Shown here piece by piece: positions 1-64,000 of a DNA stretch of 64,000 bases. The position numbers and the translations under genes are program-made. This DNA is from Takakia lepidozioides (taxonomy: Eukaryota; Plantae; Bryophyta). The notes beneath the pieces were generated by a model that was not told the origin of the DNA, did no database searches, and worked only from the letters and a program-made list of their open reading frames with translations. The stretch lies in assembly GCA_030704615.1 (NCBI GenBank), contig CM060732.1, forward strand, positions 73,656,001-73,720,000. The letters run 5' to 3'. Positions within the stretch are counted from its first letter, which is position 1; each line of letters starts with the position of its first letter.

Positions 1-1128
1 GGGCAAGGATGAACCAGAGTGGCATGATCAGTAAGGGTTGGGAGAGAAAAGGAGAGATGGGAGATTACGGGTAAGAAATGTTGTAAGAAGTGATGCGAGA
101 TGCAATCGCCCCTTGGCATACACATGTCAGTCATTGTTGGTCAAAATAGCAACAAAGGTCTGGCATGTAAGATTGCAATTATACCACCTGCACTCAGCAG
201 ACTTTAGTAAACAGTTTCAATTTCAGTGCTAGAATTTCCGCAAAGACGAAGTGTTCACTGTGGGGGCTACCTCATCGGCATGAAAGACTTGCTCTGTCTG
301 GCTGGCTCTCTCCTGCTCCTCTTTTCTAGACTGACTCCATGTCTCTCTTACCCTTGACCTGGCAACAGCTCAGCAGTCAGGTTTTCCTTCTTTGTCAGCA
401 GTAGACTTTTGCAGTACATTTGATTTGCACAAAGCAAACATGTGATTTGCATGGACATGATCTGCTCCCAGAATTAGAGAGGTCCCCAACAAGAGGGTTC
501 CATGTGTTACTCAGTACTTGCTTACAAATGAACCCATATATCTGCCATTGAAAACAGGAGGTTGTAATCCGGTTATTCCTTCATTTGACATAAAGGAGGT
601 GGGCCATAGTCATGAGCAGGCCTGTCTTCATTTCATTTCTACTCAGAGGGGCACTGCATTTTTCATTAGTATTTTTAGTACATTAGATTTTTAGTTTGGG
701 TTATTTTATGTTATTAAAATAAAATTAGATTTGTTTAATAACCGGATACTGAATCGCGGAGGCCACCTGACATAAACTCCATTTGTCCTTACCGCATAGG
801 GTTAAATTTTGTATTTGTTGCCAACTGGCAGGATATAAAAAACTGAAAAGCTCCAAAAACCCCGGAGAGGATGCGAACACAAAGTTAAAGTTAAACATCC
901 CGCTGATATTAAAAAAATCAAATAACCGCACAACCGCTGACTATACACATATAGATATGAAGTTGGGGTCAGGGACTTGGCATTGACAGCCTTGACAAAT
1001 GACTGCTAAGTTTAAATAATGGGCCGGATGACGTGCGGACGGATTGCAAGGTGGTTGAGCAGGGATCAAGGATTTCTTTTTGTCAGAAGACAATCAATAT
1101 ATGAAGTGAGACGTTTGTTTTGTGGCGT

Positions 1129-1284
1129 CATTGAGATCTTGAGATCTCCCAAACCGCGGGCCCAGCCCTGGTGCCGTTGGAAAGCCCTCGATGAGGAGGG
1201 GTGCACCATTGAGATCTTGAGATCTCCCAAACCGCGGGCCCAGCCCTGGTGCCGTTGGAAAGCCCTCGATGAGGAGGGGTGCAC
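1129..1284. repeat. Perfect 78-bp tandem duplication
   Basis: Unit CATTGAGATCTTGAGATCTCCCAAACCGCGGG...GAGGAGGGGTGCAC occurs at 1129-1206 and again at 1207-1284. Confidence 0.95.
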
Positions 1285-1504
1285 CGGCTTGGTCTCATGA
1301 TTTTTGGACCTGCGGTGTGGAAGATCTGAAATTTCAAGTACTCTTGGTCGCTAGAAATTCGTGAAAAATGGCAAAGTGGGCTTTCTCGGAGGAATGATTG
1401 GCCCTTCATGTGAAAATATAGAATTTCAAGTACTTTTGGTCGCTAGAAATTCGTGAGAAATAGCAAACTGAGCTTTCCATGGACAATGTTGGATATATCA
1501 ATAC

Positions 1505-2165
1505 TAGGGTGGCCTGTGCCGTTGGCCCAAGTGTCCAATGTCATCTAAATCCATGTGCAATCCCCTATGTAAGTGCGTCTCATATGTCGAGACCGAATGA
1601 GACCTCTACGTTAGCCTCTACCATTGGCCCAAGTGTCCAGTATCATCCAAGCCCAAGTCCGGCCTCTAGAGCCCGTGCCGTTGGCCCAAGTGGCCAATGT
1701 CATCTAAGCCCAAGTGCAATCTCCTATGTATCCAAGTGCGTCTCCTATATTTATATCAAGGCCCAAGTGCGACCTCTAGGGTAGTTGGCCCAAGTATCTA
1801 ATGTCATCTAAGCCCAAGAACAAACTCCTATGTATCCAAGTGCGTCTCCTATATTTATATCAAGGCCCAAGTGCGACCTCTAGGGTAGCCTATGCAGTTG
1901 GCCCAAGTGTCCGGTGTCATCAGCTAAGTCCAAGTGCAATCCCCTATATATCCAAGAGCATCTCCTATGTCGAGGCCCAAGTGCGACCTCTAGGGTAGCC
2001 TGTGCCGTTGGCCCAAGTGTCCAACGTCATCTAAGCCTAAGTGCAAGATCTCCCATGTATCCAAGTGCATCTCCTATGTCAAGGCCCAATTGCGACCTCT
2101 AGGGTAGCATGTGCCGTTGGCCCGAGTGTCCATTGTCGTCTATGTCCAAGTGCAATCCCCCACGT
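1505..2165. repeat. Degenerate ~105-110-bp tandem array (about 6 units) with internal CCCAAGTG subrepeats; probably part of a non-autonomous element
   Basis: Recurring TAGGGTAGCCTGTGCCGTTGGCCCAAGTGTCC...GTCATCTAAGCCCAAGTGCAATCCCCTATGTATCCAAGTG...GGCCCAAGTGCGACCTC; CTCTAGGG recurs at ~1774, 1878, 1988 and 2097. Confidence 0.85.
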
Positions 2166-3057
2166 ATCTGAAAATCCACATTATACACTTGTTCGTGGGT
2201 CTGCATCTCAATTTGACAGTAAAACGCCACCCCTGTATATACCAGAGAAGAGTTCCATGAGTTTTATTGCATGAGCTTTGTGATCAGCCCATGGGAAAGT
2301 TTACACAGGTTCTTGATGTGGATGTAAATTGAAGTTTACACACCTTCAATTTTTGGAGTGGAATCTTCTGAAGATAATGAGGCAATTCTGTGCCAGCAGC
2401 ATCTACTGTACCAAAGAGTCATCCAGCTGCAAATAAGTAGGCGGGACGGGCATTTCCGTGTACTTTCATGCGCCAGCTTTGCAAGGGGTAAGGTCATCAA
2501 TTTCAAAGTGGGAAGCTTCACAATTTCAATTGCCAGTCAGCCCCATCTTACATTTTCATTCACAATGAAAAACATATCTATGACACATAGGCATGCCATG
2601 TGCCTCAGCCAAACCTTGAAATACAGGATAAGATGCATGAACCCAAGCATTCTCAACCACTAAGTTGCTTCTAATAGCCTTCTAAATTCTCTTTGTACAT
2701 CGATTTTGTTGTGCAGTTACTCAATTGGAATGCAAGGAATGGGGAGCTTTGAATGCAAAACCAATCATCCCATGAACCATAACCACACATCCAGGGGAGA
2801 AGGCTAGTGTAGCACAAAGTGAGCACTCTTGCCTGCCTCAGATCAGCTTTATCTTGGTTCCTTGTAATCCTTTTACCTGCAGAGTCAGAGAATAACCATC
2901 ATCAAGATGTTCATTTCATGGCAAACATATTTTTTCAGGACTTTCCTTTGATGCAGTTTTGCATCCTTCACTTAACACTGGCGAGATACTTCCTGATTCT
3001 TGCTCACAACTCCACCAACAAACTCTCCCACAGTAATTAACTTTGCCAGCTTCAACC

Positions 3058-6000
3058 TCAGTCCTGAGGTTTGTTTGTTGCAGGGAATTGAGGAGCTGCA
3101 ATGCTTTTCTTGTTGGAGAACAAGGAAAGGATACGGACCTTGCGCAAATACTTTTTGTGAAGCTTCAAAGCCCACTTACAGGCCGCCCTTGCATCCACTT
3201 TCCCAGTAATGTCGTTCAATAGCTGGAAAACCAACCTTGGCCATCAGTGATTAGGTACTGCTACCTGATTTGATTAGGAAAATGAGGTCTCTTTCCTCCG
3301 CAGGCCTACAGAGAAAGAAGGAATTATCAGTTGGGTTGCTCTGACCCTGCATAGTTTCTAGAATATTCCGAGACCATCATAGCATCAGATGCCCAACGTG
3401 AGGATCTTGCCAGAGACTACTAGTCCATTGCAGGTTATAACAACACTTCTCTCCTTCCTCTCCAACTCCTGATCCCCTTACTTTTCCTGATGGGTACATA
3501 CTCACCAATAATCTCTGAACTGATAAGAATGCATACATTATCGAACACACCGACCTTCAAAACTTCATCAAGGCCTTTAGTCTCCTTTAGGAGTCGAATA
3601 CGCTGCATTTCGAAGATGGCAGCTGCGCAGAACAAGGCCAAGGGTGCTTCTCCACAAGGCACCTTGTATGCACCATACCTCATGTTTTGCCTTTCAAACT
3701 TCCCTCTGACCTTCTGCTTGCCCTTCAAGCTCCATCCCCGTGACTGCTCATGCTTAGGAATGTCTCGTATATCCACTTGAGTAGAGTTTTTCTTGTTTTG
3801 TGAAACTTCGATCTGTGGAATGTACTCCAGTGCCCATATCATCTGCACCCACAGACAACTACTGTCATGTCCATAACAAACCTGGATACAGATGCACTAG
3901 TGTGAATCAGAAAACAGACCTAGTAAGGTCTCTGAACAAATTATTTTACCATTGGTAGTACTTATATGCACATCCCAAGAGTTATGAGGATCACACCTCC
4001 CACAGGTAGAGCGTGTCTGCAAAAGAGAACTCCCGACGGAAAAGTACCATCACCATGCGGAAGGCAAAAATGTAGTTCCCCCCTCCTATTGATTCTGTCA
4101 ACACAAACGCGAGGGTCAATGTCAAAGGAAGACTTTTATCGTTGTGCATACCTAGTGCACTTAAACTTGTCAACAGTGAGGCTCTAATTAAAATCGAGTT
4201 GTTGAGTGCACTTAAACTGGTTCTATGTTCACGGAGGAATGATCGTGCAAGGAGTCATTATTTCAACCTCTGCTGTTTTTTAAATGCGTGAATTTGAAAT
4301 CAGGGTTGAAGACTGATCACAGCAATTGAGCTTTCCCTCTTCTGATGTTTTCACCTTTCCTAAGACTTTGTAGCTGGGTTGCCAACTTTCCACAATTTAC
4401 GACCCGCTACTGAGTCAATACCCAATCTTCACCCTCTTTGACAACTTTTACATGAACAAAACAGTGATGGATGTTCCCCAAAACTTTTCCATTTTACCAC
4501 AATGGTGATATATTACTTATAATGAATCTGACATTGTGCAAGCATGCATACGTGTTGCATTTTTGGGGCAGTTTGTCACCACAGGCATAACTGTCTCATG
4601 GTAAGCTACATGGCCTGTGCATTCAGCTCAAGAGGGGCGCATACAGGTGAGGACTAAATAGCGAGAAGGATACTGTACCAAAGTGCTTGTGGAGTTTGGG
4701 GTCAATCACCCTCATTAAGTTCCCAAGTACCTCCAACTGTTTCACAACTCCAACTGCTTCGTCTGTGCACCTAAAGTTATCCCCCTTGGCACACAACCCA
4801 TCCATGTTGAAATGAATCAGAGCCCACTGACCCCTTAGGCATGACCATCAGCCCTTTTCAGGGTTCAGAGATTGTCCTCTTGCTTATTACAAACTTGACC
4901 ATTTCACGTAAAAGGCGTTGCTCATAGCCTTGTGCCTAGAACCTGGGCACCCACTTTACAGGAGCAGCAAATGCACAGAGGGCAGGATAGCATAGCTGAA
5001 CACTTGGTCCTATAGTGGGACCTTCTGTGATAGACTATAAAAGGTCCTTCCATGCTTTCTTTTCATGTGCAGTTGTGCATCCTTCACTGCAAACAGGAAA
5101 GATACTAGCTGCTGCTTGCTACTAACTGTAACAAACTCCTCAAAACTTTGGAAACATATTTGCCAACTTGCTAAAAAAGAACTTCAAAAATATCACATTA
5201 ACATCATGCTCACTCTCTCAGGTGGAATTGAATTGCTTTGATAATACTATTGGACATGCATGGGGGAGAAAGCATACCACACGATGCATGATATGCTCAA
5301 AGCACCAAAATGCATCAGCTTCATTTGGAAACATGACGACTAGTGGGGAGCAGAAATCGCTCATGCCTGCATTGCAAGACTTGTAATGTAAAGCCCACCG
5401 GTGTAGAGTACATAATCAGGACCTCTTGCATTCGTTACAACGTATATGTGAATTGCATCACACATTTTAGAAATGACAGTGTCAATGAGGGTATCTGAGA
5501 GTGACCACCATCGATCACACTCTCCGGTCCTCTCTTTGGACTGGATGTATGATACTTCAAATGTAACCAGAAATGCATTTTACGTCAAGAGGCAAGCAGA
5601 TATTCCACCAACCCTACTGTGAAGAATTGTTGGCTGCAGACCAATCGAGGATGCTGAGAATGACTGAATGCCAGTACCAGAAAGGCCTAGAGGTTTACCT
5701 TGGCAGTAACTCATGTCTGGATCCAGCCAGGAATAAACGGACAGGATGTCCCAAAGCTTTGCCAAGTTCTCGGGTCTCTCATAAAATTGCAGCATCCTGT
5801 CTGTTCGCACCACGTCCAACCCTGTCCAGGTCCAAATCCATTCAAGGAAATACCTCATTTCTCACATTCTCCACCTCCTTCATAGAAAACTTAAAAAGCA
5901 GACTAACCATCAAGCATCTCAACTTTCTATTAGTTCTATTATTAGAAGACAGTACATCCTTCTCCCGAATATGACCTCTATCTCCTTCTTCTTTCCAACC

Positions 6001-8042
6001 TGCTTCTGGCTACTTTGTTAAGTGTCATGAATCAATGGCTGGGATAGTATAGTACAACTAGGAATACATCATGGAAACATGACATATTAAGTCCACTGCC
6101 CCAATAATGTACCCATAGTAGTATCACGCAAGGAGGCACACTGACTCATGATCGCCCATACACAATCACCTAGACATTGAGGGAATATTCTAAGAACTAC
6201 CTCCTTTGTCATCTTCCAGACTTGCACATAAGAGAGCGCATAGGACAGAAAGTTGTACGGACAGGAAATTAAACCCCAACCCATCTAACTCCCTCAACAT
6301 CAGGAATGACAAAGAACATTGCAATATCAATGCCACAGGAGGTAACTCTCTCGAGAACCAAAAGGATAACCCGGCTGGCGAAAGAATAACACCAAAAAAG
6401 TGGTAAGCTGCCCAGGCTGTTAGCAGAGCTCTTACATCACGAGGTTCCTCTCGCTATCGAAAGTAACAAACTCACCAATCTGATGTAGATGCAACCTCCA
6501 TTGGACTGTCCTTGAATCAGTCGACAAAAGTTTGGAGTCCTCCTCTTGATCGATTATATGGGATGGGACATCATCTCTTCCTTGCTTGTCAAGTTTTCCG
6601 TTTTCCTGCTCTGTACCATCCTTCCAATCTCATTGTTTGCACTGGTCTTACAAGCATTACAGCACCTCCCACTCTGATACTGGTGTAGACCTGCTGCTGG
6701 GAAATTGTGATCACATCCAACCAAACTATACTTTGTTCTACTAATGTAAATCTGGTGAAGTGAGGTGTTACCGTTTTGCGACTCATTCATCTTCGCAACT
6801 GTAAACCCCCCTCTCTCATGATGGTTCTCAATGGGGCTCCCATCGCGGTTAATCCGAGGTGAAGTCACCACGTGACCACTGCCTATGGCATTATCCATCA
6901 CTTGACATTCTGCCTTGAGCTTTGCATACTGCTCTCTGCCCACCCAGACCCGTTATTGTCAATGCCTTACTCCTTCCATTTTCGCATAAGAGGAGGTGGA
7001 AGTGTACATATGGGCAGAATGCAGTCTCGATGGTAAAGGCTAGTTGATCAGAGAGAGTCATAATAGATCGTAACCCTAATATTTTCTGTGGTGAGCCAGT
7101 TTGAGCCAGTTTGCACTTCATTCTTCTAAGGAAAAAAAGGGAACCTGCGTGATGTTCGAAGAGCTTCACGTTCGGCAGCACTACTGCTTGGAGCAAAACA
7201 CCTCAGCAGAAATTCCCATACTTCTCCCCTTATGGACGGATGAACGCCCTGCTTTCCATGTTTCTCGGCATCAAGCCACTGCTGTAGAACTTCCTAGACA
7301 ACTGGTATCACTCTACATCAAGTTCCCAATTTCCCGGCCTACAAAATGAGAATAAACAATGATTCACAGATCCTCGGCGAACCAGCCACATAGTACATTT
7401 CCATGTTCTCAAGGTGTACCAGACTCTCGCAGCCAATCTATAATAAAATATTATAAATGGGGAGGGAAACGATCCTAAGAAGGTATGAATTCAACTAACA
7501 TCAACAAATTCTATGACAACGTGCCAAAGAGAGAAGCTCTTACCCCTTTTCGTATGCGTTTAAGGACCTTGCCAATGTCCAGCTCACCTTGCTCATTGAA
7601 TGAGGCACGCCACGCCCTGGGACTCAGCGTCTTTCCGGCCTGCTCATGGCCACCGGAAAAGTCTAAAGACCACCACCACTCAGATTCCCTACGATACTTT
7701 CTGCATCTTGTCAGCAAGCATAGTACATTGCCGGTCTGATCATCGCCCTCTTCCTGCAATCCATGCCCTCATGTATCTACTACAACTACCAACAACTCCA
7801 TGCAAATCCAACTCACGACACACTACAGGAGAGACGCGATCCAGTTCATGATGCAGATCTTAAGACAGCCGAAAAGAGTCTTGGAAGAGAGAGTGAAGAG
7901 ATGAAGTACGGAACACGGGAGGAGAGACACAAACCTTGGGATGAAAGCGAGTGGGAGTTGTATCAATACTGTCAGGTCGCAGCGTGTAATGAAGATCTCC
8001 AGGGTCGTCCGGCGCACGGGCAAGCCAGGCGAAGGCAGGCAT
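3058..8042 (-). CDS. TBC-domain Rab GTPase-activating protein (Gyp7/TBC1D15-like), about 10-11 exons
   Basis: GT-AG exons: 8042-7935 (MPAF..TRFHPK), 7639-7544 (AGKTLSPRAWRASF), ~7250-7145 (GVHPSIRGEVWEFLL), ~6937-6477 (..QWRLHLHQIG), ~5822-5700 (LDVVRTDR..YCQG, the Arg and Gln fingers), ~5366-5278 (MSDFCSP..AFWCF), ~4787-4679, ~4095-3996 (FAFRMVMVLFRREFSF), 3842-3556, ~3222-3139 (LLNDITGKVDA..KYLRK). The CDS ends either by read-through at 3058 or via a small last exon 2426-2403 (LDDSLVQ*). Exon 4 needs an internal intron (~6771-6613) or has a frameshift. Confidence 0.9.
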
Positions 8043-8249
8043 GGTGAGAGCAGCACGGCAGCCACGCTCTGCTCTGCTCTGCTCTGTCTCCGCACAAACA
8101 CCAAAGCTCGCTCCACACGTGCGATCGCACTAGCCAAGGTTGCTCTTCATGGCCCGTTCACACAGAGTGGTAATTAAGGGTAACTTACTTTGACTTCACC
8201 ATCTGACCAACTGAAACTTTGTTTTTTCTTTTTTTTTTTCTTTTTGGAA

Positions 8250-8535
8250 AAGATTCATCCCCTTTAGTCGGTGTGAACACCTTAAGAAATATAACGAGAA
8301 ATATGACTTCTGATATGCCTGACCTGGCTGCTAAGATCATTACAAACAAGACATGCAACACTGGAATTACACGTATGGAAGAGGTCTTTGTGCCGATCGA
8401 GTAACGTATGGGATGGAGTTATCGGGTCATAGAGATCCAAAGTCATACTTGAAATACTACAGAAGCATTAAACATATTCGAGATATGGCTATGCAACGTG
8501 TCATTGCAGGTGAATGGAAAACCCTTAAAGTTTGA
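8250..8535 (+). mobile_element. Frameshifted C-terminal fragment of a Crypton-like tyrosine recombinase
   Basis: Translates to PLVGVNTLRNITRNM..IITNKTCNTGITRMEEVFVP / YGMELSGHRDPKSYLKY. This matches the PVGxNTL..TNH/KSxRxTxITRL..VP..M..GHRS..S...Y pattern of Crypton/DUF3504-type recombinases, with the catalytic His and Tyr retained. Confidence 0.65.
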
Positions 8536-8901
8536 GGAAGCACTTGTGGAAGAGACTGAGAAGTGCAAAAAATTCGTAGAATATGAAGCTTCTTTTCCTT
8601 TAGGTGGAAGGTGCTAACGATGTGGCTCAATCAGTTCATCTTTCGACTGGAATTGAATCACTATAGTCATATGAACGACTATCATAGTCATTTCCATGAC
8701 TACAGTGCACATCGATGAGGTTATATAGTCATGAGGACTACTGGGATTTTGTAATTTGGTGTGTATAATTCTAGCGACGACCGAAGGTCGGAAGCTAGTT
8801 TAGCGTGGAGCAGATATAGGATGCCTTAGTGCCACATCGTCGTCGCTACGTCATCATAGACACGTCATCGTCATCGTCAATTTCCTTGGAACCTGCCCGA
8901 A

Positions 8902-9490
8902 ATGCCCGAAAAGCAACGCGGGGAAGGGATGCACCCGCGTGCTCGAGCTTCTGAAAGAGGATCGAGAGAGGGAGTCCACAATGCCTGTTCTGGCACTTCT
9001 GCGCATGTGAAGATGCTTTGTGAGGCAGGCAGGCTGACAGAGGCTCTACAGACTTTAAACCAAAGAGGCATTTCAGCAGATTCAGATACTTATGTCTGTC
9101 TCTTGCTTAAGTGCATCAAGATGAAAGGTCTGGAAACTGGAAAGCAAGTGCACACGCACATTATCCAAAGTGGATTCACGCCAAATGTTTTTCTACTCAA
9201 CACCCCTGTCAACATGTACGGTGAGGGCTGGAGCATCACCAAGCATTCAACAGAATGCCTCAACGATCTTGATCACGTGGAATATAATGTTGGCAGGATT
9301 TACCAAGCATGGGTGTTGTAGGAATGCTTTTGAGACCTATGAGCAGATTCTGCACAAAGGGGTGAAGCCCAACCACAGCATATTTGTTTGTGTTTGCAAT
9401 GCGTGTGCAAGCCTGGGAGCTCTGGAAAAGGGGAAAGAGGTCCATGGTGACATCGTCAAAGCTGGAATTGTACCATATGTCATTCATATG
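8902..9490 (+). pseudogene. Truncated PLS-class PPR gene, copy 1
   Basis: LCEAGRLTEAL..YVCLLLKC..GKQVHTHIIQSGFTPNVFLLNTPVNMY, then a frameshift to ITWNIMLAGFTKHG..KPNH.IFVCVCNACASLGALEKGKEVH; the array is cut off at ~9490. Confidence 0.9.
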
Positions 9491-10609
9491 TCACTCATGA
9501 TGGTGGGACAACCGCAATCGCAAGGTGTGGCTTTTTCTTAATGAACGATGTGAAGAAGTTTGTCCATCCTGCACATGTGGGCTCTTGGCTCCTGTTAGTA
9601 CCATGATTTGATATTCTTCCTGATTATATTTACAAGGTTATTGGGAGAGTCAGCTCGGTCTTAGCAGGCCGTGTTTCAATCTATGCCTGCTCAGCTGCAT
9701 TGTGTTGGTTCCCACAGACCAATCCGACATCACCTGATACAAGCAGCACACACAAGGGGTCCTTTTGAGTTGATGGTCAAATCCTCCATGGGTCATGCCA
9801 CAAGGTCAAGGACAATGTGGTGAGGGCACCTTCTTCTTCAACCTATTTCAGCCTGTTGTGCCATCTCATCAAACTCGGCCCTGAGATGCATATTGAATTT
9901 TCAAGGACTCAATGTGGTGAGGGCACCTTCTTCGACCTATTTCAGCCTGTTTTGCCCTCTCATCAGACTCGGCCCTGAGATGCATATTGAATTCTGTAAG
10001 TTAGGTCGTTGGGTAGATGGTCAACTGGAAACAACAGCGGCAACGGCACAAATGATAGAACAAGGCACTGCTAATGAAGGCACATTCTTCAACACATTTC
10101 ACCCTGTTTTTCCCTCTTGTCAGTACCGGCCCTGAATTTCCATGTTGAATTTTGCAAGTTAGCTGGTTGAGTGAATCTAGTTTGGAGTGATTTTGACATG
10201 ATACTGCTAATGTGATAACAGTAAAGTATCCAAAAACATGTAACAGAGATGAGGAGAAGGTGTGGAATGAATACTTTGTTGACCCCAGTCAATGGTGGGA
10301 CAACCGAGGCAAAAAGTTGAATGTCTGCTAGATGATAGAGAGTAGTAGACACAATTCAGCATAGAAACTAGTGTGATTGGGTGTTTCCTAGGCTGTCATT
10401 GTCAGCTGCTAGCAGTAAGGGCAAAGATGAATGCATGATTTGTGCAGAGGCATGGATAGAGCTTGAAGGAGAAGGGATATTGGGTCTAGATTCATCCAAG
10501 AGGGCCAGATTTCAAGCACAAGATTACGTATGATTCCCTGTGGATCAATAGCTACAAGAAACCTGCATGCGTAGATGGTCAACTAAAGGCAGCAGCTATA
10601 GCAGCATAA

Positions 10610-13600
10610 TTGATAAAATCAGGCACCTCAACCATGACCACAGCCTCTGGAAGAGGATCAAGAGAGGGAGTCCACAATGCCTCTTCTGGCACTTCTGGGC
10701 ATGTGAAGGTGCTTTGTGAGGCAGGCAGACTGAAAGAGGCTCTACAGACTTTAAATCAAGGAGGCATTTCAGCAGATTCAGAGCATTTTGAAGCAGATTC
10801 AGCTACGTATGTCTGTCTCTTGCATAAATGCATCAAGATGAAAGGCCTTGAAGCTGGAAAGCAGGTGCACACTCACATTATCCAAAGTGGATTCACGCCA
10901 AGTGTTTTTCTCCTCAACACCCTTGTCAACATGACAAACCTGGGAGCTCTAGAAAAGGGGAAAGAGGTCCATGGTGACATCGTCAAAGCTGGAATTGTAT
11001 CAAATGTCATTCTAAACATTGCCCTGGTGGACATGTATGCCAAATGTAGGTGCATTAAGGATGCGAAGGGAGTTTTCAACACTATGGCTGAACGAGATGT
11101 GGTATCATGGAAGACGATGCTTGCAGGGTATGCACAGCAAAGACATGGTATGGAGGCTTTGGAGACCTATGATCACATGATAGGGGAAGGGGTGAAGCCC
11201 GACCACATCACATTTGTGTGCATTTGCGATGCGTGTGCAAGCCTGGCAGCTCTGGAAAAGGGCGAAAGAGGTCCATGGCGACATTGTCAGAGCTGCAATT
11301 GTACCAAGTGTCATTCTGAACATATCCTCGTGGACATGTATGAAGGGAGTGTTTGACAGTATGGCTGAATGAGATGTGGTGTCGTGGAGTGCGATGATTC
11401 CGCATAACGTTTGTTTGCATTGGCAATGCGTGTGCAAGCCTGGCAGCCTTGGAAAGGTGCAAAGAGGTCCATGGTGACATCGTCAAATCTGGAATTGTAC
11501 CCGATGTCATTCTGAACACTGCCCTGCTGGACATGTATGTCAAATGTGAGTGCATCGAGGATGCAAAAGGAGTGTTCGACAGTATGGCTAAATGAGATGT
11601 GGTGTCGTGGAGTGCAATGATTGAAGGATATGCACAGCAAGGATGCGGGATGGAGGCTTTGGAGACCTATGAGCAATTGATGTGCGAAGGGTGAAGCCCA
11701 ACCACAACACATTTGTTTGTGTTTGCAATGCGAGTGCAAGCCTAGCTGGATTTGTACCAGATGTCATCCTGAACACTGCCCTCGTGGACATGTATGCCAA
11801 ATGTGGGTGCATGAAGGATGTGAAGGGAGTTTTCAAATGGCTGAACAAGATGTGGTGTCATGGAACGTGATGCTTGCAGGGTATGCACAGCAAGGGCGTG
11901 GAATGGAGGCTTTGGAGACCTATGAGCAAATGATGGGGGAAGGGGTGAAGCCCGACCACATCATGTTTGTGTGCGTTTGCAATGTGTGTGCAAGCCTGGC
12001 AGCCCTGGAAAAAGGCAAAGAGGTGCATGGTTGCATCGCCAAAGCTGGAACTGTACCAGGTGTGATCCTGAACACTGCCCTGGTGGACATGTATGCCAAA
12101 TGTGGGAGCATTGAGGATGCAGGGGAGTGTTCAACAATATGGCTGAATGAGACTTGTTGTCGAGGATATGCACAGCAGGGCGTGGGATGGAGGACTTGGA
12201 GACCTATGAGCAAATGATTAGGGAAGGGGTGAAGCGCGACCACATCACGTTTGTGTGCGTTTGCAGTGCGTGTGCAAGCCTGGCAGCCCTAGAAAAGGGC
12301 AAAGAGGTGCATGGTTGCATTGCCAAAGCTGGAATTGTACAGATGTAATTCTGAACAATACCCTCGTGGACATGTATGCCAAATGTGGGAGCATTGAGGA
12401 TGCGGAGGGAGTGTTCAACAATATGGCTGAACGAGATTTGGTGTCATGGAACGCCATGCTTGCAGGGTATGCACAACAGGGGCGCGGGATGGAGGCCTTG
12501 GATCAGACCTATGAGCAAATGATGGGGGAAGGGGTGAAATGCAACCACATCACGTTTGTGAGCATTTGCAATGCTTGTGCAAGCCTGGTAGCCCTGGAAA
12601 AGGGTAAAGAGGTCCATGATGGGCGAAGGGGGGAAGCCCGACCACATCACGTTTGTGTGCATTTGTAATGCGTGTGCAAGCCACATTCATTTGTGTTCTC
12701 AATGTTGGTGCCAGCATGGTGGCCCTGGAGAAGGGCAAAGATATCCATGCTGACATTATCAAAGCTGGAATTTTGTTATACATTAATTGGCAAACTGCCC
12801 TTGTTAACATGTATGCCAAATATGGGAGTGTAAGGGAGGCCTGTCTAGTGTTCAACAATATGGTGGCAGGAATGCCTTTGAGACATATGATCAACTGATA
12901 CAGCAAGGGGTGATGCCCTATCAGGTCACATTTGTTTGCATTCTCAAGGTTTGTGCGAGACTGGCAGCCCTGGAAAACGGCAAAGAGGTCCATGCTGACA
13001 TATGAAAGTTGGACTTGTACCAAATCTGATTTTGAACAATAGCCTTGTTGACATGTATGCGAAATGCGGGAGCATGAAGGTTGCAAAGAGAGTATTTGAC
13101 AACATGGCTGAACGGGATGTGGTGTCGTGGAATGCGATGATCACAGGATATGCCTAGCATGGATGTGGGATAGAGGCTTTGGGGACCTATGAGCAAAAGA
13201 TGCGGAAGCATTCAACAGAATGCCTCAACGATCTTGATCACGTGGAATATAATGTTGGCAGGATTTATCAAGCATGGGTGTGGTAGGAATGCTTTTGAGA
13301 CCTATGAGCAGATTCTGCGCAAAGGGGTGAAGCCCAACCACATCAGATTTGTTTGTGTTTGCAATGCGTGTGCAAGCCTGGCAGCCCTGGAAAAGGGCAA
13401 AGAGGTGCATGGTTGCATCGCCAAAGCTGGAATTGTACCAGATGTGATTCTGAACAATACCCTCGTAGACATGTATGCTGTCAACCACACAGAGAACATC
13501 ATTCATCTCTTCCTCAACACACTCTCTACATATTCCCATTGTTTGGCATAGGCCTTGTGAGACCCAAACTGTCTTGCAGGCCCTCAAGGCACCTTGTGGG

Positions 13601-15090
13601 CGTTATGAAGTATCTTTTCTCTACACCTCTACATGCATCAGAGTACCATAAGCCATTTGGACTCCCAATCAGCTTCATAAAGTGTCTTTCATTCTTTGTA
13701 GGGTTTTAGAATCCTTACCCTGCAATTTAGTATGACCAAGTGTTCAGTAGAATGCCCCAACGATCTTTGATTTTTTCAGGAAAGCGATCTGATGGAGAAT
13801 CTCCACAGGTGACGAATGCGCAAGAGCAGCTGGACACACAAGTACATCAGTTCAAGATGGAGATATCTCCTGCAGCAGAGAGCCTATGTGACTATGTGAC
13901 GAGGTACGTGGGAGCATCGAGGATATGGAGGGAGTGTTCAACAATATGGTTGAACGAGATTTGGTGTCATGGAACGCCATGCTTGTAGGATATGCATAGC
14001 AGGGGTGCGGGATGGAGGCCTGGGGGAAGGGGTGAAGCCCGACCACATCACGTTTGTGTGCGTTTGCAATGCTTGTGCAAGCCTGGCAGCCCTGGAAAAG
14101 GGCAAAGGGTGCATGGTGACATCATCAAAGCCTGAATTGTACCAAATGTCATTCTGGACACTGTCCTGGTGAACATGTATGCGAAATGTGGGTGCATTGA
14201 GGATGCAAAGGGAGTATTTGACAATGTGGCTGAATGAAATGTGGTATCGTGGAATCCGATGATCGCAGGATATGCCCAGCATGGTTGTCATAGGGAGGTC
14301 CTGCAATTATTTGAAGGAATGCAAAAGAACGGCTTGAAGCCGGACAGTATCACCTTTATATGTGTTCTCTATGCATGCAGCCACACTGGCCTACTGAATA
14401 AAGGAAGACGCTACTTTGATTCCCTGAGTCAAGATCATGGTGTCACCTCGCCAGTAAAGCACTTTGGCTGCATGGTGGACCTTCTGGATGAGCGGGACAA
14501 GTACATGAGGCAGTGGACCTGATTAATAAAATGCCAATCAATCCAGATGTTGTGGTGTGGAAGGCCTTGCTTGGTGCCTGCAGAATCCATGGCAATGTGG
14601 AGATGGCTGAATGTGTGGCAACATCTATCCTCAAGTGGGATGAACAAGATGCCGCGACTTATGTGGTGCTATATCAAACATCTATGCTGCAGCTGGCAGG
14701 TGGGGTGATACTGCAAAGGTGAGAAGAATGTGAAGGTTAGAGGGGTTAGAAAGGAGCCAAATGACAAGTTGCATCCCAGAATTAAGGAAATCCATGTTGA
14801 GCTGAGAAGATTGTCTGGGCAGATGAAGGAGGCGGGGTACGTGCCTGACACACGCATTTTATTGCATGATGTGGAGGAAAGGAATTTTCTCTTAGCCACC
14901 ACAGTGAGAAGTTGGCCATTGGTTTTGGGCTGATCAGCACAACTCATCAAGAATCTTCGAGTGTGTGGAGACTGCCACACCTCCACCAAATTCATCTCAA
15001 AGATTGTTGGCCGAGCAATTGTTGTATGGGACGCTAACTACTTTCCACCACTTTGAAGATGAGATTTGTTCTTGTGGTGATTACTGGTGA
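10610..15090 (+). pseudogene. PLS-E-DYW pentatricopeptide-repeat RNA-editing factor pseudogene, copy 2
   Basis: Many near-identical P-L-S triplets (VVSWNAMLAGYAQQGRGMEAL / HITFVCVCNACASLAALEKGKEVH / VILNTALVDMYAKCG) with numerous frameshifts and stops. E domain (PDVVVWKALLGACRIHGN), HSEKLA at ~14898, [10 protein letters not shown] and terminal CSCGDYW* ending at 15090. Confidence 0.93.
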
Positions 15091-16489
15091 AAGGATGTTT
15101 TCTTGGAAAGATGCTAGGTATTGCTTCATTCATTGATCTGTGTAGCTACTCAGACCATCCACCATTTCTTGATAGTGGGGTCTACCCGGCATAGGTAGGA
15201 AGTCAGCCCACAATTGCACTTGACTGAAGGGGTGATTTTTTACTGATTCTGGTGACAGTGGATGGAAATCAGAGTGTTGTCCTAATTCTGGGTTTGGGTG
15301 GTGGAGCTTCTCCAAAGCTTGAAGATGGAAGTGAATACGAATTTTAATGAGCTTGATGAAAGGGGCAGCCCTGTGCACAAGTTTGTTCAACATCTTAAAT
15401 TTGGACATGTTTGTTTGTTTCTCGTGGTGTGGCTTTGGATGGAGCCCTTGACTCACAACAGCAGGACTTCTAGACATTACCCTGAGTCCTTCCACTTCTT
15501 CACTGCTTGTAGAGGCGAGTCTCTGTGGATCAGAAGACCATAAATGGAGATGCTAGTGCAATTGGTAAGTAAAGCAGATGAGCGGTCAGCTGGGGAACAA
15601 GTTGTACAAGAATCAAAGGCAACTGACAAGGAGCTGTGCAACAAAGACAAGGCAACTTCAATGGACTCCTTGAGCACTTCTGTTGGAGGAGGCAAAGCCT
15701 GCTGGAGTGAGGGAGGGGTGCAGTCAGATCACATCCGGAGGCAGGTACAAGCCAAAGTTGTGTTTATCCAAGGCGAGACCACAATTCTCTACTCAGAGCA
15801 GTGTGAGTTGCATACTGATCTATCATATTATTTTGACCCTCTTAATTATTAACTATGATGGCCCAGAGGCCCCATACATCAGTTTGGAATGTTTCGAGTG
15901 GTGCAGCTGTTATCTTGCACTCTTACTTTTCGGGGTGCTGTACAGACTGCTGGTGGCCAGATTCCCAAAGAGCTTGCACCTTATCTATGGACAGCAGGTG
16001 ATGATGAGGTGGCCATTGTTGGGATTGCATTTGGAGGTGCTGGTGAGCAAGCTGGATGCTGGTTTGAAGGAGATGAATGCAATGCAACTCGATGAAAAGA
16101 AGTGCTTTCACCAGGAACAGTTTCACCTTCAATCAGTGCGGGTATCCTAATCTCTTGCTCGTTAGAAACAGCTCCATTCTGGCTGAGGAGAAGCTCGATT
16201 CATTGAAAAGGATTCATGCTCGCAAGAGGTAGGGCACATTTAAATTTCAGACATGGTATACATCAAATACAAGGCAAGTCTCCCGATTCCATAAGCAGTG
16301 ATACATCAAGTATATATTATAACGCCATTTTGAATGAAATGATGGTGCAGACAAGTCTGCTTCTGGTACCAATTTGGCTTATAGAGACAATGGCGGATAT
16401 GCTTCTTCCAGCAACATGCGACTGCAAGAAGGAACCTCCTTCTTCGACCTATTTCACCCTGTTTTTCCATATCATCAAGCACCTCAACC

Positions 16490-18717
16490 ATGACCACAGC
16501 TTCTGGAAGAGGAACAAGAGAGGGAGTCCACAATGCCTCTTCTGGCACTTCTGGGTATGTGAAGATACTTTGTGAGGCAGGCAGACTGAAAGATAAGACT
16601 TTAAACCAAGGAGGCATTTCAGCAGATTCAGATACGTATGTCTGTCTCTTACGTAAGTGCATCAAGATGAAAGGCCTTGAAGCTGGAAAGCAGGTGCACA
16701 CTCACATTATCCAAAGTGGATTTTTTTCTACTCAACACCCTTGTCAACATGTATGTTAAGTGCGGGAGCATCATGGATGCTCACCAAGTGTTCAACAGAA
16801 TGCCTCAACCATCTTTGATCACGTGGAATGTAATGTTGGCAGGATTTACCAAGCATGGGTGTGGTACGAATGCTTTGGAGACCTATGAGCAAATGATGGG
16901 GGAAGCCCAACCACATCACATTCCTTTGCGTTTGCAATGTGTGTGCAAGCCTGGGAGCTCTAGAAAAGGGGAAAGAGGTCTGTGGTGACATCGTCAAAGC
17001 TGGAATTGTACCAGATGTCATTCTGAACACTGCCCTGGCGGACAGGTATGCCAAATGTGGGTGCATTGTCAGACCTATATGCACAGCAAGGGTACGGGAT
17101 GGAGGCTTTAGAGATCTAGGAGCAAATGTTGCGCAAGGAATGAAGCCCAACCACATCACATTTGTTTGTGTTTGCAATGCGTGTGCAAGCCTGGGAGCTC
17201 TGGAAAAGGGGAAAGAGGTCTGTGGTGACATCGTCCAAGCTGGAATTGTACCAGATATCATTCTGAACACTGCCCTGGTGGACAAGTATGCCAAATGTGG
17301 GTGCATTGTCAGACCTGCAATTGTACAAAATGTCATTCAGAACAATACCCTTGTGGACATGTATGAAGGGAGTTTTCGACAGTAAGGCTAAACGAGATGT
17401 GGTGTCGTGGAGTGCGATGATTGCAGGATATGCACAGCAAGGGTGTGGGATGGAGGCTTTGGAGACCTAGGAGCAAATGATGTGCGAAGGGGGTGAAGCC
17501 CAACCACATCACATTTGTTTGTGTTTGCAAGGCGTATGCAAGCCTGGCAGCTCTGGAAAATGGGAAAGAGGTCCGTGGTGACATCGCCAAAGCTGGAATT
17601 GTACCTGATGTCATCCTGAACACTGCCCTGGTGGACATGTATGCCAAATGTGGGTGCATTAAGGATGCAATGGGAGTTAAATTTCAACACCATGGCTGAA
17701 CAGATGTGGTGTCGTGGAACGCGATGCTTGCAGGGGTATGCACAGCAGGATGGGGGATGGAGGCTTTGGAGACCTATGAGCAAATGATGGGGGAAGGGGT
17801 GAAGCCACATCACATTTGTGTGCGTTTGCAGTTCGTGTGCAAGTCTGGCAGCCCTCGAAAAGGACAAAGAGGTGCATGGTTGCATCGCCAAAGCTGAAAT
17901 TGTACCAGATGTCATTCTGAACAATACCCTCGTGGACATGTATGCCAAATGTGGGTGCATCAAGGATGCGGAGGGAGTGTTTGACAGTATGGCTGAACGA
18001 GATTTGGTGTCATGGAATGCCATGCTTGCAGAATATGCACAGCAGGGGCGCGGGATAGAGGCCTTGGAGACCTATGAGCAAATGATGGGTAAGGGGTGAA
18101 GTCCAACCACATCACGTTTGTGTGCGTTTGCAATGCTTGTGCAAGCCTGGCAGCCCTGGAAAAGGGCAAAGGGTGCATGGTGACATCATCAAAGCTGGAA
18201 TTGTACCAAATGTCATTCTGGACACTGCCCTGGTGGATATGTATGCGAAATGTAGGTGCATTGAGGATGCAAAGGGAGTATTTGACAATGTGGTTGAATG
18301 AAGTGTGGTGTCGTGGAATCCGATGATCACAGGATATGCCCAGCATGGTTGTCATAGGGAGGTCCTGCAATTATTTGAAGGAATGCAAAAGAATGGCTTG
18401 AAGCTGGACAATATCACCTTTATATGTGTTCTCTCCGCATGTAGCCACACTGGCCTACTGAATGAAGGAAGACGCTACTTTCATGGTGTCACCCTGCCAG
18501 TAAAGCACTTTGGCTGCATGGTGGACCTTCTGGACGTGCGGGACAACTACATGAGGCAAGGTACCTGATTAATAAAATGCGAATCAATCCAGATGTTGTG
18601 GTGTGGAAGGCCTTGCTTGGTGCCTGCAAAATCCATGGCAATGTGGAAATGGATGAATGTGTGGCAACATCTATCCTCAAGTGGGATGAACAGGATGTCG
18701 CGACTTATGTGTTGCTA
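16490..18717 (+). pseudogene. PLS-E class PPR pseudogene, copy 3 (DYW part missing)
   Basis: Same 5' block as copies 1 and 2 (SREGVHNASSGTSG.VK.LCEAGRL), frameshifted PLS triplets, and an E domain nearly identical to 14241-14670; it breaks at ~18717. Confidence 0.9.
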
Positions 18718-20865
18718 TAATTCTGGGTTTGGGTGGTGGAGCTTCTCCAAAGCTTGAAGATGGAAGTGAATACGAATTTTAATGAGCTTGATGAGAAGGG
18801 CAGTCATGTGCACAAGTTTGTTCAGCATCTTAAATTTGGACATGTTTGTTTGTTTCTCGTGGTATGGCTTTGGATGGAGCCCTTGACGAACTTGCATGAA
18901 TATTGTCAAAAGCTAGCCTTAACCCACCAAGATCCAATCCCACGGTGGATGCTTGAAAGTTCATATAGTGAATGTAAGGGTATTTGGGTATGTTGTTATT
19001 GATTGATGCGGCTTGTGAAAATTGAACATTGAAATGCAGATCTGCCATTTTTCTTCCAGAAAAAACAAAACACGAGATCTCTGCATGTAACACCGTGGGG
19101 ATGACCCACCATTTTTTTGTGAAAAAATGAACTTAGTTCTCAAAATTCGTTGCTAGTAGTGCGGAGCAACGCGAAGCCTTAGTATAATCAAAACACCATA
19201 TGATCACATGAATGAGTAATGGGTGTATTAGTTAGCAGGTAGTGAATTATAAATCTTATAATAAAGATGTTGTAGGTTCAAACTCCTCCAAGTACAATCA
19301 AATGGATATGATGACCCTAGGGTTAATAGGCGAGCTAGGGATAGCACGTAACACACTAGATAGGTTGCCACGTGGTTTATTATTATTATTATTATTATAA
19401 AGATGTATTATGCCACGTGTCACAATGCAGAGCGACGTGGCGTCTGACATATATATTTTTAAATTAAAATTTAATTGCGCCTCGCCACGTAGCGCGGCAG
19501 CGGCGACTGCAGTATGGTATATATGACTTCAGTAAGAGATATCACTTGGTTCATCTAACTATTCATTGGAATTCAACCCTCATCAACATGTCAACTCATC
19601 TTTTTTTTTAGAATGCATGGGATAGTTGTTTCCTTGACGATAGGGATTTTAATTAAGGAGACTAGGGCTCAAACAATCATGCAGAGTATAGTAAGAATAA
19701 GAATGTCATTGATTGTGATTCTTAAGAACATGTGCTTTGTAAGTTCATGTTGCTTGTATACTAAACCTAGATATTTTTTGCTCAGACTTCATATTTGTTG
19801 TGTTTTTTCGCATGGTGGTTTTATGAGCAGTCCAACCTAAAAATGAAAAGCATGATATGGTTATCTTGAGTAAACCTCAGATGTCTTTTTCAGATATGCT
19901 ATGATCTTCTATGAAACTTGAGCTTGACATTGGTTACTCACTCTCTCATAATTTTACATATTATCTGTTAGAAAACTTTAACTGAATTAAAGGCGCAATT
20001 TGTAGGTTTTGAGGTGCAGCTATTGTCCCATTGTTCTTGAAACTGCATGATACTAATGCAAGCAAGCTCTTGTTCTATTTCAGGTGTGGTGCTATAACAT
20101 CTTTGTGAAGCAACAATTTGGTATTTTCAGTTTGTGTATGACATGGCTTAGATGTACTAGTGTCAGAGGTAAAAGATCTAAATAGTTGGTAGTCTTTATA
20201 GCTTCTGTAGTGTATGCACTTATACATATAAATTTTTTTGGACAAAGCTTCCACGTAGTGCAATGCACCTAATTGAAGTGCCTAAAGTTGCGTATGATTA
20301 GTATAGCAATTGTGGTGTATTGACAAGTATTGTACGGGAAAGTCAATTTCCTGAATTTTCAGAGTTATCTATAGCTTGAGAGATTAGGAGAGGTCAAGAA
20401 ACTGATAGAAGGGTTTGTCTAGAAGATGACCGCAACATGACAACGAAGCTCTTTTCTGAGGCCACTTTTTGGGAATTGAAATACAACAACATCACGTTGA
20501 TCTCTTTTATAATAGATGCGAATTATTTAGAGAGCAAAGAGTTCATGGAGTCTATGGCCTAAAGTGAGCCATCATGGTTTAGAGTAGGGCCAATGCTTAT
20601 TATGGATTTGTTTATGAAGCCAAAACATTTGCACTATATAATGTTTGTCACTATTTCTGGTTTGAATCCTAATGAATTTTCTGTATTTTGGATTTATTAG
20701 TATGCACACAAACTTGTATAATAACGCACCAAAAAATTGTCTAACCATTTTTATCCGAGATTTTAATTTTATCCTTCACAAACCCAACACCGCATTTGAG
20801 TCACTTCACTCGTTCATGACAACCAACCACTTTATCTTACATTCCAGGGATCTACAAGAGAACCT

Positions 20866-20879
20866 GGCTCTGATACCAA
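20866..20879 (-). promoter_or_regulatory. LTR-retrotransposon primer-binding site (tRNA-iMet)
   Basis: Plus strand GGCTCTGATACCAA reads TTGGTATCAGAGCC on the minus strand, the canonical plant Met-i PBS. No paired LTR was identified. Confidence 0.7.
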
Positions 20880-21056
20880 TCAAACCTCTTATGGAAAGTG
20901 CTTAACAACTAAGCCACCTCTGAGCAAGATAACCTCCCAACCTAGAGACCTCTCTTGCTGCTTGCCAAAGAGTATAGGAATCCTCTTGGTGCTAAGTCTG
21001 CCTTGCTCTCTCTCAAGACTCTGAGTAACCACACCTGATCATCATGCTTCCTATGG

Positions 21057-21936
21057 CTACCTGTATTTGTGTTCTCTCTGTGTTTCCCTCCTAGATTGAG
21101 CACCAGATCCCTGACAATGCAATTTTTTGTCATCTTCGTACATCAAAGCTAGTTCTATTACATCTTGCAAGGATTCACTTCTAGCTTTCTGGACATCAGG
21201 TCTAATTTCATCTTTAAGACCCTGTACAAAGAAAACAAGCTGTATCGCATCAGTGACATCCTTGGGCAACTTTAAGGTATGCTCGCGATACTTACCTGCA
21301 TATGCCTGAACACTTAAGGTTCCATGTCTGAGATACCTCCACAACTGTATGTTTCGGCCTTCTTCGTTTGGTGGTACAAAGTTGGTCTCGAATACCGTCG
21401 AAACTCTATCCATGTGACGGGAAGTTTTGCATCAGCCTCCAACTTCCTCCACCACAATATACAGGTACGGAGTCAATTCGTACAGTTGATGCGGTAAAGC
21501 AATGGCTCTCCAAATTCGAGTAGTACTTTCGCCTATGTGGCATTGAGACCGATGAAGTGAAGATTTCAAACGTGGTGGTGTAGCTGTACGACGCGGCACA
21601 TCGTTGGTGGAGGAAGTTGGAGGCTGATGCAAATCTTCTCGTCACATGGACAAAGTTTCGGATGGTATTCGAGACCAACTTTGTACCACCAAACGAAGAA
21701 GGCCGAAAAATATAGTCGTGGAGGTATCTGAGACAGGGAACTTTAAGCGTTCAAGCATATGCAGATAAATATCGGGAGCATCCCTTAAAGTTGCCCAAGG
21801 ATGTCACTGATGCGGTACAACTTGTTTTCTTTGTACAAGGTCTTAAAGATGAAACTATATCCAATGTCCAGAAAGGTGCAAGATGCAATAGAACTAGCTT
21901 TGATGTACCAAGATGGCAAAAAATTGCATTGTCAGG
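21057..21936. mobile_element. Ty3/gypsy-type gag (Retrotrans_gag) remnants in two opposite orientations
   Basis: Plus ~21480-21936: VKQWLSKFE*YF..AHRWWRKL..TWTKFRMVFETNFVP..LRQGTLSVQAYADKY..FVQGLKDE. The minus ORF 21057-21413 encodes the same region. Confidence 0.85.
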
Positions 21937-22351
21937 TATTCCAGTAGCCAGAGATGCTCGAACCAATCAGAACGATTTAAAAAAAAGATGGCGGGTCCTA
22001 CGTTTTCCCAAAGGGTGATTTTAGCGGGGTCCCTCTCTACCCGCCCCTGTTGGGGAGGATGCTTGAGGTTTAGAGTTTAGAGCAGAATTCTGGACAGACG
22101 AGAGATCTGACCCCTCAAAACCCATTGGAGTTCACCTTGATAAACCTGAAATTCTCCTCACCGTTGCAGAATTGCAAGTGAAATTGTGGGCTGCTCATCC
22201 TTGACTGATCACCTTGGGCGACCTCCCCCTGGGTACAATGAGCTAGAAGCAAAAAATCTCTGAAAACTACGGTGGAATTTGGGGGAAGGTGGTGAATTGC
22301 AGATTCTCCGTGTTGTAAGATTCTCTTCTCTTTCTTTTTGTCTGTCTGGCT

Positions 22352-25300
22352 ATGCCGCAGCAAGTCCATCGGAGTGGGGGACGCAATAGCAGTGCAGCGG
22401 GGCGAGATTCTGAGCGCTTGCAACAGTTGATTGTGCGTATGCGTGCGGCCTTGCAGCTCGGCTTGCGCTCCACGTCTTTGTGGGTGCTTATTCACACCCT
22501 TGAATTTCCTCAGTCTCTACTCTCACCTTCCGTCGGTGTGTGCCGGTCTCCCTTGGTTGTTTCTCTATCCTTCGCGCCCCTTTTTTAGCTGTTACCGCAC
22601 CGGTGTTCAATTTTTTAAAGGGGAGGATGGGATGCCAGGCGAAAGGAGGGAGGTCAAAAATGGTGCAACACAGATGCAGAGGTGCAGGGGCAGGCTGTGC
22701 GGGCCATAGCCGCTTTTGTGGCAGCATTGCCCAGGCATCCGTTTCCCATCCTCACTGTGCAGGTATTGGCTTCTCTGGATCCATGACTTTCCCATTTGAA
22801 CTCGGAATCTATCGTCTATAGCTGCTGACGAAGGACTGGAAGGGTGGTCGACACGCGAGCCTGAGTTAGGTTTTTTCTGTGTAATGGAATCAAGATAAAA
22901 CAATGTTGAATTTTCCAAAAAGTTTAGGGAGCGATGGCAGTTGCCATGTTTATTTGTAGTTCCAGCTAACCCACAATGTTTGCACAAGCAGTTCACAAGC
23001 CGGAGTACATGAGAACTTGCAGATCCTAGAAACCCTTGCAAATGGATTGAAGATCAGCACCTGTTTACTTTATTCAGCTATCCTGATTTTATCCACTAGT
23101 TTTCTTTCTGGTTATTTGGCTGTCTTTACATTACAGACAGTCAACAATCAGATGGCACAGCTGACCTGTAACGTGGGTCATCTTCCTTTTGGACGAGTAG
23201 TTTTGAAATTTTCCTCTGAGAATGTGGAAATCTTGTCCAGTAACCTTGATTTGCAAGCTAAATGCCCTGAAAGCTTACACATGGGTACCTGCCACAGACT
23301 GCGGTGGAGGAGGCAGTGGCAGCATTGGAAAGCCTCTTGGGTGCAGAGCAGGAGGCAGTATACAGGCAGGCAGCTGCGGCAAGCGCAGGGCTGGCAACAG
23401 CCACGAGGGGCAGCATGCTGCTGCAGTTGGTGCGACCTCTGGCAGGTCTGCTGGAGCCCTCCAAGGCTGCCGTTGCAGCAGCCTCTGCATCCACAGCTTT
23501 GCAGAGCATTCTTGCAGCAGTGAAGCCGCGACGTGGGAATCATGGGTTGACAAGGGTGGATGATCCAGTTTGGAAAATCCTAGAAGAGGCGGATGTGTTG
23601 GGCAACATTGCAAGCCGGTTACAGTCAGGAGGAAGTTTTGACAAACATACTGGAGTGGCAGAGTGTGCAGAGGTACTGGCTTTGATCCTGGAACGCTGGC
23701 CGGTAGCACGGTTTAGGGTGGGACGTCTGCAGTCAGTCAGAATTGCTCTGTTAACACTGGGCAGAAGCAGCAGCGAGTTCATGGCAATTGCTGGGCTGCG
23801 AGCATGTTGTGCTTTGGGTACATTTCGTTTTCTTTGCATTTACCCCAACTTTCACTGTTGCGGCTTGGTTCATTGTATATGATGTGTGTGGGATGCTATC
23901 CGTGTGCAGTCAATATTCAATCTTATCCAGGGGCTTCTCATTTTTATAATAATTTGGATCATTATTAGAACCTCTGGAGGGCCGTTAACAGTGTGAAAGG
24001 AAACAGCGCTTTGTGCAGGCGTAGCAATGCTTCTACTACAAAGTGGGGAGGCTTTATGGGTTACGGTGGCACATTGTCTTCATTCCTCCAATCCTTCCCT
24101 TGTACGAGTGGAGGCATTGCGTTTTCTTTCTGTCCTTGGGGTATGTACACATAGACAACCCTTTCTCATTGACGTGTACCCAACTGTACCTACGTCAACA
24201 TTATCGCTGTTCTCGTTACTCTCTAGCATTAGTGTTGTATTCTAAATGCTTGCATTTGAGTTACAGCCCTCTGTTGACTTTAGCACTTCCTTCTTGCAGA
24301 ATGTACTCATAAGACCTTTGCCGTAGCCTTGTGGCCATAGACCCTGCTCCCAGTTTGGGCAGAACAAGAGGGAACAGACACGACCTTTCTGAGGGACTCA
24401 CTCCAGTAGTGGGACTTACCTTGGTATAAAGAATTGGTTCGGACTTTCCAGATTTCCTCTAGAAAACTTTTCACACAAGCATCAATCTGTTGTTGTGAGC
24501 TGCCCAGCAATTAGACCCCAACAGGGCCAGGGCTTTAGGCTCAGTCTTGAGATTTTGAAAGTTGGTGAACAGAGATGCAGGGACTATGTTCTTGATGGTC
24601 CTGAAAAGGGTCACTCTCTCATGAGAATACCCCGGACATTGTATCAGAACACAGATATTGTCTTCAGGCTGCCCACACATGGGGCATTGACATCTCGTTT
24701 TCCTCTCCGCATCTGTTTATTATTTAAAGGTAGACTCCCCACCCTGAGTTTAAACTTAAGTCTAGTCCCAAGGGTAGGTAGGCTCTTCAGATTATCCTTT
24801 AAGGTCCTCATCCATGTCACAAACTGGAAACAAGTAAGGGAAGTTTTATGCCTAACTTTGTTACACAGAATGTACTCATAAGACGTTGTTTAACTTTGTT
24901 ACACAGAGAGTGTTACATAGCATGTGAAAGCTAGACAACGAAACATCAAAGCGAATGTGTTGTGTTTGCCTCTTTTGGACGGCATCACAGCCTAATTTGG
25001 GCACCATCAAACTGTCTCTACCCAGATCTGCCTCCATACCTACCTTTCCTTACTGGAAAACCAGTTTTTAGGTGTTCTTAGTGACAATCAAATGCACACT
25101 AGGTAGGCCTTTCTCACAAACAAATTTTCCTCCCCACTTTCATATCTAAGGAAGCAACAATAGAAGTAGGAAGTGCTTGACTAGTGTCTCCTTAAGGGTA
25201 ACTCCTTTCCATGTAGGTACAAGCTCATAGATTCTTCAACCCATTCAGAGCAAAACAGCAAGTATGTGTGCAAAACCAACACATACAAACGGATTTGAGG

Positions 25301-28300
25301 TTTGAGAGAGCTCAAAGCCTCACTCCCACCCTCAGTAGCATTTCCTGCTACAAAAGAAGGTGAAGTTGTCTCACCTGGATCCATCACAGCAACCAATAAA
25401 CCAACAGGTTAGTGATCCCTGTGGAACCCCAGGTTAAACCACTTCACATTTGTGATGAATGTCATCCCTACAGCAGTCATACTAGCAAAGAGAGGTGAGG
25501 TAAGGGAGGTCCTTTCATCGATTTCAGCTAGGAGTAGGTTCACAACTCAGCAGCACCTATTTCAGCCCATGCTCCAGAGGGAGGGTGTGGTGGTCTCATG
25601 ACAGTAAGCACCCATTCCCAAAAGTGAGGTGTTACTAGAGCCAATTCAAGCAAGAGAGGCCCTTGGTTTGCAAAAGTCTTCATAGATTCAAACAGCTGGT
25701 CAAGTCCATGTACTCATAGTGTCCATTTGTGTTGCCATACTGAGTGCTTAAAGAGCCTGAATGAGTACCTTGCTTGTAGCCATGGCTCACCAGGAAGGTG
25801 ACCACTCCTTCAGCTCTTGCCTGCTCTTCTTCCAAATGAGCTAGGGCTTATAACCTTTTAGGGCAGCTGCTGTAGGTTAAAACTTAGCTAATGAGTCATC
25901 CCGTTTTCTATTTTCTGTTCTGTTCTAGGTGAAATTTTCTGAACAGAATAACAAGATGAAGCAATTTTGTTCTTTGTGCCACATTCAAGGAAAAAGACGT
26001 TGTTTGCCGTAGCCTTGTGGCCATAGACCTCGCGCCCAGTTTGGGCTGAACAAGAGGGAACAGACACTACCTTTGTGAGTGGCTCACTCAGGTCCTGGGA
26101 CTTCACCACATAAAAGGAAAAAGAGAGAGTGAATGTAATTGTAAGACGTTGTCTGACAGAAAGAATGTACTCATAAGACGTTGTTTGCCGTAGCCTTGTG
26201 GCCATGGACCCCGCGCCCAGTTTGAGCGGAACAGAAAGGGACAGAACCTACCTTTGGCAGGGGCTGACGCCGGTAGTAAGACGTACCTTGGAATAAACAA
26301 TTGATCCAGGTTTTCCAGATATCCTCTGGAAACCCCTTTACACAAGTATCAACCTGCTGTGTGTGGTCTGACAGAAAGAGAGAGAGAGAGAGGACGCCAG
26401 CCAAAGTAGCATAAATGACAGCCTCCTTCCTTTGCAAGTACTGCCCCCTTTTCGTTTGTTTGCATAGACTATAGGCTACTCTCTTTCGGCAGCTGACTGC
26501 AGCTTGCCCGTGTTATGTGCAGAGGCTGCCTGCTTTCGGTGCCTCATTCAGTGGGCCACAAATGCGAACCATAGTCGGTGGTTGCTTGAGGGGATTAGAG
26601 GAGTGGAGAAAGGTGCGGTGGTCTGTTGAAGTGGAAGGGGTTCTCCTGGAGGCAGCACGTGCCACCAGTGCAGTACTACGCTGGCCGGGAGATCACCATA
26701 TTATATTCTATCAAGGGGAAATAATCCAAGTCTTGTTGGCATTATTGTCTGAGCCACTGACAAGGAAAGATGCATTCTCAACATCAAAGAGCAAGAGGGT
26801 AATGGAGGAATCACCCACCAAGGGTAGAGTAGACTGCCAGCCGTTTGCTACTGGCAAACTTAATCCAATGTTATGGCCCCTTGTTTGGGAGATTATTGGC
26901 TGGCTAGCTACTCACTGCAGATCACCCCTGGAGAAGGGCTCTCTCTCAGCAAAAAATTCGAAGGCAAAAGTTCTTGGTGGACTGCCTGCTTTTGCATGGT
27001 GAGTTTGTCTAAAAATCTGTCTCGCTATGATTGTGTCTATCAGTCAGATTTGGAGAAGCATTCTGGCTGCAGAAAAGTTCCACGTAAAGCTGTCATCAAT
27101 TTGCTGTCCATAACTTTGTCCGTCTGTTTTTCTGTTCATAAAGTGCATTCTCAGAGGTAGAACATCACATAATCACGAGTAGACACCCATGAAAGTGAAT
27201 TCTTCTGTCTCTGTCATTGTGTGCTTGTATGGGTTGTGATGGTACTTCTCAGAACGTGTTTCTGCATTCTATTCTATGGTGTGCCAGTACTTCACTGTTG
27301 AGGGCGCTACACAAAAGCGACCGAGGCCAGAGTGGGGCCAATAGGATGCACACAGAGGAGGCAGGTTGGGAGATTGAGGGGGTAACTATGGAGGAGCAAC
27401 AGATGAGTGGGCAAGAGGTTGTACAGATTTGTAAGGCAGTGCTGCTACTCCTTTCGTCACCATCCCAAGCCCTTTCAGCATCCACCAGGCTCTGCCTGAG
27501 TAATGCCCTAGAGCGGCATGGGCATGAATGGGTGCCTTGTTTGGTGGATACGCTTGCACTGGGCCATATTGGACCAACAGTTGTAAAGCCGGACAACCTG
27601 CAAACTGTCACAAATTTGTTGGCCCTGGCATGCTTCTCATGGCTGCCCATGTGTCTGGAGCTGTTGCTCCAGTGTAATGCACTTGAGGTTGTGCTTGCCG
27701 TTACCAATTCCCATGCTCAAAATGCCTTGGCTGGAAACATCAGTATGCCTGATTGTATGACAGGATGGAGCACTGTGAGTCGTGCAAGATCAGGCACTGC
27801 TGCGAAAATGTGCTGTGACGAAGTCATGAACTGGGAAGGAGGTGATCCTATTCTATTTGCAGCCCTGTGGGCATTTGCTAGACTGGCACAAGGCTCAGAA
27901 TGGGCAAGAGGTGTGGCAGGCAGTCTGAGGTCTGGAAGACTTGATTTTGATGGCTGCAGGAGAGGGGAGAACGGCCAAGTAGTGAGCATGCTATGGGAGC
28001 TAGCTGAGAACAACACGGTAGCTGCTGGTGTGCGTTGGTGGGCTGTTTGTGGGCTAGCATCCTTTGGCGTTTACGGGTTTCCTAGCACGCTGGGAAGAGA
28101 CCTTTGTCGAGCATTTGATGATTCCTTCTTGGCAGACATTGCCTTTGTCCTTGCTGATGGAAGTCGCTTACATGCACATGCGGCAATATTAGCAGCTCGA
28201 TGCCCGTCACTGTTGCCATCCCTCCTTGTCAAATCTCCTAGGGCCTCCTTGGCAAGCACAGTTGGGGATTCTGAGATGTGGTCGAGTTGGGAAGGTTCCA

Positions 28301-29977
28301 GTGTCAATGAGGCCACTGCGAGGCCTATTTGCAAAGAGGTTCATGTGTCTGGGCGTGTTTCATATGGAGCTCTGAGGGCTGTGATGGAGTTCGTGTATGC
28401 TGGCATGGTACACATTGACGTGACACAGATTGGTCAGGTAACAGTGCTTGCCAAGCGTTGTAGGCTGGAGCCATTGACTAGCCTTCTCCACTCCCAAGCA
28501 CCAGTCTGGGGTCTACCTCCTTCCCCTTGCGACCTTGCTTCAGCTCTAGGAAGTACTGGCACCCCTTTTGCGTGAGTTCTCTTCTTGTTCCTTGATTCTG
28601 TTGACATTTTGTCTTGGCATGACCTCACATGACATTTAGGTACCTCACAGTTTTAACTTCCGAAAAACACTCCTGCTATAAAACGAGTCACTCATTTATG
28701 GATACATTGTTTATCTATTTACTCAATTAATCACAGAGAGATTGCATTTGCTCTCTGTTTTACTTTGCAACTGCTCAGAGTTTATAGCGGGAGCAGCAGG
28801 CAGTATTAATGGAAACACAAGTGTATTAATTACAACTAATATTGTCTCCCACAATCGATGAAGTTGTGAGTTGTCTTTGGCATTCTTAGTTGGCTCTGGT
28901 ATGGCCCTTGAACATGAACTCGAAGCCAATCCTTCTTGGTGCAAGAAAGAAGCAAGCATGCTATATGTAGGAGCTGATTTCCGCAAATGATGCACTTGTT
29001 CTGGTGCAGAGACATTACACTGCAAGGAGACAGGCAGGGTGGTGCTGTTAAATCAAATGTGCCAGATAGACAGGGTAAAATCTGCCATGTGACTGCCGAC
29101 TATGCACATGCACATCGGGTTGTTTTGTCATCACGCTGTGAATATTTCCAAGCACTGTTCCGGTCGGGGATGCGTGACAGGTTGGCTTCCATCTATTAGT
29201 GCTGAGTGTTTTGGAGAATTCCATTGTTTCCCTGAGATTAAGCTGCAGAGACTCAATCTTGAGGGATTACATGGACTTTCATGTACATGTGGGCTTTGAA
29301 AGATTGCCAACATTCCGTAGAAGTACACAGTAATAGTATTCCATACACTTGCTTGGCAGTTGCTATTGGTTTCCTGTCACTTAGATCACAGTACTTTGTA
29401 AAGTAGGAATGAGATTGTCATTTTCAATAATCACGGAGAGGTCTTTAATGTTCAATGTGGTTGATGCTTTTCTGCCACCCTGATAGGTTGGATGGTTGGT
29501 TGGTCATGTGGATGCAGTGTTGTTGAAACCATCCACACACCATTATCTCAAGAACCTATGGAGGGGCTTATTTATTTCCTGTACACTGGGAAACTCTCGC
29601 GACTGACAAAGGCTGAGCAGGGTTGTGCGTGGAACTACCTAGAAAAACAAGAGCAGGTTGAGTGTCTTCAGGGCTTAATAGAGCTGTCTCAGCTGGCAGG
29701 TCAATGGCTGCTCCCTGAACTTCAAAAGGAGTGTGGGATGCTTGTGATGCAGCATCTGCAGCCTCCAAATCTGCATCTTGGCCCTCCTGTGCTTAGCCAT
29801 GCAGTCTTGTGTGAGCAGTGGGCTCTTGTGGAGATGTGTACGAACAGTATGGCCCCGGCCTACACCCATTTGCGTGATATAGGGGCTTTTGATCATTTTG
29901 ATGATGACTTGAAAGATCTGCTTCGTGCAGCACATGTTCAGCTTGCCCTAGCTGATTGTCAGCTGCAACCCACCTGA
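22352..29977 (+). CDS. ARM-like + BTB/POZ domain protein (At1g04390-like), about 8 exons
   Basis: Exon 1 from ATG 22352 (..LIVRMRAALQLGLR), ~22621-22762 (KWCNTDAEVQGQAVRAIAAF), ~23298-23817, ~24019-24140, ~26523-26998 (RWPGDHH), ~27287-28571 (WEGGD; FGVYGFPS; ADIAFVLADGSRLHAHAAILAARCPSLLP, first BTB), ~29010-29180 (HAHRVVLSSRCEYFQALFRSGMRD, second BTB), ~29518-29977. Confidence 0.88.
24298..25860 (-). mobile_element. Degraded non-LTR retrotransposon (L1/Tx1-like) inside a BTB-gene intron
   Basis: The 3' end encodes ..SFLEEIWKVRTNSLYQG..GHKATAKVL*, resembling the IW..RN..F C-terminus of L1-type ORF2. The same terminus recurs four more times in the window. The 5' limit is approximate. Confidence 0.5.
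24853..24907 (-). mobile_element. 21-bp 3'-end LINE insertion with a 17-bp TSD
   Basis: TAACTTTGTTACACAGA (24853-24869) + ATGTACTCATAAGACGTTGTT + TAACTTTGTTACACAGA (24891-24907). Confidence 0.8.
26151..26379 (-). mobile_element. ~200-bp 5'-truncated LINE copy with a 14-bp TSD
   Basis: GTCTGACAGAAAGA at 26151-26164 and 26366-26379 flanks an insert encoding ..EDIWKTWINCLFQG..GHKATANNVL*. Another partial copy lies at ~25995-26100. Confidence 0.8.
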
Positions 29978-31312
29978 CTGTCTTTGGTGAATGGAGCTGA
30001 AGAACCTTTTTAGGTCAGTCATTGATTCAAGCAGTATTGCTTCCGACATTTGGATTGGACGGGCTGGCTCCTCACAGCAGTGAATGGAATGTGAGCTGAT
30101 ATCAGGTAAAAACTCAACCCTCCATCTTCCTGTCAACTGACACATCTTCAATTTGTAAAGTTTTTTCTACGCAGTATTTAAAAGAAATATGTATCATGTC
30201 AATAGGCTTCTTAGTTTTACTTCAACTGTTGGATATTTCAAGGAATCCACTCGCTTCTGGAAGCCATGGAAGAGGTGCTGAGTATCTCAGTAGACTCTGA
30301 ATTCATGAGGCAGCCCAGGGTATTAGACATATGGTTCTGTTATCTGCTTCTTCCTGGTCGTGGGACAGATTCATATGACCCTCAGGAGGTTACCTTTAAT
30401 ATAAGTCAAATCTCATGAGGTTCCTACAGTCTGAATAAAGGTTGGACCAATAAGAGAGTGAGACGGTCCAGCTGTGGTCATATGTAGTGGGATCTTCCAA
30501 AAAGCTAGGTCAGCAGGTGAAATATGTTGAATTGAAGGTGGGCTGTACTGTGCAGGAATGTCTCAAGATAGCTGTACCTCACGACCCCAATGAGTCAAGA
30601 CAGTGTTTTATAAGGTTCCCAAGGATTCAGGTTGAGCCTTAGAACTTGAAAATAATGAAATTGGAGTGCATATTAGTCAATGCTATTGTCCAAACTGCTA
30701 TGCTGGAGATAGCGAAACTATATTGTTTGGATTGATCCAAAGTTAGGGGTCAATGTCTCAACATTATATCTGGCTTGATCAATATAGATACAAGGCTGAT
30801 CAATCGAGGTTTTGGAGAGAAAACTGTAGGTGGTAAATAGTGAAGCACCAAATTCCATTGAGCTGCAGAGTAATGGGACTGTCAAACAGCCTTGTAGATC
30901 TAAATGTGCCTGAGTAGCTGTGAAAAAGGGAGAGCTTTGCTCTCTGCAACTAGGTTGAGTCATGCGAGAGGCACATTTTGGCTGTTCACTGAGGCTCTTT
31001 TGTACTTGGCAGGGCTTTGCAAGTCCTTCCGGAGCATAACCGTGGCAAATGCATAGATTTTGTACAAGGCTCCGTATCTTGTTAGCCAAGGATTTTCTCT
31101 TTTTTCCTCTGTACTTTGGTTCATCAACGATGGCTCTTTCTTCCTGGGCTTGATGATATGTGCTGGTACTCAATAGTGGCTACTCCAAACCACCTTGTTA
31201 TGACCTAGAATTGGTTAGTTCATAGTCTGTTGTCCTTGGGCAAACTTTCATTCACGTACAAATAAGCTGAGATATGAAAGAGTTCCACTTCTAAGCAGTG
31301 TTTCAGCAAGCA

Positions 31313-31593
31313 GGTGGGCAACAAATTTGATCAGACCAATACCTCACTCAATACTAAGAAGTGATCCAGTCAGCACCATTCTCACTGCAGAAAAGTATGG
31401 AAGCATTCCAAGAGTTAGTATCCGAACTGAGGTTGACCACGCTTTGCCACCTGAGATGCAAGAGGTTTTCATTAAGCTCATTCCACCCACTCAGGTGCTC
31501 ACCATCAACTCTGATCACAGTCCTTTCTTCTCCGCCCCAGTTGAGCTGAATCAGATGCTCTTGAACATCGCCCATACACATATTGACCCTTGA
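31313..31593 (+). pseudogene. Orphan last exon of a methylesterase (MES/SABP2-type alpha/beta-hydrolase)
   Basis: WATNLIRPIP..EKYGSIPRVSIRTEVDHALPPEMQE..INSDHSPFFSAPVEL contains the catalytic Asp and His motifs. No upstream exons were found on this strand. Confidence 0.8.
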
Positions 31594-32133
31594 AGTCAGA
31601 TATGAACAGTGAGCCTGCACTGTGGGGAAATACAGGACTTCTAAGTACTGACACAGCCTGACCAATGCTGATGTGTTTCTTGTCAGTATTCTTTGATTTG
31701 ATTTGAATTGGCAACTGTACTGTCTACCTTGACTGTCATTACTCTACGAACTACCACATAGCTCGTTGTTTTCCTTAAACATGCGTTTGAATCGGATGGG
31801 TGTTTGCAGAGAACCAGAGAACCGTTGTTGAACATACAATCTTAGATGTACATATCTTTATCAATTCTAGTCTCACAAGGAGGTTTGCAATTAGCCGGCT
31901 AGTTTGCAACTGTGTGGTGGATGCAGCTGTATGCACCGCCCCCGTTTACTTGTGTACGGCTTATAATCTGAAGTGTCGAATGTCGAATGCACGTATTGTT
32001 TGTGTACTGTGCCTCCAGTGCTGGTTTTACTTGTCCTGAACCTATTTCGAAATGCTGTATTCAAGCCATTCCAGGTTAGGAAATGATTATCAGGGAATCT
32101 GGATTGGGTGGCATTTGAAGTGTGTGCGTGCAG

Positions 32134-33268
32134 GGAATCGTTTGGGGACGTAGCGATATTTCTATGCCTTTGGCATGTTCGCCGCGCTTGGCTGAAACAT
32201 TCGTGGCGTATGCCCGATCCATACACTCGCAATGATGTTTTGAAACAGCTTGGCGACGTAATGTACGGCATTAACGCTTGTGTGGGAGTCACCCGAGAAG
32301 AGTGGGCGCTGGAGTGACTGGAAGATTTGCATTATTCCTATTCGCTTGCGCGTGACTTCCTACATTATATCAAAATGGAATGGGTCCCAAAACTGAGCAT
32401 GTGGATCACGGGGGCTTGAAATATTCCCCATGCAAGTCAGGATACTAATGCCGCAATTGAATCTTGGCATGAAAATTTGAAGGTTCGTTTACGCTCGGGA
32501 AAGCAAAGGCTTGATGGCAGGAGAATTGATTGGCTGATCAGCGAATTCGTGGGTCCTGTTCTAACCCACTATTGGTATAGAGATAACTTGAAATCGAAAG
32601 GCTTCAAAAAGAATGTACGACAAGAGGAATTTATCAGCAATGTTGTTTGGATTGCGAGGGAGATCCCTGACGTCAATGTTCATTTGCCCACTGTTCCTGG
32701 TCATCCGGCGATTGTGGATAGTGTTCAAACGGCCGGTCGAAGCTACACAATCTATGCACCTGCAACCACCTGGGCTTGTTGCGATTGTCCATGGGCTTTG
32801 AAGGGTAACTTATGCAAACATCAAATCCACGTTCTTCAATTGATGAAGCCAAATCTGAAGGAAGGGCTTATTGTGAAGCTCTGTGGCACAAAGCTCGGGA
32901 CCATTCATGGAGGTCTTGACATGTTGATGAAATCGGAACTTCCAGATATTGATGCAGAGGAGGAAGTTGTGAATCTAGCAGAGCCTACGGAGTGCTCAGC
33001 ATCATCCCAGCGTGGTCGGCAGGAGCCGTCGGATGTTTCATCAATTGAATCTGAGATGAAGTCCTTGTCGCTTCTTGGCAATGAGAGTGAAACAATGCGC
33101 AAACATCTGCTTGCCGAGCTTCGTTGTGTTCGTGGGAGGCTATCCACTTTACAAGTCAGAATCGACAAAGGTCTGTTGCACCCTCTTCAGGCAGTTCCAT
33201 TCATAAAAAATGATGATGGAAACAACGTCCCTTGCCAGGAAAATAGATTTTGTAGACCGGTTCCATAG
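32134..33268 (+). mobile_element. C-terminal half of a Mutator-type DDE/SWIM transposase (pseudogenised)
   Basis: After acceptor TGCAG|: ESFGDVAIFLCLWHVRRAWL (CxxH), EWVPKLSMW, ASQDTNAAIESWH (catalytic E), RIDWLI, and the SWIM finger CDCPWALKGNLCKH (32780-32821). In-frame stops at ~32315 and ~32418. Confidence 0.85.
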
Positions 33269-33399
33269 TAAGTGACCATTGAGTCCATTGGCAATGAAAC
33301 TTATTTTGTGATCACCAGGTTTAATATGAAGTACATGTCTGTTCATGGGTTGTTATTCACTTTGCCATTCCATCCACATTCAACCTATGTAACCCACTC

Positions 33400-34740
33400 A
33401 ATGGGACACCCACAGGCCGGGGTGACACAACGCAGGGTTACACCGTCTGGGGTTTCATACGTAACATAGCTCTACTTGGTGTAACTCGCATCTGTGGTAC
33501 TCCACACAGTGTAACATAGACGAGTGTAACCCTCTTCAGTGTAACTCATTGTGGTATAACTCCAAGTATAACTGCAATGTAACTATCAACAGTATAACCC
33601 AGTATGTAACCCCATAGAATATTGCTGTCAGTGAGTGGTGTAACTCTAAGAATTATAAGTCGATGACTACAGTGTGACTACAGGGTCTGGGTTAGTCTGC
33701 CGGGGTTACATGACCCTTCAATACAAAGTGGGAAGACGTTGAAGTCGAGCACCTTTAGTCGCCAACACTAGCCCCTGTATGTGTAACCCCTCTATGTGCA
33801 ACCCCTCTATGTGTAACCCACCCTGCATGTGTAACCTATATATGTGTAACCCCTCTATGTGTAAGCAATTTAGGTGTATCCCACCCTATATGTGTAACCC
33901 CTCTATGTGTAACCCAATTTGTGTGTAACCCACCCTGTATATGTAACCCATGGATGTGTAATCCATGAGATAGATAATCATTCCGTTCAACCTATGTTAT
34001 GGACCAGTGTAGCCTTCCGGAGTGTAACTTGTTGTTGTGTAACCCCAAGAAATATGTATCCCGACCACATGTAACCCCCACTGTTGTCACCCCATCGCAT
34101 GTAACCCATTGTACAATTTGGGGTGCATGCTGTAAACCCCGATGCTACATCACCCCATCTTATGTATCCCCACGACACGTAGCCCTTGTATAGGCAACCC
34201 TGCCCACTGTCACTGTGCATAGTGTAACTCAGAACTGTGTAACCCTATTGAGTGAGTGTAACCCAGAGTGTTGTAACTCCAAGAAGTATCAAATGTCAGC
34301 CCCACTATTGTGACCCCATCGTATGTAACCCACTGTACATAGCCCTCATGTATGTAACCCCATGTAGTATAACTCTGAGAACTTCAGTGCACAAAAACTT
34401 CGATGCGGAAAAAAAAAAAAAAAAAAAAAAACAAGTGCGCATAGTCGAGGTGGGGTTGCATGCCACGAAACTCTACTGTTTCAGCTACGTGACCCTGACA
34501 TAGCCAGGAAGGCCCAACCATGTAACCCTGAGAGGCCCATTGCATGTAACCCATAAGAGTAACCCCATGTTGTGAGACCCGGCATGGTGTAACCCATCAC
34601 TTATGTGTGAACCCACAGAGTGTAAGCTTATTGCCCCAGGGCCCCAAGGTGTACCCAAGTACTTGTCTATGACTCCACTTCATGTAACCCAATAAGGTGT
34701 AACCCCATGTAAGCCCATTGCATGAAACCCAAACTGTGAA
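33400..34740. repeat. Dense TGTAACCC motif array between the transposase 3' end and the ULP1 gene 3' end
   Basis: Dozens of (G)TGTAACCC variants, e.g. ATGTGTAACCCCTCT units at 33779-33950; an A22 tract at ~34410. Confidence 0.85.
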
Positions 34741-34790
34741 GTGTTACGAACAAACCACATAGAAGCAAAAAATGCATCAAGAGACGCTAT

Positions 34791-37700
34791 TTATTTCTTT
34801 GGCCATTTGACCAAGTTTTTGTCCATCTCGTCACATAGCCAACTAATCATATGAGTACGGGAAGCTATCATGGTTGACTCGTCGAACCAACTTGCAGTAA
34901 ACGCCCACCTATGACGGGTTCGATCTTCTGTGATTTTCACATTGAACTTCCACTCCAAGTAAAATTGCACAAAACAAAGTGCATAATAGCCGCACTCCCA
35001 ACAGCTCCATTGCTGGGGGACACTGGCCTCAAACCATTCCATCCTCTCCATGACGTAACTGAAGTCATCAGATCCAGGCATGCAATCAAAGAACGCTATG
35101 GCAAAATTTCGCAAAATTCCTTCAATGAGTTTGGGTCGGGCAATGGTTTTATGGGAGTCCAAATGTATTATCCGACCTCGGCGCTCTAAAACAGCAACAC
35201 TCCAGTGATCACTGCAACACAAACAAAGCCGTAACGTTAGAATAGAAAAAAAACTCTCCAATGAAACCCATTGTGGTGTAATCCAGTAGTGTAACCCTTT
35301 GTATTGTAACTCTAAACGGTGTAACACAACTAATCAGCAGTGCAAATCCAAACTAGTGCAACTCAATGTAGAACAGAGGAGTGTAACCCAACATGATCAG
35401 TCAACTCTCAAATTACTTACTTGAAGACAATAGGGATGACAACCACGTCCACAAGATCTCGATTCTTTGTGAACACCATCCCTCGGGCATCCTGAGTATA
35501 CCATACTTGCACCAACCCGAATAGCGTCTGCAGATCGTTACCATTGGTACGCCTGACATGCCACTGGAAAGGAGCACAGATGACAAACTCAGGTCCGATA
35601 GCCTTAAGCAATTTGGCCTCCAGAAGTTTGTTGTAACCCGAGAGCAATGCATCTGTGACTGTTGCTTTTATTTTATACATCAGCTCAAAATTTGTCTCTT
35701 CCAAGTAAAACTGTAACGGGGTAGAAGCCAGGAAGGCATCGCCATAATAAAACTTCACTTCGGGCACCCCAGGAGGGTCCGACACCATTCTGAACTTCGT
35801 CAAGTACTGTAGTTTTAGTCTGCACAAATCTCATAATTTACCTCTACATTATTTAAGAGGAGATGGCAGAGGAGAGCTCCGCATTTTGCGGTGAGGGAGA
35901 GAGGGCCCGAGGGTCGTCTATGGTTCCCAGCAAGCACCGACTACCCCTCGACCTCACGAAGCAGGAGAAGCTCAGGAGGATCAGATCCTGGCTCAACCAG
36001 TCTCCTTCATCGCTTTATCTCATTTGGTGACCCCAAGCAAACCTCCTTTACTCCCAGCCGCCTTTTGGAGGTCCTCCCCTCTAACACCCAACCTCGGATG
36101 CCACACCATCCCCGTTCTCTGTCCATTCAGTAGGCCTTCATCATTCCCCCATCAATGGCAGCCCGCAGGACAAGAGCAAATCAACCCAATAGGGACACGA
36201 TGAGTGTGACCCGCGTGCATTCCTGGATACTATACTGAAAGAAACCGCACATTACGAACATTACGATGCATCATACAAGAGTTATAATCAATATTCGCAA
36301 TCAGAGAGGATAAAAGTACAATGAGGTACCTCGAACGCTCCCGCAAGTGCTTGGCAAGGACCTCTTGCTGCTGGACAACGTCAACCTCGGAGACCCCTGC
36401 ACTTTTTCCTTTCGATTTGGTTCGCTGTTTTTTGGGTGTGACAAGAACATGTACTTCTTTGTCAGCGCTAGGGGGTTCAGCCAACTGCTTTCTTTGAGCA
36501 GGCGGCTGTTTTGACCTCCTGGGATTCTCTACAACCCTGACAATGCCGCCGGTAGGGAGAATTTTTGGGCCAGATGTGCCTTGTTCTCACGCTTCTCAGT
36601 GTCACCCTTCTCTTCGGCTACCTCCTCAGTGTCACGCTTCTCAGTGTCACCCTTCTCTTCGGCTACCTTCTCAGTGTCACTATTCTCGGTGTCACCCTTC
36701 TCTTTGGCTGCCTTATCAGAGTCACTCTTCACAGTGTCACCCTTCTCATCGGGTTGCTTCCCAGTGTCACCCTGCTGAGTAACAATCTTATGTGTGTCAC
36801 TCTTCTCAGTGTCACGATGCTCCGCAACATCCTTCTCTTCGTGAGTCTCCATAGTGAAAACGCTTCTCAGTGTGACCCTGCTCTGTGTCACCCTTCCAAC
36901 TGACAATCCTCGGTGACACCCTTCCCCGTGTCACCCATGTCGATGTCACTCTTCTTTGCATCAACCTCCTCAATGCCATCCTTGACTGTGTCGCCCTTCT
37001 CCGCACTGTCACCCTTCAAGACCATGTTGACTAGCGGAAGAGCATCATCCGTCGCGACTAGTGGCCGTGGCAAATGAGTGTCACCCTCCACGACTAATGA
37101 TAGTGGAGTGTCATCCATGGCAGTGTTATACTCACAGACATCTGCCATGTGGGTTGGCTGTGGGGTGTCACCCCTACCAGTGTAACCCATGTCAATGTCA
37201 TTCTCAACGGAAGTTGCAGTGTTCACGGGCAATGGTGTGTCACCCACGACAATGTCCTTCACGGCAGTGTTAGCCACACCGGTATCCGCAGTGTCACCCT
37301 GAGGTGCAGTGTAACCCTCCTTCCCTGTTGCTCCTCTCTGCGCAGTGTCACCCTCAGGTGCAGTGTAACCCTCGGTTTCAGGGCCTCCTCCCCTTGCAGT
37401 GTCACCCTCCGCATCAATGTGACCCACAAAGGCTCGGTGACTGTCTGTCTGCTCAATCCCCCAGACAATGTCACCCTCAATACTGACCACCTCCTCCAAT
37501 GTGACATGTTGTGGCGCGAAATGACTTGGATCTTCGGTCTGCATCATTCGAACAATGTCATTCTGAGAGAGGTTGACCACATGATCCTCACAAATACTTA
37601 CATTGCTGCATGGAGGGTTCAACCCAGCATCTCCAGATTCAAAGTCATACACAGACTCTGGGTCAAACGGGTCCCTGGTTCTTCGATTAAGACCTCCAAA

Positions 37701-40381
37701 AGAAATGACTGGGGCTGCGGACAAAGAGGTTCGCACTTGGGTGTTCCACCTTGATGTATCATCTTCAGTATCAGTATCAGAATTCACGGGCAAATCCCGC
37801 GTCAAGTCTACTAGGTTCATCCCTAAGTGCAGCTGGGTTGAGTACAATTCACCAACTTGCGACAAAGATACAACGGCAAATTGACTTGGAATGATGTCCT
37901 CGTCATGTACATCGTCACTTTGCGGGGCGGAAATTGAATGAAGACGAGATTTAACCATCTCCTCATCCTGTAACACAGAGGGCCCATCACTCGTCTGCGC
38001 GCCCCCTGTATCGCATTGTGGAGGGGCCCCATACACAACTTTGTGAAGCTCACGTTGAGCCTCAAAAAGGTTTTTGAACGCATTGGCGACTTGATTGGTC
38101 ATGAGCTCGGACTCATCTGCATCGGGGAAAAGACAAAGGTTTTTAGTGGTGGAACGAGGTTTTTGAAAGTGTAAGGGTTACACTATGTAAGAGTTACACT
38201 GACTAGGACAAGACAGTGGTTCGGATTACACGATGTGGGTTACACCACCCTGTTAGAGACAGTAGTTTGCAATGGGTTACACTACCTGGGTTACACTAGT
38301 GAGATTACACAACGAGAGGGTAACAAATCTAGGGTAACACAACGAGGGATAACATTAGGGGTACACTGATTACAGGGTTACATACTCCGAGGGTTACACT
38401 GATTACAGGGTTACACACAACGAGGGTTACACTGAGTACAGGGTTCCACATAACGAGGGTTACACTGATTACAGGATTACACACAAAGGGGTTACACGAC
38501 GAGAGGGGTGACAGTGGATGGAGTAACACTTACAGAGATACCAAGGCACTACAGACCCAAGGTCTCTCATATACTGGATGCCCAAACGCGCATTGAAGTC
38601 CATTTCTGTTGGTGATTCGCTGAAGAGGCCACAACACCAAAGCTGGATAAACGATTCTTTCTGATGGATCGCAAAGTGATGGGCGGCGCGACGATGGCTT
38701 GCCTTGCAAAACTGTATAGCTCCGTTGATCTTAACTGACCTGTCACCCCACTCTTCTGTACTCAAACTCGATCTTAAGTCCTCGAGCTCAGAATCCAAGG
38801 TTGCAATTCCGTCACCAGGTTGTGCAAAGTACATTAGACTAAAGCCGTAATACTCATCGACCAGGTCCTTCACCTTTGAGGCCGTAAGAGCACTTTCCAG
38901 AAGGTCAGTCGTGAACCCCAACCTGGGATGCGTTTGGGAAACTGACCTGCCATGATTTCTTACAACGTTGTGGGCCAGAATTCTCAAAAAGAGTGGTGGC
39001 GGTCCAATGTGCGGTTTGGTGAGATTCTCCATTTGACTAATCAATCCTTCCGCAAAATCGCGAGTGAATTCCAACGGATCTGGAACAACCAAACCTTTGA
39101 TTCCATCTACAGTAATAGTGATGACAAGAGGATTTGAAGCATCGTCAAGGTCGGTATTGCCAACAGCTGGTTCGTCCATCGTGTCATCATCATGTGGGCT
39201 TGGCTCTCTCGATGGACTCGTGTAAGTCTCCCACCTTTTTTCTTTTTCTGCTTTGGCATGTCAGGATGCCCAATGCTCTCCAAATACTCCTTCACCCGAT
39301 TCAATTCCTCTATCATTAACGGGCCATGATCCGGCTGGGCTGTAAACGCCTTGTGGGCAGCAACAACACTGTCCATATCATCGCTTGTAAGATGATGTCG
39401 AGCTCCCTGCGCAATACGGCGTGAGGGGTTATTCTAGAGAAAAAGGTTACAGCACGAGGGGTTACACATGAAAAATGGGAGGTGTAACCCATTTTCATGG
39501 GTGGAAAAATGGGTGGGCTACACGGGGTTACTCAGAGGTGGGTTATACACCATAGGGATTTTTAAAAGGGGTCCTCTGTAGGTGGGTTACACGCCACAGG
39601 AGAGACAGGGGGGGTAACACAAAGGGTTACACGGATAGACAACAGCCCGAAATTTGAGAAACAGAGAAATGGCAGGGAATCTAACTTGATTGTCCGTCGA
39701 TAGAACCCAACTTGATTTTGTAGCTGTCGCATGGACTGTACCCTCGCCTCGCGCAACAAATTCTTGGAATGCCGGCCAAAACCCCTTCTCATTGACATTC
39801 GGAAATGGGAACTGAGGAATAAGGCCATGCGGTAGCAGAAGGATTGAGCCTGGAGTTCGCTTTCGCAAGATGAACCTTGAGCTCCGGTTTCCCCAGTTTC
39901 CAATGTTGATTTTCTTTGCAATAGGGACAGGTAGAGGCGGGCTCAATCGCCGCTTGTCTCTCTCGTTAGGAACCTGCCGAACAGAAGGACCAGGGACAGA
40001 AACAGCAGGAGCACCAGAAGATGGAACCTTTGTAGCAGAAGTAGCCAAAGAAGGTACAACAGCAGGCACTTCAATAGGATCTGCAATCTCACCCAAAGCC
40101 ACCCTATTTTGCAGAATCCATGCATGATATGCATGAACAGAAGAAGCTGGAACAGAATTCACCACATTTTCAACAGCCATGGCATGCTTGAGCTCCGCAT
40201 CAGAAAACGGTTTTGTTCCTTTCGGTCTGGCCATACATGCGGCCGTTCCATCGACGATATGCCGATTCAATCTGCTTCTATCTACCTTTACTTGCCCACA
40301 GTAAGGACATTTGAACTTAGGCCGGCCCTTTGCTCCCTCCACCTTGGCCTCTCTACACCTGGTGCGGCAGTACGCGATCAT
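34791..40381 (-). pseudogene. Transposon cargo gene: N-terminal C2HC zinc finger + acidic GDT-repeat linker + C-terminal ULP1/peptidase C48 domain (frameshifted)
   Basis: Exons ~40381-39686 (FKCPYCGQVKVDRSRLNRHIVDGTAAC), ~39405-38540, ~38118-36330, ~35820-35420 (..DLVDVVVIPIVF) and 35211-34791 (DHWSVAVL..IIHLDS..VPQQWSCWECGYY, the His-Asp-Gln-Cys catalytic set of ULP1). The introns coincide with motif arrays. Joining these into one gene is inferred. Confidence 0.72.
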
Positions 40382-41784
40382 TGTAGCATGCTCATGCTCA
40401 GTGTACTAGAAGCGAACTCGTTCGCCATCCCTCTTCAAGTGATCAAATGGAATAATAGCCTCTCCAGGGAACATATAACAATCAGCCATGGCAAAAGAAA
40501 AAGCTGACAGAAGAGAAGAGAAGAACAAGAGCAAGACAAGACCAAGAGAATTCCGAAGAACCCACAGCAGGGAGCACGCACAGCAAGGAGTGCAGGAAGA
40601 ATAGGAAATGGCTGCGAGAAGGGAAAAACTGAACAATGATCAAAGAACGAAGAACGAAGCTAGCTAAATGTCACCCGTAAGGCACGTCGGTTAAGCGACA
40701 GACGGCGGTTCATTAAAATCTGGCGGCTTGCAATCAACTATATCTGTACCGACTCACACGTGTATGAGCTGCAATCCCGGTGTCACCCGGAATAGCGGAG
40801 TGTAACCCGTAACCCTACACTTGTGAGCGCGACGAACCAGCCGTTACCCGCATGCGAGACACGTCGAGTGTAACCCTCCGTCATGTACCCACATATGATG
40901 TAACCCTTCGTCACAACCTCATGTACCCCTAGTCTATGTGACTCCCGAACACAACATCGATGTAACCCTGTCATATCAAACCATTAGTATGCAACCTCCA
41001 GGTAAACATGGTCAACGTAACGCCCCACCCATGTAACCCTAGCCTATGTGGCTCCGCGAGCGCAACATCCACGTAACCCATCAAACATGTCAACCCCATC
41101 TAAACCTCCATTACTAAACCGTCTACCAAGCCACCATGTATTGAGAAAGAAAACACCGTGTAACCCCCTGTGTGTAACCATAGCACACATGACGCAGTCA
41201 TATAAACCATCAGACATGTAACCGGTTGACAGTGCTTGCAGAACACGCATGATTCGATACGTATTGCATCCATAATAGCGATGAGTAGGCTGCCCCGGCT
41301 GGTGTGTAAACAAAAGATACACGAGAGGAGAGTGAATGGGCACCCCGTCAAATGAGCGGCTGCTTGCATGGCTAGACCGAAAGAAACAAAACCCTTTCCT
41401 AATGCGGATATCAGGAATACCATAGCCATCGGGGACGGTAACAAAACAACAAGAATGACATTGAGAAAGAAAAAAGATAGAGACAACCGTATCAATCATA
41501 GAGAAAACCGTAGTAATAGATTTGCCGGATCGCTGCGCGGAAAGCGTTGTCTTGCATGCTGCTGGGATGACGATACTGAACTGAATGAACTACAAATCTT
41601 GCGCATTGATGTGTGAAGCCGATTGGGCGCCATGGGAATTGCAGAAAGCTGATGCCCCAAAGCAAAAAAACGAGCAAGCTAGGAATCTGAAAAACGGATG
41701 GAGAGAGCAAATTAGGGTTTTGGCCTCCATTTCAACCTCTATTCGGCCGTCGGATAGTTTACACGTGTATGATGTACACGAGGC

Positions 41785-42990
41785 GGAGTTACAGAGGGTT
41801 ACATGGGTTACAGAGGGTCACAGAGGGTTACATGGGGGTGAGGGTGACACTCTGCGGTGTTACAGAGGGATACACAGGTTACAGAGGATTACATAGGTTA
41901 CAGAGGGTCACAGAGGGTTACGTGGAGTGAGGGTTATATTCTGCGGTGTTACAGAGAATTACATGGGTTACAGAGGCTTACACCTGGTGAGGGTTACAGA
42001 GGGTCACAGAGGGTTACATGGGGGTGAGGGTTACACTCTGCGGTATTACAGAGGGTTCATGGGTTACAGAGGTTTACACCTGGTGAGGGTTACAGAGGGT
42101 TACATGGAGTGAGGGTTACATAGGGGTGAGGGTGACACTCTGCGGCGTTACAGAGGGTTACATGGGTTACAGAGGGTTACATGGATTACAGAGGGTTACA
42201 TGGGGGTGAGGGTGACACTCTGCAGTGTTACAGAGGGATACACGGGTTACAGAGGGTTACATGGGTTACAGAGGGTTACACTTGGTGAGGGTTATAGAGG
42301 GTCATAGAGGGTTACATGGGTTATAGAGGGTCACAGAGGGTTACATGGGGGTGAGGGTGACACTCTGCGGTGTTACAGAGGGTTACATGGTGGTGAGGGT
42401 TACAGGGGGTTACAGTGGGTTACAGGTGAGGGTTACATGGTGAGGGTTACAAAGGGTCATGGGGTTACAAAGGGTCATGGGGTTACATGGGTTACAGAGG
42501 GTTACATGGGTTAAGAGGGTCACAGAGGATTACATGGGTTGCAAAGTTTTACAGAGGGTTACATGGAGTGAGGGTTACATAGGGGTGGGGATGACACTTT
42601 GCAGTGTTACAGAGGGTTACATGGTAGTGAGGGTCACAGAGGGTTAAATGGGTTACAGAGGGTCACAGAGGGTTACATGGGTTACAGAGGGTCACAAAGG
42701 GTTACATGGGTTACAAAGGGTTACAAAGGGTTACATGGAGTGAGGGTTACATAGGGGTGAGGGTGACACTCTGCGGTGTTACAGAGGGTTACATGGTGGT
42801 GAAGGTTACACTTGGTGAGGGTTACAGAGGGTCACAGAGGGTTACATGGAGTTAGGATTTCATAGGGGTGAGGGTGACATTCTGCGGTGTTACAGAGGGT
42901 TACATGGTGGTGAGGGTTACAAAGGGTTACATGGAGTGAGGGTTACATAGGGATGAGGGTAACACTATGCGGTGTTACAGAGGGTTATGT
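41785..42990. repeat. Terminal/subterminal array A of the Mutator-like element (GGGTTACA-rich minisatellite)
   Basis: About 1.2 kb of GAGGGTTACA/TGGGTTACA/GAGGGTCACA units with a higher-order unit GGGTGAGGGTGACACTCTGCGGTGTTACAGAGGG. Confidence 0.92.
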
Positions 42991-43649
42991 CACGGACATA
43001 GCCTAGAAGAACTTACCAGGAATAAATACCAGAAATTATCCATTATTCCTATTATCTTCCGATATATGGTGACGTACAAAGTGGCACAAATAGCCGATCA
43101 ATTTACATTTTGGGGCCGGGCTGCATGCACGGGCGGGCTGCCCTAGAGCCGGGCAATTGGGACCAGATCCTTTTCGAGGTGCCATGCCCAGGCCGCTACA
43201 GTACTCTCATCATGATAGCGGGATAATTCACAGGGCGGCAGGGCATGCCCAACTGAACCGGCAAATCGCAGATATCATAACGGGGCACCGCCACTTCGTG
43301 CATGTCAGTAAACGGGTCCTCAACTTGCTGACTGGAGAACGTCTGTCACTCCGTTGCAAGGGAAACTCCGCTTCAAGGTTTTTAGTCGGTGCTCTTCTTT
43401 CCAATTCCACACCACCTTCTTCAATCTTTGCGTTCCTCTCCTGTTTTTGTTTTGATTCTCCACTGCAATCACACGCCACATTTTCATGTATTTCGTTTCT
43501 GTCACCGCAACATTTCCTCTCCAAGCATTTATTGCTCAATTCCCTCGTCTCCGGGAATTTTGTTAGCAAATTAAAGTGCAATTGTAGCGATCCTTCATTC
43601 AGCAGACATTTGCACTTGTCCCATTGAATCATTCCCTGTTAGGTACAGA

Positions 43650-43950
43650 GGATAGCCCCAGATCCTATCAAGAGTTCAATGATTCGTTGAGAGAGCAGCA
43701 ATGGAGGCTTGTTTACAACTCAAGGTCCTATCAAGAGTTCAATGCTAATTCGTTGAGAGAGCTGGGAGGCAATGGAGATTGTTTACTTGACTCAAGGTCC
43801 TATCAAGAGTTCAATGCTAATTAGAGCAGGAAAGCAATGGAGGATTGTTTACATCTCAAGGTCCTATCAAGAGTTCAATGCTAATTCGTTGAGAGAGCAG
43901 GGAAGCAATGGAGGATTGTTTACAACTCAAGGTCCAATCAAGAGTTCAGT
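43650..43950. repeat. ~64-71-bp tandem repeat, five copies
   Basis: TCCTATCAAGAGTTCAATG at ~43663, 43727, 43798, 43862 and a variant at ~43933, with similar intervening sequence. Confidence 0.9.
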
Positions 43951-44169
43951 ACTTGGCAGGGAGGTGAATATTTCCATCAGAGGCTGATCGTAGTCCGATA
44001 TATTTTTTATACTCTCACACTTGGCGGTGTGGATTCCGCAAGTAGCCAGATCAACAGTTGTTGCTTTATGTCCTGCACGCTGCAGTAGGTCCACTGTTTT
44101 GTACCAGCACCATGCGCCATGGCTCCCTCCATGCACGACTACAAAGTGGTGGGGTCCTTCGCTCCCCAT
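43945..44169 (-). pseudogene. First exon of a methylesterase (MES/SABP2 family), truncated
   Basis: MGSEGPHHFVVVHGGSHGAWCWYKTVDLLQRAGHKATTVDLATCG..DYDQPLMEIFTSLPSTE; it runs straight into the tandem repeat with no splice donor. Confidence 0.88.
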
Positions 44170-44789
44170 CCTAGCTGTGCGAGTCGAGAACCAAGTATGG
44201 TGCAATCTGTCTAGTCTAAGCACTTGACAAAACGGATAAATAGAAGTATTTCCTTGGCTCTCTACAGGTAGTTGAATTTTTTGAACAGATTTGTGTCTCT
44301 AGATCATCTCTCTCTGTCTCACCAAGGTAAGCTACAGGCAACAACATGTGCTCAATTTCAGTTAGCACTAAACAATTCAAATTCAAGCTCGAAGCATGGT
44401 GCAGGTCATCAGAAGAGGCCGTAGTGCGAGGTGTCAGGACAGAGACACACTTCAGGATCAAAGCTTTTTAAGCTACACAAAGCTCCCCGGGAGTTGAATC
44501 ACAATTGCTCCTCCAAGATGTGGTGTTGTATAGTACCATTGAAACCACTGGAAAAGCTTGAAAGTTAGAAGATTCTTGGCACTGATCATGGAACACTACT
44601 AACGGCGCCATTCCTGTGAAAAGAGTCCTTCAGGAAAAATCGACTGCCCTGGTCCTCACGCACTATCGATCGGTTCGAGAGCTGTATATTCGTAGCTGCG
44701 TCTTCCGCGCCGATAGTCTTGCAATGTCTGACAAGCGCTTTTATTGAGGACATCGTCACCTCCGTCCATGTTGTCAAACCAGAACAAAA

Positions 44790-45240
44790 GACGATGTCGA
44801 GGTGAACGAGTCAATCTTAGCAACACCAAGATCATGGTTTTCAATGGCCAGGCGGACCGCAGATCCATCTTCAACCAACAGAAAATTGAATTGTCAAATC
44901 ATACCGGTATCTGGGTCTGGTTATCCACTCTCCAAAATTCCAGTTTGCAGCAACTGCCCAAGACAGATTGACGAAGGGCAAGGCGGATGCAGGCCAAATG
45001 CAAACAGATACATCTGGGCCACCCCACCAAACCAAAAAGTGGCTATTTGACAGCGTCGTCACCCCGGCCGCCACTTATGGTTGTGAGTTCTGGGCACCTG
45101 GTGTCCCAGTCTCCTAGTGGGAAAAATTCTGGAACCATTGTGCACAGTCATCTTTTCTCCAAGCAAAATCTTTGTTATTACAAGCCCTTCCACCCAAGGG
45201 GCTCCTGGCAAGAGCCCTCGCAACATCTATTAGGCTCAAA
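44790..45240 (+). mobile_element. Degenerate LINE reverse-transcriptase C-terminal fragment (RTE/L2-like)
   Basis: Across frameshifts: VNLSNTKIMVFN..F..QKIE and KWLFDSVVTPAATYGCEFW. Confidence 0.65.
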
Positions 45241-45345
45241 ACAGCAGGTTCGCTCCTGATATGCTCGAGTGTGCAGTTTTTTTTAGCGCAATCTCATTGC
45301 TGTACAAATAGGACAAGGCTCTTGTGAAGGCAGGAATAATAGGAA

Positions 45346-46749
45346 TAGCATAGATTTCTGCGTCCACATCGTCGACAACAAAAACATTTGGCCTCCAATC
45401 TGGTTTGCTCTGAAGAAGTCGGTCGTAAAGACGTTTCATCTAGGGGCTCAGGTCAATCGTTTTATTTCTCGTTGATATAATATAAGCAACAAGTATGCCG
45501 TTGAGCCATTCGTCGAACACCATCATGGTATACATTGGGAACTGCAATGTCGCAATGGTACAAAAATGAATAAGGTGAGTGTTGTAATATTGGAAACAAT
45601 TGCATGACACTCACATTTCAGATGCAATGAAAGGTAAAGCGTGACACGAATACCTTATTTTCGTTGGTCCCAAATGTTGCATCGCAGGATACCACACGGT
45701 TGTGTCCCAAGTCGATCATTTTCTGTTTTTGCCACTCCGTTTGTATTCCAATCACGAATTTCAAATCACCCGCCACTGGCGCTGTCTCTTCATGGTAGAA
45801 GAAGACGTTTTCAGGATTGCTATCGACCCACATACGTACAGTTTGTGCATCATCTGGATGTTTTTTGTAACTCTCAATTACAAGCTTGTCGGCAATGTTT
45901 CTCACGTCGTACTCGAACAAGAAACAATCGCGACTCCACTCCATGCCTGGCTGAGACGCACGAGCTTCCTGGAGCTGTTGAGTGTGTTGTGTCATAATCA
46001 TAGCTGGAGATAGGCCACTGCGAAGACTATCGACGATCCACTGTTTCATATCTTGACTGAGACGAGGGGCAACGTGAAATGGGAAGAGGGGTCAGCTGAA
46101 CCATGACATGGCTTTCTTTTTGCATCCACATGCTATTTCTCGAAGTATGTGATGATTGCCAACTCTGGATTTAGAAAACACTGGCCAACATTGAAGCTAC
46201 ACGTACACCCACGTTTGTATGACTCTCCGAAATCTGCTGCCTTACGTCCGATTCGCTTGACTGGTTTTTTATTATCAGAGGCTGCTATCGGTTTTTCTTT
46301 CTTCTTCACAATCGGCGGGTCCGTGCGCCTATCTACCGGGCCGTAGCAGCAATGGTACCTGCAAAGAAAGCATACAAAGCGAGGAGGGTTATCGCCATAT
46401 ACGACTTTGTTAGGCCAGCTGAAAGAAGTGGGGCTGGAAATGTTATACAACCCTCGTAAGTGACTTACTTATGCCACTGACGATAACTGTTTGCACGCGG
46501 TGTCGTCAGATCTGACAACTTACGGTACCTTCGATCTTGAACATAAAATTGGGTCTTCCCATCCACTCTACTCCTTTCTCCCTCCAGAAAATCAGGAATG
46601 CGAGACCATGGAACGACAGCTACTTCGATGGATATCCATTTCTCTTTTCCCTGGGAAACCTGGCGTATCCAACGGAGGTTTGTGTGATTGAAAAACCCGT
46701 CTATGGGTAGCTGTAGGATGCATTTCAAATGAGATACCAAATGCTGCAA
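45346..46749 (-). mobile_element. N-terminal half of the Mutator-type DDE/SWIM transposase (pseudogenised)
   Basis: Exons: ILQLPI..NLRW..VAVVPWSRIPDFLEGE; YHCCYGP..SYKRGCTCSF..H....PCHG; DDAQTVRMWV..VFFY..FVIGIQTEWQ..GHNRVVSCDATFGTN (first D); FPMYTMMVFDEW..FVVDDVDAEIYAI (second D). It ends abruptly at ~45346. Confidence 0.87.
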
Positions 46750-47089
46750 ATGACAGAGTTCTCACGCCTCGTCTTTCAAACCATTTGATTCCAATGTTGC
46801 TTTGCGTTCCTCGTCTAGCTCCGTCGCGGCAGCACATGCCATTACCGGCAATAGTACCACCAGTACAGTACAAATCGCAGAACACACACGGGCAACGCAA
46901 CGGAGCCCTTGGGACCGCACGACATCTACGCACCTGGTGAAAATGACGCGCGATGATGGAGTTACACGTGGGTTTTGATGTCACCGAATCGTGTAACCCA
47001 AGTTTGAACTCAAAATATCTGACACCTCTCGGAGCCCGCCAATTTTTGTCGGGCACCAAGGGGCTACACGAACAGGGGTGACATGCGTT

Positions 47090-47725
47090 GGGGATAAAGG
47101 GTGAGGTGACACGAGCTAAGAGTGACACGATCGGGGGTTACACGGAGGGGATTGACACAGTATCGGGGTTACATGGTGGGGTTACAATATGAGAGTTACA
47201 CAATGAGGGTTACACAAGGCGGAGTTACAAGGGCTGACGTGCAGAGGGTTACATAGATGATGGGGTTACACGAGGAACTGGAGTTACACAGAGAGGGGTA
47301 TATGGGATAACATGATACAAGCTTGCATTGGGGTTACACGATGCGGGTTACATATGGTGGGGATTACATGGGATCACATAATGGGAGGGTTACATGATGC
47401 GGGATAACATGGAGTGAGGGTTACACCTCGCGGAGTAACAGAGGGTTACATGGGTTACAAAGGGTTACAGAGGGTCATGGGATTACATGGGTTACAGAGG
47501 GTCACATAGGGTTACATGGAGTGAGGGTTACATTCTGCGGTGTTACAAAGGGTTACATGGGTTACAGAGGGTTACATGGGTTACAGAGGGTTACATGGTG
47601 GTGAGGGTTACAGAGGGTCACAGAGGGTTATATGGAGTGAGGGTTACATGGGAATGAGGGTGACACTCTGCGGTGTTACAGAGGGTTCATGGGTTACAGA
47701 GGGTTACATGGTGGTGAGGGTGAGG
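47090..47725. repeat. Terminal/subterminal array B of the Mutator-like element
   Basis: Same units as array A, including GAGGGTGACACTCTGCGGTGTTACAGAGGG (~47657), in the same plus-strand orientation. Confidence 0.9.
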
Positions 47726-47729
47726 GTGG

Positions 47730-49436
47730 GGCAAAAGAAAATTGAACCGGGACGCCACCCCCTTCTTTTGCAATCAGCAAACCTACGTCCGCTTCCAGCT
47801 TCAAAAAGCTGACACCTGTACTAGCAACAAATACTTTCTGCTTTCTCAACGTCGTAGATGGCTCCACTAGGGCTTTGATCAACGGAGAAAAGATGGACCT
47901 TAGCTCTTGCGTCTCAGGGGATTCATAGTGATTTACATTTATTCTTCCCAATACCTGCGCTTCATCCATAACTACAGTGAAAGCGCACTCAAGCTTCTCC
48001 TCTAAATCCGTCCACAGTTTTCTTATCCTAGCATTTAGCCCTTCTGAATCTTCCAGGGAAGTAACCACGTTAAAAAGTTTCCGAGTAAGCACATCATATA
48101 GATCACTACGATCTGCACCAAGGAAAGCATGGAATTGCACCTAGAGCATGAGCCATTGCAGAGGACTCAATTCAAGAATTTCTTGGAGACAAAATTCCAA
48201 GATTAACAACCTTGAAAGAATGGCACACCTCATACGTTCCATCACATTCTTCTGATTCGTTGCCTTATCGGAGCCTATCTTGTGAGAACTCACAGAGTCG
48301 ACATTGTCTGACCCACCGTTCCCTTTGGTTCTAGCTGTCCAAAAAAACCCCACTTCTCTGCAAGCAACTCATAAAGAAACCGAGTTTTCCCACTCCCACT
48401 CACTCCAACAACTGGCACAATACTAGTCGCTCGATCCATATATCACCAACGTCTTTAGTCCAACCAACAGTTAATTTATCCAGTAAAATGATTGGATAAC
48501 CACGGTGGTCGAATGGCACACCGTTCTGTATAGGCAAATTGCACCCCTTCTCTTTGAAAGTGTCCAAAAACTTAGAAAATTTCAATTTTCATGCGTGCAT
48601 AACCACATTCACTGATTCTGTAAGCAAAACCCGCACACTTTCCGTTACTCCTTTTTACACTCCTGACAGATCCATGTATTTGGAGAAAAATAAGAGCATC
48701 CTATCTTGCAAATAATTGAACAATACAAAAGATAGACCAACAAAGACTATGACAAAAAAAATGCAAAGAAAAGGGGAACATGGAAGAGAAGGCTGAGTAA
48801 CAGAGTAGCTCTACCTAAAAACCTGTTTCCAGAGGTTTTTAATCTCTCCGCAGATCTCTCTCCCCCTGCAAATATGTCAGATTTTGTCAAATTTCAAAAG
48901 ATCTGCATTCATCCAAACTCTTACCATGGAAATACTGATGAAACTGCTGTTGTAGGGCAGCATCTTATAACCCCAAACCCTAAACCAAGGACAAACTAAA
49001 TTATCTGAGCACACATTGGCCTCTATCAGTCATTGAATATTCATAAGTTTTTAATCTTTTCCCAAATCTCTCTCCCACTACATATATGTCAGACTCCACC
49101 CTGGACACATGCATCAAAGTACCGAGAAGAAAGCAAACAAGATAGGAAACACTTCAATGATCTCTCTGGCACAAGCATAGCCGATGTGTTGCACTCACTA
49201 ACCCTAAGTAACACAGCTGCACAGCAACACACCTAAGAACACAGCCGACGAGTAAATTCACCTTGCTTATCAACCCTGAGGAGAATCAATTTTTCTTCGC
49301 GCAGCTGCTCCGTCTCTTTCCGCAAGTAGGTGACCACTTCGGCGCTTGTGGAAACCTTCAGTTGCTCTTCCACATCATCAATTTTTTTCTCTACTATCGT
49401 GATGTTCTGCTTCACCTCTTCAATTTCGGCGTCCAT
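47730..49436 (-). pseudogene. Crinkler/CR-type protein with N-terminal coiled coil and P-loop NTPase, frameshifted and cut by the transposon array
   Basis: Exon 49436-~49262 MDAEIEEVKQNI..YLRKETEQLREEKLILLR; Walker A GVSGSGKT at 48406-48383 followed by RFLYELL..WGFFWT; AILSRLLIL..WLML; Walker B TVVMDEAQ; RSIFSPLI..STG. Confidence 0.65.
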
Positions 49437-50055
49437 TCTGCTGAGTAACCATCAAACAGATCAGTACGAAATTCTATGGTTTCCTGCAGCAACCTCGAAA
49501 CTCTTCTGTCCGACTGGTTATACACCATCATGCGAGGTAGTTCCAAAACTGATATATTCACTATATTTTTTTTCCCAACTAAACATTCCATTTCAAGAAA
49601 GCACAGGGCTGCCAAATCAGATCACAGTGCAGAGCTATTCAACTTACACGTAAGAAAATCGAAAAAATCATGAAATTGAGGTACTAAAATAAGATCCCGT
49701 TAACAGAAGGAGCTGAATACATCTGGAGATCCAAGTTCTAGATTAAAATAAATCGGAATAAAGATTACACGATCAATTCCTAAATCGTGAGTGATAGAAT
49801 ATTTCAAGTATTTCGAACAGGACAACATAAATCAAGCGACATGGGATAGAGCACCACAAGAAAGAAAGCGGTGCACAGAATGTTAATAAAAACAAACACA
49901 AGCATAGATCGAAACCTAATTAACAAATCCAGAAAAAACGAAGCACAAGAAGAAAGACAACAAAAAAAACTAAAAAAATATTAATTACATGCCCAAGATG
50001 AATCATGTCAAGAGATCTGGAAACCTGCAGCAACTTAGACTACAAGGCCGGCCGT

Positions 50056-50239
50056 GAGAGATGAGAAGCCGAAGTGACAAGGAGTGCAAGCTAGAGCACA
50101 GAACGGCGTTGCAAAATCGAAGTGAACGAGAGTAGGACACAGAAAGTGAGAGATGAGAACCCGGAGTGACAAGGAGAGCAAGCTAGAGTAGAGAACGGCG
50201 TTGCGAAACCGAAGTGAACGAGAGTAGGACACAGAAAGT
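50056..50239. repeat. 92-bp tandem duplication
   Basis: GAGAGATGAGAA.CCG.AGTGACAAGGAG.GCAAGCTAGAG..GAACGGCGTTGC..GAAGTGAACGAGAGTAGGACACAGAAAGT occurs twice. Confidence 0.85.
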
Positions 50240-51092
50240 AAGAGAGACCACACTAAATTTGGCAATATGGCACAAACAAAGGCGAAGGATATTAGGGTAG
50301 AGAGGGAAGAGGGCGGCCCCGCCCTAAAACAGCGGGAATAGGCGCCAACAGTCCAACGGATAGTATTCGACCGTTCACGATTTCAAACATAAACACGGTG
50401 ATGCGCTCTTCTCTCCTTTTTTCGGTGGATCAGGAAGGAATGCTCCTACTTTGCTTTCTCTTGTAAGTGCAGCTGCTCTAGAGGTCGAGGTGTTTGCTAG
50501 CGGAGTGCAAGGAGGTTATAGGACGGATGAATGCGAGGAGAGGATACGAAAAGGTTGTCGTCACGGAGCATTATCCCTTTGAGACTGAGCTTCCTGGCGG
50601 TTTGCTTGCACATTTCACTATCAGGACGGGAAAGCAAGCGATCAAAGACGAATTCGATGTCCTCCTTTCGCACTACTTTGGGACGATCGCATTCCCTGTT
50701 GATGAGAGATGTATTTTCATAAGGTTTTCTCTTGAGCTCTTGTTGCAGAGATCCGCATTAGCAGATGAGGTGTGCTTTCAGATCTGTTGCTATGTTCGGC
50801 TTCTGGTGATGAAATCAAAGAATGTCTTAATTTCAGTTGTACGTCTCTTTTTCCCGGTTGTGAAATCCAGATATGATAAAGCAATTCTATGTCTTGTCTC
50901 CCGCTGCTACTCATAGAATTCCTTGTCATTGTGTCGTCCTAAAGAAACGTATATCCGACGGTATCCAACTGTGATATCAAGGAGCTACGCGGAAGGATTT
51001 AAACTTGGTGTATTTATGATTGCGATACGAGAAGTAAAGGAGAAATTCTATATTTTTTATACGGAAGAGTTTACTGGGAGACAGAGCGAGCC

Positions 51093-54000
51093 ATGAATAT
51101 AACAGCTGAACCGGACTATCATGCTCTGCCTCGCCGGAGGCTGCAACAACTTTGCAAGAAACATGGTATCCCTGCCAACAAAACCAACGTCTTCATGGCT
51201 GATGCTCTCTCTTCCCTTCTCAAGGTATCGTTCTGACTCATTCCTCAAGCAAACAGTTGACAACTTAGCACGGACATAAATAGAAGCAGGGCGGAGGAAG
51301 GCAGTAGAAAAGGGGCCATAAAGTCAGATGTTTGTAAGTGGGAGCAATGAGTATCATCTTGATAATGAGTTGGGGTCTCTGGGAAAACTTTGTCAGGAAA
51401 AGGTGGAAAAGCAAGAAACTTATGAGATTCCTACATCTGCTACAGCCCCGGGGTTGGTGGATGAGACTGTTCAGCAACAGCCAGCCGACACAATGCACCA
51501 GGGTGAAGGCATCAGTGATGATAGAGGGAAGAAAGATGATGGGGATGAATCACAAGAGTCCACATTCTTGGGAACGGTATGCACTCATCTACCAGAGTTT
51601 TTGCTGCAAGGAGGTATCTTTCTGGGGACACAGGATTGCAATAACTCCTTGGTGACTACTGAGGATGCTGATGGTTGGAAGGAGAGAGAACGGAAACCCT
51701 CACAACCTGATACAGTGATGATGGATGTTCCTGAATACAAGGAGGAGGTTTCCAAGGCTTCTGAAGTTGATGAGGAGAGGGCTTTGAGACAGAAGCTCAA
51801 TGTTGCACCAAACACCCAAATCCTCAATAGCCAATCACAAAATTGCCAAATGTCAGAAGGATTTCACCTGGAGAACTCTCAAGCACATTCACTTAGTAGG
51901 ATGAAGCTCCTACCTTGGGAGTTGAGTCCAGGTGAGGGAAGCCGAGACACAAACAAATGTTTTGAATCAGACATAAGACTGGAAGTCTTGTTCAATCAGG
52001 CCCTATCCAATTCATTCTTGAAGAATTCTGGGTCAGATAGGTTTGCCCTCCACAAGGATCCAACAGACCCTTCTGCTGAAGATAGACCTAACATTGTTAA
52101 ATTGGAGATGTTGTTACCAGGTGAGAAGCTTGGTTGCATTTGTGTCGGCAATGGGGGATCAATTTGTGACTGGAAGAGACTGGTAACCACTGAGACGGGT
52201 TGGCCATGTTTGGTGAAACCATTTTCCTTGGAGGATGTACTAATGGGAGAGAGCAGGAGAAATCTGGGTGGATTTTCAAGGGATCCATCCAAAGCAGCAG
52301 AATTGACAAACAGCTTTGGTAACAGGGTAATGAGAAGAGGCAAAGGAATATTTTCTCTGCTGATACCAGGGCTGCAGGTTTTTGGAGACAGTGGTAGACA
52401 GTGGGGCTCACCATCAACCTGCAGTTTCGACAGAGACAAATCCTATGGAAGGGGGTGTCTCTTGCATCACACCCAACAGTCTAGAAAGGGAATGGCTAGA
52501 ATATCATTTGAGACCTCAGTTTCTCCTGGCAGGGTCACGTTTGGCACACTCTCTATTTCATCAGCAAGTATGTCGAATGCAGTAGTTGTCCAAGTCTCTT
52601 GCTCTACTTTCAAGCAGGGAGATTCTATTGCTTCTTTCCTGGGGACCAGCCCATACATCCCACAACGCCTTCTTTGCTCACTCAATTCAACCCTTGCACA
52701 GGATACTCAACAAACTGCAGTACATCTGCAACATAACAGGATGAAATGCCTCCTAGCTCCACTGCTTTCTCCTCTCTTTCTGAAGAGTAGGGCCTCTGAG
52801 TTGGAACGTACATCAGTTCCTCCATCTGTTTGTGAAGAGGTGAGATTCTTCTCTTGCCCCTCCCTGCAAGCACCCCAACCTGATGTCCCCCAGCTACTGT
52901 GCCCTGTGAATACTTGGGGAGACTTTGCAGATGTGGAGATTCATGCAATTGATGGCAACCAAGTTCCTGTCTTTCAGTTGGATATAAAAGCTGTTACAGC
53001 CAGTTCATCCAAGTTGCTACAAGGGAAGAGATGTATTGGTTCCCTGCCATTGGCTCTTTGTCATGCTCAAGAAGAGTCAGTGGGGAGTGATTTGATAACA
53101 AGTGAATATGGGTGCTGTGAGAAGGAAGTTTCAGGCATGATGGAGAAGGATACCCCTTGTGATGAAAATCAGATCATTCCTTGTGATCTTACACTTGGTC
53201 CACTGAAAAGTTGGCTTGGGCAGGGAGTGTGGGGTGACAAAGCTAAGACTTGCTCAGTCTTCTGCTATATCAACGCTCCAGTGTCACCTAAGAGTTCCTA
53301 TCCACCTGGGTATGGAGACTCAGCTTCCATTGGCCACAGGCATCTGTTCATGCCCATGGTAAGCGAGCAACCAATGACAATTGTTCGTAGGGATTTGAGT
53401 GCTGATGTAAAGGTACACATGCCAGGAAACACAATGTAATCAAGGACTGTGGCCCCCAATCTGACACACAATGTGACTATACTGCAGCTAGAAACTAGGC
53501 CGGATTTTGATACACAGTGTGATGGGGTTGTCTGCAGGATCCGTCTACTGGCTGTGGCCACGAAGATCTGGAAAGGTGAGTGAAGGAAATTGAGATTGGC
53601 ATTGTGAGTTCTGCTGTTATGTTTCCTGTGACACACTCTTTGAGTCAAATAATACTTTCTATGTGAGAGACCTTCAGAAAACTTCGGAACGGGTTCAAAA
53701 CATGGGAAGCCAGGTATTGTGAGAGCTTGGTGGTTAGAATGTTCACTGGGGGGTGGGGTTACAAGGATGTGTCTATGGCCATCAAAATATGTCTTGATGC
53801 CCAGACTGGTTTGGGCTTGACAGGGGTGCAAATGAGGGCCTTCTCATGCGCTTGACTGCACTTGAGCAAGAAAGGGTGCAGAAGAACAAGCCGATGTCTA
53901 GTTATAGGGATCAGTTCAAGAAGTCACCATTTGTGAGGCATGAGCGTTTGAGCAAAGATCTGGCTAAGGCACAGTCAATTGGGTCCATGAAGCGCGCAGA

Positions 54001-54699
54001 AATTTTAACTGAGAAGAGAGCCACACCGGGGTCACGAAAATCTCTCTCCTATACTCAGGCGCCTCCGTTGACTGAAAACAACGGGCGCAGCAGTTCTGGA
54101 TTCATGATTGCTTCCCCGCAGAAGATGAAAAGGTTAGACTGTCCCCTCGCCACTGTACCTTATATGGGAGTGTTTCTTGCGTTGTTCCATTTGTGGTTGC
54201 TGTCTACTTATGATTGCTGATCTTTATACTGGATTCTAGATCCCATAGATGTGGATGAAGCTTCCCTCGCCACCATATGTTATATGCGAGAAATGTTGCT
54301 CTTCTTTCTTTCCTTGTTCCATTTGTGGTTCCTGTCTATCATTGCTAATTTTCTACTCTATATATGAATGACAGGAGGGCAAGTGACAGCTTCATCCAGC
54401 GCTTGACCAGTGCAGATGAGGAGGAAAGGGTGCAGAGAAACAAGCCATTTTCTAGCTACAAGGATCAGTTCAAGAAGTCACCATTTGTGAGGCGTTCCCG
54501 TGTGAGCAAAGATCTGGCGAAGGCACAGTCCCTTGGGGCTATGAAGCGTGCAGAGATTTTAGCTGAGAAGCGAGGCACGCCTGTGACACGGAAATCTGTC
54601 TCTGTAAATCAGTCGCTTGCAGTGACCGGAAACAAACGACGAAGCATATCTAGGTTCTTGATATCTCCCTCTCCCTCCAGCAAAATCGAAAGGTTGTGA
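51093..54699 (+). CDS. Uncharacterised protein: N-terminal SAP/HeH-like motif, long disordered middle, two tandem basic C-terminal repeats
   Basis: Phase-consistent GT-AG model 51093-51224, 51328-53412, 53538-53575, 53824-54132, 54375-54699. Exon 1 (DYHALPRRRLQQLCKKHGIPANKTNVFMADALSSLL) matches the plant DFHSL.RRELQ.LCK...IPAN..N..MA.AL motif. Confidence 0.75.
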
Positions 54700-55035
54700 A
54701 AGCTGCTGCCATTTGGAACTTCGATGGGGGGAAACGTTTCTAAGTTCTTCTTTGCTGGGGGTCTTCGGGGATGACTGGATATATTCAAACGGTGCCATCT
54801 TTTTGGCATGTTATTATTACATTGCGATATGCAATTACTGTTAGCGATTCCCTCTGTTTAGAGGATTTGCTATCGAAATAAAACTGCAAAGCTTGAGTCC
54901 CCTGTTCTTGCGTGTTAGGTTTTGTATCTCGTTTTGTTTCAAACGGGTAACGATAATGCTGCATTTCATTACGATTGGACAAACGTGACACCGTCGACGC
55001 CGAGTCTTTCGCACCGAAATTCCCTCTTCTTCTGT

Positions 55036-55099
55036 TTCTTTCTACGGAGCCACAAGGCTACGGCAAACAACGCTCTTATGAATACATTCTTTCTACGGA
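55036..55099 (+). mobile_element. 38-bp LINE 3'-end insertion with a 13-bp TSD just upstream of ACX4
   Basis: TTCTTTCTACGGA (55036-55048) + GCCACAAGGCTACGGCAAACAACGCTCTTATGAATACA + TTCTTTCTACGGA (55087-55099). Confidence 0.8.
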
Positions 55100-55215
55100 A
55101 CGATTGCAGCCAGGCATCCTTTTTGTTGAGGGAACTCGGATTAGTGGAAATTTTCATGAAAGCTAGAGTCCCAGATTCTGAATTGTGAGCTGGTTAGTTA
55201 GTTGCAAGGGACGTG

Positions 55216-58200
55216 ATGGCAGAGCATATAACAGCAGCAGCTGTGGATGAGAAGAGTCGGCATCGCCTGGCGAGAATTCAGCAGCAGCTCCAGCCCACGC
55301 GTGGGGCTTCTCTCTGTTCACCTAGTAAGCATTTTTCTTTCTCCTACCGTGTACAGCACCCTGTTTGCGGATAATTATGGGAGTGGACGATTCCTGGACA
55401 AAATTGTTTGAAGGAAGGTATCCAGAGTTGACGTTTGGGAAGGAGCACGGCACAGGGGATAGGCCTACTCAACTAAGCAATATACCGGGTGGACATCAGC
55501 CCAACACCCAATTCCTTGTCTGGAAGCAGGGTGCCGTGGCTATGAGGCGATTCAGCTTTTCAGATTTTTTCCATGTTGAAAGGCCGATTTTGGAATTGTG
55601 AACATACACCAAGAGGTGGGAAGGGTGGAAGAGGGATGTTGCTGACACTGAGCTTTGAGCCCTTCGTCCTTGGAAAAGTACCTAAGTACATATGCACTTT
55701 TGCACTTGCAGTGCAGGTGGCAATTCATGATGAGTGTCGATTGAGTATCTCCAGGTTCTACAGCCTTGGATCTCTTCCCAAACCACTGTCATAAGTCATC
55801 AAGGACTGAGATCACCAGAAAACCCCAACAAGAAGATGGTGTGAGATATAATTGTTTCGCAGACTTGGTGGGTAAGAGGATTTCCTGATGTAGCTTCATC
55901 TGGATCTTGCCCCTCTTCCACTTTTGAAAATGGAGACTGAAAACGAGGACTGCTTGATATTTTGAAACCGTTGCAGCCTCACGCTCGCCCCAATGGCCGG
56001 GTGTGAGAAAGGGGAAAGTGGGAGGTATGTGGAGTCCGCAGGATGGACCCACAGGAATGTTGCCAGTGGTATCTCTTACATTATGGATTCAAAGAACTGA
56101 ACATGAGAGCAGTATGACTGTAGTGAGGATCAATTTCAAACAAATTCATAGAATCAAATGCCTCACATCGGAAATCTGGTCATATCTTGGGACATGATAT
56201 CCAAAATCCCTGGAAGATGTTCATTGTTAAAGACTTTTTCTGTGCCATTAAGGGTTTGTGAAACTCGGCTGAATTTGTGCTTGGCTGGAGGTACTAAGCA
56301 CTGCTTCTGTAGCCAGTTATCTTGACACAGGGAGTGTAAGCGCCTGATGCAGCCCTTTGGGTAGCACAAATTGGCACCTTGAAGTATGACTGCACTTCCA
56401 GTCCCACTGAAGTAACTGCTATGTAGATTTTGTAAACAAGGGTGGCAACTTAAGTTTGGGTTCAAGGATGGATTTCAGGTCAGTTGGAGAGCATGCCTAC
56501 GCTAGGCATAGGGCTGCCGGCCTTGGACATGGAAATGGCATTTCCTCAGGCTACACCTGCTTCAAAATTCCCGCCTTCTGGTATGGTGCCTTGGTGTTTC
56601 TACCACATGCCCTGCATAGACCAAGGTTAAGTCATAGGTTCACATTGGCAGGGTCATTCCTCCTCCATCACTCTTTGTACCCTGAGCAGTTGTGTGCCAA
56701 TGCTTCTTAGGAAGTCTTTGCTTGCATCTTGAATACATGTGAAAAGAATTGGGAAGCAAAGAAATTCATTTCGTTAACTTTCTTTGGATGGTGAACAGTG
56801 TCGGACTACTACCAGTTGGATGACTTGTTGACGCCAGAGGAGGTGGCTCTGCGCAGGCGAGTAAGGAATGTGATGGAGGAACACATTGCTCCTGTCATGA
56901 CTAAGGTATTTACCTCGTTGGCTGTAGATGTATTATATAAGCCAGGTTTCTCAATCCAGAGCACTATAGTCATAGATTAGAGACTTTCTTCTCAAGAGCG
57001 AGTCACTGGTCCTAATTCATATGAAACCTGCTACGACATTGCACTAGATTGGCTGCAAGTACACTTGGCAACTTGACCCAGTGAACATTCCTTATATATA
57101 AGGTTTTCAGTGTGGTTTTGATGTGTCTCCTCCTTTGACAAATTGCAACTCTCATCTATTCTAGACAGATTTATATTGCAAAGCTTATTTAGATAGGGTG
57201 ACTACTTTGCACCTTTTGCTACTTGGCCAGCCTAGGCCTTCATACAAGTGGCTTTTGTATGCACTGCCCTGCTAGGCCACATCAGGTTGACCTGTGTAAA
57301 ACTGTCTAGGCTACATGTGAGTGGAATTTCTAAGAACTACATACCAGTATGAGCTTCAGCAGCTGAGATATGGTTCTCAGGAGCCATGTGTTTCCTTCCC
57401 ATCAGCTTTAAAAAGGCATCATTGTTGACGTTACAGTGATAGGCATTACTTGGTAATTGTGATTTATCACTAGGATATATTAGTGGTAGATAGGAGACAG
57501 CATAGGTACAGGTAGCTGGAATTTGCAACTTACAGAACAGGTTTTGTTGGCTTGTCTGTTCTTGGCAGTACTGGGAAAAGGCCGAGTTTCCATTCGAAGT
57601 TGTGCCCAAATTAGCCAGTCTCATGGTAGCAGGAGGCACCATCAAGGTTTGTCTTTTGATCTGCACCATAATTCGGGTTTCACGTGGACTTTGTATTCAA
57701 TACGAACAGAGTCTTAGGCTGTAAAGAACAATGATATCGAAGTATCCAACTGAGGCTGTGAGGAATGCTTGGAGATTCCAGACCTGCTTACATCTGCTGC
57801 CTTTTTCTGTTCATACGTCTTACTGCAGTTTGTTTGGAAGGACGAAAGTGGGAGCTTTTCTTCCATATGGAAATCTGCTGCCTTTAGATTCAATCGACAG
57901 TGATGAGTAGTGGCGAGGCATCCACTCTTGTTGGTCATGTTGCACATCAAATACGCAGGACTTTGTTTTCCCCTTTGTAAGGGTATGGTTTATGGAAATT
58001 TGACAGATTTTGGAGGTGAGGCTGACAGGGAGCTGTAGTTGTGAATAACTTAATTCCTGGCCCCTAAAAGTATTTGATAAAAATTGTACGGGCACCATGG
58101 CAGGGGTATGGTTGTCCGGGGCTGTCAGTGGTGGGGAATGCGTTGGTAAGTGCTGAGATTGCACGAGTGGATGCAAGCTGCTCCACCTTCATTCTTGTCC

Positions 58201-61200
58201 ATTCGAGCTTGTGCATGTCCACCATTGGTATGCAGGTTGCCTCTACTTTCTTCATTCTGTTTGCAAGTTAATGTCGTAAGGCTTGAGAGATGATTGAGTG
58301 TGTATTTGAAGCCATCGTTGTCATTTAACAGGTCTGGCTTTAAGAGATGGCACTGACTTGTCGAAGATGTGCTGGTGCAGCCATGTTGGGGAGTGATGAA
58401 CAGAAACACAAGTATCTACCTAGCCTTGCTCGGTTGGAAGCTATTGGTTGTTGGGTAACTTTCCATGTCCTGCTGCTTTCTTACCTTCACATGAGACTGC
58501 TGTGTGATGAGTCCACCTTCTTGGCCTAGTTTTCCCCAGCTCTGCTTCATCAAGTCGTGCTCGTCAGATCTGGCAAATTTTCATCTGATACATAAATGCT
58601 ATCACAGTAGCAGTACTGTCCTTCACTTTTGAAGTTGGTGAGTTCCCGTGTATGCACTGCAGAGATATTCAGTTTTGCGTAAAACAATCGTGATGGGTAA
58701 TGACAGGCTTTGACTGAGCCAGCATATGGAAGTGATGCAAGCTCTCTCAATACGACAGCTGTCAAGGTATGGCCTTGCCTACTACAGCCTCCAACTTTGC
58801 TTATATGTTAGAAGATTGAGGCCACAAATCACTAGGGCATGCTTGCAGGTAGTACCCCAGATCAATTGTAGTGGGTGGCAACTTTTGACTCACTGTGGCA
58901 AGAGCAGATCGACGGGGGCTGGCAGCTGAACGGGCAGAAGCGATGGATTGGAAATAGTACATTTGCAGACATAGCCGTCATCTTTGCACGGAATTCAGGG
59001 ACCAACCAAATCAATGGGTGAGTGCTTGCAAAAGTTTTTTGGGTTATGCTAAGAATGATGCACCTAACTTTGAGTCCAGTGGTTGGCAATTGGGTGTAGT
59101 TTTTGTTCATGTACTTTGTAGACAAGGCATTTGTCTGTCGACCATTGTTTTGCTGGAGTATGTTGGCTGGCTGTGGCATACAGTTTGTGTAACGCCAAAT
59201 TGTCACATTGCAGCTTCTGTACCATGTTTATTCTGAGGATGGAGTTGTCCTCATGATGCTGTGTGAGTGTGGAAGGAAAATAGAGGTTTTACTTGTGTTC
59301 CCTCCACAGATGACCTTGCTCTGTAGACATGATGGCTTGGGGCCACTCCTTCATGCATGTCATTCATTTTCTGCAATGGAACATAGAACACTCTGCGTTT
59401 GGCATCTATATTAATTTAGAGTTGCAAAAGTATGACATCTTTCTTAATGTGTCTGGTTGTGGGATATTTCTGGGTTCATTCAGGTTTATTGTGAAGAAAG
59501 GTGCGCCAGGGTACACAGTGACCAAAATTGAGAACAAAATAGGGCTGAGGATTGTCCAAAATGGCGACATTGTTCTCAAGGACGTGTTTGTACCAGATGA
59601 TGACCGTCTACCTGGCATCCATTCCTTCCAGGATACTAATAAGGTCAGTTTTAAGTGTTGAGGATCATTTTGGTCTTCAGGCTAATTGTTGTTGTTGCCT
59701 GTGTATAGCTGAGTTCGTCTGTTAGGTTGGTTTCATTACTTTCTGTCACGGCGATACTCTTCTTTCAAGAGTGATAGGAAGCTGACTTCTTGCGAAATGG
59801 GCTGTCTTGACCATGTACATGAGAAATGGAAAATCGGGCTTCTGTGGATTCAGTTTGGACTGTCAAGTTGGGTCAGTTGTCGAGCCACCTACGTGGTTTT
59901 ATTTGTAGAAATTGATTGCATTAGTGTAGTTAGGCAAGATTTGAGGTAAGATGATTTCTTCATGCCTGGGATTCTCACCTACATTTCTACATGTTTACAG
60001 TGGTTGGAGAGTTGTAGAATGTGCGCGCTTGACTGGGTTGAAGGTCAGGCAACTTTGAATCATGTAGTTTGTAAGGATACTTCAAAAGCAATGGAATATG
60101 CTCATTCATCCCGGTGTCTTTTGTGAGTGATTATGGTCAACTATGAGGTTGAAGGGCATCAGGAGGAAATTTGCTTTTTTGTGTTTGGTATGTGGTTGGA
60201 GGTACTGATTGAGGGTTTGCTTACTGGACAGGTGTTGGCAGTGTCGCGCATCATGGTGGCCTGGCAACCTATTGGGATTGCTATGGGTGTGTATGATATG
60301 TGCCACAGGTAGGACAGTCTTTATCTTTCGCTTGGTTATCTGTCTGAGATTCTTTTGTGCTACAGTGTGCTGGCATGGAAGCTTTGTGAGTGAGCAAGTG
60401 TCATGTTTCAGCCGCAGCTCATCTAACGGATGCACTTGTGGCAGGAAAAATTGTTGTGCATTTTAGTTACACTTAGGGACACTTTAACTGATGGCCAAAC
60501 CAGCAGCTTTATGCTCAAGTTGCGATGCTGCATAGGCACTTTTGGCTTGTTGATCAAGTACTGTATATGCTGAGGACTAGGACACATTGTGAGGCTTGAC
60601 CATCCTACGCTCTCTCTCGGAGACCTCTGAGGGTTCTTATTTCCCACAATGGAGTCTGTGGAATGGGGATGTGGTGTCCCATAGTTTTCACCATGAGAAA
60701 TCTCATCCAGAATCCAACTGTTTCCTTTTTGTTATTAGGGTTTGAATTGGGATGTGTTTGTCTGAGGAAGCAGGTACTTGCAAGAGAGGAAGCAGTTTGG
60801 GGCACCCCTGGCTGCACTTCAGATAAACCAGGAGAAGCTGGTGCGCATGTTGGCAAATATCCAGGCCATGTCCCTGCTTGGTTGGCGCCTTTGTAAACTG
60901 TATGACGCTGGCAAAATGACTCCTGGCCAAGCCAGCCTTTGCAAGGTAAACTCTCTTGCTGTGAGTAGTCAACCAATCGGTGGTACATGCGTTCAGGAGT
61001 TCGAATTGGGAAGGGATATTACGATTCCAGTTGTTGTTCATGTAGCCGAGTGGGGTCACATGGAAGTTGAATATGAGGACTGGCTTCTCGTCAGTTTTAG
61101 GAGGTCCAATAGATGGTAGGCAGTAGTGTAAATGGATTCTTCTGCAATGTGGATGGATGGCTGTGTGTAGGCTTGGAACACTCTTCGAGCTAGAGAAACG

Positions 61201-61716
61201 GTGGCATTAGGACGGGAGCTCCTGGGTGGAAATGGAATCTTGGCTGACTTTCTAGTGGCAAAGGTCAGTTTCCTTTTGTCACCTCTGCAGTTGTGCTCAA
61301 AACTGTCTTGAGAGTACCGTGTGCATAGGCAGTCCTGGTTGTCGGCTGAAGGATTTTCAAATGGTAAAGTTAACTTTGTAGAAGTTGAGCAACTCAACTC
61401 ATGTCGACAGTTCTCAGTTGACGGTGATAGGGAACCTTCTGTTCCTCCAAAGCAGCAGACACAGTAGGTGGATCTTAAATAGCAAGGGAGGAAGCCAAAG
61501 GTGTTTATTTTCCACATCTTTGGGTCACTTGTCGAGAGTTTGAACCGTTGATGTGGTTAACGACAGCAAGGTGGTGGTATGCAGGCATTTTGTGACCTGG
61601 AGCCAGTTTATACATATGAGGGAACCTATGAGATAAACGCATTGGTGACAGGGCGTGAAGTTACAGGAATAGCTAGTATCAAGCCTTCTGCTGCAGGAAA
61701 AGCCAAGGGGCGCTAA
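55216..61716 (+). CDS. ACX4: Peroxisomal short-chain acyl-CoA oxidase 4 (acyl-CoA dehydrogenase fold), 13 exons
   Basis: Exons 55216-55324, 56479-56580 ([13 protein letters not shown]), 56799-56905 ([10 protein letters not shown]), 57569-57646 (YWEKAEFPF), 58104-58227 ([17 protein letters not shown]), 58381-58455, ~58707-58766 ([12 protein letters not shown]), ~58907-59017 ([13 protein letters not shown]), ~59484-59643 ([12 protein letters not shown]), ~60232-60308, ~60774-60945, 61171-61263, 61585-61716 ([18 protein letters not shown]). Confidence 0.95.
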
Positions 61717-64000
61717 GCACCCCAGAAAGAGCAGGTTGTTATGGTAAATTGTGGTGGCCAACTCTCTGTCGTACTCTTAAATGCTCTGCTTATGGGGGGG
61801 GAATGTATGCAAGATTACCGTGTGTGCAGGGTATGACGTGGGAGAACAAATGCTCGAATCCAGGGGGATGATGTTTTAACTCGTGTTTACATCTTGGGTT
61901 TCATTAATCATTAAAGTTTTGAGAGATAATGATATTTGTGATATTTTGTTTTTCCTTTTGAGAGGGAATTGGGGCTCCATCCTCTTCAACATAGAAAGAG
62001 TAAAAGGGAACACCCCTAGGGGTTGACTCAGTGCTCACAAATAATCCCCTGAATTATAGTGAGGAGAGAAAATGACCTATCTAATAGTAACCTCCCCAAA
62101 AGGCTCTTTTTGTATCTAATGAGAGCTATGGCTCACATGTTTTCTGGATGACAATAGGAATAATGTAAGAACTTAATGGACTAATGCGATCTGATGGTAC
62201 TACGCCGGATCCAGCAAGGCCCCTGTCAAATGGTCCCCATCCCCTGTCACCTCGGTTTCACTATTAAATACTTAAGAATCCAAGTGGGTTTCATGGTGGT
62301 TTGATGATAAGGTGATAGCAATGCAGGTGACGAAGTTATGGGTTCGATTCTTGATGGGAGGTTCTTGCAGTGTAACCAGGATATTAGTATTGCAATGGGT
62401 CTAATCCTCTGTTAATTCCAGTCTCTCATGCAAGGCCCTGGCCGCATGGCGTGGCTAGCATAGCACGCCTGCTAATGTCTTAGCAGGCCCGCTTTCCTAA
62501 ATGCTGCTCCAATTAACTTTATTGCTGCCGCACTGAAAAATTTAGCATAACATTTGTTATGCTCAGTTTTAGTTATAAACTATTGTTCGCTGCCACTGCC
62601 CGATTTCCGTCAGCCGCGTTTGCTAGCCGTTTTTCCTAGAAACGGCGAAATGGCGTGGGCAGCTGCCCGAAAACGGCGCTCCAGCTTAGATTTAGCACTA
62701 GGGGGGGGGAGGTACTGCTAAAAGTCGCCATAAACTACAAAGGATTAGTTAATAGTAGATAGCAGTAGTTAGAGCTAAAACATTTAAAGCAGGCCCCTGC
62801 GGCCGTACTTTTGTAGTTAGTAGTAATTAGGCACTAGCCTAACAGACGTTAGTAGTGTGGTGCGGCCGGGGCCTTAACTCTCATTAGTCCATTTTCTACC
62901 TAGCCAAATTTGGACTTGGTCAAATTTTGAGACCAAGTGTGAGTTACACCAAGCGGAGTTACACACCTTGTCGTGCAATCCAGTGTAACCCCATTTCCGG
63001 CATGTCAAATATTCCCCACCCTCTCTTGAGAGTGACATGAAACTGAAGGAGTGTAAACTCACGTACCATCCTGTCAGGGGTGAGGTTGCTCGTGTGCATT
63101 AAGTTCTTACATTATTCCTATTATCTTCTTTTTTTTCCCTTAAAATTAAAAAGGGAAATGCCTAGGAGCGATAGTTCACAAATTAGGAGAGGAGAAATAA
63201 ACCTCCTTGACATGAACCTCCCCGTAAGGGCTTTCGCATGAGACACCGACCAAGGGAAATGGTAGAGGAACAGTTGACCCCAGAATCATCTGGGTGGTAC
63301 TTAGTGCACTATCCAACTGAACTACTGACTAATGGTTTCTCAGTTTGAAATTCAATCTGCTGCCTGAAAAAACCAAATGGGAAGGAATTGGTCTACATGA
63401 AGTTTTTCATATTGATGAGATATTTTTAAATTAATTAAAATAAGTGAAATATATCTTCAAAATAGAACTGGCTTGTGCAAGGCTCACCGGAGGGGATGCT
63501 GGTAAAGCCGGGTCCGCGGGAGCCATATTCACGGAGGGTGTTTCCACTTCATGCACATTAACCACCATGAGCCTGTCACAGAAGTGGGGTTTGACCAAGG
63601 AGGCGTCATACATCTTCCCTTTTTCTTTTGCAAACAAGAGGTTTCTTTCTTGCCATGTAAACCCCAACCATCCACTCTATGTTCCCCCCAATGCTCAATT
63701 CTTCTTGAAGTTAGGGCCAGGTTCCATGGGCACTCCCAAATGCCCCCCCAAGCAAGCGCCCCCAAGAGGAAATCGTCCCTTAAAATGGAGAACGGGTGGT
63801 TCCATGGACACCTTTCCATTCACCCCTCTAGAAATCTTTGACAACAATTAGGGCCCATGACATAGTAAATGGACTACTATAATAGGGTACTCAAGGTGGG
63901 AGCCTGGCTAGGCTTCACTAAGGCACCATTATGCAAAGCTACCACTTAGGGATATTGGAATCCTTGGAGCATTGCCTTCTATTGTGCTCCACACCATCAA

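Follow-up and report, generated by a model that had tools for sequence, protein, structure and literature searches.

Within a 64,000-nucleotide stretch of contig CM060732.1 of the moss Takakia lepidozioides (hereafter the window), a large Mutator-like transposon carries its transposase gene in two halves on opposite strands. The best reading of this arrangement, to which we assign a probability of roughly 0.65, is a single inversion of ~13.2 kb that split the transposase gene. We prefer one inversion because the halves are complementary, the split falls at a conserved intron, the parts of only one element are present, and the closest complete relative (L002) shows the matching layout. The locus is an ordinary structural accident and not a new kind of system; as it stands, the element can neither make transposase nor present inverted ends.

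Results

Two complementary transposase halves at a conserved intron site

45346..46632, minus strand: transposase N-half, four exons (46632-46483, 46381-46082, 46073-45654, 45553-45346)
32134..33268, plus strand: transposase C-half, with the end of the catalytic core and a SWIM-type zinc finger; pseudogene
32100..32133, plus strand: final 34 nt of the transposase intron, up to and including the acceptor AG, matching the sibling L001 (96% identity from 32100)

The transposase was searched exon by exon. Its N-half is carried by the minus-strand ORFs 46450-46133, 46049-45618 and 45439-45236, and its reading ...FVVDDVDAEIYAI stops at 45346. On the plus strand, ...gtgcag|G precedes the C-half RESFGDVAIFLCLWHVRRAW, which begins at 32132/32134 and stays in a single frame as far as 33268, passing through a SWIM-type C-x-C...C-x-H motif (seen in ORF 32477-33268); the SWIM zinc finger family PF04434 scored 15.2 bits on the window ORFs (E 0.016), below its cut-off of 19.6. 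The first-pass annotation had described this end at 45346 and its continuation from 32134 behind a splice acceptor, and both are in the sequence.

Searches by tblastn with proteins of three relatives (P0002, P0021 and P0031) reached 45344 in the N-half and picked up the C-half at about 32132-32147. The two window halves cover residues 308-377 and 382-642 of P0031, and between AEI and FLCLWHV P0002 has the same 12 residues as the window halves put together. In tblastx with L002, the alignment leaves off at 45353 and resumes at 32102/32207, the switch falling on a single point within an uninterrupted ORF. Full-length relatives span both halves with no residue lost or duplicated (tblastn/tblastx), and tblastn of relatives found no further transposase fragments within the window.

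In most related loci, a conserved phase-2 intron of the transposase family (AG|GT...AG|G, splitting an Arg codon) sits at the point of the split. Both exons were seen in about half of 80 related metagenome loci, all such pairs being colinear on one strand, and the twelve exon junctions read in related loci have their exons 400-900 bp apart with AG|GT...AG|G boundaries; the intron is absent from L002 and L003. In the window, the N-half ends in GCTATT and lacks the 2 nt that would complete the conserved exon (AG|GT), and neither side of the split carries the 5' splice site or the body of the intron. These comparisons support the view that the two halves are one gene, severed at one point.

That the halves might belong to different element subfamilies, a test proposed by the first-pass annotation, is not borne out: both have the same closest relatives, L002 and L003 (46-55% identity for the N-half, 41-49% for the C-half). 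The window transposase ORFs alone have no Pfam match; the transposase aligns full-length with 333 relatives, and PF10551 is found in two of the three listed relatives of ~40% identity (P0152 and P0153, the P0152 match being weak). Judged from these alignments and from that with the transposase of L002, an element with MULE hallmarks, the enzyme belongs to the MULE/MURA-type DDE class of the Mutator superfamily.

Homologue searches returned only one close sibling contig, the 96% identical Takakia contig L001, which covers the C-half only; when the 143-aa and 67-aa ORFs served as protein queries, no N-half sibling above 46% identity came up. Upstream of the intron tail, L001 has at least 395 bp of GTTACAC-type array, which are missing at the corresponding place in the window. 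The window copy is dead. It has three stop codons and a frameshift, and its changes are mostly of the C-to-T type: 24 of the 40 differences from L001 read C>T/G>A in the direction of the window copy. TGA stops lie at 32315-32317 and 32417-32419 in the C-half, and a TAG at 45442-45440 in the N-half replaces a Trp of the relatives; relative to L001, the C-half has deletions of 3 nt at ~32210 and 2 nt at ~33227.

Terminal arrays, cargo gene and the layout of an intact relative

41788..42990, plus strand: terminal array A, made up of GGGTTACA-type units and lying upstream of the cargo gene; outer edge ~42990
47123..47725, plus strand: terminal array B, upstream of the transposase; outer edge ~47725
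33500..35500, minus strand: internal motif array C, in TGTAAC orientation on the plus strand, overlapping the 3' part of the ULP1 gene
34791..40381, minus strand: cargo gene(s), with a C2H2-like zinc-finger ORF (39587-40381), ORFs without a function by annotation, and a ULP1/C48 domain (34791-35327)

Arrays A and B match each other in direct orientation only (70-77% identity, up to about 620 bp), in agreement with the earlier claim that they share units and face the same way. The 10-mer GAGGGTTACA occurs 49 times against 0.1 expected, and all its copies in A and B are on the plus strand. The A/B homology stops at 42989/47691, the outermost bases are unlike, and no terminal sequence common to the two ends was found. 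A search for termini and target site duplications (TSDs), which the first-pass annotation had proposed for sibling copies, gave none at the A or B ends here: their flanking sequences share no match of 8-10 nt in either orientation, although in so old and rearranged a copy this counts for little. A perfect 9-bp TSD is seen in the relative L002. The block that would have been flipped also contains motif arrays of opposite orientation (33.5-35.5 kb and 40.5-41.5 kb), so that A and B are not the only arrays.

The outer edge of array B adjoins a minus-strand P-loop NTPase-like gene, which the array cuts. A continuation of this gene past array A, if true, would prove that the flank was flipped; translation of 42980-43700 gave nothing convincing, and the argument was dropped.

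In the cargo region, the ULP1 domain (PF02902) scored 20.9 bits on ORF 34791-35327 (E 3.5e-4) against a cut-off of 20.7, and the ORF shows candidate His, Asp and Cys residues. Zinc-finger families on the cargo ORFs stayed under their Pfam cut-offs, and tblastn found no cargo homologues in the 80 related loci.

The window holds one each of the N-half, the C-half, the cargo gene, array A and array B. Each array lies upstream of its own gene with the same polarity, and the genes have their 3' ends facing each other, that of the cargo gene facing that of the C-half. The closest complete relative, L002, is an intact MULE on the ENA metagenome contig ERZ24794443 NODE_2752, bounded by 656-bp perfect TIRs and a perfect 9-bp TSD, GCATGTACA; its transposase reads inward, facing opposite-strand ORFs that also read inward. 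Reversal of about 32.1-45.35 kb in the window reproduces this layout. With this one reversal, A and B become inverted and gene order, array polarity and convergence are all recovered, but 2 nt of exon and the intron body stay missing. The proposal that a single rearrangement repairs two features at once, transposase order and array polarity, is partly supported. As to its extent, given earlier as ~31.75-45.35 kb, the single gene and the L002-like layout stand, but the boundary at 31750 has no evidence behind it and the repair is not seamless.

Junctions and neighbouring DNA

31327..31593, plus strand: methylesterase-like last exon (SABP2/MKS1/PNAE-type alpha/beta hydrolase), stop codon 31591-31593; non-element DNA left of the left junction (J1)
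31594..32090, no strand: stretch containing the true left breakpoint, without match to L001
32091..32099, plus strand: first copy of the 9-nt CAGGGAATC, ending exactly at the start of sibling homology
42991..45345, no strand: ~2.35 kb of non-element DNA, read as flipped with part of the element; without GTTACA motifs

The left edge of demonstrable element homology is at 32091-32100, and the breakpoint at J1 can be placed only to 31594-32100. The stretch 31594..32090 is host 3' UTR or else what is left of the transposase intron; its two AGGT sites (31881, 32073) have the frequency expected by chance. A second copy of CAGGGAATC lies at 32131-32139, the J1 pair being 40 nt apart, and the window holds five copies against 0.76 expected. 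The first copy is either templated junction filler or a target duplication of a nested array element. At the right junction (J2), TATTCCT occurs twice, straddling the junction. No inverted repeats of 30 nt or more were found at or near the junctions; short direct repeats with no long homology fit end joining, not recombination between repeats.

Several candidate causes were set aside. The 27-nt similarity between 43030-43055 and J2 is due to chance (score 31, against 29 for the best other pair and 18-24 for the rest), and recombination between inverted repeats finds none at the junctions. Ectopic exchange between two inverted full copies was rejected since there is only one element's worth of parts. 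A region at ~44640-45324 (plus strand) resembles, by eye and without Pfam support, the C-terminal part of a LINE reverse transcriptase; a LINE insertion as the cause of J2 was dismissed, the Pfam search being empty and no other copy being present in the window or the loci for continuity.

The ~2.35-kb flank also contains a 71-bp tandem repeat at 43663-43948 and, on the minus strand, methylesterase exon 1 (44169 down to ~43950). The last exon of such a gene, left of J1, matches MKS1/SABP2 residues ~182-265 (phmmer against PDB, E 6e-6); no methylesterase exons were found upstream of it. A first exon hence lies beside J2 and a last exon beside J1, with the middle absent. All 12 candidate orders of the methylesterase gene and the element need 3-4 reversals to restore both. 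The inversion does not rejoin the methylesterase fragments beside both junctions, which the first-pass annotation does not mention; undoing it leaves the last exon before the first, and the history of the surroundings is thus longer than one event.

Discussion

With these data in mind, the following history may be proposed. It would have started from one copy of a ~13.3-kb two-gene Mutator-like element, in which a ZnF-ULP1 gene pointed inward from one array end and the transposase gene from the opposite one. An inversion with two breaks, spanning about 13.2 kb (~32.1 to 45.345 kb of the window), would have cut the element at the 3' edge of the transposase exon ...AEIYAI, 2 nt before the conserved phase-2 intron, and the neighbouring non-element DNA about 2.35 kb beyond the end of array A. 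The intron tail, the transposase C-half, the cargo gene, array A and the 2.35-kb flank would then have been rejoined backwards, the junctions probably being closed by end-joining repair. Most of the intron would have been lost during rejoining, or earlier; since intron body and donor site lie on neither side of the split, an extra deletion is needed. Afterwards, the element would have decayed by C-to-T-type changes.

The missing intron body and donor site also speak for a complex, multi-step history of one element, or for two truncated copies lying side by side. An array element may have nested in the intron and been lost again, other sequence may have been deleted or added as filler DNA, and methylesterase genes clustered in tandem may have been rearranged. 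The 9-nt repeat flanks a 31-nt remnant of a segment that bears an array in the sibling, and with methylesterase exons at J2 and J1 and the middle absent, at least 3 reversals would be needed to restore both gene and element. However, if two copies had been truncated independently, it would be surprising for them to stop at the same codon or to add up to exactly one element, and one reversal alone restores transposase order, array polarity and gene convergence; we therefore regard such a history as rather unlikely. It is unlikelier still that the transposase itself broke the DNA, using an internal GTTACA-type array as a cryptic end and leaving a relic of aberrant (alternative) transposition. 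The edge of the sibling's intron array does coincide to the base with 32099|32100, and if such a break occurred, the motif arrays would be transposase-binding sites, by indirect evidence.

The same coincidence bears on a smaller inversion of 32100-42990, in which 42991-45345 would be an older, unflipped 2.35-kb insertion in the intron. Transposase direction, inverted arrays and convergent genes would be restored likewise, and both breaks would fall at array edges (that of A on its outer side and, at 32100, that of the intron array in the sibling), as would suit cutting by transposase. Yet this version calls for a further event, by which the donor site at 45345 would also have gone, leaves the exon end joined to unrelated DNA and does not produce an element TSD either; being less parsimonious than one reversal, it has in our view a slim chance. 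An assembly artefact, with a ~13-kb block placed in the wrong orientation, appears the most doubtful of all. The region is rich in tandem arrays, and exact-protein look-ups of ORFs spanning J1 and J2 gave no match. Both junctions, however, lie in unique sequence and not in arrays, no inverted repeats at the two ends could mislead an assembler, and the small junction repeats are typical of biological end joining. Moreover, mis-orientation would leave the intron whole, whereas donor site and intron body are missing.

Should the single ~13.2-kb inversion hold, the locus would be a tidy, datable case of a large DNA transposon disabled by a local inversion, in a transposase family where an old phase-2 intron persists at the site of the break. 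There is a warning for annotation as well: the halves would be called as fragments unrelated to each other, and 2.35 kb of DNA from outside the element, gene fragment included, would be taken for element interior.

The first-pass annotation likened the element to MuDR of maize, in which two genes read inward from ends formed by long terminal repeats with promoters (~215-bp TIRs). The likeness of layout survives, with a Mutator-superfamily transposase and, once the inversion is undone, two inward genes, but the second gene is a ZnF/ULP1 protease and not a relative of mudrB; a mudrB-type convergent second gene was not found, and convergence as assembled holds for the C-half only. Unlike MuDR, the element ends in 0.6-1.2-kb arrays of short GTTACA-type units that are 70-77% alike, and this copy is internally inverted, dead and without a TSD found. 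L002 comes closer, with 41-55% amino acid identity in both transposase halves, the same exon order, long ends and opposite-strand genes in the other half of the element. It differs in having no intron at the split site, TIRs of unique sequence (CCCTAAC...) instead of motif arrays, and opposite-strand ORFs without detectable similarity to the ZnF-ULP1 cargo and without a Pfam domain.

In reversed-ends (alternative) transposition of maize Ac/Ds, breaks occur at the element's own termini and a target duplication marks the new junctions. The Takakia locus resembles such events as an inversion with a breakpoint in or at a transposon that leaves a split element, but neither of its junctions coincides with a terminus of the main element, and no inverted 9-bp duplication is seen.

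The element family as such, MULEs that carry a ULP1 gene and motif arrays in an early-diverging moss, is of more interest than the inversion. MULEs with a ULP1-domain gene include KI-MULEs/Kaonashi and the VANDAL elements of Arabidopsis, whose VANC anti-silencing factors recognise short non-coding motifs; they are non-TIR MULEs of flowering plants, with ULP1 capture around the monocot-eudicot split (PMC13317346). The Takakia element likewise has a ULP1/C48 gene (PF02902) inside a MULE and non-coding parts saturated by one short motif, and differs from them in its moss host and its long terminal arrays.

Transposase halves and their relatives

Both parts of the Mutator-like transposase described in the first-pass annotation, a minus-strand N-half stopping at ~45346 and a plus-strand C-half starting at 32134, are present as follows:

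46632-46483, 46381-46082, 46073-45654 and 45553-45346, minus strand: transposase N-half, four exons
32134-33268, plus strand: transposase C-half, a single frame behind ...gtgcag, running through the SWIM-like zinc finger

The last residues of the N-half are ...FVVDDVDAEIYAI, terminating at 45346. The two halves belong to one gene, because full-length relatives from an exhaustive profile search cover them in a gapless and complementary manner (N-half up to 45344, C-half from ~32132, 0 residues missing or repeated), the uninterrupted transposase ORF of the metagenome relative L002 jumps at one point from window position 45353 to 32102/32207, L002 and a second relative, L003, are the nearest relatives of both halves at similar identity, and the window contains no additional transposase fragment.

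L002 carries a complete element (357-11158) with 656-bp perfect inverted ends beginning CCCTAAC and a 9-bp TSD, GCATGTACA; by its sequence, this element looks young and recently active. Its intron-less transposase reads inward from one end, while five ORFs without assigned function fill the other half on the other strand. The window element would have the same layout after a flip, with the transposase directed inward and opposite-strand ORFs in the other half.

Junctions

A metagenome contig scan returned 80 related loci from moss-associated samples (L004-L083). Both exons beside the split point are visible in about half of these loci, and in all loci showing both they are colinear and on one strand. 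The twelve junctions that were read have an exon spacing of 400-900 bp, an exon end ...AG|GT and a next exon at AG|G, with an Arg codon split in phase 2; in the ENA contigs L002 and L003, reached via the relative proteins P0152 and P0154, the intron is absent at the split site. The acceptor in the window, cag|G GAA TCG, agrees exactly with this conserved intron. The N-half, however, ends in GCTATT followed by CCTATT... and not in AG|GT, which puts the right junction, J2, 2 nt within the exon, at 45345|45346. The 7-mer TATTCCT is present twice, across J2. Across the JGI metagenomes from moss-associated samples (L004-L083), the transposase family is represented by dozens of diverged copies, many of which have decayed.

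For the left junction, J1, the comparison is with L001, the only contig closely related to any part of the element; it is 1,596 bp long and was assembled from run SRR15431198, a British Columbia sample, which PMC9021317 identifies as shotgun DNA from the moss Takakia lepidozioides. The window therefore probably derives from Takakia or a very close relative. Protein searches, run exon by exon, recovered no sibling for the N-half. Over 32100-33295 the window and L001 share 96% identity, and before 32100 they are unrelated; the upstream segment of L001 is a GTTACAC-type array, 395 bp or longer, that is absent from both sides of the window's split. The intron remnant demonstrable in the window comprises only the last 34 nt. 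The 9-mer CAGGGAATC at 32091-32099 stops at the homology edge and has a second copy at 32131-32139, across the acceptor; the copies lie 40 nt apart, around 31 nt common to the window and L001, and the L001 array begins exactly at the position of the left copy. The repeat may mark where a nested array element, since mostly deleted from the window, duplicated its target, or it may be templated sequence added at end joining. The left boundary previously put at 31750 found no support of its own, and we place the true left break no more finely than somewhere in 31594-32100, an interval with two AGGT sites, a number no greater than chance. Exact-sequence look-ups across J1 and J2 gave no match.

Arrays and element order

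Similarity between arrays A (41788-42990) and B (47123-47725) is confined to direct orientation, at 70-77% identity, and every copy of their core 10-mer lies on the plus strand, which bears out the earlier observation that the arrays share units and face the same way. Each gene has an array upstream of it, the N-half array B and the ZnF-ULP1 cargo gene array A, with the same polarity; the C-half and the ULP1 gene face each other with their 3' ends. Because of this array-gene polarity and the facing 3' ends, reversal of ~32100-45345 would invert A and B relative to each other and yield the layout of L002. Each element part is present once in the window, and in a brute-force check of orders a single reversal was enough for the element, which would then measure 13,271 bp, not counting the missing intron. 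Motif polarity switches at ~41.5 kb, where TGTAAC-oriented units (40.5-41.5 kb) meet the GTTACA-oriented array A, which makes the A end (40500-43000) itself a large, imperfect motif palindrome.

About 2.35 kb of the flipped block is non-element DNA (42991-45345), in which one stretch (44.6-45.3 kb) resembles a LINE reverse-transcriptase tail by eye; Pfam gave no match. A methylesterase-like (alpha/beta hydrolase) fragment and a tandem repeat also lie in this DNA, and a second methylesterase-like fragment lies just left of J1:

44169-43950, minus strand: methylesterase-like first exon, matching SABP2-type enzymes over residues ~4-81 (E 6e-20)
43663-43948: 71-bp tandem repeat, 4.2 copies, starting exactly where methylesterase exon 1 breaks off
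31327-31593, plus strand: methylesterase-like last exon, residues ~182-265

The catalytic middle of the methylesterase was found nowhere in the window. With the inversion undone, the last exon precedes the first by 1.6 kb, and orders restoring both this gene and the element take at least three reversals; a tandem gene pair may have left the two exons behind.

Origin of the split

The best-supported reading is that a single inversion split one Mutator-like element, to which we assign a probability of about 0.65. The first-pass annotation had proposed that one inversion repairs both the transposase and the arrays. Indeed, order, polarity and convergence are restored, yet the donor site and the intron body are gone, hence a deletion is needed besides the reversal, and the ends of A and B show neither a TSD nor a common terminal sequence. 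Recombination between inverted repeats is an unlikely cause of the inversion, as such repeats occur at neither J1 nor J2.

A smaller inversion (32100-42990), combined with an old 2.35-kb insertion within the intron, could also account for the split, at the cost of additional events. A misassembly is conceivable but becomes less likely given that both junctions lie in unique sequence, that the intron is missing and that small repeats are found at the junctions. Two independently truncated copies are unlikely, as these would not share the end codon or sum to one element. Under the preferred single-inversion reading, what happened to this dead transposon would be an ordinary rearrangement.

State and surroundings of the copy

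Three premature stops interrupt the window copy: a TAG at 45442-45440, at a Trp position of the relatives, and two TGA codons, at 32315 and 32417, which in L001 read CGA and CGT. The copy also has one 3-nt and one 2-nt deletion. Relative to L001, 24 of the 40 substitutions are C>T or G>A in the direction of the window copy. The element is dead and silenced.

A P-loop NTPase-like gene (47697-48588, minus strand; Walker A GVSGSGKT, Walker B-like VVMDEAQ) has a reading frame that continues directly into array B at its outer edge, and the element may have inserted into this gene. The window, which is plant nuclear DNA, also holds a BTB/ARM-like gene, spliced genes and long PPR-repeat arrays; at 8900-18400, about 9 kb of tandem PPR-motif coding sequence consists of units of about 100-350 bp that are 70-95% alike and interrupted by stops.
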